A DNA stretch of 64,000 nucleotides from Eledone cirrhosa. Taxonomy: Eukaryota. The notes under the pieces are model-generated. The model was not told where the DNA came from, did no database searches, and saw only the letters and a program-made list of their open reading frames with translations. The stretch is taken from NCBI GenBank assembly GCA_964016885.1, contig OZ024742.1, positions 301,258,001 through 301,322,000 on the forward strand, written 5' to 3'. Below, piece by piece: positions 1-64,000 of the stretch (its first letter is position 1; each line of letters opens with the position of its first letter). A program made the position numbers and the translations under genes.

Positions 1-605
1 CTGTATATCTGCAACCACCAAATTCTCACCCTCTCTATATCACGTAACGCTCTTCCAATACTCCTCTCTATACCAATTAACACCAATACTCCCCCTCTCT
101 ATATCTACTACACCGAACTCTCTTCCAATCCCCCTCTATATATCAATTACCACCAAACTATCCCCCTCTCTATATCTTCTATACAATACTCTCTCTCATT
201 CCCTCTCACTCTATCCATCACTACTAAACTCTCATCCTCTCTATATCTATCAATACCTATTTCTATCAATCCTCTCACCCTATTCATTACCACCAAACTC
301 TCTGCCTCTCTACATCAACCATACAACACTCACTCCCATTCCCCCTCTATATCAATTAACACCAAACTCTCCCATATTTATATCTACCACATGGAACTCT
401 CTTCCAACCCCCTCTTTATATCAATTAACACCAAACTATCCCTCTCTCTATATCTACTATACGGAACTCTCTTCCAATACCCTTCTATATATCAATTAAC
501 GCCAAACTCTCCCTCTCTATATATCTACTACACGGAACTCTCTTCAAATTCTTCTCTCTATATCAATAAATATCAATCTCTCTCCCTCTCTATATCAATT
601 ACCAC
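1..605. repeat. Degenerate CT-rich minisatellite (alternating ~33-37 bp units); resumes at ~6290-6400 after the Tx1 insertion
   Basis: Recurrent ctctctatatcaattaacaccaaactctccc / tctctatatctactacaccgaactctcttcc units on both sides of the LINE. Confidence 0.8.
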
Positions 606-802
606 TTGATATAGACGTGATTTACTTTGCTCCGGATTTTTGCGGATTGTTGTAAAAAAGAACTGTGAGTTTATTGATCAATTTAATAACATTGTTTGGT
701 TTAGCCCCTTGCCTTGGCCGTCAGACGTTAAGTCAACAAATTTTCGCCCCTTTCTGGGGCGAAATTTTCAATTTTCATCTAAAAACTGTAGACTTGGTGG
801 CA

Positions 803-2584
803 ATGGATGCCATTTCCACCTCGCACACTGTCGTGAGTGCCACGCCCACTAAGAAAAGTGGTGGAGGGAAGGTAGGAGTACAAAGCTTGCAGCCGTCCCC
901 CCTCGCATCATCGAAAAACGTGGAAAATATCGAAACCGCGAAACCAAACCCGGTAAATAATACCAGCACCAACAACAAAAACAATGACAACAACACCACA
1001 ACCAACAACTGCAACAATAGAAACACCAATATTACCAACAGTGACAGTAACACGAAAGACAACAACACCAAAACAACATTTGCACAGACCGTAAAAAAAG
1101 ACGAACTATACACGCCAATAGACATAACAAATGCTAAACAACTATTACAAGATGCAAAACAATTCGTGATTTTTGGCGAAAACGGTGCTTTTAGCATCAA
1201 TTCTCCACAGGAATTACGTAGAGAGGCTGTCCTGAAAACTGGTTTTCAGGACAATATCGAACGTAACAAGAAAACCAGCTCAATTATCACAAAATGAAAT
1301 TGAGCTGGTTCTAAAAGACGCAATGAAGGACTTAACCTTCATACAAAAAGGTAAACTGTTTGGTAGCATTTCGGTGCTGATGAACAACCAGTCAACAGCT
1401 CAAAAGTACTCGATAGCACCCATTGTGTCCCTCCCCACTTCACCTTTTACCCCACATACAGGGGAAAAAGGACACAGAGAATAAAAATAATGAGTATCAC
1501 ACCAAATGTAAACATTTGGTGGATACTATGTGGAATAATAAACTTTGACGAAGACAAGATAATTTCAATAGGAAAGTCCTCCGCAGGTGTATTTGGTGGG
1601 ACCACCGTAGAAGTTCTGGTGCAAATGAGCCCAGAACGAATAGCGAATATCCCACAACGCGTGCCTCTGGACGGGCTAACTTATATAAACATTTCAGTGG
1701 AGGGAAGGCGGCCGTCATGTTACCACCTGAGGGCTGCCTGTCCTCAATTAACGAGTCAAAAAAAAAAGGCTCTTCTGCCAATCCCAAACACAACAACACA
1801 ACCACCACCACCACCACCACAACAACACAACCACCACCACCACCACAACAACAACACGGAAAAAATAACAACACAAAACACTGTTCCACCCAACCCCTCC
1901 CCACCTAAAACAAATACAAAAGCAACCACAACAAAACCCCAAAATATACCCCTCCCCAACAACACGGAAGAGGACTCCGTATCAACGTCACCCAGTGACG
2001 ACGAGGGAGAACCCTTTCAACAGGTGAAAAGGAAAAAAAAAAGGCACCACATTAACAAAAATGCCACAAACACACAACCACCAGCACAAACAGAACAAAC
2101 ATCACAAATAAAAAAACCCACCCCTCCCCAAAACATAACACGTACTATAAAACGCAAACACCCGCAAGAACAACAAACAAAAACAAACACAACACAACAA
2201 AAACTCTATACATACATTAACAAGAACAATAAAACGTTGATGAAAGCGATAGAAAATAACCCTTCGGTGGAAACCGAAGGGATCACTTTCACCTACGCAG
2301 CGAACAAACCGCACCTAATGATGATTAGGGTCCCAACGGAAACCTATGTAACTTTGAAAAAGAACCATCCAATGCATGTGGGGACCAACTGCACCAAACC
2401 ACATAACAGCGTCCTATTGAGATGTTTCCCCACCCCCACACCAGACACCCACACCCCACCAAACACCCTAATCCCACCACAAACTGATGTCCTCACCCCA
2501 CCACAAACCACCACCCCACCAAACAACCCTTCCAACACCCCCATGGAAATTGTGCAGCCTGGTCCCCAGGAGACGAAGAGGTAA
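803..2584 (+). pseudogene. Tx1 ORF1 (gag-like), broken by frameshift/stop near 1297
   Basis: ORFs 665-1297 and 1490-2584; GRRPSCYH-LRAACP is a deleted CCHC knuckle (compare GRRPRYFVCGEATHLQAFCP in copy C); N/T/P-rich linkers. Confidence 0.75.
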
Positions 2585-2626
2585 GTAATTTCCTTTCCTC
2601 TTCCTTTTTACCTCTTCAGCACTAAC

Positions 2627-5600
2627 ATGGCCAATATAAGAGTTGGATGTGTGAATGCACGCGGCTTGGGGATGTCCTGGAAACAGGGCAAACTCTTAAA
2701 TGACCTCAGGTCGCACAGAGTGGATGTAATGGTTATTTGCGAGTCCAGGATCAGCAGCGAGCGCCAACTGGCCCCCATCTTCGACGACTTTGAGATCTAC
2801 GCATCTCTCAGTCAGCCGAGGGGTGGGGGTGGGGTTGTCGTTCTGCTACGAAAATACCTGGGTCTTGCCACACAGAAGGTACACCTGGACCCGGAGGGTC
2901 GACTGGTGGTTTTAGACGTCGGCAGTGGTGAAGGTGGAGCTTTCAGGCTGGTGGCAGCGTATGCCCCATCGGGGACACCGCGACCGGACTTCTTCCGACG
3001 CCTGGAGAATTTCCTGGGAACGTCTCGCTCCTTGCTTTTAGTGGGGGACTGGAATGGTATCCTGGATGCACGTTGGGACTATGTAGGGGCATGTCCCGAT
3101 AGAGGGGGTTGTAACAGCCTCAAACGATTAATCGGCCGATTTGATCTGGCCGATAGATATCGACTGGATTTTCCGACTGTGCCACGGTGGACGTGGAGTA
3201 ATCGCAGTGGAACATCCAGGTCGTACCTAGATAGGTTCCTAGTTAGAAATAAGGATAGGGACATATTAAGCTGTCCACGAATGTTCATGGTTGACTATTC
3301 GGATCACAAGTTGTTGACCGGAGTGGTCAACCTTGATAGAACTCATAGACAGGGACCCGGTTACTGGAAGCTAAACTTGTATTTACCGACAAACAAAGCT
3401 TACAGTAAGCGGATTAGCACACTAGTTAAGCAGCGTTTGACGGGGCAATTGTCAACAACAGGTGGTGGGGCTCTCTCAAGAGAGAAATTAGAATAGAATC
3501 GATAGGTTTTAGTCGGGAATTAGCATCAAATAGGAATAGAACTGAAAGGGAATTAATAAATAGAGTAGAAGATGCGATTAGGAGTGGAAACGTGGACGGC
3601 GTGCTGGCGTCAAGAACGGCCCTAGACCAGTTCTTTGATGCGAAGCACGAGGGCTGCGTTGTCAGGAGTAAAATACGTGCTCTGGGTAACGAGGGAGCCA
3701 AAGCTGTTAGCTGGGCGCGAGTGACAGAGGCAAAAAGTGGAAACAAGTCCACGATTAGGTCTTTGAAGGACCAGGATGGACGCGTGATCCTTGAACCTGA
3801 GCGGATGAGCGCGGCCTTTCAACGGCGCTTTGCACGACTGTTCGGGAGGGGCGGCGGGCCGGGTGGGGCCATGGATTTCGGTCCATACCTCGACGGTCTG
3901 GCGCGGCTCTCGGACGGGGAGGCGAAGTTCTGCGAGAGGCCGATTTCAGCCGCTGAAATAGGGGAAGTGCTGAGCCAATGCGGCAAACGCAAATCTCCGG
4001 GTCTCGATGGTCTACCATACGAACTTTATGTAGCGATGCCGGGCTTGTTCTCCGGTCTCCTCGAGGCGGTCTACTGCAACTGGCAACAGAACGGGAAAAT
4101 TCCCAGTTCTGTGACCAAGGGCGTAGTCACGCTGGTGAGGAAGGACGAGAACAAGGGGGATGACATAGATAACTTCAGGCCCATAACTCTTCTAAACACA
4201 GAGTTAAAGATTTTGGCCAAGCTGTTAGCGAAGAGGTTGGCGCTTGTCGTCGGGAACCTGGTGGGAGAAGCGCAGACATGCGCAATCCCGTCCAGGTCCA
4301 TACACGACAACCTCCACCTCATGCGATACATCGTAGAGAGGGTAGGGAACGAACCCGGCTTTGGTGGGGCCCTGATCAACTTGGATCAATCTAAAGCGTT
4401 CGATAGGGTTGACCATCGGTACCTGGATGCGGTGCTAGCGGCGGCAGGCTTCGGACCCGTTTTCAGGGGCTGGATTGCTGCAATGCACAGCAGCAACACC
4501 TGCTCGAGGGTCAAGGTGAACGGCTACCTCTCGGAGCCGTTCCAAATCACGCGATCCATTCGATAGGGATGCCCTCTCTCCTCCCTCCTGTATGTGCTGG
4601 CTCTCGAGCCACTACTGAGGAAGCTGGAGCTGTTGTAGGGCATCCCCTTGGAACCGGGATTGCGGAAAGCGGTGTCGGCCTACGCCGATGACGTGACAGT
4701 AATGGTGTCGTGCGCCTCGGAAATCGGGCAGATCGGCACATTACTGGAGGAATATGAAAGGTTCACAGGAGCCAAGCTGAACCGAGACAAGTCCGTCGGT
4801 TTGCAACTCGGGACGTGGAGGGGCAAAACGATGCCCTCCGACGGCATCGTCGGACGCTGGACGGGGGGACCGGTGAAGCTGCTCGGGGTCTGGTTCGGAC
4901 CGGACCTCCAGGTGGAGAAAAACTGGTACGAGGTAACGGGCAAGGTGTTTGCACTCGCCCAGAAGTGGGCCGAGTGCAAACTATCCCTGAAAGGTCGAGC
5001 GGAGGTAGTGAACGCTTATATATCGTCCGTCATCTACTACCGCTTGACCGTCGTGCCTTGCCCAGAGAAAACACTCGCCAAATTGGAGCGCGCGCTCTTC
5101 CGATTTCTTTGGCAGAAGCGGGCTCCTTTGGTGAGAAGATCCATCTGCTGTCAACACCCTTCGAACGGAGGGCTGGGGATGCCGTAGACACGCATTAAGG
5201 CTACGGCACCTCCAGGTATTCCTCACCGGTCAGCCGGTGTGGGCCCTGTTTGTGAGGCGAGCCTTTCCGAGACTCGTCTCACTCACCTAGCTGCAATCCT
5301 GGGTCAAGCAAAGACCGAGAATAGTGGGCGACTGGCACATTGAATGTGCCCAGGCGCTCACGGCCCTCTGGCAAGCGGATCCGGCAATCAGTGGAGACTC
5401 AACCTCAACATTCTATAGAGGGTTGGTGCGCAGTAAGTGCGACGACGCTCTCGGAGAGGCTCTGGGCATAGAGGAAGACGAGCTGGCTAGTCTGTTCGGT
5501 AGGACGTTTGGCCCGGGACCGATGGACAACTTCCAAAAGTCCCTGGCTTGGCAATGTTACCGAGGAGCTCTACCCGTTCGGGACAAGCTCTACAGACACG

Positions 5601-6049
5601 GGCGCCCGGGTAGGGACCCCTCGAAGAAGATCTGTCCAAGATGCGTGCGTGACGAGGAAACCGTCGCACACGCATTCGTACACTGCCCGGGCGTTGCTGA
5701 CCTGTGGGGCTATGTAGAACGACTACTGTCGCGGGTGGGACCAATCCGGTTGACCACCGAGAACATTGTCACAATCAAACCGCCTCCCCCTTTCAAAAAC
5801 GAAGGAGAGGCGGTTTTCCTCTGTGTGATAACCATGGCGAAAGAAGTTGTATGGTGGACAAGGTTGAAAGGGCTGAGGTCAGACACCTATCTCTCCGGCC
5901 AACAACTGGTCTTTTTTTTCAAGTACCACTTTAGAAGAAGGATCAGAATGGAGAGAGAGGTGCTCTACCCCAGCAAGTTTTATGAAAGATGGGTGAAAGT
6001 AGCGAGAATGGCCCGAGTGAATGGGCCTTCTCTCTATATCAGCCTGTAG
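2627..6049 (+). pseudogene. Tx1 ORF2: APE endonuclease + reverse transcriptase, several stops/frameshifts
   Basis: NARGL, YAP, GDWN, LDRF, SDH (APE); KSPGLDG, FRPITLLN, DQSKAFDRVDH, YADD (RT); CPRC...HAFVHC. Confidence 0.92.
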
Positions 6050-7570
6050 GTGAGAGAGGAGAAGAATGAGAAGAGGAAGGAAGCACCCGCTCTTTGTGCT
6101 CCTGAAGAGGAGGGTTGCACATTTTTTCGGGGGTGTGTGCGACCCATGTCAACGCCCCTCCCTATTGAGGACATCGATTGTTAAATTTAATTTGTTATAT
6201 GTTTTTTACACGTCTTTTTAAATGTATGTAAACTCCCCCCTTTGTATATGTCCCAATCTTTGATGCCCTGGTGGCAAATAAATAGAAATATATATCTAAT
6301 ATACAACACTCTCTCCAAACCTTCCTCTCTATATCAATTAATACCATATTCTCCCCCTCTCTATATCTATATCTATCTCTCCCAACTGTCTCTACTTAAC
6401 ATGTAGATATATTGTAGCGCATATACACATAGATGTGTGTTTTGGCAGTTTGGGTTCCATTGCCCCAGATATAGCATTTTTCGAAATACTGTAACGAAAA
6501 TCTTTTTTCTCTAATTAGGGCTTACTTTCTTTTTCTGTTTCGCAGGATCCAGTTTTGATCCTAAACAGTTGGGTGATATTAGGATAACGTTAGTTTTATT
6601 TTGGGGTGAGGGTAGGAGTGAAGCCTATCGTAAAAAAAAAATGTCATTTCAAATTGTTTTTTTAAGTTAGGGTTTTGCATCCTGCTCAATGTTTTATTTT
6701 ATTTTATTCTTTTTATTGCTTCTATTTATCTTAGTTAAGTGAAATATTTTTCTCCGCTTCCCCATTATTCTGCCGAAATGTAGTTTCGTTTGTTTGTATT
6801 TCTTACTTAAGGTATTTTCCTTATTTATTATTTTATCTATGGAATATATCATGTAAATACAGTTTAATTTAGATTGAGAAGAATGGAATGTAAAATAGGA
6901 AAATATAAAGAAGAAAAGAGAATAAGAAAGAAAAAATGGGAAGGGGAGGAAATGACAAGGACTCGTGTGTCACGGAAGAGTTGGAGGATGATTGGGCTCT
7001 GGGTCGAGGGCGTGGCGGTGGAGGGGCTGCGTCCCGCGGACAAGACCACAAAAGCATTCCCGCGGATAATGGCCAGCTCCGCCCGCTGCTACAGCCACCC
7101 CACTCGCGGGGCTCCTTCCTCAGACGAGCCGCCGACGTTCCGATCTTGCGGAGTTGTTCGACTGTGCAGGGTCCAACTATTTTTTCCTAAAGACACAATT
7201 AGAATGACATCTTGTGGGGGTATATCTTATTTTTCAATGCAAACATTAACTGCAAGTATCCCTTCAATTGTTTTTGTTGTCTAGATTTCTTGATGGCATC
7301 AATAACCTGTTTGTCCACCTCCTACTGGTCTTCTTTACGTTCCTTCGTTACATTGACATATAAGGAAAATTTGATATATAGGATATTTGTTTGTTTGATA
7401 TACATTAGGATGTTTACTTACAGGTATTTGTTTACTAGTGGATCCCTTATCTGTTGATGGTAGACAGTCATTCTGGTCTTTAGTTTTGTTCTATATAGTC
7501 GTCAATTAACCCATTACATTTTATAAAATAGATACTCTTTTTGGTAAATATTTCTCCTCAATTAAATTCA

Positions 7571-8010
7571 CTAGCAGAAAAACCGCCCTCGGGTGGTTTT
7601 CTGCTAGCATGTATAGTGTGTATATTGATATTATACACAAATATATATGCATGTAAATATGATACATCAAATAAAATCGTAATTAACAATATACACAGAA
7701 ATTGAACGAAGACTATGTTACACTGTCTTATGTAATCAGTAAAGTAATCCATGATACATTAAAAAAAGACGATATTATATATAAACAGCTTTAGGAGAAA
7801 ATTAGCGACGGAAATATATTCGATATTTTGATAAGTGTTATAATATAAACGGCCGCTAACCGGAAGTGTTGACATTTGAAAATTTTAAAGAAGTGAATAT
7901 TTAAATAAGCTATAAAATATATTTAATCACAGCCACGAAATTTAGCAAATAAATTATGTAATATTCATTCATTATTTATTCAAAGTAATCCAACTTATTT
8001 TACAAACGTT
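7571..8010 (-). mobile_element. Non-autonomous Helitron-like element (family H1), 3' part
   Basis: Terminal palindrome CTAGcagaaaaaccgccctcgggtggttttctgCTAG; body homologous to copies at 29982, 55744 and 59649. Confidence 0.7.
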
Positions 8011-8329
8011 AAGATATGATGAGCCCAATGAGATTAATATAGAATCCATAGTAAAGATAGTCACATTTCTTTTACTGTTGGTGCTGTATTTTTGGTGGGA
8101 AATTTAGTGCTGGTAAGTAATTTCTTTAATAACTTTGTGTTTTTTTTTATTATTTGATCTGTTTTGAATTATTGTATCTGTCTTTTTCACTTGCCAGGTT
8201 AAAACATACGATTCGTGTAAGAATATCAACGTTTGTGTTTATCAACATACTACATCCAGAGGATCTTAAATATAATTAATTTTAGCAGGCACTTTCCTGT
8301 GAAATACACACTAAGTAGTTTTACACATT

Positions 8330-9000
8330 CTTTTAAAACCTATTCTAAAACATATACCTAGCTTCGTTAAAGATGACATTTTAAACCATCTCCCTCAATA
8401 AAACCAACAGACACACAACTGTCTCATTTGATGTAGTAATCAAATCGATTTATATCGATTCCACATGAAAAGAAGGAATATAATTCTAGCTAAATAAATT
8501 ACTAGACGACCTACTTGAACGAATTGAGAAAATATTTATCATTGAAAGATTAAAATTCGTACTACAAAATGACTTTTTCAATTTCAAGGAGGACATTTAC
8601 AAGAAAATATTAGGGATTGCGATGGGTACAAAAGTAGTCATAATATAGGCAAATCTTGACATGGGATACTTAAAAGACAAAATATACGAACACTCTAGAT
8701 TAAAGTTCAAAAACACCTATTGGACAGCAGGAAAGGCTACCTAGACTATTGTTTTATCCCGCAGGTACACAGTCAGGATCGTTTAAAAGTCTAATCAAGA
8801 GCATTAACCACAGTATCTAATTTACAACGAAATACAATAAAAAAAGAATTACCCCTTTTGGATATCGTAATCATGAATATCGAAATCAACATCAACTTGA
8901 AACCAACAGACTCAAAACAATAATTGTTATTTTCTTCCTGCCATCCAAAACACACAAAAATAAATATACTTGTTAAGCAGGCAAGAAAATCTGTACAATT
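8330..9000 (+). mobile_element. Decayed Penelope-like RT fragment
   Basis: Manual translation: FDV..., FFNFKEDIYKKILGIAMGTK, GYLDYCFI, ELPLLDI, KPTDSKQ, SSCHPKHTK. Confidence 0.75.
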
Positions 9001-9246
9001 GCATGTGAATGCTTGTACACATAGGAACAGGCAATCACACACATACACACGCATACATACATTAAAAAAAAAAATTAAATAATAATAATATTGCACGCAT
9101 GCATAGATCTACCAACAAGGTAAATATTTCTACATACAAGATGACAAGTCTAAAATGCCACTAGAAATAGCAGTCAATACGGTCTGTCAATCAGCTCACC
9201 ATTTAGGGAGCAGTGTTTATTATTATACATAATTAAATTTGTCACG

Positions 9247-9635
9247 AATATACATAAAATCACAATGAAAATCGATCGCTAAAAAATCTCAATCAGAGAA
9301 GCAAATATATATAGAATATCATATACAAAATCACTGAGGGTTAGATCCCAACGAGTATTTCTCTTGTTTTAATATGTTTCTTATACCTTACAGAATCCCT
9401 CTGGTGAAAAACTGCTCCGTTACCTGCAGTCAGGGAATTTAATGAGGCTTCCTATCTTAGGTTGCTTAACTGTGAATATGGCCCTCGGGAAAGACGCTTG
9501 TGAAGTGTTCTTTTTAGCCTACTTTACTGGGATCTACCCTTCAGTTATTTTGTATAAGATATTCTATATATATTTGCTTCTCTAAATGAGATTTCTTTAG
9601 CGATCTCTTTTCATTGAGATGTTATATATATATTG
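9247..9635. mobile_element. MITE-like element with ~100-bp imperfect terminal inverted repeats
   Basis: aatgaaaatcgatcgctaaaaaatctcaatcagagaagcaaatatatatagaatatc...gatccca mirrored at 9528-9615. Confidence 0.7.
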
Positions 9636-9639
9636 GTGA

Positions 9640-9646
9640 CAACAAC

Positions 9647-9705
<59 letters not shown>

Positions 9706-12700
9706 TTTCTTTATTAACCACAAGGGTTTACATAAAGTAGACATTAAGGACAGTGCAGGACAATACAGGACGGTACAAATGGGCATTTCTGCGTGTAAAA
9801 AACAAAAAAAAAAAACAGAGGGTGTAACAAAAAATAACAATGAAAAATTCCCCAATAGGGGGGAGACTTCCGAGGGACATTTGTGGAGAAAGCCCATTAA
9901 AAGGCCACAGTGACCCTGACCACCAGGGCAAGTGCCCTCTCCCAGTTTTCCACCTTTAATTTACAGACACATACTCAGAGTAGGCCCATTAACTCGGGCC
10001 ATACTTGCTTCTCTCACCCATCTTTCAACAAAATGCTGGGAAGAGAGCACTTCCCTCTCTACCCTGATTTTCCTTTTCAAATGAAATTTGGAAAAAGTTA
10101 ATCAGGGCATCACCGAAGAGGTAAGTGCTCGTCTTCAGCCCTTTCAAACGTGTCCACCATACTATCGCTTTCGCCATGGCCATCAGACAGATAAAAACTG
10201 CCTGCCCTTCCCGGCTAAAGGAAGAGGGCGGGGCAATCCTCACGATGGACTCAGCTGATAGCCGGATCCGACCTACACGCGACAGCAGGTATTCGACATA
10301 AACCCACAAGTTAGCAATTTTCGGACACTGGACGAGTGCGTGCAGGACGGTTTCGTCGCCCTGCGCGCATCTCGGACATGCTCGGCTGACGACACCTCCA
10401 TGCCTGTAGAGTTTATTCCGAACTGGCAAAGCTCCTCGGTAGCACTGCCAGGGATTTCTGGAAGTTGTCCATAGGCCCCGGCCCAAAAGTTCTTCCGAAG
10501 AGATTGGTTAGTTGATTTTCGTCGAGGCTTAGAGTTTCCCGAAGTACATCGTCGCTCTTCCCCTCCACTAATCCTCTATAGAACGCCGAGGTGGAGTTTC
10601 CACCGATCACATTGCCCGATTGGTCGAGGGCTGTGAACGCCTGAAGACATTCCAGTCTCCAAGCGCTCCCTCTCGGGCTTCGCTTGACCAAGGACTGCAG
10701 CTCCGTCAAGGAGACGAGCTGGGGAAAGACGCGTCTAGCAAACGGCGACCACACCTGATCACCGTCGAGGAAGAGGTAGAGATGTCGTAGCCTGAGTGCG
10801 TGTCTGCGCATCATCAGCCACGGCAAGCCCAGCCCTCCGCGTAGCGGGTGTTGACAACAGATGGACCGCCTGACCATCGGAGCGCGTCCCTTCCACAAAA
10901 AGCGAAAGAGCAAACGTTCCAGTGCAGTCAGGCGGGGCTTAGGACAAGGTACGACGGTCAGGCGGTAGCAGATGACGGACGTGATGTACGCGTTAGCTAC
11001 CTCCGCTCGACCTTTCAGGGATAGCTTCCTCTCCGCCCATTTCTGGGTGAGAGAAGCCACCCTGCTCGTCACCTCGTCCCAGTTTTTGTCCGTCTGGAGG
11101 TCCGGACCGAACCAGACCCCTAGCAATTTAACCGGCCCGTCCGTCCAGCGCCCGACGACGCTGTTGGACGGCATGGACCTGCCTCTCCAGATGCCGAGCT
11201 GCAGGCCCACTGACTTTTCCTGGTTGATCATTGCTCCTGTCACCGCTTCGTATTCTCTTAGTGTAGTGCCGATCGCCTCGATGTGTTTGGCGTTCGACAC
11301 CACTACGGTGACATCGTCCGCATATGCTGACACGGATCTTCCGCATCCTAGTTCACGCGGGACCCCCCTCAACGTCTCCAGTTTGTGCAGTAATGGCTAG
11401 AGAGTCAATACGTACGAGAGGGACGAGAGGGGACATCCTTGGCGGACCGAGCGCATGATGTTGAACGGTTCCGAAAGGTGACCGTTCACTCTCACCACAG
11501 AGCAGATGTCGCTGTGCATGGCAGCGATCCAGCCTCTGAAGACGGGCCCAAAGCCAACCGCCCTCAGGACTGCCGCTAGGTAACGATGGTCGACCCTATC
11601 GAAAGCTTTCGACTGATCTAAATTGATCAAGGACCCACCCGTGCAAGGTTCCCTAGCTACCCTCTCTACGATGTATCGCATGAGGTGGAGGTTGTCGTGG
11701 ATGGATCTGTCGGGAATGGCGCATGTCTGCGCCTCTCTCACCAGACCACCAACAACAAGCGCCAACCTCTTTGCTAGCACCTTGGCCAAAATCTTGAACT
11801 CTGTGTTTAGCAGAGTTATGGGCCTGAAATTATCTATGTTATCCCCCTTGTTCGGATCCTTTCTCAGCAGCGCCACAGCTCCTCGGCTCACAGAGCTGGG
11901 AATTCTCCCGTTCTGTTGCCAGTTGCAGTAGACGTCCGCCAAGAGGCCGCCGAACAAGTTTGGCATCTGTACGTAAAGTTCATAGGGAAGACCATCCAAA
12001 CCAGGCGATTTACCCCTTGTGCAGCCAGTCATTTCCTCCCGTACTTCAGCGGCTGTTATCGGCTTTTCGCAACACTCCGCCTCAGTGGTCGAGAGCTGCG
12101 GCAGTCCGTCGAGGTAGACACTAAAGTCCATCCCTCTACCCGGTCCACCGCCGCCCCCGAACAGCTGAGCGAAGTGTCGCTGAAAAGCTTTACACATTTG
12201 CCCGGGATCGAGTAGCATGCGCCCGTCGTGGTCCACCAAAGACCGGATCGTAGCTTTGTTTCCACGACGCGCCTCCGCCACTCGGGCCCATTGAACGGCT
12301 TTCGTCCCCTCGTGTCTGAGAGCACGCACCCTAGCTCTGACAACGCAGCCTTCGTGCTTTGCATTGATGAATTGGTCAAGGGCCAATTTCGCCGCAAGTA
12401 CGTCGGTCCCGATGCCTTTGCTAAGCGCCTCGTCTAATTTTCTAACTAGTTCTCCCTCTGCTCTATTTTTCTCTATTGCTAAAGCCTTACTAAACCTAAT
12501 GGACTCTCTTCTAATCCCTCTTTTCAGAGCAAACCACCACCTGTTGTTGACGATGGCCCCCGTCAACGCCCGCTTAACTAGTTCGCTAATCCGGTCTCTG
12601 TAGGCCTTGCGCGCTGCTAAGGACGCGTTTAGCTTCCAGTAGCCGGGTCCTCGTCTATGAAGCCTATCTAAGTCAAGCACACAGATCACGAATTTGTGGT

Positions 12701-13100
12701 CTGTGTAGCTGACTATCTTGATTTGTGGACAGCCTATGCTAGACCTATCTATTTCCCTACAAAATACTCTATCTAGATATGATCTGGATGACCCTATGCG
12801 GTTTGTCCAAGTCCACATTGGCACATTCGGGAAATCCAATCGGTACCTGTCAGACAGTTCAAAACGCCTGAGCAGGCTGGTGAGGCTCTTGCACCCTCCT
12901 CCCCTATCCGCTAATCCCACACAGTCCCAGCGTGCATCTAAGATCCCGTTCCAGTCGTCTACTAACACTAAAGAGCGGGACGTTCTTAGAAAGGTCTCCA
13001 GACGCCGGAAGAATCAGGCTGCCGTGCTCCTGTCGGGGCATAGACGGCCACTAGCCTGAAAGCTTGCCCGTCTCCGCTGGTCACATCCAGCACCACCAAC
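9640..13100 (-). mobile_element. 5'-truncated Tx1-clade LINE, copy B, with (ATT)n tail at 9640-9703
   Basis: ORFs 11397-12968, 10413-11372 and 10025-10486 carry APE, RT (QGCPLS, YADD) and CPRC motifs; 3' end CCCTTGTGGTTAATAAAGAAATC(ATT)n. Confidence 0.92.
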
Positions 13101-13434
13101 CAACCTTAAAATATTGCTACTGCTTATATTTTTAGTGTTGGCAAACGTAGTAATATTTACAATGGTGGTGTCGGTGTGAGGTGTTAGTTTGTGAGGAAGG
13201 TGTGACTCTGAGTCGTCTATGATTTTTCAAGGAAAAATCTTTGTTTGATTATTATAAAAGTTTAAATTTTGGGCTCAAGGCCCCAATCTTTTTGAGTGTC
13301 CTTTTCAGAAAACAATGTATGTGCACTTATGTACAGTTAACAATAAAAAATTTCCATAAATGGCAATTTTAAACAACTGAAAATAACAAACCTTTGCGGA
13401 GCTCACGATAATACGATTTACTACGTAGGTCGCC

Positions 13435-13644
13435 AATAATAATAATAATAATAATAATAATTGTTTCTACTTTTGGCACAAGGCCAGCAATAACCCAGTA
13501 CATTACTGGTACTTCATTTTATCGACCCCGTAAGGATGAAAGGCAAAGTTAACCTCGGCGGGATTTGAACTCAGATCATAAAGGGCCGTAACTCTATGCT
13601 GCAAAGCATAGTGTCCGACCCTCTACCGATACTGCCAATCCACC
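13435..13644 (-). mobile_element. tRNA-type SINE (family S1), full length with (ATT)n tail
   Basis: A-box-like TGGCAGTATCGG, B-box GAGTTCAAATCC, core ctttgcctttcatccttacggggtcgataaaatgaagtaccag, tail GTAGAAACA(ATT)n. Confidence 0.85.
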
Positions 13645-14007
13645 AATAATAATGATTTCATTTATTGGCCACAAGATTCGACATGTAGGGTACAATACAA
13701 AGACAGGGACAGTGGGGGTTTACAATAAGCTCGAGTAAAAGTGCACAATGGCAAGACTAATTTAACAAAGAAGATATAAAAATATAAAATAAACGATGCA
13801 TAAATATAACAAAATAAATTCCCCGATAGGGAGGTGGACGACTCAGGGGTGACTCAGGTACCCCACCAATCCTGAACCACCCTGCGCTTCTAGGGCACCT
13901 GGGGAGAGCACCCCTCCTCCTCAAATTAGCTAGCCTACAGGCGCATGGTCAGAGTAGGCCCATTCACACGGGCCATTCTCACCACATTCATCCACCTTTT
14001 AGAAGTG
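13645..14007 (-). mobile_element. 3' fragment of Tx1 LINE (same family as copy C)
   Basis: Close match to 18920-19275 (ORF2 end and 3'UTR). Confidence 0.85.
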
Positions 14008-14131
14008 TAATAATAATAGTTTCTACTTTTGACACAAGGCCAGCAATTACCCAGTACATTACTGGTACTTTATTTTATCGACTCCGTAAGGATGAAAGGC
14101 AGAGTTAACCTCGGTGGGATTTGAACTCAGA
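14008..14131 (-). mobile_element. SINE S1, 5'-truncated
   Basis: B-box, core and tail as in 13435-13644. Confidence 0.8.
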
Positions 14132-16928
14132 CCTGGGTTAGTCGCAGACTGCACCAGGTTGCGGCTGCAGAAAGTGTCGGTGCAAGTAGCATCCTAGACG
14201 AGGGGTTTACCACCGCTGAACGGGAAGATGGTCATGCCATATGGCCTTTGGTCGTCCCCTCGGTCCAGCCCCACCGGCTCGAGCTGGGAAGGGAAGCCCG
14301 CAGCGTCCAAGCCATGCTTCATGACCTCCTTGAGGGCAGCATGGCGTGGAAGGCAGTTGGCACTGTGGCGACAGGAAAGCGGGTGGAGGCCGAAAGAGTC
14401 CACGGTGGAACCGCAGCGACATTGGTGTGGCTCGCAGATCCGGAGGCTGAGCCTCAAGGAAACGCCGATGCGCAAGCTATTGTTGTCTAGCTGCGTACCA
14501 GTGGAGAAGGAGGGCAGGGCATGGAGCCAGGCACCACTGTGGGGTTTGGAGGCCGCACGAAAGCAGGCAAAGCGGTGCTGATCGAGCTGGCGCGTGAGCC
14601 TGTCTGAGGCCAGGCTGCACTGGATGGCATCCCAAGTGCTTTAGGGGGACTTGACGTCAACAGGGAGAGAAGGAGGGACGTCTACTGGGCCAAGTCCCAG
14701 CCGGTCCCACGTCTCACAGGCGGCCTCACGTTCTCTGAACACAGAGGGTTCTATTGTGTTTTGAAGAACCTTTCTGACGAGGACGCGGCACGTGGTTACC
14801 GACGAAAGATATGCTGGAAAAGCCAGCGAGATCGGGGACCGGAGGCCAAGACCGCCATACCTGACAGGTAAAGTGGCCTGGTGCCATCCAATGTCGTCAA
14901 CCTTGACGTTGCATATCTCCTCGGCTGCTGCTCGGATACAAGTATCAAGGTCAGCGAGGAGAGATGTGTGGGTGTAGCACGGAACGCTGCGAAGGGTATA
15001 GAGGAGCTTCGGCATGGCGAAGCAGTTCCTCAACAGAAAGAGAGCTGGGTGGCCGTCGATCAAGCCCAGTCGGCTCGTGAGAGTCTGGAGTTGTTGAAGC
15101 CTGGACCTGTTTGTGGAGCGGATGGTCGGCGGGTGGATCGGTGACCCGAGGATGAGGACATCCTCTTTGGGGGTCACCTGTACCTGGTGGAGAATGGACC
15201 ACACGTCCGAGACGGAGGCTGCAAAGCTCTCAGCATCGTGGCTGACATTCACCACCTCCAACTTGGCCGAGTTGACCTCGAGGCTGATTCCCGCCAGGGC
15301 AGGAACCACCAATTGTAGGTCATGGCAGACAGTCTGTACGGGCCCGCCCAACGTAGCATCAACCAGATACCAAACGTTATGAGGGGCCGTGATACTCCGG
15401 GAGATGTGGTCTATACCAAGGGCAAACAGGAGGGGTCCCAAAGGGTCGCCCTTTTTGGACCCCAGTAGCCGAAGGTATGACTGTATCAGCAGCAAGGAGC
15501 ATGCTCGGGGCTCCATACGGCAGGTAGGCCAGCAGGTAGGCAGAGGAGGCTCGGCTGAGGCAGGCATCGAGCAGATGGTCCTGGCGCAAGCAGTTGAAGG
15601 CATTCCTTATGTCAAGCTTGACAATGAGGTGCCTGGAGTCCATGGATGCTGGTTCCGGTGGGCAGCTGTTGAAGAACTGCCTGGTTGCATGTGCGGCCCC
15701 CTCACAGCCACCTGACACGCCGACAACCTGTTGCACCGGACTGAACTCCTCACCCAGTTCGGGTGTTATGGACCTGCAGACCACCTTGGCAGCCAGCCTC
15801 TGGAAAACATTGCCCACAGCGATGAGCGTATGCCACCCTCTTTCTTTCTGAGAGCGGTGAGGCTAGCCGAAAAAAAGAGGCCTCGGGTCAGGGTGCCATG
15901 GATGAGTCTATTGGTGAGCGCCACAATTGCACTCAGAAGGCGGCGCTCGGCCTCAGCGGAGAGGGGAGATAGCAACTCCTTGAGGTGGCTTGGTCGGAGA
16001 CCATCAGCACCTCCGCTGCTTCTAGCTGGGAAGGACTTGATGGCAGACATGATGTCTGCGTCAGAAGCCACAAGGAGCAAGTTGGGGTCGGGTGAGGGTA
16101 TGGGTCTGAGATCAGCGGGTGGCTCAGGGTGTTTGAGTCGTAGGGCATCCAGGACCTCCTCGGTGGGTTGGAGGACAGTGTCCTCTGAGGCAACCACTCT
16201 GACTGCGGCCGAGACATTACCCATGATTAGTTTAGCATTTACGCGGTTACGCAAACGCTTGACGCTGGCTTCAGGGGTGGAGGATTGGGGGTACCCGAGG
16301 GTGGGGTGTGCGGCGTCCCTGGACACGCTTGGAATGGGCGTTTGCCCAAAGGACGAAACATTGGCCTTGACGAAGGCTGCTGTCGACCGGCCGCCCCAGT
16401 CAGCGCCAGAGCTGGGGAGGCCGAGGGCGAAATAAAAGAGTCGCTCCCAGTCGCTGGCTCGATTGGAGTCTAGGGCGCTTTCAATTGAGGAAGCGAGGGC
16501 ATTGGCTACCTGCACCCGGGCCGCTTTCGGGATCCTGAGTGCGATCTTCCGGAGCCGCCTAAGCCGAGCAATGTTGACCAGCGACGCTTGGGCGTCAGGC
16601 AAGCTCGCTGTCTCATCTGGTGGTGTGCCAGACGGCCGTGGCTGGGAAGACGAGGAGAAGAGGCAGTCCCTGCATCTCCATGCTGCGAGGGCACTGGAAT
16701 TCGACGTGTCAAGCCACCACAGGTGAGATGGTGGAAGCAGCCGCACCCCGAACAGTTCCGGCCCTTCTTCCGTCTGTTAGTGGTGCTGCAAATGCTGCAG
16801 GTGTCGGCTTTGGGGGATGGGGGATGGGGCGTGGGGCCAGAGACTGAGGCACCGAGCGGCATCAGGGGTGAGTGGATGGCGTGTGTGGGTGGAAGGGGAA
16901 GTGCTGGTAAGAGGGCCTCATAGCTCAC
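14132..16928 (-). mobile_element. Decayed CRE-clade non-LTR retrotransposon (PHD finger - RT - zinc knuckle - RLE), 3' end truncated
   Basis: CSIC...CSGCGCFHHLTC...WRCRDC; AMGNVFQRLAAK, GGCEGAAHA, KLDIRNAFN, GDPLGPLLF, LPVRYGGLG; CRCG..D..GLHPLSC, RH, RPYG(D), DATCTDT. Confidence 0.8.
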
Positions 16929-17197
16929 TTACATCAGATATAGAGGCGTCAGCGGACAAGAGAGAAAAGAAGGGGTGCATGGAGGTGGACACACAAGAAG
17001 GTAGAATGTTAGCAAATGAATGAGTGAATGGATGAATGTACAAACCCAGAGTTCAGCACGCACACATGCGAGCTTGTTAGCAGTTTCTCATAGGATCTTG
17101 TGGCTGGGGATGAGTCATTCAATCCTGAAAGCATATGTGCTGTTGTTGCTGTTATTGCTAGTGTTGTTGTTCTTGTCACTGATGCTGGAGTTGGCTT

Positions 17198-17780
17198 GGC
17201 GGCTTTCCCGACTACACGCCAGGCGCTCGGGTCGATCAGCCTTCCTTGAGTGCTTGGAAAAATAAATTTCCCCTTCTTTCGGTAAACGAAATTACTCGGA
17301 ACGGCTGCTTCGCCCTGGGGCCCTGTCGGACTTGGAACCCGCCGCGACACCGGTTATTGACCACCAAACAATACCTTTAAATTCTAGGCTTAATCATAAC
17401 TTTTAACTTTATCATGCCTCCTTCTACTAGCACTTAACTAAATCCCCCACCAGTGTGAATAACTAGTAATCGTTTGGTATATACGATGGTCGGTGGTCGG
17501 TGGCGGACTTCCCGCTAACACACCCGACGCTTAAGACAGTTAACATTCCTGGAGTGCTCGGAAAAATAAATTTCCATTTCTTTCGCTAGACGATAATACT
17601 CCGAACGGCTGGCACGCCGTTGGGCCCCGGGCTGGCCGGGGGTCCGCAACGTCGCTAGTTATTGACCGCTAAGCATGGGCTTAATATTTACTCTATATTC
17701 TACCCTGAAACTTTATCGTGACTATCTATAATACACTTTTTCATAAAAACCTCCTTCTGTAAATTCTTTAACTAAATCTC
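17198..17780. repeat. Diverged tandem duplication (~300-bp period) with a structured GC-rich core
   Basis: ttcc..gagtgct.ggaaaaataaatttcc...ttattgacc at 17242-17362 and 17546-17667. Confidence 0.7.
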
Positions 17781-18218
17781 ACAACTTCAAACCTAAACCT
17801 TATTTTTCTAATTTCATCTTAAATGGCATCTTCTAACTCTAAACATAAATTTAACGTTTCTAATTGTTAATCGTAATTTCTGTCCATACATTATACCATG
17901 CAGACGCCCACTATATATTACTATATATAGATCTATTAAAGATCAGTTATAGAGCTGTTCTTTGATATTTTTCGCGGCACTTTCTAGCACGCATGACCAG
18001 CTTGATTGTGACCTGACCTCAACGCTGGCCTCTGTCTTTGACGGGGTGGTAGTAGTACACTATAAGCCTACGTCCCTTCACCAGATGGACATAAGTAGGC
18101 TTAATAATCACCACTTGAGGGCGACTAGGGTAGAAGATGCTAAATGTTGGGTCGCCCTCATGTCTCTGATTTTCAGCCCCATGGATTTTGTCTATTATAT
18201 TCCTTTGTTATATTTCGA

Positions 18219-18276
18219 ATACCTGATGATGTCTCCGGATTCATACTGAACCCGGTGATTGAAATGATCATAGTAT
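18219..18276 (+). ncRNA. Type I hammerhead ribozyme motif (Penelope pLTR type)
   Basis: atac-CTGATGA-stem II (ccgg/ccgg)-GAAA-tgatca-TA-gtat, followed by AATAAA. Confidence 0.7.
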
Positions 18277-18468
18277 AATAAACCTTTTAAGGAATTACAC
18301 CAGTCCAGTCTCCTGTTATTTTATAATAATTAACTCCGTACTCGCACCACCAACTACACAAACGAAGACGGGTGAGTTGCATTACGTTGAGTGCTCTCCA
18401 TAATATTACATCGAGGTTGACCATACGGAATGACCAGTTCTATCCAGTGGTGAACCAACAAACCTAAA

Positions 18469-18472
<4 letters not shown>

Positions 18473-18543
<71 letters not shown>
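18473..18543. repeat. (TA)n microsatellite
   Basis: Direct. Confidence 0.95.
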
Positions 18544-18546
<3 letters not shown>

Positions 18547-18613
18547 CAAGGTTTAGCAAATAAGAAAAAGTTTCAAAATAAATTTCAAAAAATTCACTGT
18601 ACTTACTACGGTT

Positions 18614-18701
18614 ACCTTTACCGAATCGGTTTCGAGTCTCAAAAAATAAATGGACAGTTCTTGCGGCCTTCCATTGAAAAGATAAACTCTCGTCAGAAGG
18701 T
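18614..18701 (-). ncRNA. Type I hammerhead ribozyme motif, intact core
   Basis: Minus strand acctt-CTGACGA-gagt...actc-GAAA-ccgattcgg-TA-aaggt; GUA cleavage triplet. Confidence 0.8.
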
Positions 18702-18915
18702 TCTTTTCACTCGGAGAATATAAACATTCCCGAGTTCAAATTACGAACTGGCGCTATTCAAAATTGTTCCCGAGATAAGAATGAATGATGTGGAAGCAAT
18801 TCTGTCCAGTGCCGTGTGTAAAAATAGAAGCAGAGGCAGCTAGGTCAGTCTACTACCACTATAAATAGCAGCAGTCAAAACGACCAAATTTTATCTCGAC
18901 CAAGAGGAGAAAAAA

Positions 18916-21900
18916 TTATGATTTCATTTATTAGCCACCAGGGCCGACATGTAGGGGACAATACAAAGACAGGGACAGTGGGGGTTTACAATAAGCTCGA
19001 GTAAAAGTGCACAATGGCCAGACTAATTTAACAATGAAAATATAAAAATATAAAATAAACTATGCATAAATATAACAAAATAAATTCCCCGATAGGGGGT
19101 GGACGACCCTGGGGTGACTCGGGTACCCCACCAATCCTGAACCACCCTGCGCTTCTAGGGCATCAGGGGAGAGCACCCCTCTCCTCAAGTTAGCTAGCCT
19201 ACAGGCGCATGGTCAGAGTGGGTCCATTCACACGAGCCATTCTCGCCACATTCACCCACCTTTTAGCAAATGTACTAAGGGGCAGCACTTCTCTCTCCAC
19301 CCTCACCTTCCTTTCCAAGTGAAACTTGAAGAAGTTGATGAGGGATTGGCCGAAGAGAAAAGTGTCTGTCTTCAGTCCTTTTAACCTGGTCCACCATATA
19401 ACCTCTTTCGCAACTGCCACCAGACAGAGGAAAATTTCCTGCTCTTTCTGACCTAAGGAAGGCGGTGGATCGATCTTCACTATGGACTCGGCCGATAGCC
19501 GGATTCGTTCCACACGCGACAGTAACTGTTCGACATAACTCCACAAGTCAGTAATGCACGGACATTGGACAAGTGCGTGCAGAACGGTTTCGTCGTTCTG
19601 TGCGCATCTTGGGCAGGTCCGTCTGACAGCACTTCCGTGCCTGTAGAGTTTATCCCGAACCGGCAGTGCCCCCCGGTAGCACTGCCAAGCGAGGGATTTC
19701 TGGAAATTGTCCATCGTCCCCGGCTCAAAAGTCCTCCGGTACAGACTGGTCAGTTCGACTTCGTCGAGGCCCAAAGCTTCTCAGAGTGCGTCATCGCACT
19801 TGCCCACCACTAATCCTCTATAGAACTCGAGAGTGGAAGTTCCACTGATCGCATTGCCCGCTTGGTAGAGGGCAGTGAGTGCCTGGCAACATTCCAGGTT
19901 CCAGTCTCGTTCTCTTCTTGACCCAGGACTGCAGCTCAGTCAAAGAAATGAGCTGCGGAAAGGCCCGTCTGATAAACGGCGACCACACCTGTTCACCGTT
20001 GAGGCAGAATATCTGGAGATGTCGCAGCCTCAACGCATGCCTGCGCATCATTAGCCACGGCATGCCCAGCCCTCCGCGTAGAGGGTGCTGGATGGACCGC
20101 CTCACCAACGGAACTTGTCCTCTCCACAAGAATTTGAAGAGGAGCCGTTCCAACTTGACGAGGTGCGGACGGGGGAAAGGGACGACCGTCAGGCGGTAGT
20201 AGATGACGGACGCGATGTACGCATTCGCCACCTCCGCGCGACCTTTCAGTGATAGCTTCCTCCCAGCCCATTTTTGGGTGAGACTGGCTACTCTGCTCGT
20301 TACCTCGTCCCAATTCTTTTCCACCTGGAGGTCTGGTCCGAACCAAACCCCGAGCAACTTTACCGGTCCGTCCGTCCAGCGCCCCACAACGCTGTTGGAC
20401 GGCATGGGCTTGCCTCTCCAGGTTCCGAGCTGCAAGCCCACCGACTTTTCCGGGTTAAGTTTGGCTTCTGTCAACCTTTCATATTCCTTCAATAAGGTGC
20501 CGACCACCTCGATTTCTGAGGTGTTCGACATCATCACGGTGATGTCGTCCGCATAAGCCGACACAGCCTTTCCGCGTCCCGGTTCGAGCGGGATGTCCTG
20601 CAACAGCTCCAGCTTCCGCAGTAAGGGCTCGAGAGTCAATACGTACAGAAGGGAAGAGAGAGGGCACCCTTGACGGACCGATCGGGAGAGCCGAAATGGT
20701 TCCAAGAGGTGGCCATTAACCTTGACCACCGAGCGTGTGCCACTGTGCATTGCAGCGATCCAGCTTCTAAAGACAGGGCCGAAGCCAGCTGCTTTGAGGA
20801 CAAACTCCAGATACCGATGGTCGAACCTATCGAATGCTTTCGATTGATCTAAATTGATCAGTTCCCCACCGAAGCCAGGTACACCCTACCCTCTCTATGA
20901 TGTATCGCATGAGGTGGAGATTGTCGTGTATGGACCTGGCTGGGATTGCGCAAGTTTGCGCCTCCCCAACCAAATCCTCGACGACAAGCGCCAATCTCTT
21001 TGCTAACACCTTGGCCAAAATCTTAAACTCTGTGTTGAGCAGAGTTATGGGCCTAAAGTTGTCTAATATATCCCTCTTGTTCTCGTCTTTCCTTATCAGC
21101 GTCACCACTCCCCTGCTCACAGAACTGGGAATACTCCCATTCTGCTGCCAGTTGCAGTAAAGTGCTTCGAGGAGTTCGGAGAACAAGTCTAGCATATTTA
21201 CGTAAAGCTCGTAGGGCAGGCCATCCAAACCGGGTGACTTGCGCCTTATGCAGCCGACAAGGGCATCCTGAATTTCGGCTGAAGTAATCGGCCTTTCGCA
21301 GCGCTCAGCGTCGACCGTCGAGATGCGCGGCAAGCCGTCAAGGTAGGGACTGAAATCCGCTACTCTCTCTGACTCGCCACTCTCCCCGAACAACCGAGCA
21401 AATTGCTGGCGAAAGGCCTCACACATCCGCTTGGAATCGCTTATCTCGTGTCCGTCTCGGTCCGCCAAAGACCGAATTGTGGTTTTATTACCACGCTGCG
21501 CCTCCGCCACGCGGGCACATCGAACAGCTTTGGTTCCCTCGTTTCTCAGCGTACGCGCCTTAGCTCTGACAATGCAACCTTCGTGTTTCGCATTGAAGAA
21601 ATGGTCTAATGCCATTCTCGCCGCTAGCACGTCAGTTGCAATACCACTACAAATAGCCTCGTCTAACTTATCTACCAGCTCCCCTCCTTTCTATTTTTCT
21701 CTAACGCTAGTTCTTTGCTGAACTCTATCGAAGTTACTCTAATCTCTCTTTTGAGAGCTCCCCACCATCTGTTGTTGATGATCCCCCCTGTCAACTTTTG
21801 CTTAACTAAATTGTTGACTCGATCCCTGTAAGCCTTACGTGCCGGAAATGACATGTTCAGCTTCCAGTAATCCGGTCCTAACCTACGCGTTTTATCTAGG

Positions 21901-23696
21901 TCGACCGTACAGATCACAAATTTGTGATCTGAATAGGCGACCGTTTTAAAAAGTGGGCAGCCCACACTATTTCTATCTATTTTCCTAATGAAGATCCTGT
22001 CTATATACGATCTAGATGACCCCATTCGGTTGGTCCATGTCCATACTGTCACATTGGGGAAATCTAGTCGATACCTGTCAGACAGTTGGAACTGGCTAAG
22101 TAGGTGCTTGAGGCTTTTGCACCCCCCGCTCCTATCGGCTACTCCCACACAATCCCAGCGTGCGTCTAAGATGCCATTCCAGTCCCCCGCTAACAGTAAA
22201 GGGCGAGACGTACCCAGAAAGGTCTCTAGGCGCCTAAAGAAGTCCGGTCGTCCGGCCCCTGTAGGGGCATAGACAGCCAGCAGTCTAAAGGCACCACCTT
22301 TGCTACTGCTCACATCCAAGACCACCAACTTACCGTCCGGGTCCCGGAAGATCGACCTTACCTCGAGATCCAGTCCTTTCCTAAACAGCACTGCCACCCC
22401 ACCCCCATTACCGCTCTGCTAACAGATGCAAAGATCTGATAGTCGTCGAAAATTGGGGCTAGTGCGCGCGTGTCGGAAATACTGGTCTCGCTGATGGCAA
22501 TCACATCCATTTCCAGCGACCTGAGGTCGTTGAGCAGGCGACCCTGCTTCCAGGGTGACCCCAGGCCGCGAACATTTAAACTTCCTACTCTTAATATGGC
22601 CATATTGGTAAGCTAAGAGAGAGAGAGGGAAGGTTTACTTACCTCCCGGGGTCTTGTGAAGGTCGGGTGGTTCTACCTCCATGGTTGGTGGGGTTTCTTT
22701 TGGGAACCCCTTTAAAAGTCTTGATGTGGGTTTAACATTCGGGGTTCCCACGTCTTGAGGAAAGCTCTCTCGAATTTCTTTGAAGGAATTGAGTGACATT
22801 CGGACCAGAAGCAAATCTTCTGGCACGCAAAATGTGCTCATTTCAAAAATCTCCCCCTCTGTTTGAATGTCCTCGCTTCGTGCTAAGAGGGCCATCAGTT
22901 TATCGTTGGTCCTTCTGACAAGCACGAAGTTTTTAGCATTTTGTTGGTGTGGTTTTATTTGTTTTCGTTTTGGTGACTGTGGTGGTGATGGTTTTGGTGG
23001 TGTTGTTTCGGGTATGTCTGTGTTTGTTGTAGGTGTGGTGTCTGCAATTTCAGGTATTATTTGTGTGTTTATTTGTACTTGTGTTTGTTTAGGTTGTTTG
23101 CGTTTCGGGGATTGTGGAGGTGGTGTCGATGTTGCTGTTGGTGATGATGTTATTGGGGAAGTGTTTGCGTTAGTGGTGTCTGTATTTTTTGTTGTGTATG
23201 TTTTTGTGTTTTGTTGGGGCTTTTTTTTTTGTGAGTTTTCTCTGTTTTTTTGCACTTTTGGGTTTTCCTTCATCTTCGCTGCTGGAAAACAAAGGGTCTG
23301 TGGCTGTGAGTGTCTCTGTGTCTGTGTGTGCGTTTATTGTTTTGTCTATGTGTATAATTGGGGGAGGGGAGGGGGAGTGGGAGAGCTTTCCCCGTTTTCT
23401 CCTTGGATTGGTTTTGGTGTTGGTGGTGATCCGGCTGTTTTTTATGTTGGTGTCCGTGTTTTTGTTGGTGTTGTTTTTGGTGGTGGTGGTGGCGCAGCTT
23501 TCCGTGCTGACACTGGCGTTGGCAACAAAGGAGGTTTGCGACCCCCCTGCATTTTTGCGCTGAGGGCAGAAGGCTTGCAGATGCGTTGCTTCCCCGCAGA
23601 CGAAGTAGCGTGGCCTTCTTCCGTCAATGATTAATTGGATTGTTGTTCCGTCCTGCAGGCGGGCAAAATCCGGGATGTTGTTCATGTCCTCCTGAG
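18916..23696 (-). mobile_element. Tx1-clade LINE, copy C, 5'-truncated within ORF1
   Basis: ORF1 pieces 23170-23685 and 22635-23273 (CCHC-like knuckle); ORF2 pieces 22603-19199 with APE/RT/CPRC; 3' end GCCCTGTGGCTAATAAATGAAATC. Confidence 0.92.
19199..22603 (-). pseudogene. Tx1 ORF2 (APE + RT), frameshifted
   Basis: NVRGL, GDWN, SDH, QGCPLS, YADD motifs across five ORF fragments. Confidence 0.9.
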
Positions 23697-23914
23697 AATA
23701 ATAATAATAAAATATATATCCCTACACGCAAAAAGCGTATAGGGACACATATATATATATATATTTATTTATTAAAATAACAGATTAAAGTTTAAGTTTT
23801 CACCCTTAAGCAGCGATTCTTTGCTTAAACTTTAATCTGTTATTTTAATAAATATTTGCTCTACGGCTCTTAGATATTTGATAGCCCTCTTTGGATTTTA
23901 GTCTTCAACTTTAT

Positions 23915-24038
23915 TATCTGAGTTCAAATCCCGCCGAGGTTGACTTTGCCTTTCATCCTTACGGGGTCGATAAAATAAAGTACCAGTAATGCACTGGGTA
24001 TTTGCTGGCCTTGTGCCTAAAGTAGAAACAATTATTAC
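23915..24038 (+). mobile_element. SINE S1 fragment
   Basis: B-box, core, GTAGAAACAATTATT tail. Confidence 0.8.
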
Positions 24039-24367
24039 TGACTATCAACAGGGCTTTTTCTTTTTGTTGTTATTGCTGTCAACGTCTATTGTAATTAATT
24101 TTGTTGTTTACAACGATACTGAAATTTGGTGACATCCGTGTATATATAAACACATCTTCCCATACTTACACACCACACTACACTCACACACACACACACT
24201 TATATATAAACACATACACATTTACACACGCACACTCGTGTACACACATTCATATATAAACACCCATCCACAAACAACAGACATATACACACACATACCA
24301 CTAAGCACTAAGAATACACAGACTAAAACACACATATACGGTCGCACCCATGCACGCCAAACACACA

Positions 24368-24455
<88 letters not shown>

Positions 24456-24629
24456 CATTGGTTATTCACGGATCCCAAATTATAGGGGGTGGGGTGGAAT
24501 AAACGAGGGGTCGGTGGGGTGGACATTTGCTGAAGTTCTTATTGTCTATCGTAGTTATTTTTGTTGTTTACAAAGATACCAAAGATACGGAAATTTGGAG
24601 ACATCCGTGTATACACGAATACATCTTCC

Positions 24630-25962
24630 CAATCTCACACACCACACATACACTCACACTCACACTCACACACCACACATACACTCACACTCACACACCA
24701 CACATACACTCACACTCACACACCACACATACACTCACACACACCACACATACACTCACACTCACACACCACACATACACTCACACACACCACACACACA
24801 CTCACACTCACACAACACACATACACTCACACCACACATACACTCATACACACACACCACACATACACACTCACACACCACACATACACTCACACACCAC
24901 ACATACACTCACACTCACACACCACACATACACTCACACTCACACACCACACATACACGCACACACACCACACATACACTCACACTCACACACCACACAT
25001 ACACTCACACTCACACATACACTCACACACCACACATACACTCACACTCACACATACACTCACACTCACACACCACACATACACACTCACACACCACACA
25101 TACACTCACACACCACACATACACTCACACACCACACATACACTCACACACTCACACATACACTCACACACTCACACACCACACATACACTCACCACACA
25201 TACACTCACACACCACACATACACTCACACTCACACACCACACATACACTCACACACCACACATACACTCACACACCACACATGCACTCACACGCCACAC
25301 ATACACACTCACACACCACACATACACTCACACACCACACATACACTCACACTCACACACCACACATACACTCACACGCCACACATACACTCACCACACA
25401 TACACTCACACTCACACACCACACATACACTCACACACCACACATACACTCACACACCACACATGCACTCACACGCCACACATACACACTCACACACCAC
25501 ACATACACTCACACACCACACATACACTCACACTCACACACCACACATACACTCACACTCACACACCACACATACACTCACACTCAGACACCACACATAC
25601 ACTTACACACCACACATACACTCACACACCACACATACACTCACACACCACACATGCACTCACACGCCACACATACACACTCACACACCACACATACACT
25701 CACACACCACACATACACTCACACTCACACACCACACATACACTCACACTCACACACCACACATACACTCACACTCACACACCACACTCACACCACACAT
25801 ACACTCATACACACACATCACACATACACACTCACACACCACACATACACTCACACACCACACATACACTCACACTCACACACCACACTCACACCACACA
25901 TACACTCACACACCACACATACACTCACACTCACACACCACACATACACTCATACACACACA
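24630..25962. repeat. CA-rich compound minisatellite (cacaccacacatacactca)n
   Basis: Direct; the His/Thr ORFs are artefacts of the repeat. Confidence 0.9.
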
Positions 25963-25980
25963 CTTATATATAAGTACATA

Positions 25981-26167
25981 TTGGATTGGCAGTACCGGTA
26001 GAGAGTCAGACACCGTGCTTTGCAGCATAGAGTTATGACCCTTTACGTTCTGAGTTCAAATGCCGCCGAGGTTAACTTTGCCTTTCATCCTTAATGCGTC
26101 GATAAAATAAAGTACCAGTAATTCACTGAGATAATTGCTGGCCTTGTGCCAAAAGTAGAAACAATTA
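25981..26167 (+). mobile_element. SINE S1
   Basis: A/B boxes, core, tail. Confidence 0.8.
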
Positions 26168-26642
26168 TCAAATACCAATCAAGATATAAAAAAAAACTCC
26201 GATATGCCATAAAGATGTACATAAATTGTGTGGCATATACAAATAGATGTGTGTTTTGGTAGTTTTATGGGGGGGGGGGGGGGCATGGCCCCTTGTCCCC
26301 CCCCCCCCCTCCCTCCCCATTTCACAACCTCTGTAACATGTGGACAAATACGTATATATGTATATAGATGTATATTGATATATATAAGAAAGAAAAGGTA
26401 CGTGTGTATATATATGTATGTGTATATGTATGTGTGTACATATATGTGTGTATATGTATGTGTGTATATGTATGTGTATATATATATGTATATGTGTATA
26501 TGTATGTGTGTACATATATATGTGTCCATGTGAGAGAGAAATACTGTCATTAATCAGTTGACGTCAGTTATCAACATACATTAATTTATAGGCTGTTATA
26601 TTTTACCCTACCATTTCAACTGTTCTTATCAACCTTACTTCT

Positions 26643-26723
26643 ATGACCATGTCTAATCAGGGAGGGACAGAAACACTGGACCTAGCTAATCATTCTTCAC
26701 CTTCTTCTCCGGCCACACCACAG
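26643..26723 (+). CDS. SLC16: Predicted first coding exon of SLC16 transporter (MTMSNQGGTETLDLANHSSPSSPATPQ)
   Basis: ATG, 27 codons, CAG|GTCAGT donor in phase 0, matching the ATG-less phase-0 exon at 34477. Confidence 0.6.
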
Positions 26724-29700
26724 GTCAGTACAACACATCTATTTCACCTCTTCTCCGGCCACACCACAGGTCAGTACAACACATCACTTTCACCTCTTCT
26801 CCGGCCACACCACAGGTCAGTACAACACATCTATTTCACCCCTTCTCCGGCCACACCACAGGTCAGTACAACACATCTATTTCACCTCTTCTCCGGCCAC
26901 ACCACAGGTCAGTACAACACTTCTCTTTCACCTCTTCTCCGGCCACACCACAGGTCAGTACAACACTTCTCTTTCACCTCTTCTCCGGCCACACTACAGG
27001 TCAGTACAACACTTCTCTTTCACCTCTTCTCCGGCCACACCACAGGTCAGTACAACACTTCTCTTTCACCTCTTCTCCGGCCACACTACAGGTCAGTACA
27101 ACACTTCTCTTTCACCTCTTCTCCGGCCACACCACAGGTCAGTACAACACTTCTCTTTCACCTCTTCTCCGGCCACACTACAGGTCAGTACAACACTTCT
27201 CTTTCACCTCTTCTCCGGCCACACTACAGGTCAGTACAACACATCTATTTCACCTCTTCTCCGGCCACACCACAGGTCAGTACAACACATCTATTTCACC
27301 TCTTTTCCGGTCACACTACAGGTCAGTACAACACATCTATTTCACCCCTTTTCCGGCCACACTACAGGTCAGTACAACACATCTATTTCACCTCTTCCCC
27401 GGCCACACCACAGGTCAGTACACATCTCTTTCACCTCTTCCCCGGCCACACCACAGGTCAGTACACATCACTTTCACCTCTTCTCCGGCCACACCACAGG
27501 TCAGTACAACACTTCTCTTTCACCTCTTCTCCGGCCACACCACAGGTCAGTACACATCACTTTCACCTCTTCTCCGGCCACACCACAGGTCAGTACAACA
27601 CTTCTCTTTCACCTCTTCTCCGGCCACACTACAGGTCAGTACACATCTCTTTCACCTCTTCCCCGGCCACACCACAGGTCAGTACACATCACTTTCACCT
27701 CTTCTCCGGCCACACCACAGGTCAGTACAACACTTCTCTTTCACCTCTTCTCCGGCCACACCACAGGTCAGTACACATCTCTTTCACCTCTTCCCCGGCC
27801 ACACCACAGGTCAGTACACATCACTTTCACCTCTTCTCCGGCCACACCACAGGTCAGTACAACACTTCTCTTTCACCTCTTCTCCGGCCACACCACAGGT
27901 CAGTACACATCACTTTCACCTCTTCTCCGGCCACACCACAGGTCAGTACAACACTTCTCTTTCACCTCTTCTCCGGCCACACTACAGGTCAGTACACATC
28001 TCTTTCACCTCTTCCCCGGCCACACCACAGGTCAGTACACATCACTTTCACCTCTTCTCCGGCCACACCACAGGTCAGTACAACACTTCTCTTTCACCTC
28101 TTCTCCGGCCACACCACAGGTCAGTACAACACTTCTCTTTCACCTCTTCCCCGGCCACACCACAGGTCAGTACACATCACTTTCACCTCTTCTCCGGCCA
28201 CACCACAGGTCAGTACAACACTTCTCTTTCACCTCTTCCCCGGCCACACCACAGGTCAGTACAACACTTCTCTTTCACCTCTTCTCCGGCCACACCACAG
28301 GTCAGTACAACACTTCTCTTTCACCTCTTCCCCGGCCACACCACAGGTCAGTACACATCACTTTCACCTCTTCTCCGGCCACACCACAGGTCAGTACAAC
28401 ACTTCTCTTTCACCTCTTCCCCGGCCACACCACAGGTCAGTACACATCACTTTCACCTCTTCTCCGGCCACACCACAGGTCAGTACAACACTTCTCTTTC
28501 ACCTCTTCTCCGGCCACACCACAGGTCAGTACACATCACTTTCACCTCTTCTCCGGCCACACCACAGGTCAGTACAACACTTCTCTTTCACCTCTTCCCC
28601 GGCCACACTACAGGTCAGTACACATCACTTTCACCTCTTCTCCGGCCACACCACAGGTCAGTACAACACTTCTCTTTCACCTCTTCCCCGGCCACACCAC
28701 AGGTCAGTACACATCACTTTCACCTCTTCTCCGGCCACACCACAGGTCAGTACAACACTTCTCTTTCACCTCTTCTCCGGCCACACCACAGGTCAGTACA
28801 CATCACTTTCACCTCTTCTCCGGCCACACCACAGGTCAGTACAACACTTCTCTTTCACCTCTTCTCCGGCCACACCACAGGTCAGTACACATCACTTTCA
28901 CCTCTTCTCCGGCCACACCACAGGTCAGTACAACACATCTCTTTCACCTCTTCTCCGGTCACACCACAGGTCAGTACACATCTATTTCACCTCTTCCCCG
29001 GCCACACCACAGGTCAGTACACATCACTTTCACCTCTTCTCCGGCCACACCACAGGTCAGTACACATCTATTTCACCTCTTCCCCGGCCACACCACAGGT
29101 CAGTACACATCTCTTTCACCTCTTCTCCGGTCACACCACAGGTCAGTACAACACATCTATTTCACCCCTTCTCCGGCCACACTACAGGTCAGTACAACAC
29201 ATTTCTTTCACCTCTTCTCCGGTCACACCACAGGTCAGTACACATCACTTTCACCTCTTCCCCGGCCACACTACAGGTCAGTACAACACATCTATTTCAC
29301 CTCTTCTCCGGCCACACCACAGGTCAGTACACATCTATTTCACCTCTTCTCCGGCCACACCACAGGTCAGTACACATCTATTTCACCTCTTCTCCGGCCA
29401 CACCACAGGTCAGTACAACACATCTATTTCACCTCTTCTCCGGCCACACCATAGGTCAGTACACATCTATTTCACCCCTTCTCCGGCCACACCACAGGTC
29501 AGTACACATCTTTCACCTCTTCCCCGGCCACATCACAGGTCAGTACACATCTTTCACCTCTTCCCCGGCCACACCACAGGTCAGTACAATACTTCTCTTT
29601 CACTTCTCTGGCCACACCACAGGTCAGTACAACACATCTCTTTCACCTCTTCCCCGGCCACACCACAGGTCAGTACAACACTTCTCTTTCACTTCTCCGG

Positions 29701-29750
29701 CCACACCACAGGTCAGTACACATCTCTTTCATCTCTTCTCCGGCCACACA
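26695..29750 (+). repeat. Satellite of 46/43-bp units (ttcacctcttctccggccacaccacag|gtcagtac[aac]acatctat), ~65-70 copies
   Basis: Direct; the first unit is the end of predicted exon 1. Confidence 0.95.
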
Positions 29751-29786
29751 TATATAATGATGAAAGTTATTTTTAAAAAGGTTTAA

Positions 29787-31112
29787 CCCTTTAGTATTTA
29801 AACCGGCCGTATCCGGCCAGAATTCTCTCACCTCTCTCTGACCAAACCAACTGTAACTGGCTGCTCATACCAATGTTAAGGTATTATTCTCAAAATAAAT
29901 AACATCAAAATCTTGTAGATTCGATATTACGTGAGATAATTATGTAGGATAAAGCCTTTACTGTGAAAATACAATAGTAAATCTAAACTATAATAAAGGA
30001 AGGTCTTCGGGATTGCGTACGGTTTATTTTTTTTTATCTCGTTTGTAAAATAGGTTGGATTACTTTGAATAAATAATGAATAAATATTACATAATTCATC
30101 TACTAAATTTCGTAAACAAAAATAATTTCGTAAAAATAAATAATTTCAAATTAATTTCTTTTCAAAGTAGCACTTCCGGTATATCGTCGCCACCACCACC
30201 ATTTCAACTACCATATATATATAGAAAGAGAGAGTTTGAGAGATAGAGGGATTATGATTTTCTACACACTGACGCGTATGAGTGTGAACATACATACATC
30301 TATATGTATGAGTATATAACTATTATGAGTATATAACTATAATCGCGCAAACACAAACTTATAAAAATACACTCTCACGTACATAATTCACACAAATACA
30401 CATACTTTCACACAAACATACATACATTCACACATACATTTACACAAACACACACACAGTCATGATAGCGTTCGGTTTAATTGGAGATGGGAGAGTATAC
30501 TTTCACACAAATATACATACATTCACACATACTTTCACACAGACATACATACATTCACACATATATTTTCACACAAACATACATACATTCACACATATAC
30601 ATATACACAAACATACATACATTCATACATATACATTTACACAAACACACACATACAGTCATGATAGCGTTCGGTTTAATTGGAAATGGGAGGGTAAAAC
30701 AAGTATAACGTTTTATTTATTTATTAACTCTTTATTTATTTATTAACTCTTTTTTTTTAAACTCATCTAAACTATAATAAAGTAAAGAGCGCGAGACTTC
30801 TTTAAAATTTCTGAAATGTCAACACTTCCGGTTGGCCATCGCTTAAATAAATATACTAATTTTCTGTCACTAATTTTCTTCTAATGCAGTTTATATATAA
30901 TATCGTCTTTTTTAATGTATTATGGATTACGTTACTGATTAAATAAGACAGTGTAACGCAGTCTTCGTTCAATTTCTATTGTCAATTACGATTTTATTTG
31001 ATGTATTATATCTACATGCGTATAATATCAATATACACACTACACATACTAGCAGAAAACCACCCGAAGGGTGGTTTTTCTGCTAGTATAAAGTAATGTA
31101 AATGCTAAAAGT
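29787..31112. mobile_element. TTAA-flanked (piggyBac-like) MITE interrupted by a Helitron
   Basis: TTAA|CCCTTTAGTATTTA ... TAAATGCTAAAAGT|TTAA; uninterrupted relatives at ~35141-35344 and ~62606-62817. Confidence 0.7.
29982..31086 (+). mobile_element. Composite non-autonomous Helitron (family H1)
   Basis: A|TCTAAACTATAATAAAG start (repeated at ~30767), palindromic end ...CTAG|T, no TSD. Confidence 0.75.
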
Positions 31113-31339
31113 TTAAATGATACACAGAAAAAGATAAAAGCGGCAAAAGACGGAGTGGGGGTAAATAATGAAAAGGGTTGAGAGGGATGGGAGGGGGCAA
31201 AATCTACACCCTTGGTTGAGTGATATATCTCAGCTCCCTCCTACCGACAACATATCGAAAACATTTAGGTTCTGTGTTGTTTTATTTTATTTGATGTTGA
31301 TTGTGTAGAGTATATGAAATAATTCATTGTGTTACATGA

Positions 31340-31690
31340 GTCGGGAGGTTATTAAGAAATTTACTTCGCCATCATGGGTTTCAAGTTCGATTCCACTACA
31401 TGCCTCATTGGGCAAGCATCTATCTTTACCATAGCCTCGGGTCAGTCAAACTCTATCAGTGAAATTGGATGGTCGGAAACTGTTTGGAAGCCCGTCGGAT
31501 GGATTGTACCAGTATTTCTAAAGTCGAGCCATGTTGCATATTACGTCACACTGAATTTCTCTGAGAGTTATGTTAAAGGTATGTGTATCTGAGGAATACC
31601 CAGTCACTTCCTGGTTAATTTAACGAATAGGTAGTTCAGTTGATAAAAAAAAAAAATGAATGTTCATCGCTCAAACCAATGGAGAACCTA
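31340..31690 (+). mobile_element. Degenerate CORE-like tRNA SINE
   Basis: gttcgattcc B-box, ttgggcaag core, tail similar to 55200-55345. Confidence 0.5.
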
Positions 31691-32059
31691 TATTGTAATT
31701 GGATATATATTGTGTGCAGAGAGCGTGCTCTTTGAATTTTGTCCATATCCTGTTTATTTCAATTTCAAGTTTCATCAACTTTGACAGTTTCTCCACATTT
31801 TAAACAATGTCAGCAAAGATTGCGTACAAACGTTTTCATTCTAATCCTTAATTACTATTCTACGGTTTTCTTTTATCTCCTTGTCAGACATGACATATAT
31901 CCAGATCTACCAACCTCTAAAAACCCAACCGGGGAGATTTTACATAATGAAAGCTATACCCATTTTCACAAAAGAAGACATCTCTCATCCACCCCAACGT
32001 GGCGTGAGATGTCCTCGGAGTTGACAGGTCTGTAAGTCTAAAATCTAAAATCTGTCTCG

Positions 32060-32280
32060 AGTCCGGAAGTTCATCAGGCCGGTGCTTACTTCAGTTTCCG
32101 TGGCGTGAAACAAATGAGAGTACAAGACCCCCTACCCATGGACAGGATGCTAGTCTATTACAGGGTTAAACCACCAGCTATTGCCGGTACTCATTTTCAG
32201 CTGAGTATACTGGAGAAACGTGAAATGAAGTGTTTTGCTCAAGACACAACCCAATCCAGGAATCGAACTCTTGACTTATG
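32060..32280 (-). mobile_element. CORE-like SINE
   Basis: Minus strand gagttcgattcc...gtgtcttgagcaaaacacttcatttcacg...ccagtatactcagctg. Confidence 0.6.
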
Positions 32281-33926
32281 TAGCTTAGATTATAATCATG
32301 GCGCAGGTTTACTACGTATCTATACCACTTTCGTTTTATAGTGGAAGTGGCGGGGTATTTCTCAGTGAACATAACTACCAATGTGATTGTATCTGTGAAT
32401 ATACTCTGGCAAGGACTGTCCAGTCGGAGATGATGTCCTTAACTATCTTATTGTATTAGTTGCATAATGTGCATTGGATAGTCTTTTTTTCCCCTTATTT
32501 CATTTATATAGTCTGTTTGTTTGCTTTTTTTTGTACTAGACATTACACAATATGCCACTAAAATCCGACTTGCTTCTATTTTCAACACAGAGTTTTTGAA
32601 CCTGCCTGTTCTTTGTCGAACCTTTCAGTTTAGCCATGGGGTCGATTTTAGCTGGGAGCTTTTGAACCTACTTCCTCGCTGTCTAGTTTTACGAGATATT
32701 GGACTTAGAGCGGATTTTCGTTGTTTTTCTTCAGTATATTTTGAATTACGTTTATATTTTGTATTTTGTGTATGGTTTTCTTTTAATTGTTTCCGTTCAA
32801 TTCTGTATAGTTAGTTTCCAGTTTGTATTTTATTGTCTCTTTATAGAGAGAGAATTATCTTTCAATGTTTTTCTAAGATGCTAACTTATTTCTCATTGCT
32901 TGCTTATAAGTGTTCAACTGCTATTGTTTTGTGGCAGTCTTTTCTATGTATCACGTTCCATCCTCCTTGTGTATAGGGTTGGAATATTCTGTCTGTGTCG
33001 GCATTGGAGTAACGGCTTCGCAACGCTGTTGTCTGATTACGGTGGGAATATTTTCGTTGCTTGTTTGTTAGGAGATGTCCATGAATTTCTGTAGCATCTT
33101 ATTTCGAATGTCTTTTTGTTACCAGTTTATTAAAGAGAATAAAAACCACACGACAACGTTTTAACTGGATTAACATTGAGGGAGATCTAACAAAAATAAT
33201 AAAGAAAACACAGGAGAATATAAGAAAATCCATGACATGGATTAACATTGCTACTTATTCAAGATACATGTGACTAAGCAGATACTTGAACGAATTAATA
33301 AGTGGAGACGATATAGCGTTTGAGAAGACTCATCATTCAAGCCTAGCAGGTGGAAACCTCTATAGTGCTGGTGTCATAATAAAATGCACTCAATAGACAC
33401 TGTAAAGTGGCTGACGTTAGGAAGGGCATTTAGCCATAGAAACCATGTCAAAACTATAATATAATGAGCAAAACTGGTCTCGAACTGTGGCAATTCATTC
33501 AACCCATACCAGAGTGAAAGAGGGATGTAATATGATGATGAAAAGTTGAGGGCACAGTTTTGTGGTATCTTTGTATTTCATTGAATGGGGCTTCTATGAT
33601 CTTCATCTTTTTGGATTCATTCAAGATATTTTTTCTGTCTTCCTTTATTCCTTTTCACTTTCTCTCATGTCTTGTTTGCTTCCATGACCATAGGGGGAGG
33701 TGGTACACTGCTCCACCCTGTAATATCCCCACGACCTGAGGCTCATCAGGCCGGAGCTTATCCCAGTTTTATTGGTATTAAATAACTGAGAGTACAAATT
33801 TAGCCCTGTACTTTTTATGTTTGTTACTTGTCCATATCTTTTTGTCTAACCGATAAGTTAATGGACTTAAACAAACAGACACACATTCGTACACAAACAC
33901 ACACACATGCACGCATACACACACAC

Positions 33927-34325
33927 ATCATCGTCATCATCATCATCATCATTGTTTTTATGGCCGTTTTTCCACATGGGTTTGGGTTGGACGAGTCCTT
34001 CTCAGTGCAGCATCTCTCCACTCGCCTCGTTTCTTCGTCATCTCCTCTGTGAGTCTCAGTGGTTTGAGGTCATCTCTCACAATCTCTGTCCAATTCTGTC
34101 TTGGTCTACCTCTACTGCAGCTTCCTTCCACTGGCATTTATGGCACTTCTTCACCCGTCGATCATCATCCATATGCATCAAAGGTCCGTACAAATGCAGT
34201 CTTCTCTCTTGCACACCACTTCGGATTCCTCTTAAACTCAGTTTCTCCCTCAGTTCATCCAGGCTCTGCCTTTCTCTCACATTTACATTGCACACCCAAC
34301 GAAGCATTGTAGCTTCATTTCTATA
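33927..34325 (-). mobile_element. RTE-clade LINE 3' remnant with (GAT)n tail
   Basis: RNEATMLRWVCNV...ELREKL...RRLHLYGPLMHMDDDRRVKK resembles the RTE C-terminus. Confidence 0.7.
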
Positions 34326-34476
34326 TATATCTTCGTCATCATCATTTAATGTTTGCTTTTCCAGCTTAAAAACAACTTGTAAAAAACAGCACCCTGATGT
34401 CATAGCTGCGACAGACGGACAGAGAATACAATACAAATATTATACTATTAATTGTTACAATTGCTCTTAATTTCAG

Positions 34477-34768
34477 ATTGTTTCCACGGTAACTCTGAAT
34501 GGCATAGAAAAAGATGGCAACCTTAATGAAAAACTTCCCGAGAAGAAGACTGATAAATCCTCAACAGAGAGCAACACAGATTTTAAACCCCCAGATGGTG
34601 GTTGGGGATGGGTGGTTATGATTGCTTCTATGGTATTGATTCTTCTTACCGATGGTATTGCTTTCTCCGTTGGTACCATATACCCAACAATCCGAGATGA
34701 TTTCAATTCAGAAAGTACAAAAGCTTCTCTCATCAGTGCTCTGATCAATGCTTTCAGCCTCCTCACAG
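34477..34768 (+). CDS. SLC16: SLC16 monocarboxylate transporter exon 2
   Basis: tttcag acceptor; KPPDGGWGWVV signature of SLC16 TM1; G|GTTAGA donor, phase 1. Confidence 0.92.
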
Positions 34769-34787
34769 GTTAGACCTTCTTATTACT

Positions 34788-34818
<31 letters not shown>

Positions 34819-35459
34819 CAGTTTCACCAAAGCAGTTGCATAGCAAAGAATGACACGAAGAATTTATGATTCCATCTACCATTGTTGACAGTGTGTTCTA
34901 CACTAAGCAAGCTCCAATACAAAACCTTTTTTTAAATGTTTATATTTGTCTAAAACCCTTCCATCATAATGCTTTGTAAGAACCTTTGTTAATGTATGTT
35001 CCAAACAACTTAATAATGAGAAAGTTAGTTATATTACTAAATCCTTTAAAATTCTTGAGTATTTTCAAAATTATTTGAAAATCGCAGGCAATGTATTTCA
35101 TTAGAAATATGGTAACAAAAAGATTAATATAAATTCCTCACTAGCATTTAAATCAGCCACATCCAGCCAAAATTCTCTCACCTCTTTCGGGTCAAACTGG
35201 CCGCTCATATTGATGTTAATTTATTGTTATCAAAATAAATATCAAAATCTCATAGATTCGATATTATGTAAGATAATTATGTAAGGTAAAGCCTTTACCG
35301 TCAAAATATAATAGTAAATATAGAATAATATAAATGCTAAAGGGTTAAATAGTTAGCACTTCCCATATGCAATATCCTCTTCATATTCTAGCAATAAAAT
35401 ATAAACTTTGTTTTTACTCCATTTCCTTCATCCTCAAAGTACTTACCACAAAGCAAGGA

Positions 35460-35680
35460 AAATAATGGTTTCTGATTTAAGCATAAGACCATCAATTTGG
35501 GGGGATGGGAGGGGCGGGGGGAGTCGATTAAATCGACCCCAGTGCATTACTGGTACTTTATTTTATCGACCCCTTAATGATGAAAGGCAAAGCTAGCCTC
35601 AGCAGGATTTGAACTCAGAACATAAAGAGACGTAACTCTACACTGTCTGTTGCTCTACTGATATTGTCAATCCATCACCC
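35460..35680 (-). mobile_element. SINE S1 variant with degenerate TSD
   Basis: Core and B-box; caa.gcaaggaaa.t.aat on both sides. Confidence 0.7.
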
Positions 35681-35704
35681 TACAATGCAAGGAAATCAAT
35701 AGAG

Positions 35705-35927
35705 TTTATTGTTATAAAGATACGGTCTTCATTCATGTGTAAATACCAACAGCTAGAATATTATAAAGATCCAGAGTTCATTCATGTGTAAATACTAACA
35801 GTTACAATATAATGATCCAGAGTTCATTCATGTGTAAATACTAACAGCTACAATATTATAAAGGTCCAGTGTTCATTCATGTGTAAATACTAACCACAAC
35901 AATGTTTTATATCTAACAGGTCCAGTG
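35705..35927 (+). repeat. Tandem ~45-49-bp repeat containing TACTAAC and AGGTCCAGTG, ending in the exon-3 acceptor
   Basis: ttcattcatgtgtaaatactaac... four times. Confidence 0.8.
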
Positions 35928-36063
35928 GCAAGTGTTCTCGCAGATTCTTATGGCCACCGTCTTGTTGTCATATCAGGTAGTCTTTTGTCCGGCATTGCTT
36001 TTGTTGCTGCAAGTTTCTCACCAAACATTGACGTCGCCATAATAACTTATGGCTTCTTAGCTG
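35920..36063 (+). CDS. SLC16: SLC16 exon 3
   Basis: ctaacag acceptor; GPVASVLADSYGHRLVVISG...TYGFLAG; G|GTGAGT donor. Confidence 0.92.
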
Positions 36064-36144
36064 GTGAGTAAAAAGGAAAATGTTTAAAGAATTTATTTTT
36101 ATACTGTAAACGTGGTTGGTGTTAGGAAGGGTATCCAGCTGTAG

Positions 36145-36205
36145 ATGATGTTACTACGATTGTTGTTGTTGTTATTGAAGTTGTTTTTGTTCTTAATGAC
36201 GTTGT

Positions 36206-36241
<36 letters not shown>

Positions 36242-36556
36242 CGACAATAACGATGATGATGGCGATGACGACGATGACGACGATGATGATGATGATGGTG
36301 ATGATGACGGTGACAATGATCACAGTGACGACGATGACGTTGATGATTATAATGATAGCGATGACAATGATGACGATGACAACGATGATAATAATAATGA
36401 TAGCGATGACAATGATGACGATGACGACGATGATGGTAACGATGACGACGATGACGACGATGATGATGATGTCGATGATGATGATGATGATGATGACGAT
36501 GATGGCGATGACAACAACGAGGACGATGACAACAATGATGATGATGGTGATGATGT
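36145..36556. repeat. (GAT/GAC)n trinucleotide tract, intronic
   Basis: Direct. Confidence 0.9.
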
Positions 36557-36678
36557 TTTCACCGTTATTGAAGTTCTTATATCTATTGTAGTCATATTCG
36601 ATGTTAATATTGGACACTTAAATAAAATGTGACGTAATATCTCATCTATCGTCTGCTTTTGTTGAAATCTTTTCATAG

Positions 36679-37038
36679 GAACTGGTTTTTCCTTGATGTA
36701 TGTCAGCAGCATTGTTGTAGTTGGTCTTTACTTTGAAAAACGTCGGCCCCTGGCTATTGGTATTGCATCTTCTGGTTCCGGCATTGGTATATTCTTAATC
36801 TCAGCTATCACAGGAACTTTGCTCAATATCATATCATGGCGAACTGTTTCACTAATAGAAGGAGCCCTTATGATTTTAGGGATTCTATCTGGTTTGACAC
36901 TTCGACCCCTTCCTCGACCAAATGAAAGCAAAGAAAAAATATCCAAGACAAAATTACTTATGAAACGACTAGACATAACGTTATTCAGACTTCCTGCTTA
37001 CAACACAATTTGTGTAGTTTTTATTGTTGCAACAATTG
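36679..37038 (+). CDS. SLC16: SLC16 exon 4
   Basis: tttcatag acceptor; YFEKRRPLAIGIASSGSGIG motif; G|GTAAGT donor. Confidence 0.93.
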
Positions 37039-37256
37039 GTAAGTTACTGGTTAACTCTCTCTCTCGTACATACACACATACACACACATGCACAAACACA
37101 CTCACATTCACACAATCACACACACGCACTCACATTCACCCACACATATACATACACTATCACACACACACATACATAATATATATCCTATGATGATATC
37201 TACACTCTTTTTCTCTTAAGTTGAATAATGTTCTAACTAGTTTATCTAGTGAAATT

Positions 37257-37345
<89 letters not shown>

Positions 37346-37369
37346 ATATAAATATATATATATATATAT

Positions 37370-38120
37370 ATAAACGGAAAAATGAAACGAAATTTCATTT
37401 CCCACTCTTAGTACGGCTGTTACTTAAATATAAGTATGTATACGTGCATACATATATGTATACAGACATACAGTAGTATGTATATATATATACATACATG
37501 CACACATATATATATGTACGTATGGATTTACCGAACATTTATTATAATGCTCGGTGTGTTTGTAAACAAACATCCCGAATTAAGCCGTACAGTGTTTAGC
37601 AACCATCGTTGCCCTTTTGTTCAACACTGACAAAGGAACGCTGTACTAGTTTCAAGCTTATTAGCTATCGTCAGCACCGTATACCTTCCTGCCAGATGAT
37701 TGAACGTCTGAAAGTATATACTTTCCTTATGCATATTAACGGCTGAGCAGCCTAATTTGCATATCGAGTGAGTTAATCGGCCGGGCGCACCGAAAACGAT
37801 AAACGGAAAAAATGAAACGAAATTTCATTTCTCACTCTTAGTACGGCTGTTACTTAAATATAAGTATGTATACGTACATACATATATGTATACAGACGTA
37901 CAGTAGTATGTATATATATATATATACATACATGCACACATATATATATGTACGTATGGATTTACCGAACATTTATTATAATGCTCGGTGTGTTTGTTTA
38001 CAAACATCCCGAATTAAGCCGTACAGTGTTTAGCAGCCATCGTTGCCCTTTTGTTCAACACTGACAAAGGGACGATGTACTAGCTTCAAGCTTATTAGCT
38101 ATCGTCAGCACCGTATACCT
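37370..38120. repeat. Direct duplication of a ~320-bp segment (37370-37687 and 37800-38120)
   Basis: Near-identical from taaacggaaaaatgaaacg to caccgtatacct. Confidence 0.85.
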
Positions 38121-38399
38121 TTTCGTGAAATAGTCTTTTTAAGACTATATAGAGCATTTTTATTTTTTCCAAATTGAAGGATGAGTATTTAAACTTTATT
38201 TTATTCTGAGTTAAGACTATTGGTTTTTTCCCTGGATTTCACAAAATCTGTGGATAAAATTTCTGTCTTGATTTTTTTAAAATTGAATTTGAATTATTTT
38301 CCCATATCTTACGTTAAATATTTTCCATTTTGACGTTATAGTCACTTATATATTATGAAATACTGTTGGCTTCTTGCTCACATTAATTTCTCTATTTTC

Positions 38400-38469
<70 letters not shown>

Positions 38470-38485
<16 letters not shown>

Positions 38486-41002
38486 AGATAAATCTACTCA
38501 AATATACGGTAGTATCCAATCCGTATGAAGAACTCAATGTAATCCAAATATCATGAAAAGAGAAGATGCATTCAAAAATTGTCGATGAAAATCACAGGAA
38601 AACAGAGTCAAGATAAATTAATAAAAACAATGAATAAAAACAAAGAACAAGTTACTTATATTAAAAAATTCATCATTTTACGATCGTTTCTAGGATATAT
38701 ATGTGTGTTGGTATGTATATCATATAGATCTATGTAAAAATATTACAAATTATCAGAGGAAATATACATACCTTCACATACATATGCTGTCTTCAGAAAT
38801 AATGAGATTTGTTTATTGAAAAAAACCAACAAAGATTTAATATAATAGGTCTGTTTGGGAACAGGTTTTGAATTGACCAATAGAAAAGTAATAAAAAGTC
38901 AAGTTGATAGAATAGTAGTAGTAGAAATTTAATTTAGGGGTAGAGGAATGCAGACTTATGTTTTGAAAGGAAAAAATACTTTGAATGAAAAGAGGTCAAG
39001 CCGGTGAAGGGTACACGAAAATTTGATGTTATTAAAGAATAATATTAAAAACGAAGGAGAGTAAAATTTTAGGGTAAAGGTATTAGTGAGAAATACCAAT
39101 CTTATTTAAAACACAAGGAATTTAGATCTATAACAAGAAATTAAATTAATTGATAAGTATACTTATAGGGATAAATTTATATTAATTCATATGGATGTGA
39201 TAAATAAGAATTAGATGTTATTAAAGAATGTTGTTAAAAACGAAGGAATAAAATTTTAGGATAAGTGTAGTAGTGAGAAATACCAATCTTATATAGACTA
39301 CAAGGAATCTAGATTCATAACAGGAAATTAAATTAATTTATATGTATACTTTTAGGTATTAATTTTAGGAAAAGAGAGCTGTAAGAGGGAAATAAAATTA
39401 TGAAGTTCTCTGTAGTAAAGTACTAATTATAGGTTAACTAAATTTAAAAAAAATAATTATAATAATATGTAAAATATAAGTGTAAGGTGTATATTAATTA
39501 GGTTTATAACATTTGAAAGTTCTTCTAATTCTATGATTGCAAGATATAATTAATTCTTGTCGCTTATTTAATAGGATATCCTTACATTTCATTATTTCAA
39601 AAAGTTCCTGGGAGCATAATCTACACTCATATCTGTTATTTTGATAAGGGGTGGCCTTTTTGAGCACACTCCAGGTCAGGTTGTAATCGATATTCTTTTT
39701 TCTATAATTATTAATTGTTTCAGCCAAGGATGTTGTATTAGCTAATGCGGCATTTTTAAAACTATGTTTGTGCGTATTAAATCTTACTTTAAATTGGTTA
39801 GACGTAGCTCCTATATATGAATAAGTTGAGTCCTTAGTGCTAATTTTACATTTATATACTGTTATTAATAAGACAATTTCCCTTTAATAGGCAATTTCTT
39901 TTGTTTCTACAGTTACAACCATTCGTGAGTATTATATCAGGGGAGTTAGTCAAATTTGGTGTGGAATTTACTCGACTTGTTATATGTGAAGGAGATGGTG
40001 GTTTGTTGCGGTTTATTTTAGTATTATGGTTGGTTTGATGTGTTGGTGGTATAATCGTGGTTATTTTACATTTATATACATTGTAGGCACTTATATTTTG
40101 TTGTATATTTTTGGTAGTGGAGTAAGAATATTTGACAGTTGATCTATTTAAAATTTGATGGTATTTATGGTTTGGCGGGAAGTTTTCTCTAGGATAGTAA
40201 AACATTTTTTAGGGATATTATCTTTAATTTGTAGATTAAATGGAGCATTAAACCAAGTAACTCGTCTATTACGGTTTCGATGTTGTTTTTTTATATTTAT
40301 ACGATGTATCAGGATGTTTACTAAGAGAGTTAGTATTAGTGAATTTATTATATATAGGTTTAGTTAGATTAACTGATTTAGGTGTTTTAGTCTGATTATT
40401 AGGAATGTTGTTAGTAATGTTATTAACGTATATTGGAGTATTAGGATGAATGTGTTTTTTTTTAAAGTTATTATATTGTATGCGAGAAGAGGTAGAGAAA
40501 TTAAGTTTTAGGTTGGTATTTTGGGGTGTAGTGTGAGTGGCATTTAGGTGTGTGTTTTTCATTTGGTGTGTGTTGGTAATATTAGGTTGTATGTTTGAAG
40601 TATTATTGGTGCAAGGTATATATATATTGGTGCAAGGTATATATTTGTTTTGTTTTTGTTTGAAGTAGTATTGGTGCAAGGTATATATATATTGGTTCAA
40701 GGTATATATTTGTTTTTGTGGCCGCTTCTAGCTAAAGCTTCGTTATAAAAGGTTGCATTTTTATCGAATATATCCTGGTTAGATGAAAGGTTAGAAATTC
40801 TGAGTGAGATATTATATGCTAGGTTTTTAAGGATAGATCTAGGGTGATTGGATTGTGAGTGTATGTAATGTAAGTTTTGGTTAGGTTTATGGTAAGGTTG
40901 GTAGATACCCGTAGATAAGTCTAAAGTTATATCTAGGAAATTAACTATTTTACTGGTGTTTTCAAATGTAAATATAATTGTTTGGTCCGAAGGAGTGAAC
41001 AA
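38470..41002 (-). mobile_element. 5'-truncated Penelope-like element (Naiad-like) between (TA)n tracts
   Basis: NFLDITL, YIHSQSNHP, RRVTWFNAPF, CNCRNKRNC...GNC, GIY-YIG (YIGATSNQFKVRFNTH), C.LC..E; pLTR with hammerhead. Confidence 0.8.
38671..38804 (-). ncRNA. Type I hammerhead ribozyme motif in the pLTR
   Basis: cattattt-CTGAAGA-long stem II-GAAA-cgatcg-TA-aaatgatg. Confidence 0.7.
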
Positions 41003-41026
41003 CAGTAAAGATGGGATTTATTCTTG

Positions 41027-42860
<1,834 letters not shown>

Positions 42861-42974
42861 TGCTGAAAATTTAAAGTAAGTGAGACTGTCACTACTCTAA
42901 AACAATAGCGTAAGGTCTTCGAAATGCTTTTAATTAAGCATACAGTGTATTGCAAAATACACTATATATATACA

Positions 42975-43093
<119 letters not shown>

Positions 43094-43770
43094 AAAAGTT
43101 TGGTAGAAATATCCAAGGGTAGGAGCACCTAGTCCATGGGAGGAGTACCAGTTCAGGGCAGAGGATTGACAGAATTATTAGAACATTGGATGAGATACCT
43201 TGCATTATCTAATCCTGCTCTTTGTATACTGAGGTCAAATTCCACCAATGTACCGAAGGTTAACCCCCTAATAAGTCAATAAGGAGATTGTAACCAACAA
43301 TCACAAGAACGTCATTGTCAGTAACCTAGCTCCCTAAAACGTCTCAAACACTGCAGGCTGTAAAAAATACTTTGCCCGTAATGCCAGTGTTTTAAAAGTT
43401 CATTCTGTTCGGCTATAGATGCAGTGATCCACACATTTACTACACCATCCGAGATGTGGGAGAGAAGGAAAGAGAAAGAGCTGTTAACTGTGGGGAAGCT
43501 GGACTGTTAACAATAAGATTCTTGTTATTGTCGGTGACTCATTTTACTGATGCATCAGGTGATGCTACTTGTGAGAGAGTTCTTAATTATTCCAGTATCT
43601 TAGTCTTGCTATCACCTGCAGCAGTGCTGTGTGTGACTGTTGGCTAGCCTAAAAAATCATTAGAGGGTAAATTCAGCTCCCCTTGTTGTGGATTGTTGTT
43701 GAGTATGTACGTCTTCTGCATTTTGGTTTTCTTTTTTCATCTTTTTTTCTATTATAAATATATACAATGT

Positions 43771-44017
43771 TTGAATATATATAAAAATGAGAAAAACCAT
43801 CGCTAGAACAGCCGTTAAAACCGCTAAATGTTCACAAAGACAACGATAAGCAAAAATGCCTCAAAGTACAGAGACCAACAGCCAGTGGTCAACAGTTGAC
43901 TACTGGCTGCTGGTCTCTGTCCTCTGCGGAATGTTTGCTCATCGCTGTTTTTGACAGCATTTAGCGGTTTTAACGGCTGTTCTAGCGATGAGTTTTCTCA
44001 TTTTTATATGTATTCAA
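43771..44017. mobile_element. Fold-back MITE-like palindrome (~247 bp, centre 43894)
   Basis: Arms are imperfect reverse complements meeting at gtcaac-a-gttgac. Confidence 0.8.
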
Positions 44018-44700
44018 TCAAATACACTTACGCTTCATCTCGATCAGAGACAACATTGTATTACATATAGTGTTTATTTGTATGCATAATTATATGGAAT
44101 AAAAGTTTAATCCTGATAGAAGAACAAAAGCACAAAGTGATGTTCATCTCGATGTCGTGTAAGTGAAGTGGTCCAGATTACTTGGTTTCGTAAATGTAAT
44201 GATAAGCCGCAATATGTCAATAATGCATAGTTATCTATTGTAAAACTATAAGTAGTGTTAGAAAATATTTTACCATCAATAAATACTCAAACTTAATTAG
44301 AGATACGATGTGTGTAAGTGTGTTTGCACGGTACTTATAGAACTATCATCATTGTTTTATTGCTGTTTTTTCTTCTTTTTTATTAATATAATTTATGTAG
44401 AACAATTTTTATAGTATTTATTGATCATTAACGTTATTTATCCCCCCCTTCAAATGTTATATAATTTTATCAGCAAGTGCATTGTTGTTTTAAAGTAATT
44501 CTTGAGGTTATGGATTTCTTTCTACATTACATATTAACCGTGAGGTGTATATAAAGTATGTTACGAAGTGTGCATTAAATATACTCCACTCCACAGTAAC
44601 ACACTAATACACATATACAAACACATGCATACACACGTGTATTTATATTTGTATGTGTATTTATAAATATATGTGTATAAGTATTATATATATACGTGCG

Positions 44701-44732
<32 letters not shown>

Positions 44733-44745
44733 CAAACACAAACAC

Positions 44746-44787
<42 letters not shown>

Positions 44788-45883
44788 CTATATATATAAA
44801 ACAGAGGATGTGTGTTTGTCTGTGTGTGTGTGGATGCTACATTATTCGAGGTTGGCGTCTATACCGCTCGCCCGATCTCGCTCAAATTTGCATACATCAC
44901 TCCTCATGACCCTTTACATTGCTTAGGCTACTTTGTTTTTTGATAGGTCCCCCCAGGGGCCCGCAATCTACCTTTTTGTCTATTTTGGGTGAAATCGGGA
45001 GGTGAGGTTGCATTTTATGCACGCGTGAAACATTTTTCCTTTTGAGTTTTTTGACCCGTTTTTTTGTTAATATGGGTAGAAAAGAGTCTAAATTGTGTTG
45101 ACGTGCTCGAATCATTTCGAAATTCGGTCGAGAGTGAAGCTTGAGGTCGAATCTCCACTTCGTATATAGAGAGACAGGAATAACAGGTCTTATAGTAACA
45201 TTACCTTCCCCTTCCCCCTTCTTTAGAGAGAGAGAGAGAGAGAGAGGAAGATAGAGAGAGAAGTTTTGGGTGTCACAGAAATATTACATTCACCTCTCCA
45301 CTTTGGTCAGTGAGCGAACCACTGTTGCTATAGTAACATTACCTTCCCCTCTCCACTTACTTTGGTCTTTGAGACCGAGGGAACCACTGTTGCTATAGTT
45401 ACAGCTTCACGTGACACAAACCAGTTCCTGCCAGTTCTGACCACCTGGCACCAGTTGAGTCAGTTTTTGCTTTCTTTCGGTCGAGAAGTGGACAAATTTT
45501 CGCCTTCAATCAAAAAAAAAATTTCATGAACGGCTGGAGGTGGCAGCTTTTATTCTGTTTTGGCAAGACTGCTATCAAAAAATTCTGCAGACTCTTATCG
45601 TTGATTTGAGTGGCCTGCAAAGCTTTGGTTTTCAAACGCTACACTTGCTACTTGGTTAGGCTACTGTGTAGACGTGTGCTTCACTCTCACTGCATTACAT
45701 TTTGTGACCTCGCTTTCGGACTTTGCCATTCCCAGTACGTTTTTTGTTTACTTTTTTCTTGCTTAAAATTGTAACAATTTGTCACTTTTTTTTACCTTCC
45801 CCAAAATACTGCTTATCACCTTCGCTTTTTTGCCTTTGCTCTAAACCTGCTTCCCCTTTACTGTTTACTGTACTATTGCAACC

Positions 45884-48800
45884 ATGCCACTGAAAAGAAA
45901 GAGTACCCTTAGCCGTAGGAAAACATCGTCTGTTGTTTCAAAAAAGAGGTGATTGAATGAGCAGTCTACGGATGCCAGACTGCATTTTTGGCTACAAACC
46001 CCTGTTACTTCGCTTTCAAACTTAAGTACCCCTAGCACAGCCAAACCCAGTGCCTCTCTATCTACGGTTACCGCTTCGAATCGTGCCATTCGTAATTGTC
46101 GGAATGCAGTTGCAACAGCCGCCTCTAGGGCAGCAGAGAGTGACAGCCAAAGAGCTCTTCGTAGGGCTAGGAATGCTGCAAGGGCGTCCGAAACTAAACA
46201 GCAAACAGCCACCAGACGGTCAAAGAACGCTGCTTCAACCGCCGCCTCCCGTGCCGCAGAAACCGACCAGGAGACAGCCATCCGAAGGTCCAAGGACTCC
46301 GCCTCCAAGGCAGCTGCCAGAGCATCCCAGACCGAGATACAGACAGCCATCCGAAGGGCCAAGTACTCCGCCTCCACCGCAGCTGCCAGAGCATCCCAGA
46401 CCGAGATACAGACAGCCATACGAAGGTCCCAGAACGCTGTATCCACCGCCGCCTCCCGTGCCGCAGAACATCAAACAGCCCGCCGTGCTCGGTTGGACAC
46501 AAACAACGCACTAAGAGACACCGCCAGAGGAACAACGAGTCCACATGAGTCATTTTGGCTTATGAAGGCTTTCAACTACGATCCAACAGTAAAATACTCC
46601 GACTGTACGGACATTCAACTAGGCAGGATGTATGTCATATGCCAATTCTGTGGTGCAGAGAAGTGGCCCGGAGAACCACCTGGCCTGTGCTGCTCTAATG
46701 GGAAGGTTTCACTTCCTCCTTTGGCGGCCCCTCCAGAACCTTTGCGAGAACTTAGCGGAGAGACCTCTACGTCAACAGACTTCCTTGGCAACATAAGGAA
46801 ATACAACTGCGCCTTCCAGATGACTTCGTTCGGGGCCAAAATTTTCAGAGAAAGCGGGTGGATGCCAACCTTTAAGGTTCAGGGCCAGGTTTACCACTAT
46901 GTCGGTCCTCTACAGCCTGCGCCGTCAGCGCAACCCGCCTTCCTGCAAATTTACTTCATAGCTGACTACAACAAGCAGGCTGACATGCGCTCATCTGTCA
47001 TCCCAGCTGATGGCACTAGAGAGAACCTGGACAGAGACGTCCTCCTTGCGCTGCAGCAAATGCTACACTCCGAAAACAGCTACGTGCAGAGCTTCAAGTA
47101 CGCCTTGGAGACTACTGACCTGCCTAACTTCAACATTGTCATCGATACCGACAAAAGACCATCCGGAGAACACGCCCGTCGATTCAACGCGCCCGCGTGC
47201 AACGAGGTGGCAGTCGTCCTTCACGGAGACCAGCACAACCCCCGGGATATCGTCATATCCAACCGTGCAACTGGCCTCCACAGAATACGCGAAACACACC
47301 GATCCTACGACAGCCTCCAATACCCTCTACTTTTCCCCCGCGGCGAGGAAGGCTACCACTTCAAGACTCCACACTGCCAGTCAAACCAGCCCTCCGTTGC
47401 TGCCGCCAAAACCGTGTCCTGCAAGGAATTTTACGCATACCGACTCATGCCTCGGAGAAACTGTTTCAACAGTTTGCACATATCGCAGGACCTACTGAAC
47501 CAATTTTCGGTGGATATGGCAGCAAAGATGGAGTCAGAACGACTGGCCTTCATTCGAACCCACCAGCAGCAACTGCGTAGCGAAAGCTACATACACCTGC
47601 GCGACGGCTTCACCAACGACGGGGATCCCCGAAACATTGGCAAGGTCTGCATCCTGCCTTCTACCTTCACTGGAGGACCTCGGTGCATGCACTAGAGGAC
47701 TCAGGACGCCATGACCTATGTGCGGGCCTACGGCTGTCCTGACCTCTTCACCACCTTCACGTGCAACCCGAAGGCGGATGAGATCACCCGAGAACTCCTT
47801 CCAGGGCAGTCATACCACCACCGCCTTGACCTCATAGCGAGGGCTTTCGAGAGGAACATACAGAAAATGAAGGCATGTTGTGCAAAAGCTAACATCTTCG
47901 GCCCTGCTAGATGCCATACGTACACCGTAGAATGGCAGAAACGGGGCCTGCCTCACATTCATCTGTTACTGTGGCTGCAGAACAAGATCAACTCCAACGA
48001 CATCGACAAATTCATCTGCGCAGACATCCCCAACCCTGCCACCGACAAAGAACTCTTCGACGTCGTCACGACTTCCATGATACACGGACCCTGTTATCCG
48101 GGTTCTAACCATTCGTGTCAGAAAGACGGGATCTGTAGTAAGAGGTACCCTAGGAAATTTGTTTCAGAGACCCAGACAGGGCACGACGGCTATCCCCTGT
48201 ACAGGCGCCGGTCGCCTGAAGACGGTGGTTTTACTGCCATTGTAAGGGGCAAGCAAGTCGACAATCGATGGGTGGTCCCCTATTGTCCACTTCTCACTTC
48301 GACGTTCCAAGCCCACATTAATGTGGAATTCTGTAGCTCAGTTAAATCGATTAAATATGTTTGCAAGTACGTCAACAAGGGCTGCGATTCCACCGCATTC
48401 GCCCTCCAGTCCGACCGGGACGAGGTCAGTGAGTACCTATCGGCCCGGTACATAAGTACAAACGAAGCGTTTTGGCGAATTTTTGGTTTTTCTATCCATG
48501 AAAGGTACCCCAAAATCACAAACCTGGCGGTCCACTTAGAGAACGGACAGCGGGTTTACTTTACGGCCACAAATGCTGCTCAAGTTGCGGCTAACCCCAA
48601 AGAAACCACGTTAACTGCTTTCTTTAAGCTCTGTCACGTAGACGCTTTTGCGAGAACTCTAATTTACCTTCAGGTGCCGTCCTACTTCACTTGGCGCCGC
48701 AATAGCTGGGTACGGCGAAAAACTGGTAAGGCAGTTGAATCGCATCCGGGAGTTAAATTTTCTGACTGCCTCGGTAGAGTCTACACGGTTCCCCCAACCC

Positions 48801-50694
48801 AACCTGAGTGCTTTCACCTGCGCATTCTTCTGCACGAGGTCAAGGGGCCGCAAGGTTTCTTTGACTTAAAAACAGTAAACGGGGAACTTTGCAACACTTT
48901 TCGAGAAGCCTGCTTTAGGCTTGGTCTCTTGGAAGATGATTCTCAATGGGACTCGACCCTCGCCGATGGTGCTCTGCTGAAATCCCCACAGAAATTAAGG
49001 GAACTGTTTGCCTTTTTGCTGCACAATTGTGGCTTAGCTAACCCTTCAGCCCTTTGGCTGAAGTACAGGGACGATTTGTGCGAGGACTTCCTCCGCACAG
49101 TCAAACGGCAAAATCCGTCTTTAGAAGTGGGGTTCACCGAAATCATTTACAATCAAGGGCTAATTTCCATCCAAGAAGAGCTCCTTCAACTAGGGGGGAA
49201 TGACTTGCCAACATACGGCTTGCCAGCCGCCAGCAGGCAAAATGTTAGTGTGCTGGGTCCAGATATTCTGTTGGAGACATCTTACGATGTCGCCATGTTG
49301 ACAACTTTCCTAGATGAAAATGAACGTAAGCTTCTTCCCGAGCAAAGGGTTGCTTATGAGACTGTCGTTGACAGTGCACTGGGTGGATTAGGTTGTGTCT
49401 TCTTTCTTGATGCCTCTGGCGGTACAGGCAAAACCTTCGTTACCTCCCTCATTTTGGCGCGTCTTCGACAACAAAAAATGATTGCCCCTGCGGTCGCCTC
49501 ATCGAGGATCGCCGCTACCTTGCTGCCTGGAGGGAAGACAGCTCGTGCTGCCTTTAAGCTTCCGTTGGACCTCGCACGAACTAATACGCCGACGTGCAAC
49601 ATTAGCAAGCACTCCGACAAAGCGGCACTTCTCGCAAAATGTTGCCTCATTGTGTGTGACGAATGCACCATGGCACATAAGGGTGCTCTGGAGGCATTAG
49701 ATAGGAGTTTAAAAGATATCAGGAACTCCTCGGCACCCTTGGGTGGCGTGACTTTACTGCTTTCGGGTGACTTCAGGCAAACGCTGCCTGTTATCCCCAA
49801 AGGGACAAGGGCTGATGAAGTCCGCGCATGCCTGAAGTCGTCGACGCTTTGGCCTATCGTTCGGACACTCCGCCTGAGCGTTAACATGCGGGCGCAGTTG
49901 CTCGGGGACAGCACGTCTGCTGAATTCGGCCAGGCCATCCTAGCTATAGGGGAAGGCCGACTTCCTTCCAACGAAAAGGGTGAGGTGTCGCTGGCATCTG
50001 TCAGTAATACAGTTGACAGTCCTCAGGCCCTTTTAGAAGCTGTTTTTCCAAACCTACAGGTTAACTACACTAACTTAGATTGGCTTAGTTCAAGAGCCAT
50101 CCTAGCCCCCAAAAACTCTGCTGTTAATGCTCTCAACGAAGAGCTACTCGGCAAGATTCCAGCCTAAGAGAAAATTTTTAAGTCTATAGACCGCGTCACC
50201 GATCCACAGGAGGCGACGGATTACCCAGTAGAGTTTTTGAATAGCCTTGACCCCCCAGGTCTCCCACCCCACATCCTGAAGCTCAAGGTCGGCAGTCCGA
50301 TTGTGCTTATGCGTAACATGCGCCCCTCAAAACAGTGCAACGACACTCGAATGGTAGTCAAATCAATGACGAACCATCTCATTGAAGCAACCATTTTAAC
50401 TGGTTGTGGTAAAGGTGAGAGCGTCATGATCCCAAGGCTAAGCATCCAACCTTCGACCACGGACATCCCGATAGGTTTAGGCGACATCAGTTTCCCGTAA
50501 GGCCCTGCTTCGCGATCATCATAAACAAATCTCAGGGTCAAACTTTGTCCGTGGCGGGCATTCATCTAAAAGAGCCCTGCTTTGCTCATGGTCAACTTTA
50601 TGTTGCCTGCTCGCGAGTTGGGAGTAAGGACTCCCTTTTTTCATACACACCCAACGGTATGACCCGCAACATAGTCTACAAAGAGGTCCTGTAA
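45884..50694 (+). pseudogene. Helitron Rep (HUH) - PIF1 helicase; three in-frame stops (45950, 47693, 50165) and a frameshift near 50480
   Basis: FTTFTCNP, VEWQKRGLPHIH, KYVCKYVNKG; GGTGKT, DECTM, GDFRQ, NKSQGQ, HGQLYVACSR; zinc finger CQFC...CC. Confidence 0.93.
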
Positions 50695-50781
50695 CGTGCA
50701 TTACCACTGAGATGATTTAACACAAAAAGAGTTTATATATATACAAACACATACACACACTCACATACAGATATATATATA

Positions 50782-51425
50782 TCATTATCTATAAAAGCGA
50801 GTGTGTGTGCATGTTCCTTTTCTATACGATTAAAAGAAAAACACCTCCTTCAATGGAAAATTACTTATCAATATTCGAAATAGCTTCAATTAGGTCATGC
50901 AGAATTTATATATTTAAAATTAATCCCCAATTACGCAAAAAAATCGATAAAACTCAATAATTCACGATATACCTCTCTCATAAATCTGATATCGAAACTG
51001 AAGATTACGACCCTAAATGGTGGACAGTTCGAAATACTGCTGCTGCTGTGCGTCTGGCTGTTGCTCATCTCATTCTATCAGGCTCTTCCAACAACTTTAC
51101 AGTACTTTATCATCCGTTAAAAAAAAAACTGTTTTTTGGCTATTTTTTGTTTTCGACAGAAAATTTATTACGATTTCTGTTTGCTATTCTTAATATATAT
51201 ATTTTTTTTGTGTTCCCTTTTTGTGATTCTTGTTGGTTTCTTGGTTGAGAAAAGAAGATGGTAAAACCGGGTTGAAGAGATTTTCATTTCTAAATTCTAT
51301 TATCATTACAACTTTGACATATTTTATGTAAAGTGAATATGAGAAAAAAAAATTCTTCATATTTATTGTTTCCTAATCTGAATAAAAACAGCAGTAACCC
51401 GGGCAACGCCGGGTCATTCAGCTAG
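50782..51425 (+). mobile_element. Probable separate non-autonomous Helitron providing the 3' end
   Basis: A|TCATTATCTATAAAAGCGAGTGTGTG start-like motif; hairpin + CTAG|T. Confidence 0.55.
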
Positions 51426-52576
51426 TATATATATATATGATAAACTTATGAAAATTAACAAAGAGAGAACAAAACAACGAACGAAAACAAGGCAAAACGA
51501 AAAACAATTTTTTAGGGGATAACCTTAAACATTTTTTTTTTTTTAAATTAAAAATACAAACGAATGTCACAGAACTCCAGGATCATTTGCCGATGAGATG
51601 AACTTTGGTATTTTTTACCCCTACTAACGGTACTGCTGGTCCACCCGGGGTCACGGCGTCTGATACAAGTCAAAGCGTTGTCCAGTGGATTAAGAGACGA
51701 GAGACAAAACATTAACTTACAGCAATCAAGCTATGGCAAGTAGACATAGAATATTATGTGACACCAGGGAGAAAGTGTTGTAGTTGAAAGATCAATTTAG
51801 TAAAGTTAAGCCAACAATTTTCAAGCTCAGTGTGGTTCAACAATCATCAAATAGAACGAGCAGAATAATTCAATGTATAAGGAGTCAATAATTAAAACAT
51901 TGGGTAAACCAGACCTATCAACTTTCCCCATCGGAAAGGGATTTCTCTCACCCGCTTTGGGGTGGGTGAGAGATGTCTTCTCTTGTGGAATGGGTATAGC
52001 TTTCATTATGTAAAATCTCCCCATTTTACCTAATTTCTCCTCGTTTTGGGGCACCTTTTTTCATGGTACTTCTCGTTTGGGTTTTTAGAGGTTGGCAGGT
52101 CTGGTGAACAAATCTGACATTTATTGTATGAATGTTAATACACAAGGCATTTAAATAATGAATCCATGAATTCTGAAGGAATTTAAAACATTTTTATTCA
52201 TCTTTCCTGATGCTTGGATGTTATTCTCAAGAACATGTTTCTGAAGATACTAATAAGATGTGAAATTATGTGCTCAGTTAGATTATTCAGTTTTATGCTC
52301 ATAACTTATGGATTTATTTCTATACTCTATAACACAGCTTAATCAAACTGTTCCATTTACCATATCTTTTGCATTTTATCCGTTTAAACATGTGTAAGAT
52401 GAATGAAAATGTCGTAAATTACTTCTAATTACCTGTATATACATATATATATACAGATGGATGGGTGGAAAGACGGGCAAAAGACAGACAGACGGACAAA
52501 CAGACATATGTGTATGCATGTGTACTGAATATGTATGTATCTATTATTTACGATGTCTTTTGTATTTCTTTTTCAG

Positions 52577-52849
52577 GATGTATACTTCCTTATATGTACA
52601 TACCCGATGTCGCTCAAGAACTTAACATTCAGAAAGAACAGTCTGCATTCTTACTTTCAATAACTGGCATCACAAACACAATCTCCAGAATGTTGTGTGG
52701 TTTTGTTGTTTACCGTTTCCCAATCCTCAATCCAATTCTATTACTTGCATGTATCTGTGGTATTGGAGGAGTATTATCTTTCTTCGTCTTCCTCTACACC
52801 AGTTATGCCAGTCTGGCTATCTACGCTGCTATAGTAGGCTTCGTTTACG
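52577..52849 (+). CDS. SLC16: SLC16 exon 5
   Basis: tttcag acceptor; GCILPYMYIPDVA...AFLLSITGITNTISR; G|GTATGT donor. Confidence 0.92.
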
Positions 52850-53377
52850 GTATGTGTTATGTTTTTCTGTAAGGTTTGTCCCACTAATTATATTATCAAA
52901 AAACACTCCACAACAAGGATCGCTAGAGTTTCACTCTAATACTTCCTGAGGCATAGTAACACATGATATTGCTATGGATAATAGCGTGACTAAGATGCTG
53001 GAATAACCAAGCACCCTCACAAGCATCACTTGATACATTGTTAATGCAAGCTTCCAACAATAACAAGAAACCTGTTATTAGTGGCCCAGCTTCCCCAAAT
53101 GTTTTCAACACAACAGACTAAAAAAATAGCTTACTGATAATTCCTGGTATTTTAGAATTTTACTTAGTTTGGCTACTCAGGCAATGACCTTCACCTCCGC
53201 TGCAGCATGCAGGATGTGAGAAGGAGCGAAAGAGTAGCTGACTGTGACATCTCGGTAGTGTGCGTGGTCCCTGTTTAGTCAGAGAGGGAAGGGTAGTAAC
53301 CATAAACCTTTGTCAAGGCTTCCAAAACTGATGGGAGGAAGAAAGTAAGGTGGCCCCAACCTGTTAAAGGCACATAA

Positions 53378-53740
53378 AGACTACCACCAACGACCTGGTG
53401 GTGGTATTAAACTGGGCGATGGATTAAGTCTACCATCAGTAGATCAGGTGGTAGTGTTAAATTGGGTGACAGATTAAATCTACCACCCAAGGGTCAGGTG
53501 GTGGTGTTATACTGAGTGATTGATTAAGTCTACCACTCAAGGACCTGGTAGAGATGTTAAATTGGGTGATGGATTAATGAGTATCACCACTTTACAGAAT
53601 GTACTGGGTGTATTATATCATACCATCAGCACCATCACTTTATAGAGCGTATTGAGTGTATTTTATCATGGTATCAATACTGCCACTTTACAGGGTGTAT
53701 TAGGTGCATTTTATCGTAGCATCAGTACTACCACTTTACC
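53378..53740. repeat. Two adjacent degenerate minisatellites
   Basis: aagtctaccac...ggtggt.gt.ttaaattgggtga and caccactttac..agtgtattg units. Confidence 0.7.
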
Positions 53741-53909
53741 AACAACACGAGAACCACTCCTTAGCCGTTTACTATGCTAGAAATAAGTGAGATATTCCCT
53801 AAATCGCAGAATGTGGTCAATGTATGCTCTAAGTATATAGAATTACGAGATGATCATGGATGGAATGTCTTCAATCATAGACCTGCTTGATCAAGGCTGA
53901 CCTGAGCCT

Positions 53910-54095
53910 AAATAATTGTTTCTACTTTTGGCATAAGACCAGCACTTATCCCAGTACGTTACTGGTACTTTATTTTATCGACCCTGGAAGGATGAAAGGC
54001 AAAATTAACCCCGGCAGGATTTGAACTCAGGCCGTAAAGGGACGTAGCGTATGCTGCAAAGCATGGCCCCCGATCCTCTACCGATACTGCCATAA
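53910..54095 (-). mobile_element. SINE S1
   Basis: Core, B-box, tail. Confidence 0.8.
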
Positions 54096-55068
54096 TAAGG
54101 ACAAAAAAGAGACGAGCAGATTTTGTTAAAGGATGAACAGGCGAGACAAGGAACAAGTTACTTCTATGAGAGTCATAAAGGTAGATAACTCTTAACGTCT
54201 GTCCTGCAATTATATATATTATATCAGATACAACTGTGGTGGGGCTTAAGCAGATAACGATTCTTATCTTGAAGTACGTTCAAGACAAATGTTGATTGTC
54301 AACACTCAATATTAAAATCAACACCTAGACTTTCATTGAAATATAATAAACACATGAGCATGCCAACAGAGACAGCTTATTCCGTTGTTGCTCGACCGAC
54401 TAACAGTAACAGTCAAACATCCCTCACCAAACTCTACTACGTTAGAAAGAAAGGAATGAAATATCAAATAATATAGTCCTAGACACATTATATTTAAATA
54501 AAAGACAAGATAGTTAAGGTTTGAATATCTTTACATTTGATCGTAGACATGTTCGATTTAGACTGACCTGAGGCTAAATAACAACAGTTGAATAGTCATT
54601 GGTAAACTGCGGCATGCCTAACCTTCTGACGGGCACACTTCAACGAAAAGTAACCTTGATTTTCTTTTTTTGAGCTACAATCTCATGCGCCCACTGCTCA
54701 AAAAAGGTTGCCCCCATGCCCGAAAAAAGAAAATGTATTGAAATAGGTTTACAGCAACGACAAGGGAGATAATTCTCAATACCTTTACAGCAGTATGTAT
54801 GTAATGTACAGTTGGTTCGATTGATATGATATCATCACTAGCAGTATTTTCACGTCTGCCATTCAATGCTAACATTGGTTGGATGAAACTTTCGCGACTC
54901 TAATTCTTTTAGTCACCTCTTACAACACCCAGGGATACGGTGTAAGTATTCTAAAAAAAAACAAAAAAAAACGAATGCACACAAACCTGTATTTAAAAAA
55001 AAACGTTCCAATAAAGACAATCTCGTAATTTTGGGGTTTTTGCAGAAATAATATGCCCTGTTCCGTGA

Positions 55069-55345
55069 AGGCAAGTAGTCTAATGGTTAGGGTTTCAGCG
55101 CTTTGTGTCCTTGAGCAAGACATTTTATATCATGTTACTCCAGTCCACTCAGCTGGAAAAAATGAATGGTATCTAAAGTTACATATTATGTCATGCTGCA
55201 ACCCCACCCCCCTCGCCCCAAGAATTACATTACGGGTGTACGTGTGCTGGAAAATGCTAAGCTATTTGTACTTTAATTTTACGAGCAACCTGTTCCGTTG
55301 ATCAAACAACTGGAGCATTCGTCGTCGGAACCGACGGAGGTCCGA
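55069..55345 (+). mobile_element. CORE-like tRNA SINE
   Basis: A-box-like tagtctaatggtt; gtgtccttgagcaagac...ccagtccactcagctg. Confidence 0.6.
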
Positions 55346-55743
55346 CAGCCTCGCACATACTTCGGATTACATAATTTGATAAAAATTTGGCTGCTATCTC
55401 TAGTAGGTCAAGTAGTATCATTGTGAAGTGTAAGCAAAGCTTGTAAGTGTGCTTGATATTCAAGTGGAAACAACAGAAGTGCAAACGACAGAAGAGGGAC
55501 GATATGAACACTTAGGCAACACTTATATATACCATGGTAAATAAGCAATCTTAATTTTAACCAAAAAATATATTAAACCAGAAAAAGTATTAACCTTTTT
55601 GGTACTAAATCACCACTAATTCGACATTACAAAACTATATATTTTATAATACTTATATTTATTTTAAAATCTTCTTTCAGAATTTATGTAGGAACCTTTG
55701 TTATGTTTCAGACACCAACTTAGTGGTGAGAAACTTATATATA

Positions 55744-56398
55744 CTAGCAGAAAAACCACCTTTCGGGTGGTTTTCTGCTAGCATGTGTAGTGTGTATATT
55801 GATATTATACGCAAGAATATATACATGTAGATATGATACATCAAATAAAATCGTAATTGACAATATATAATACATAGAAATTGAACGAAGACTGTGTTAC
55901 ACTGCCTTATGTAATCAATAACGTAATATAAACTGCATTAGGAGAAAATTAGTGACAGAAAATTAATGTTTATTTAAGCGATCGCCACCGGAAGTGTTGA
56001 CATTTGAAAGTTTTAAAGAAGTGAATCTTTAAATAAATAATAAAATATATTTAATGAACAGCCACGAAATTTAGTAGATAATTATGTAATATTCATTCAT
56101 TATTTATTCAAAGTAATTAGGGTGGTGGATTGGCAGAATTGGTAGAGGATTGGACATGCTTTCCAGCATAGTTACGTCCTTTTACGATCTGAGTTCAAAT
56201 CCCGCCGAGGTTAACTTTGCCTTTCATCCTTACGAGGTCAATAAAATAAAGTACCAGTAATGTACTGGGTAATTTCTGGCCTTGTGCCGAAAGTAGAAAC
56301 AATTATTTATTCAAAGTAATCCAACTTATTTTACAAATGGGATAAAAAAAAATAAACCGTACGCAATCCCGCAGACCTTCTTTTATTATAGTTTAGAT
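55744..56398 (-). mobile_element. Non-autonomous Helitron H1, full length, interrupted by SINE S1 (56118-56301)
   Basis: TCTAAACTATAATAAA start, CTAG palindromic end; SINE flanked by a 19-bp TSD. Confidence 0.78.
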
Positions 56399-56486
56399 TT
56401 CTAAATCCCTTAATAATGAGAAAGTTATATATATTACCAAATAATAATAAGAAAGTGAAATATATAACTACATCCCTTAATAATGA

Positions 56487-56698
56487 TTTCTAGTATAGGT
56501 ACAAGGCTAGTAATTTGGAGGAGGGGAAATTCGATTAAATCAACCCCAGTACGTTACTGGCTTTATTTTATCGACCCCGTCAGGATGAAAGACAAAGTTA
56601 ACCTCGGTGAGATTTGAACTCAGACCGTAAAGGGCCAGAACTATATGCTGCAAAGCATGGTGTCCGACTCTCTACCGATACTGCCAATCCACCGCTCT
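56487..56698 (-). mobile_element. SINE S1 variant with 18-bp TSD
   Basis: tacatcccttaataatga at 56469-56486 and 56699-56716. Confidence 0.8.
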
Positions 56699-56724
56699 TA
56701 CATCCCTTAATAATGAGAAAGTTA

Positions 56725-57190
56725 TAAGAATAATAATGAAAATTATTGTGTACAGTTCTCAAGTGCACTACAACTCATCAAATCTGCATGTATAGTACAT
56801 AGAATAATGTACAAATGTCAGAAAAGTGAACAGTGTATGAGTCATGATATACACATAGGCACACATACACGTGTGTATGGAGGGGGAACATCAGGTGTAG
56901 TGTTGGCGAATTTCGGGAAGCATGGAAGTTTTGAAGGATGCAGTGTCCTGACAGCTAACAACTGATGCATTGTTTGTTCCATGCTTCAGCAACTCTGAAC
57001 GTGAAAAAATGTTTCCAAAAGTCATGGGAGCTGTACGGTTTTCTGATTTTGTAAGCATGTCCACAGATGTTAGACATATGGAATTCAAAGAGGTGCTCAA
57101 GGTTGATGTTGGTTAATAATTTTGTGGGTGTCTACCAAGTCAGACGTCAGAGCTTTAATGTATCCATGCCCGGGGAAGCAAGGCGTTCAG
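56725..57190 (-). mobile_element. CR1/L2-type LINE 3' remnant
   Basis: KHFFTFRVAEAWN...ASVVSC..TASFK-like peptide on the minus strand. Confidence 0.6.
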
Positions 57191-57212
57191 AGCCCCCTCC
57201 CCTTCCTCCTTT

Positions 57213-57382
57213 TTCTTCGTGGCCGGAGGTTTCTTATTAGCACCAACTTTCTTTTGTATTTTAACATGGTTCATAGTTCAAATGAATAAGCGTGGAGCTT
57301 ATTCTGTAGCAAAAGCAAATAAAAAGACGAAACGGAATATGGAAATTTCAAGTATTTCACAGAATATACTCATCTATCAGAA
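57213..57382 (+). pseudogene. Partial duplicate of SLC16 last exon lying upstream of exon 6
   Basis: Closely matches 59384-59553; the stop TAG reads CAG here. Confidence 0.85.
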
Positions 57383-57419
57383 TTAATAACGATTGATCAA
57401 TTTTATTTAACCTTTCCAG

Positions 57420-57545
57420 CTGCCGATGCCGCCTTGACACCATTGGTATTGATAGAAATTGTTGGTTATGATCGGTTGAACAGCTCCGTTGGTTTTATGT
57501 GTATGTTTAGAGGAATTCCTATCCTGATTGCTGGACCTATAGGAG
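57420..57545 (+). CDS. SLC16: SLC16 exon 6
   Basis: ctttccag acceptor; LTPLVLIEIVGYDRLNSSVG...GPIGG; G|GTACGT donor. Confidence 0.9.
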
Positions 57546-57617
57546 GTACGTTGTCTCGGATGTCTTTTACATTTATTCTCATAGTCAAGTCGTACGATCA
57601 ACTTAGTTACCTCTATC

Positions 57618-57708
<91 letters not shown>

Positions 57709-57736
57709 AAGAGAGAGAGAGAGGGAGAGCGAGAGA

Positions 57737-57780
<44 letters not shown>

Positions 57781-57794
57781 GGGAGAGCGAGAGA

Positions 57795-57862
<68 letters not shown>

Positions 57863-57990
57863 GGTGTCGAGACGGAGGAGACCACTAATCATGGGAGTAC
57901 TCAATACATGGGGATATGCAGAGTGGGTATAGAGATGTGTAAATCTCGACTGCGGCGCCAAGCGGTTTCAGCTTGTGTGTTAAGCAAGCC

Positions 57991-58067
<77 letters not shown>

Positions 58068-58146
58068 GTGTTTGTATGAGATCTATGCTAGAGTAGGCTT
58101 CGAAACCTCAGGTAGCAAGCCTCTTTGTTGAGAAATTATATATATA

Positions 58147-58739
58147 CTAGACCACCCGTGACCCGTTGGCTCACGTTCTCTTCAAAATATTTTTTAAGAA
58201 TCATGTTCACTTAAAAATAATTTTTAAATAATTAAAATATATACAGACATGTATATAATGTGGAACGAAACTATACGTGGGTGTATGTATATATATATAA
58301 ATGTGTGTGTATACATATATATATATGAGCTATATACACTGGTCATAGACACACGCACAGACACATATACACACACACACATATATATACACACACACTC
58401 ACATATATATATACATAACAACACTACCAGCTCTCTCTCTCTTCCATTCTTCTCCTTCTCTGTCGCCCCCCCCCCCCATCTCTATCTCTATTTCAATCTA
58501 CTTTCTCACAACCACTATTTCTTTCTCTCTCTTTCTCTGTTTATGAAGGTACCTGGAAAAAACCCATATCTCGGGAACCTGTGTTCCGATTTACGCGAAA
58601 CTTGTTTTATTCCATTTGTATCTCCATTTCAGGGTCAACTTCCTTTCAAAGTATTTTCCCCTTCATGCGTCCTTTTGGCTGTATTACATTACAGACAAGT
58701 AAGCAAGCTAGCAATCACAGAGTTTTAGTAGTATATAGA
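58147..58739 (-). mobile_element. Non-autonomous Helitron (another family)
   Basis: Minus strand A|TCTATATACTACTAAAAC start; cgtga...tcacg hairpin then CTAG|T. Confidence 0.7.
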
Positions 58740-58977
58740 TATATTTTGGCTCTGTGCTTAACATAGAGCGCTCTTTTCCCTTTATCTATCTTACGGAAAT
58801 TCTCGACATTACATACATAAAAAAACGTCTATTTCGATATTGAGTACTCTTTTGCCTTGTCCGTCAGTTACATATATTGAACTTCTTTACTCTCTATCAT
58901 CCGACGCGTGAACTTAATAACACTAATTGCTGTTTGCATCTCAGTGTTTGTCATTTTTTTATTATTATTATTATTAT

Positions 58978-59073
<96 letters not shown>

Positions 59074-59161
59074 ATGTGTGTATGCATGTGTGTTTAAGCA
59101 AAGAATCGCTGCTTTCACCCTTGTGAAAGCAGCGATTCTTTGCTTAAACTTTAATCTGTTA

Positions 59162-59238
<77 letters not shown>

Positions 59239-59345
59239 CAGTCGTACGACAATCTTAGTTACCTCTAATGAACATAATTACATGCATACATACTAGACAG
59301 GACACTACAAACAAACAGTAAACATTTGTGTTACGTAATTTGCAG

Positions 59346-59533
59346 GTTATTTACGGGATGTGACGGGAAAATACGATGCCACCTTCTTCATGGCCGGAGG
59401 ATTCTTATTAGCATCAACTTTCTTTTGTATTTTAACATGGTTCATAGTGCGAATGAACAAGTGTGGAGCTTATTCTGTAGCAAAAGCAAGTAAAAAGACG
59501 AAACGGAATATGGAAATTGCAAGTATTTCATAG
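59346..59533 (+). CDS. SLC16: SLC16 exon 7 (last coding exon)
   Basis: tttgcag acceptor; GYLRDVTGKYDATFFMAGG...; TAG at 59531-59533. Confidence 0.92.
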
Positions 59534-59648
59534 AAAATATTCAGCTATCAAAATGTTATTATTATTTTTATAAAGTACCAGTAATGCACTGGGATAATTG
59601 CTGGCCTTGTGCCAAACAGTAGGAACAATTACTATTTTTATTATTATT

Positions 59649-60350
59649 ACTAGCAGAAAACCCACTCTTCGGATGGCTTTCTGCTAGCATATGTAGTGTG
59701 CATATTGATATTATACGCAAATATATATACATGTAGAGATATGATACATCAAATAAAATTGTAAATGAGAATATGCACAGAAATTGAAGAGAGACTGTGT
59801 TACACTCTCTTCAGTAATCAGTAAAATAATCCATGATACATTTTAAAAAAGGCGATATTATATATAAACTGCATTACGGTGAAATGTAATGAAAACGAAA
59901 AAGTAGAAAATTATCGACGGAAATATAAACATTATGATATAACGATGAACATATATGAACGTTTACATAAGCGATGTGATATATAGCGTACGTTATATCA
60001 TAACCGGAAGTATTGACATTGGAAATTAAAAAAAAAAGTGAATCTTAAAATAAGCAATTATTATATATAAGAATATTTATGTTTAATCAAAAGCTACGGA
60101 ATTTAGTACATAATTTATGTAATATTCTGGCAGTATCGGTAGAGTGTCGGACACCATGCTTTGCAGCATAGAGTTACGCCCCTGTATGCTCTGAGTTCAA
60201 ATCCCATCGAGGTTAACTTTGCCTTTCATCCTTACAGGGTCGATTAAATAAAGTACCAGTAATACACTGGGATAATTGGTGGCCTTGTGCCAAAAGTAGA
60301 AACAATTATTTATTCAAAGTAATCCAACTTATTTTAGTAACGGGATAAAA
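59649..60350 (-). mobile_element. Non-autonomous Helitron H1 interrupted by SINE S1 (60128-60304)
   Basis: CTAG palindrome end; body homology to the other H1 copies. Confidence 0.72.
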
Positions 60351-60405
60351 AAAAATATATTAAGGACACAGTCCCACTCTCCTCTCTTTATTATATTATG
60401 ATAGT

Positions 60406-60885
60406 ACGGTGGATTGGCAAAATCGGTAGAGCGTCGAACAACATGCTTTGCGGCATGTAGTTACGACCCTTTATGTTCTAAGTTCAAATCACGCCGTGGT
60501 CAGCTTTGCCTTTCATCCTTACAGTGTCGATAAAATAAAGCACCAGCAATGCACTGGGGTCGATTTTTTAAAATCGGCTTTCCCTTTTTTTAAAATCAGC
60601 TTTCCCTCGCCCTAAATTGCTAGCCTTGTGCCTATAGTAGAAATCATTATTATTATCATTATGGTGGTGGATTGGCAGAGTTATTGTGGTGTCGGACGGA
60701 ATGCTTGACAGTATTCGTTCTGAGTCTTTATTTTCTGAGTTCAAATCTCGCCGAGGCCAACTTTGACTTTTATTCTTTTGTGGTCGATAAAATAAAGTAC
60801 CAGTGAAACACTGGGGTTGATATAATCGACTGATGCCCCTCTTCAAATTGCTGGTCTTGTGCCAAAATTAATAAAAAAAATTATT
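60406..60885 (+). mobile_element. Two tandem SINE S1-type copies
   Basis: Two A/B-box + core units joined through an (ATT)n tail. Confidence 0.75.
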
Positions 60886-61314
60886 ATTCCAATCATCATC
60901 ACCATCACCATCATTACCACCACCACCACCACCACCACCACCACCACAATTATCATCATCATCTTCTTCATCTTCATTATGTTTTAAATAGATTTATGGC
61001 ACTACTGCATCACCTTTGCACCTCTATGTAACTGAGGTAGATGCAAACTTGTTTATTAAGAATGTAGAATTGTTTGTTAAACTAGATCAGTTTTGTTTTG
61101 CTATTTCTTTTGTTATGTTAGTTTTATATTTATCTATTTTGTAATATAAATTGTGTTATTTTGTTGAGTGTTGTGTGATGGATGTTTTAGTGTCAGATGG
61201 TGATTGTGGGTTGTTATATTAAGAGAAGATAGTTGTGTAGGGCGTGTTACATAATGGAAGGTAACTGTGAATGTTGTGTTATATCAATAACAGGTATCTG
61301 TATAGAGCGTTAGA

Positions 61315-61498
61315 TAATTGTTTCTACTTTAGGCACAAGGTCAGCAAATACCCAGTGCATTACTGGTACTTTATTTTATCGACCCCGTAAGGATGAAAGG
61401 CAAAGTCAACCTCGGTGGGATTTGAACTCAGATCGTAAAGGGACGTAACTATGCTGGAAAGCATGGCGTCCGACCCTCTACCGATACTGCCAATCCAC
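61315..61498 (-). mobile_element. SINE S1
   Basis: Core, boxes, tail. Confidence 0.8.
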
Positions 61499-61567
61499 AT
61501 AATGGGAGTCAGCTTTGGAGGTTGTGTTATGACTTGGGAGATAGTTTTACACTACTTTTACACTAAA

Positions 61568-61890
61568 TTCTTGAATTAAAGTAGTTTTTGAAGATCATGA
61601 AATAATATTATATATAGATACTTGAATTAAAGTACTTTTTGAGGATCATAAAATAATATTATATATAGATTCTTGAATTGAAGTACTTTTTGAGGATCAT
61701 AAAATAATATTATATATAGATTCTTGAATTAAAGTACTTTTTGAGGATCATGAAATAATATTATATATTATCTTGAATTAAAGTACTTTTTGAGGATCAT
61801 GAAATAATATTATACGTAAATTCTTGAATTAAAGTACGCTGTGAGGATCATGAAATAATATTATATATTATCTTGAATTAAAGTACTTTT
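61568..61890. repeat. AT-rich ~50-bp tandem repeat, ~6 copies
   Basis: ttcttgaattaaagtactttttgaggatcatgaaataatattatata. Confidence 0.9.
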
Positions 61891-64000
61891 CAAGAATCAC
61901 GCCTGGTGAGAGTGGGTAAAAATACTGACATAAACTGAAAATGAAATAAGATGCTACTTGACTAGCAGACATTGAAATATAACAAATTGATTCCTCATTC
62001 AACTTGAATATGTTTTGTTATTAAAGACTATCTAAGTGTGATGGAGTGGCCCTATTGCGAACAGCTTCTATGACTGTATTTTGTCAAGACACGGCAAAAG
62101 AGAATAGCGAAACATTATCTTTAGTTTCACCTTTTTTATATCAAAATAACTGTGAGAATATTGTTAAGCCATCAGCCAATGAAACCAGTGAAAGACTGAG
62201 TGACTAACATGACAATTATTACACGAGGGCCGCTGTGTTAGCTTCTTTCTAGTTTGTTGAGAATGCAGCAATCCATATGCATGAAAGCACAATAAAGGTT
62301 ACTGAAAACTGCATTATAATACAAATATATCAGTTAGAGTGAATGTTATAGATGATGAGTTGATCAAAAGACTAATAGAAATGTACCATGTTATCACATG
62401 TTGGGTGGATCTGACTATCAGCTGAGTCTATTGTGACGGTCAACCCATGGTCATCCTTTGGCAAGAAAAAGTGGTTAATTTTCCTCTACCTAGTAGCTAC
62501 GGCAATGGTGAATGAGGTTTTATTATGGATAAGATTAAATTGGTTGAGGACATGGCATTGTATCTATGGTCAAACCCTCATCAATTTCTCTAAATAACAC
62601 TTTAAGCCTTTAGCATTTACATTACTCTATATTTACTATCATATTTTCATGGTAAATACTTTATTTCACATAATCATTTCACATAATATCAAATCTACAG
62701 GATTTTGATGTTATTTATTTTGGGAACAATACCTTAACACAAGTATGAGCAGACTGCTATGGCCAGTTTGAACAGAATTAGATGAGGGGATTCTGGCCGG
62801 TTTAAATGCTAAAGGGTTTAAGAAGATGAACATAGAGAAGTTAGCCCTGCCTTTGAGATTATTGAAAACGGCTAGATTAACTTACATTGGTTAAATAAGA
62901 GGCAAGAAACTGGAAGAGAACACTTTTGAAGCTTTTGAGGTGGCAAAATGATCCATGCCTTTGTGGAACTTTCACCTAAAATACTCCAGATGGTTTTCCC
63001 CTTATTGAAAACCTTTCTATTTGACATTTTATCATCTATTGTTTTTGTTGATTTCACACTATTTTTACTCAATGTAACCTAAAATTCTATTGTTTTTCAT
63101 ATTTTTACTGTCCACGTTTTGATCTTTTGTTGTCAATAAAAGAAATTATTATTATTATTATCACTATTATTGAGTAATCTTATTTTCAATATTATTTTCA
63201 CTTTATGATTCAGCACAGCGCTGTGAGCCTTGGGTGTATGCAGTACTTTATTTTAGGTTTGTCTTTCTTTTGCTGGAATAACCAAGCACCCTCACATGCA
63301 TTACCTGATATATTGGTAAGGCAGGTCAATATACTCACAGCACTGTCACAGGTGATAGCAAGTCTAAGTCCCTAAAATAACCAAGCACTGTCACATGCAT
63401 TACCTGATACGTTGATGGGGCAGGTCAACATACTCGAAACACTGTCACAGGTGTTAGCGCGATTATGACGCTATCACCAGAGGTAATACAGAGAGCATGT
63501 TGGTTTATCTCAAAAGTTATTAGATGGAAAATCCAGCGTCCCTTGTAGTGGCATGTTAAGAAGAAGAAGAAGAAGAAGAAGAATAAGAAAATAGAAGTTT
63601 AAAACTATTTCTAATATTACAAATTACAAACACAAATACCATAGCCGTCAAAATTCAACACATACACAGGTATATCTCTATTACTTGATTACATAAATAT
63701 TTTACATGAAAATATACAATCAAAACATAAGAAAATATTATGTCAAAACTAAGTCTATTAATCGGCCACACACCACAAGGGGTGCCGGAGTCTACCTCTA
63801 ATTTTTTTTAAGCAATGTTCCCGAGGTGATAACGAGGCTAAGGCACTGGAACAACCAAGCACCTTCACAGTCATCGCCTGATAGCTTGGTATTTAATTAA
63901 AGCTATACACGATAGTTGGGGGAAAATATGCATCAGGCTATTCCAGCTAGACGCACTGTTGTGCAGTGTATATGTATATGTGTATATATATATATATAGA

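What the first reader, a model, noticed from the sequence alone, without database searches (positions are those of the whole stretch)
2579..2629. Perfect mini-intron signals between Tx1 ORF1 and ORF2 that would fuse them in frame (copy A)
Seen: AG|GTAAGT overlaps the ORF1 stop, followed by a pure pyrimidine tract and CAG (2581-2619, 39 nt). Removing it gives AGC ACT AAC ATG, in frame with ORF2. Established: L1-group LINEs usually express ORF2 from an unspliced bicistronic RNA. Inference: splicing-controlled ORF1-ORF2 fusion, or separate use of the acceptor (ORF2-only mRNA; GTGAGT at 665-670 is a candidate donor) and the donor. 39 nt is short for a metazoan intron.
Basis: partly seen in the sequence, partly recalled or inferred. 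Interest (0 to 1): 0.7.

Follow-up and report, generated by a model that had tools for sequence, protein, structure and literature searches.

The report
Conserved splice donor ending LINE ORF1
Three distantly related LINE retrotransposon lineages keep a near-perfect splice-donor sequence at the end of their first gene, which likely lets them make separate single-gene messages instead of the fused protein first proposed.

Summary
In detail: AG|GTAAGT, a pyrimidine tract and CAG span 2581-2619 (39 nt), and removing them joins ORF1 to ORF2 in frame. The fusion reading is unlikely. A second family in the window (copy C; 67% ORF2 protein identity) has the same donor plus tract and TAG, but 30 nt long, with no possible branch adenosine, and removal is out of frame. 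A far relative (64 loci, one lineage, 42% identity, saturated silent sites) has AG|GTAAGT one base after the ORF1 stop in 64 of 64 loci, with no tract or usable acceptor before ORF2. That lineage carries a donor-tract-AG module of 33-48 nt behind ORF2, where nothing can be fused. So the donor is the conserved part. Most likely donor and acceptor are used separately: ORF1-end donor to a distant acceptor (ORF1-only mRNA), 5'UTR donor to 2619 (ORF2-only mRNA), unspliced RNA as template. No RNA evidence was obtainable; a U1-binding role without splicing is the main rival. Copy A itself is a dead copy.

The parts
606..802 (+). 5' UTR of LINE copy A (5' boundary approximate)
   Evidence: Lies between the 71-bp minisatellite (41-595) and the first ORF1 ATG at 803; no ATG in 600-664
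662..670 (+). Candidate 5'UTR splice donor ACT|GTGAGT (7 of 9 consensus positions)
   Evidence: use inferred. Both 5'UTR types of the far lineage also carry a donor-like site
765..791 (+). Weak acceptor-like site ending AG 790-791, 11 nt before the ORF1 ATG
   Evidence: Read; did not pass the tract filter; speculative
803..2584 (+). ORF1 of copy A (broken around 1290-1366; zinc knuckle degenerate); stop TAA 2582-2584 lies inside the donor
   Evidence: no Pfam hit; 29% identity to L001 ORF1, weak profile hit iE 0.14
2579..2586 (+). AG|GTAAGT splice-donor / U1-complementary site; predicted cut between 2580 and 2581; the conserved element
   Evidence: the only sense site with 8 or more of 9 consensus positions in 601-6300
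2589..2619 (+). Pyrimidine tract and CAG: acceptor-like site 7 nt before the ORF2 ATG
   Evidence: counterpart in copy C, none in the far lineage at this position
2627..6049 (+). ORF2 of copy A: APE endonuclease, reverse transcriptase, C-terminal zinc domain; interrupted by frameshifts and stops
   Evidence: Pfam PF03372, PF00078, PF13966; breaks seen
6047..6055 (+). Donor-like TAG|GTGAGA overlapping the ORF2 stop of copy A
   Evidence: not shared by copies B, C or the 3' fragment; weak
6050..6290 (+). 3' UTR of copy A with T-rich stretch and AATAAA at 6277; no AG between 6169 and 6284
22613..22644 (-). Homologous junction of copy C: AG|GTAAGT (G at 22642), CT tract, TAG ending 22613; 30 nt; ORF2 ATG at 22603; removal is out of frame
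18915..23745 (-). LINE copy C, a different family (ORF2 67% aa, 55% four-fold-site identity to A), 5'-truncated inside ORF1
9700..13100 (-). LINE copy B, third family, truncated inside the endonuclease so it lacks the junction; 3'UTR has a T-run ending in CAG

Best explanation
The 39 nt hold a conserved splice-donor sequence on the ORF1 stop and an acceptor-like site just before the ORF2 start, which are likely used separately rather than as one intron. Shown: the donor sits at the ORF1 end in three lineages, in three different positions relative to the ORF1 stop (inside the last codon in A, two codons before the stop in C, one base after the stop in the far lineage). Inferred: U1 snRNP binds it; it is spliced to a distant acceptor behind ORF2 to give an ORF1-only mRNA, for which the phase does not matter. 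Inferred: in A and C the acceptor is joined to a 5'UTR donor (665 in A), giving an ORF2-only mRNA whose first AUG is the ORF2 start (AAC ATG G). Inferred: the two sites exclude each other because the branch adenosines available at the usual distance lie inside the donor itself (+3 to +9). Inferred: unspliced RNA remains the template for retrotransposition, which is why copies keep the signals, and bound U1 may also protect it from early polyadenylation, as in the EVD copia element. Copy A is decayed, so the signals are inherited from its active ancestor.
For: Donor at the junction in A, C and 64 of 64 far loci. Four-fold-site identity is 0.55 for A-C and 0.32 for A-L001, so keeping 8 bases by drift is about 0.008 and 1e-4 (my arithmetic). 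A-C nucleotide similarity starts at the motif (2578/22645) while ORF1 ends are about 26% identical as protein. In L001 GTRAGT is enriched in sense non-coding parts (4 seen, 0.46 expected, P 0.001; coding 1 vs 2.6; antisense 1 vs 0.6); in A 2 vs 0.30 (post hoc). The far lineage's 3'UTR donor varies only between GTAAGT (34 loci) and GTGAGT (27 loci) among 61 loci that hold it, both donor-compatible, and pyrimidine-tract + TAG sites follow 33-48 nt and about 235 nt downstream, behind ORF2. No ATG in 600-664 of A. Precedents: human L1 SpORF2 (PMC2896524, passages); EVD donor with dual U1 role (PMC5580714, section 8); about 50-nt steric limit between 5' site and branch point (PMC7969005, passages).
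Against: No transcript evidence at all. Only three lineages, and the 64 loci are one young family from one assembly: invariance inside it is not significant (P about 0.19). No precisely spliced copy was seen in those loci (64 of 64 ORF1 ends followed by the donor; 95 and 84 acceptor-side anchors all preceded by genomic sequence, overlapping loci counted twice), though loci were chosen by an ORF2 match and arrays may grow by recombination. Copy A has no acceptor in its own 3'UTR T-rich stretch (no AG 6169-6283). C lacks its 5'UTR, so its upstream donor is unseen. The far lineage has no acceptor next to the ORF2 ATG. Human data say L1 splicing is detrimental and mostly evaded (PMC5860796, passages).
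Confidence: 0.5

Rival explanations
1. The donor is a U1 snRNP docking site that is rarely spliced: it protects the long intronless transcript from premature cleavage/termination, and the pyrimidine tract behind it helps U1 recruitment (TIA-1-like, recalled) instead of acting as an acceptor.
For: The donor is conserved, the acceptor is not. Donors occur in all three non-coding segments of the far lineage. The donor-tract module recurs behind ORF2 with free length 33-48 nt. No spliced copies. U1 suppresses premature termination in EVD (PMC5580714 section 8); a 5' splice site blocks Restrictor (PMC12211998, search listing only).
Against: In A and C the tract ends in YAG 7 and 9 nt before the ORF2 ATG, which a pure U1 enhancer would not need. 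A has only one AATAAA in ORF2 (3555), so little to protect downstream.
Confidence: 0.22
2. One reading: the 39 nt are removed as an ultra-short intron, giving an ORF1-ORF2 fusion protein.
For: In frame in A. Both lengths (39, 30) are multiples of 3. A single-base slip in a homopolymer just upstream of C's donor would make C in frame too, and C has 4 frameshifts in about 3.4 kb of ORF2. Human introns of 37-65 nt exist (22 screened, 15 with evidence; PMC4463651, passages).
Against: C as sequenced is out of frame (phase 1 donor, 9 nt to ATG), is 30 nt and has no A between +10 and +28; A's only internal A is at +30 (-10). Fusion in both families needs compensating 2-nt and 1-nt indels across the intron plus a private slip in C. 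Impossible in the far lineage (13 nt, frame offset 2, no AG in 62 of 64 loci). No fused protein among 3 long endonuclease hits or the 120 listed of 411 ORF1 hits, a weak test since these are genomic ORF calls and mostly the far lineage.
Confidence: 0.1
3. The motif is a translation signal (stacked stop codons, reinitiation or read-through element, or a hairpin) or coincidence, and only resembles splice sites.
For: GTAAGTAA holds TAA in two frames and each is used as the ORF1 stop in A and C. The 8-mer is at chance frequency in the window. T-rich inter-ORF regions are reported for fish L1 (PMC5381506, passages). A folds into an 11-bp stem over the donor.
Against: In the far lineage the motif lies after the ORF1 stop. 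Stop codons do not explain AG|G or the GT at +5/+6. The stem in A is not beyond composition (164 of 500 shuffles pair the donor as well; 140 of 500 fold as well) and is not kept in C (407 of 500). In-frame read-through fits A only.
Confidence: 0.13

Closest known systems
Human L1 splicing: SpORF2 mRNA and SpIREs (PMC2896524, PMC5860796)
   Same: A 5'UTR donor joined to an acceptor upstream of ORF2 gives an ORF2-only mRNA; spliceosomal signals are kept in an element that replicates from unspliced RNA.
   Different: Here the acceptor is a dedicated tract 7-9 nt before the ORF2 ATG in the inter-ORF spacer, and the deeply conserved element is a donor at the ORF1 end; the passages read report no such donor and treat L1 splicing as detrimental.
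Ty1/copia EVD short-GAG mRNA (PMC5580714)
   Same: A conserved U1-matching donor near the end of the structural ORF; predicted to give a structural-protein-only mRNA and to guard the full-length RNA.
   Different: EVD is an LTR element with one GAG-POL frame, and splicing creates the stop and is coupled to early termination. Here ORF1 already has its stop and the element is a non-LTR LINE; nothing is shown experimentally.
Mutually exclusive exons enforced by a short 5' site to branch point distance (OGDH, alpha-tropomyosin; PMC7969005)
   Same: Donor and the branch point of the next acceptor lie closer than about 50 nt, so they cannot be joined.
   Different: Here the 'exons' would be whole ORFs of a retrotransposon, and the branch point is only predicted.
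Human ultra-short introns, 37-65 nt (PMC4463651)
   Same: 39 nt is within the lower edge of that range.
   Different: Most confirmed ones are G-rich with weak sites; this one is pyrimidine-rich with strong sites, and the homologue in C is 30 nt.

Membership tests
L1-group LINE (L1/Tx1) | ORF2 with N-terminal APE endonuclease, RT and C-terminal zinc domain | tested here: met
   Pfam on copy A pieces and on intact L001 ORF2; best solved relative is human L1 ORF2p, E 8e-74, far ahead of R2
L1-group LINE (L1/Tx1) | Two ORFs, 3' end with AATAAA and short tail | tested here: met
Tx1 clade | ORF1 with CCHC zinc knuckle (criterion recalled) | tested here: inconclusive
   Met in L001 (PF00098, E 1e-5); degenerate in A and C, no Pfam hit
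Tx1 clade | RT phylogeny inside Tx1 rather than L1 | not testable with these tools
   No reference Tx1/L1 set was available; the tree only shows A, B, C close together and the far lineage with P0001 apart (88/90)
Tx1 clade | Target-specific insertion into repeats (criterion recalled) | tested here: inconclusive
   A sits in a 71-bp minisatellite, B ends in (ATT)n, far lineage in head-to-tail arrays; no Rfam target found; no target duplication defined
Spliceosomal (U2-type) intron 2581-2619 | GT donor, pyrimidine tract, YAG | tested here: met
Spliceosomal (U2-type) intron 2581-2619 | Branch adenosine about 18-40 nt before the AG and about 50 nt or more from the donor | tested here: not met
   As at +3, +4, +7, +8 and +30 in A; none between +10 and +28 in C; threshold from PMC7969005
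Spliceosomal (U2-type) intron 2581-2619 | Removed from RNA, or precisely lost in retrotransposed copies | not testable with these tools
   No RNA data; only 2 junctions of this type in the window, both intact
Copia-like subgenomic structural mRNA | Conserved U1-matching donor at the end of the structural ORF | tested here: met
Copia-like subgenomic structural mRNA | Spliced short mRNA detected and preferentially translated | not testable with these tools
   Needs transcript data

The most novel reading that the evidence does not exclude
These Tx1-like LINEs run a retrovirus-style splicing programme: donors and acceptors bracket each ORF, a donor overlapping the next branch point works as a U1-versus-U2 switch, and the element makes ORF1-only and ORF2-only mRNAs beside an unspliced genomic RNA, setting the ORF1p:ORF2p ratio by splicing rather than by translational reinitiation.
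Probability: 0.35. Interest if true: 0.78.

Novelty: new variant of a known kind. Interest (0 to 1): 0.55.

Why it matters
How LINEs translate their second ORF and keep ORF1p in excess is unsettled (reinitiation versus internal entry; PMC5381506), and L1 splicing is regarded as harmful leakage (PMC5860796). A donor kept at the ORF1 end across lineages whose silent sites are saturated would mean that some LINEs use the spliceosome, or U1 alone, as a built-in control, convergent with copia and retroviruses. It gives exact junctions to look for in existing RNA-seq. It also predicts that sense insertions in host introns trap splicing and create ORF1 chimeras. I found no report of such a donor in six searches aimed at it (listings and abstract starts only); the library lacks most subscription papers and repeat databases, so this is not proof of novelty.

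Tried and rejected
ORF1 C-terminal half against the 90% protein set: none among 287 candidates; ORF1 last 128 aa against 1.84 billion representatives: 0 hits, so relatives of A's ORF1 end and any fused form of it could not be examined. Endonuclease against longer proteins: 3 hits among 7001 candidates, none with ORF1 in front. Endonuclease against plasmids: no match. Names for the far-lineage proteins could not be looked up, so no source annotation supports 'Tx1'. Hairpin over the donor: seen in A but not beyond shuffles in A or C; in the far lineage pairing exceeded shuffles in 4 of 6 related loci but folding energy mostly did not; rejected as the conserved feature. The 'ORF2-stop donor' row was offset by one base and is not used. 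Within-family invariance as proof of selection: not significant. Intron mimicry against HUSH: PMC8770142 passages report that engineered splice signals alone do not protect; rejected. One search compared A with an alignment containing A and is circular; replaced. An acceptor-like YAG about 160 nt upstream of the far lineage's ORF2 ATG lies in conserved ORF1 codons and is not counted. Rfam: nothing at gathering threshold in 7 of 64 loci plus the window, 3 chance-level miRNA hits in 4 loci. The octopus brain LINE paper has no occurrence of 'Tx1', 'splic' or 'intron' in its main text. The one supplement listed for PMC13282606 was not read; bioRxiv supplements and repeat libraries were not visible and may bear on novelty. 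Viral and metagenome contig collections stayed unchecked.
Full report
Observation. Window 2581-2619 is GT...AG, 39 nt, preceded by AG, with a pyrimidine tract broken by one A at +30; removing it gives AGC ACT AAC ATG and an open ORF1-ORF2 frame. ORF1 and ORF2 of this copy (A) are in the same frame with one TAA between them, so the in-frame result follows from 39 being a multiple of 3. The 8-mer AGGTAAGT is at chance frequency in the window (3 seen, 2.57 expected). The combined pattern occurs twice against 0.017 in 60 block shuffles (pattern chosen after seeing A), and both hits are ORF1/ORF2 junctions of LINE copies.

The element. A spans about 606-6290: ORF1 from 803, ORF2 2627-6049 with APE endonuclease, RT and zf-RVT. 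It is decayed: ORF1 is broken near 1290-1366 and ORF2 carries frameshifts and stops. Two other families lie in the window: B (9700-13100, minus, truncated inside the endonuclease) and C (18915-23745, minus), plus a 3' fragment close to C. The nearest solved relative is human L1 ORF2p. Tx1 membership is plausible but untested against references. The host is unknown; an atlas lead for ORF1 points to Mollusca (score 0.86, lead only) and the abundant SINE reminds me of octopus (recalled, untested).

Copy C. A-C nucleotide similarity begins at the motif (2578/22645). C reads GAG|GTAAGTAAA, a CT tract and TAG, 30 nt, then 9 nt to the ORF2 ATG. ORF2 proteins are 67% identical with 55% identity at four-fold sites; ORF1 ends are about 26% identical. 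In C the ORF1 frame ends GGT AAG TAA, the donor is in phase 1 and removal is out of frame. There is no adenosine between +10 and +28, so no lariat can form within the 30 nt. Against my reading: both lengths are multiples of 3, and one slipped base upstream of C's donor would restore frame; C has 4 frameshifts in ORF2. That route needs two further compensating indels between the families, so I give fusion 0.1.

A far lineage. A scan of the genome collection with an endonuclease alignment confirmed 64 of 577 candidate stretches, all on CAXXMW01 contigs, head-to-tail arrays of a eukaryote-type LINE inside a bacterial bin. L001 has an intact 633-aa ORF1 with a zinc knuckle and a 1155-aa ORF2, 42% identical to A's ORF2 with four-fold identity 0.32. 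In 64 of 64 loci AG|GTAAGT follows the ORF1 end (one base after the TAA; one locus has an extra A) and lies 13 nt before the ORF2 ATG, with ORF offset 2, no tract, and no AG in 62 of 64. These loci are one young family (four-fold identity 0.90-1.0 among 43 distinct of 52 colinear loci), and invariance inside it is not significant (P about 0.19); they count as one lineage. The evidence is the retention between lineages: about 0.008 for A-C and 1e-4 for A-L001 under drift (arithmetic). The donor falls in three different places relative to the ORF1 stop, so it is not tied to frame.

More signals in the far lineage. A second donor lies 14 nt after the ORF2 stop, followed by a pyrimidine stretch and CCTAG; among 61 loci holding it the length is 33-48 nt and the donor is GTAAGT in 34 and GTGAGT in 27. 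This is the same donor-tract-AG geometry as the finding, at a place where no fusion is possible. A further tract + TAG lies about 235 nt on. Two unrelated 5'UTR types each carry a donor-like site, one inside a long stem (z -5.6). GTRAGT is enriched in sense non-coding parts of L001 (4 vs 0.46) and not in coding or antisense sequence; in a partial L023 set it was 2 vs 0.42 (P 0.07), in A 2 vs 0.30 (post hoc). No precisely spliced copy was seen, a limited test.

Mechanism. Shown: a U1-matching site at the ORF1 end in three lineages; an acceptor-like site just before the ORF2 ATG in two. Established: donor and branch point closer than about 50 nt cannot be used together (PMC7969005, passages); human L1 makes an ORF2-only spliced mRNA (PMC2896524, passages); the EVD copia donor yields a GAG-only mRNA and its U1 binding guards the full-length RNA (PMC5580714, abstract and section 8). 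Inferred: the ORF1-end donor is joined to an acceptor behind ORF2 (ORF1-only mRNA); a 5'UTR donor is joined to 2619 (ORF2-only mRNA; no ATG in 600-664, context AAC ATG G); the branch adenosines overlap the donor, making the two uses exclusive; unspliced RNA is copied. Weak points: no RNA data, no acceptor left in A's 3'UTR, no 5'UTR for C. Confidence 0.5; U1 binding without splicing 0.22; translation signal or chance 0.13; fusion 0.1.

Negative protein tests. No relative of A's ORF1 end was found. No fusion among 3 long endonuclease hits or the 120 listed of 411 ORF1 hits, which were limited to 222-1294 aa and resemble the far lineage. The hairpin over A's donor is explained by composition.

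Literature. Seen as passages: PMC5860796, PMC2896524, PMC5381506 (no occurrence of 'splic' or 'Tx1'), PMC4463651, PMC7969005, PMC8770142, PMC12129022 (no 'donor' or 'Tx1'), PMC2911113 (reference list only), PMC9115989 (no hits). PMC13282606: first third of the text, reporting 13 recently active L1-Tx1 families in Octopus vulgaris; supplement not read. PMC12211998: listing only. Searches showed no report of a conserved ORF1-end donor in LINEs, judged from listings.

Verdict. Real signals, fusion unlikely, conserved donor the true feature. New variant of a known kind; interest 0.55; most novel reading (retrovirus-style splicing programme in a LINE) probability 0.35, interest 0.78 if true.

Noticed in passing
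L001:6486-6519 and equivalents in 61 loci: Donor + pyrimidine stretch + CCTAG module of 33-48 nt just behind the ORF2 stop, with GTAAGT/GTGAGT exchange.
   Followed up: partly
L006:445-525: 5'UTR donor-like TCG|GTAAGA held in a 15-bp stem (z -5.6); a second, unrelated 5'UTR type has AAA|GTAAGT. The family seems to have swapped 5' ends over a common ORF2.
   Followed up: partly
L001-L064 (CAXXMW01 contigs): A bacterial genome bin contains many contigs of head-to-tail, mostly intact eukaryote-type LINE arrays (6.4-6.9 kb units), likely host DNA binned in error; no RNA-gene target found.
   Followed up: partly
window 588-620: At A's 5' boundary TTGATATAGA is an inverted copy of the flanking minisatellite's TCTATATCAA, suggesting fold-back or template switching at insertion.
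   Followed up: no
window 14130-16930, minus: A GC-rich broken ORF set that looks like a different non-LTR element (Hero/R2-like, recalled from motifs); no Pfam or PDB hit on five pieces.
   Followed up: partly
window 45953-50500, plus: Helitron Rep-helicase (Helitron_like_N, PIF1), nearly intact with two in-frame stops.
   Followed up: no
window 24133-26001 and 26592-29786: Long tandem arrays with stop-free frames up to 1064 codons; the first carries dozens of GTGAGT on the minus strand.
   Followed up: no
window 13450-13650, 14008-14131, 23909-24037 and more than ten other places: Abundant 120-190 bp SINE-like repeat, 85-97% identical between copies; one copy interrupts the 5' part of LINE copy C's flank.
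   Followed up: no
window 9780-9815, minus: 3'UTR of copy B has a long T-run ending in ACACGCAG, a strong acceptor-like site; A has the same run up to ACACG but no AG.
   Followed up: partly

Follow-up and report, generated by a model that had tools for sequence, protein, structure and literature searches.

A junction-spanning minisatellite with 68 copies of a splice donor in a predicted SLC16-like transporter gene of Eledone cirrhosa

Which splice donor is used by a gene that offers the same donor 68 times in a row? The question arises from a 64,000-nucleotide stretch of the genome of Eledone cirrhosa (assembly GCA_964016885.1, contig OZ024742.1, positions 301,258,001 to 301,322,000 of the forward strand; here called the window), in which the end of a short exon is repeated head to tail, together with its donor, into the following intron. 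The original prediction, made from the letters of the DNA alone, had treated this arrangement as unusual. It had read the array as a set of alternative donors, every third of which would be in frame and add a variable N-terminal tail rich in Ser, Pro, Thr and His, while the others would yield frameshifted mRNA prone to nonsense-mediated decay (NMD), so that the array might tune expression or act as a sink for U1 snRNP.

Joining seven exons with GT-AG boundaries (Table 1) gave an open frame for a protein of 487 residues, the length that had been anticipated. It shows 82% identity over the whole protein to XP_036360281.1 from Octopus sinensis and XP_052825397.1 from O. bimaculoides, both of which share its N-terminal peptide and junction. 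The domain MFS_1 was detected in XP_036360281.1 (E=3e-38), and exon 2 contains the N-terminal motif DGGWGW, presumably the signature of the SLC16 family. Judged by this domain and this motif, the gene is predicted to encode an SLC16/MCT12-like transporter. The orthologues carry the automatic name 'monocarboxylate transporter 12-like' in their source annotation, and Argonauta GAB1608390.1 is a further SLC16/monocarboxylate transporter 12-like relative. Two details of the original prediction proved correct: donor 1, at 26723, lies in phase 0, 81 nt from the ATG, and the exon at 34477 starts in phase 0 with no methionine preceding DGGWGW, behind a TTTCAG and an in-frame stop just upstream.

Table 1. 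Coordinates of the transporter gene and of the array at its first junction (positions in the window)
Feature	Position	Strand	Support
Coding exon 1, 27 codons from ATG (26643), ends at donor 1, phase 0	26643..26723	+	aligns to Octopus orthologue N-termini
Donor 1, CAG|GTCAGT	26721..26729	+	junction position of orthologous proteins; 61st percentile of 173 sampled donors
Junction-spanning minisatellite	26696..29749	+	68.5 copies, 46/43/41-bp unit, 68 donor copies
Read-through frame across the array, 1047 codons, by-product of the stop-free unit	26643..29786	+	shuffle control
Coding exon 2, PPDGGWGW motif, phase-0 acceptor	34477..34768	+	82% identical to Octopus proteins
Coding exon 3	35920..36063	+	GT-AG boundaries and open joined frame
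Coding exon 4	36679..37038	+	GT-AG, open joined frame
Coding exon 5	52577..52849	+	GT-AG, open joined frame
Coding exon 6	57420..57545	+	GT-AG, open joined frame
Coding exon 7 to stop codon (59531-59533)	59346..59533	+	GT-AG, open joined frame

The original prediction had proposed a search of orthologues for the exon-1 peptide, and in three full-length Octopus proteins (XP_052825397.1, XP_036360281.1 and XP_036360282.1) the first 25 residues do align with exon 1, which has two additional residues in E. cirrhosa. In these proteins, which are computational gene models from other species and not transcripts of E. cirrhosa, the start peptide is followed at the donor-1 position directly by the exon-2 sequence, free of any tail. 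The alignment of exon 1 with the orthologue N-terminus scored 58, a value reached in none of 5000 shuffles, and a six-frame scan of window positions 1-34476 for an alternative first exon returned only 26643 (58 versus 34 at the best unrelated place). Because both the peptide and the junction match those of the orthologues, the ATG exon is taken as the true first coding exon and donor 1 as the ancestral junction. A repeat tail was found in none of six proteins from a search with exon 2 (165 candidates of 171-2000 aa; four of the six sequences and one cluster member were inspected); the cephalopod relatives P0003 and P0004 are partial at the N-terminus. None of the other five donors of the gene is repeated. 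Upstream of exon 1 we noted a weak acceptor at 26591 (10th percentile), so that this exon may be the first or may follow a non-coding one, and a perfect TGACGTCA palindrome at 26560-26567, 76 nt upstream of the ATG, which we take to be a CRE-like motif.

Tandem Repeats Finder described the array with a period of 46, 90% matches and a score of 4713, and reported a period of 89 besides. It contains 68 AG|GTCAGT sites, with exon-end positions from 26723 to 29711, where 65-70 donors had been estimated; the site reads CAG|GTCAGT in 67 of them and TAG|GTCAGT in one (29454). The unit had been described accurately as well (about 27 nt of exon, CAG|GTCAGT and about 19 nt of intron), as it comprises 27 nt of exon end and the donor, with 19 or 16 nt of intron. 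The donors are spaced by the expected 46 bp (37 times) or 43 bp (28 times), and two 41-bp units occur besides. The 43-bp class has lost one triplet of a very short ACA repeat; losses of 2 nt are also seen, and two of the three indel types of the array are 3 nt long. Among 67 units there are 26 distinct sequences, the most divergent of which lie at the array ends, and the true exon 1 differs from the array units by one additional T within the shared part, 21-22 nt before the junction, and its sequence is unique beyond 28 nt. The array itself is far beyond chance. With exon 1 and two units as query, a DNA search of the animal's own genome, of a kind that repeats can escape, matched the array locus only, and an origin from a dispersed satellite or transposon was rejected because the unit was matched only here in this search, weak as it is for repeats. 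A sequencing run of undeclared kind (share 0.18), which may be the assembly's own sample, gave 34 short contigs over 26526-26815, all inside the repeat, none on the unique part of the exon and without joints; in these contigs, unit variants shorter by 3 nt and 41-bp units are visible.

Head-to-tail units of 10-100 bp (here with period 46), a first unit that begins inside exon 1 and crosses what the orthologous proteins indicate to be a genuine exon-intron boundary, and a donor copied into the downstream units at 68 sites identify the array as a junction-spanning, donor-reiterating minisatellite, an already known kind to which the human F7 repeat and the amphioxus 'mirages' belong. The class was defined by Borensztajn et al. 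(2006, PMC1557585) as minisatellites whose first unit lies across an exon-intron boundary. The VNTR in intron 7 of human F7 consists of 5-9 copies of 37 bp with identical donors; the donors further down can function, but in experiments, which were performed in mammalian cells with 5-9 copies, splicing took the most upstream one alone, and mutation of that donor activated the next one (PMC1557585). Its Introduction also states that only the first donor is used in LMNB2 (100-bp unit) and in PDGF intron 4 (81-bp unit), while two downstream pseudo-sites are used constitutively in CBS intron 13 (15-20 units) and in intron 2 of the interferon-inducible gene 6-16 (IFI6; 25 pseudo-sites). For the amphioxus mirages in the Adh3 and globin genes, RT-PCR suggested no interference with regular splicing (PMC3087553); effects of repeats on splicing in general are treated in PMC10078293 and PMC2812944.

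As in F7, the first unit of the Eledone array spans the boundary and the exact donor is reiterated down the intron, in copies that are intact and potentially functional. Unlike F7, with 5-9 copies and 4 nt of exon per unit, it has 68 copies with 27 nt of exon each, sits on the first coding exon and is built of a stop-free unit. It shares the reiterated donor and a similar unit size with CBS, 6-16, LMNB2 and PDGF, which use only the first one to three donors, but exceeds the largest of these arrays about threefold in length. Like the mirages, it is a tandem duplication at an exon boundary in an invertebrate; their units measure 10-72 bp in Adh3 and many keep their splice signals. The mirages show concerted evolution and diverge more at their ends, and in the Eledone array, too, the outermost units are the most different. 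In contrast to the mirages, this array belongs to another phylum and has more copies than the 3-6 of the globin gene, and length instability was shown in amphioxus. A cephalopod example of the class was not found in searches of open-access literature.

A survey of the genome revealed that such junctions are copied elsewhere. The sample, which was not random, was built from 200 conserved exon matches: 14 of 20 matches to SLC16 paralogues (six near-identical copies were dropped), 117 of 138 to kinase (13 whole-domain single-exon hits were dropped and 8 excluded) and 69 of 72 to myosin. Donors were callable in 178 of the 200. A copy of the junction 20-mer with at least 16 of 20 identities was present within 700 nt downstream of 6 of the 178 donors; 12 permutations gave 0.25 on average, and 20-mers from the exon interior gave 1 of 178. 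At a threshold of at least 15 of 20, the numbers were 10, 1.3 and 2, respectively. Thus about 3% of the sampled donors have a junction copy and about 1% (n=2) an array. The first of these arrays, L004 (C17:42064911-42068072, minus strand), repeats a 44-bp unit 15.7 times from the exon end of another SLC16 gene over about 690 bp; the true donor there is a perfect consensus, CAG|GTAAGT, and the GT is lost in all 13 listed copies. The second, L152 (C1:322458184-322459990), is a decayed minisatellite of period 36 in an intron of a MAP-kinase-like gene; it derives from the end of the preceding exon and its donor and has three GT-bearing copies and one exact 16-nt junction copy 367 nt downstream. 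Short duplications of exon end and donor in 2-3 copies right behind the real donor were found at four myosin loci (L078, L172, L069, L071) and one kinase locus (L125). A donor-like site after an array at a further myosin locus (L179) was rejected as a junction array; the array there is an ordinary intronic one, with the true exon further upstream.

Of the intron bases 50-400 nt from the donor, 12-14% lie in complex minisatellites, compared with 2% of the first ten and less than 1% of the exon ends. With arrays over so much of the near-donor intron, now and then one would be seeded on a junction, and this cover together with the sampled junction copies makes junction-seeded repeats a recurring by-product of a repeat-rich genome. 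The arrangement is therefore less unusual than the original prediction had assumed, being a member of a named class that recurs in the same genome. The survey suggests that this genome holds many junction-copy loci, enough for a genome-wide test of the donor rule. As none of the 178 sampled donors matches the present array for intact donors, it is the extreme of the sample.

The donors of the array are of ordinary strength. Scored with a matrix from 173 sampled donors, which were called with a generic consensus so that the matrix leans to consensus, the array 9-mer falls at the 61st percentile and the other donors of the gene between the 47th and the 75th. The C at +3 had been held to make each donor suboptimal; it is indeed rare (4 of the 173), but the donor as a whole is average. 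Within the array, one of the nine donor columns is variable against 13 of the 37 others (Fisher p=0.16), so conservation of the donors is not significant and gives no sign of selective upkeep. The mean unpaired probability ranged from 0.28 to 0.39 for donors 1-8; as donor 1 has no special exposure in folding, an RNA structure that hides the later donors was rejected.

We consider it probable that a chance duplication spanning the junction was expanded, that donor 1 is used while nearly all of the 67 copies are ignored, and that the gene makes its normal transporter of 487 residues. A tandem duplication across the junction of exon 1 and intron 1 would have been enlarged by slippage or unequal exchange, and if the first copy kept the exon end intact, the change would have been nearly neutral. 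By analogy with human F7 and amphioxus, the spliceosome would take donor 1 and pass over almost all copies behind it, and on this analogy first-donor dominance is likely. Any minor leakage to donors 2-3 would give frameshifted mRNA, presumably cleared by NMD. Some observations speak against this account: CBS and IFI6, as summarised in the Introduction of PMC1557585, use two downstream pseudo-sites; stop-free units are infrequent among sampled minisatellites (4 of 35); and 67 intact copies are kept here, whereas all 13 listed copies of L004 are dead, a rarer state that could hint at tolerance or use. As read, the array adds a large case to a class already described from humans and amphioxus and matters little, except that it offers a natural test of whether the rule that the most upstream donor wins, established in mammalian cells with 5-9 copies, extends to ten times as many.

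The best surviving alternative, although rather unlikely, is that array length tunes expression: the downstream donors would be used to a sizeable extent, two thirds of the products would be out of frame and lost to NMD, and a longer allele would give less transporter. Counted from the ATG, phases 0, 1 and 2 are taken by 23, 23 and 22 donors. The expected rule that every third donor is in frame holds through donor 61 and is broken beyond by the two 41-bp units. Splicing from any of the 45 out-of-frame donors among the 68 would run into a stop within exon 2, 48 or 14 nt from its start and ahead of five further junctions. A premature stop upstream of exon junctions makes an mRNA a substrate of decay, and because the stop precedes five junctions, such mRNA would be an NMD substrate, as the original prediction had foreseen. 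The copies are also identical to donor 1 bar one, and a human UPF3A VNTR is reportedly subject to length-dependent donor use. The downstream sites of CBS and IFI6 (PMC1557585, Introduction) favour this alternative too. However, identical downstream donors did not compete in the F7 experiments (PMC1557585), and the Eledone donors lack a sign of selective upkeep. Tuning through downstream donors is hence possible but found no support, F7, the closest tested case, using the most upstream donor only.

A fuller version, in which donor 1 loses its dominance to a graded ladder of donors, the fraction of mRNA that decays depends on array length and each third donor adds a longer Ser/Thr/Pro/His-rich N-terminal tail, we regard as unlikely. 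Were such a ladder in use, the dose or isoform of the transporter would be set by an array length that mutates fast, and the contrast with L004 would mean that cephalopod genomes purge arrays of strong donors and keep or use those of medium strength.

Recursive splicing, with each CAG|GT acting also as an acceptor so that the array is trimmed from donor 1, the donor is regenerated and a normal mRNA results, is very improbable. Every unit has the AG|GT and a pyrimidine-rich run before it, and when scored as acceptors these sites outrank 82% of the remaining 218 AGs in intron 1. Set against 168 true acceptors from the sample, however, their median falls at the 5th percentile, and the ten bases that precede the CAG are not rich in T.

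That in-frame donors yield functional isoforms with a variable Ser/Thr/Pro/His-rich cytoplasmic N-tail is hardly to be expected. The frame opened by the ATG does continue for the predicted 1047 codons, to a stop at 29784, and 23 of the 68 donors are in it; its translation consists to 53% of S, T, P and H, and with a maximal hydropathy of 0.85 over 19 residues it has no membrane-length hydrophobic stretch and could sit in the cytoplasm. Two of the three indel types, moreover, are of 3 nt. Against these points, the first in-frame alternative is donor 4, behind two nearer donors, and the open frame is what chance would provide. Base shuffles gave a unit free of stops in all frames in 25% of cases and dinucleotide shuffles in 70-82%, so that the long open frame needs no selection; among sampled 30-60-bp minisatellites, 4 of 35 lack a stop on the sense strand, a lower base rate than in the shuffles. 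The stop-free state is uncommon but not improbable. Nine of the 138 possible substitutions create a stop triplet, and one has arisen (29452, outside the ATG frame).

As the unit length is 1 mod 3, every base is read in all three frames. Units of 46, 43 and 41 bp are not multiples of three, nor is the frame kept beyond chance, as would mark a coding VNTR. Identical units recur at lag 2 in 17 of 65 cases, at lag 8 in 16 of 59 and at lag 3 in 9 of 64; the excess at lags 2 and 8 over lag 3 agrees with duplication in blocks rather than with a coding repeat of three units, and variants following a three-unit pattern were not seen. By shuffles and lag analysis alike, neither the open frame nor the 1-mod-3 unit lengths show a sign of selection. 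Annotated relatives have no tail, and the repeat peptide is absent from the three full-length Octopus proteins. The variable tail of the original prediction therefore found no support. The only Pfam hit on the read-through frame, LPD29, was rejected, as 0 stretches pass alone and the hit is an artefact of summing over repeats. In an upstream CA-rich array at window positions 24133-26035, each of the three frames is open over 470-620 codons, so long ORFs arise easily from repeats here.

The proposed sink for U1 snRNP was rejected, because 68 sites on a single gene's nascent transcript would be negligible against the U1 pool.

Further observations concern the rest of the gene and its family. The (GAT)n tract at 36206-36555 in intron 3 seems to predate the divergence of the two lineages, because the Octopus gene model P0003, which reads through intron 3, shows a run of poly-Asp at its position. 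Intron 4 holds a Helitron-like element (45953-50700) with Helitron_like_N and PIF1 helicase domains, its frame interrupted by stops. In intron 5, just before exon 6, about 180 bp (57213-57394) closely copy positions 59384-59566, the 3' portion of the last coding exon, without an acceptor part of their own. Elsewhere in the genome, a tandem cluster at C17:36.54-36.73 Mb comprises 12 or more SLC16-like exon matches, which lie on both strands.
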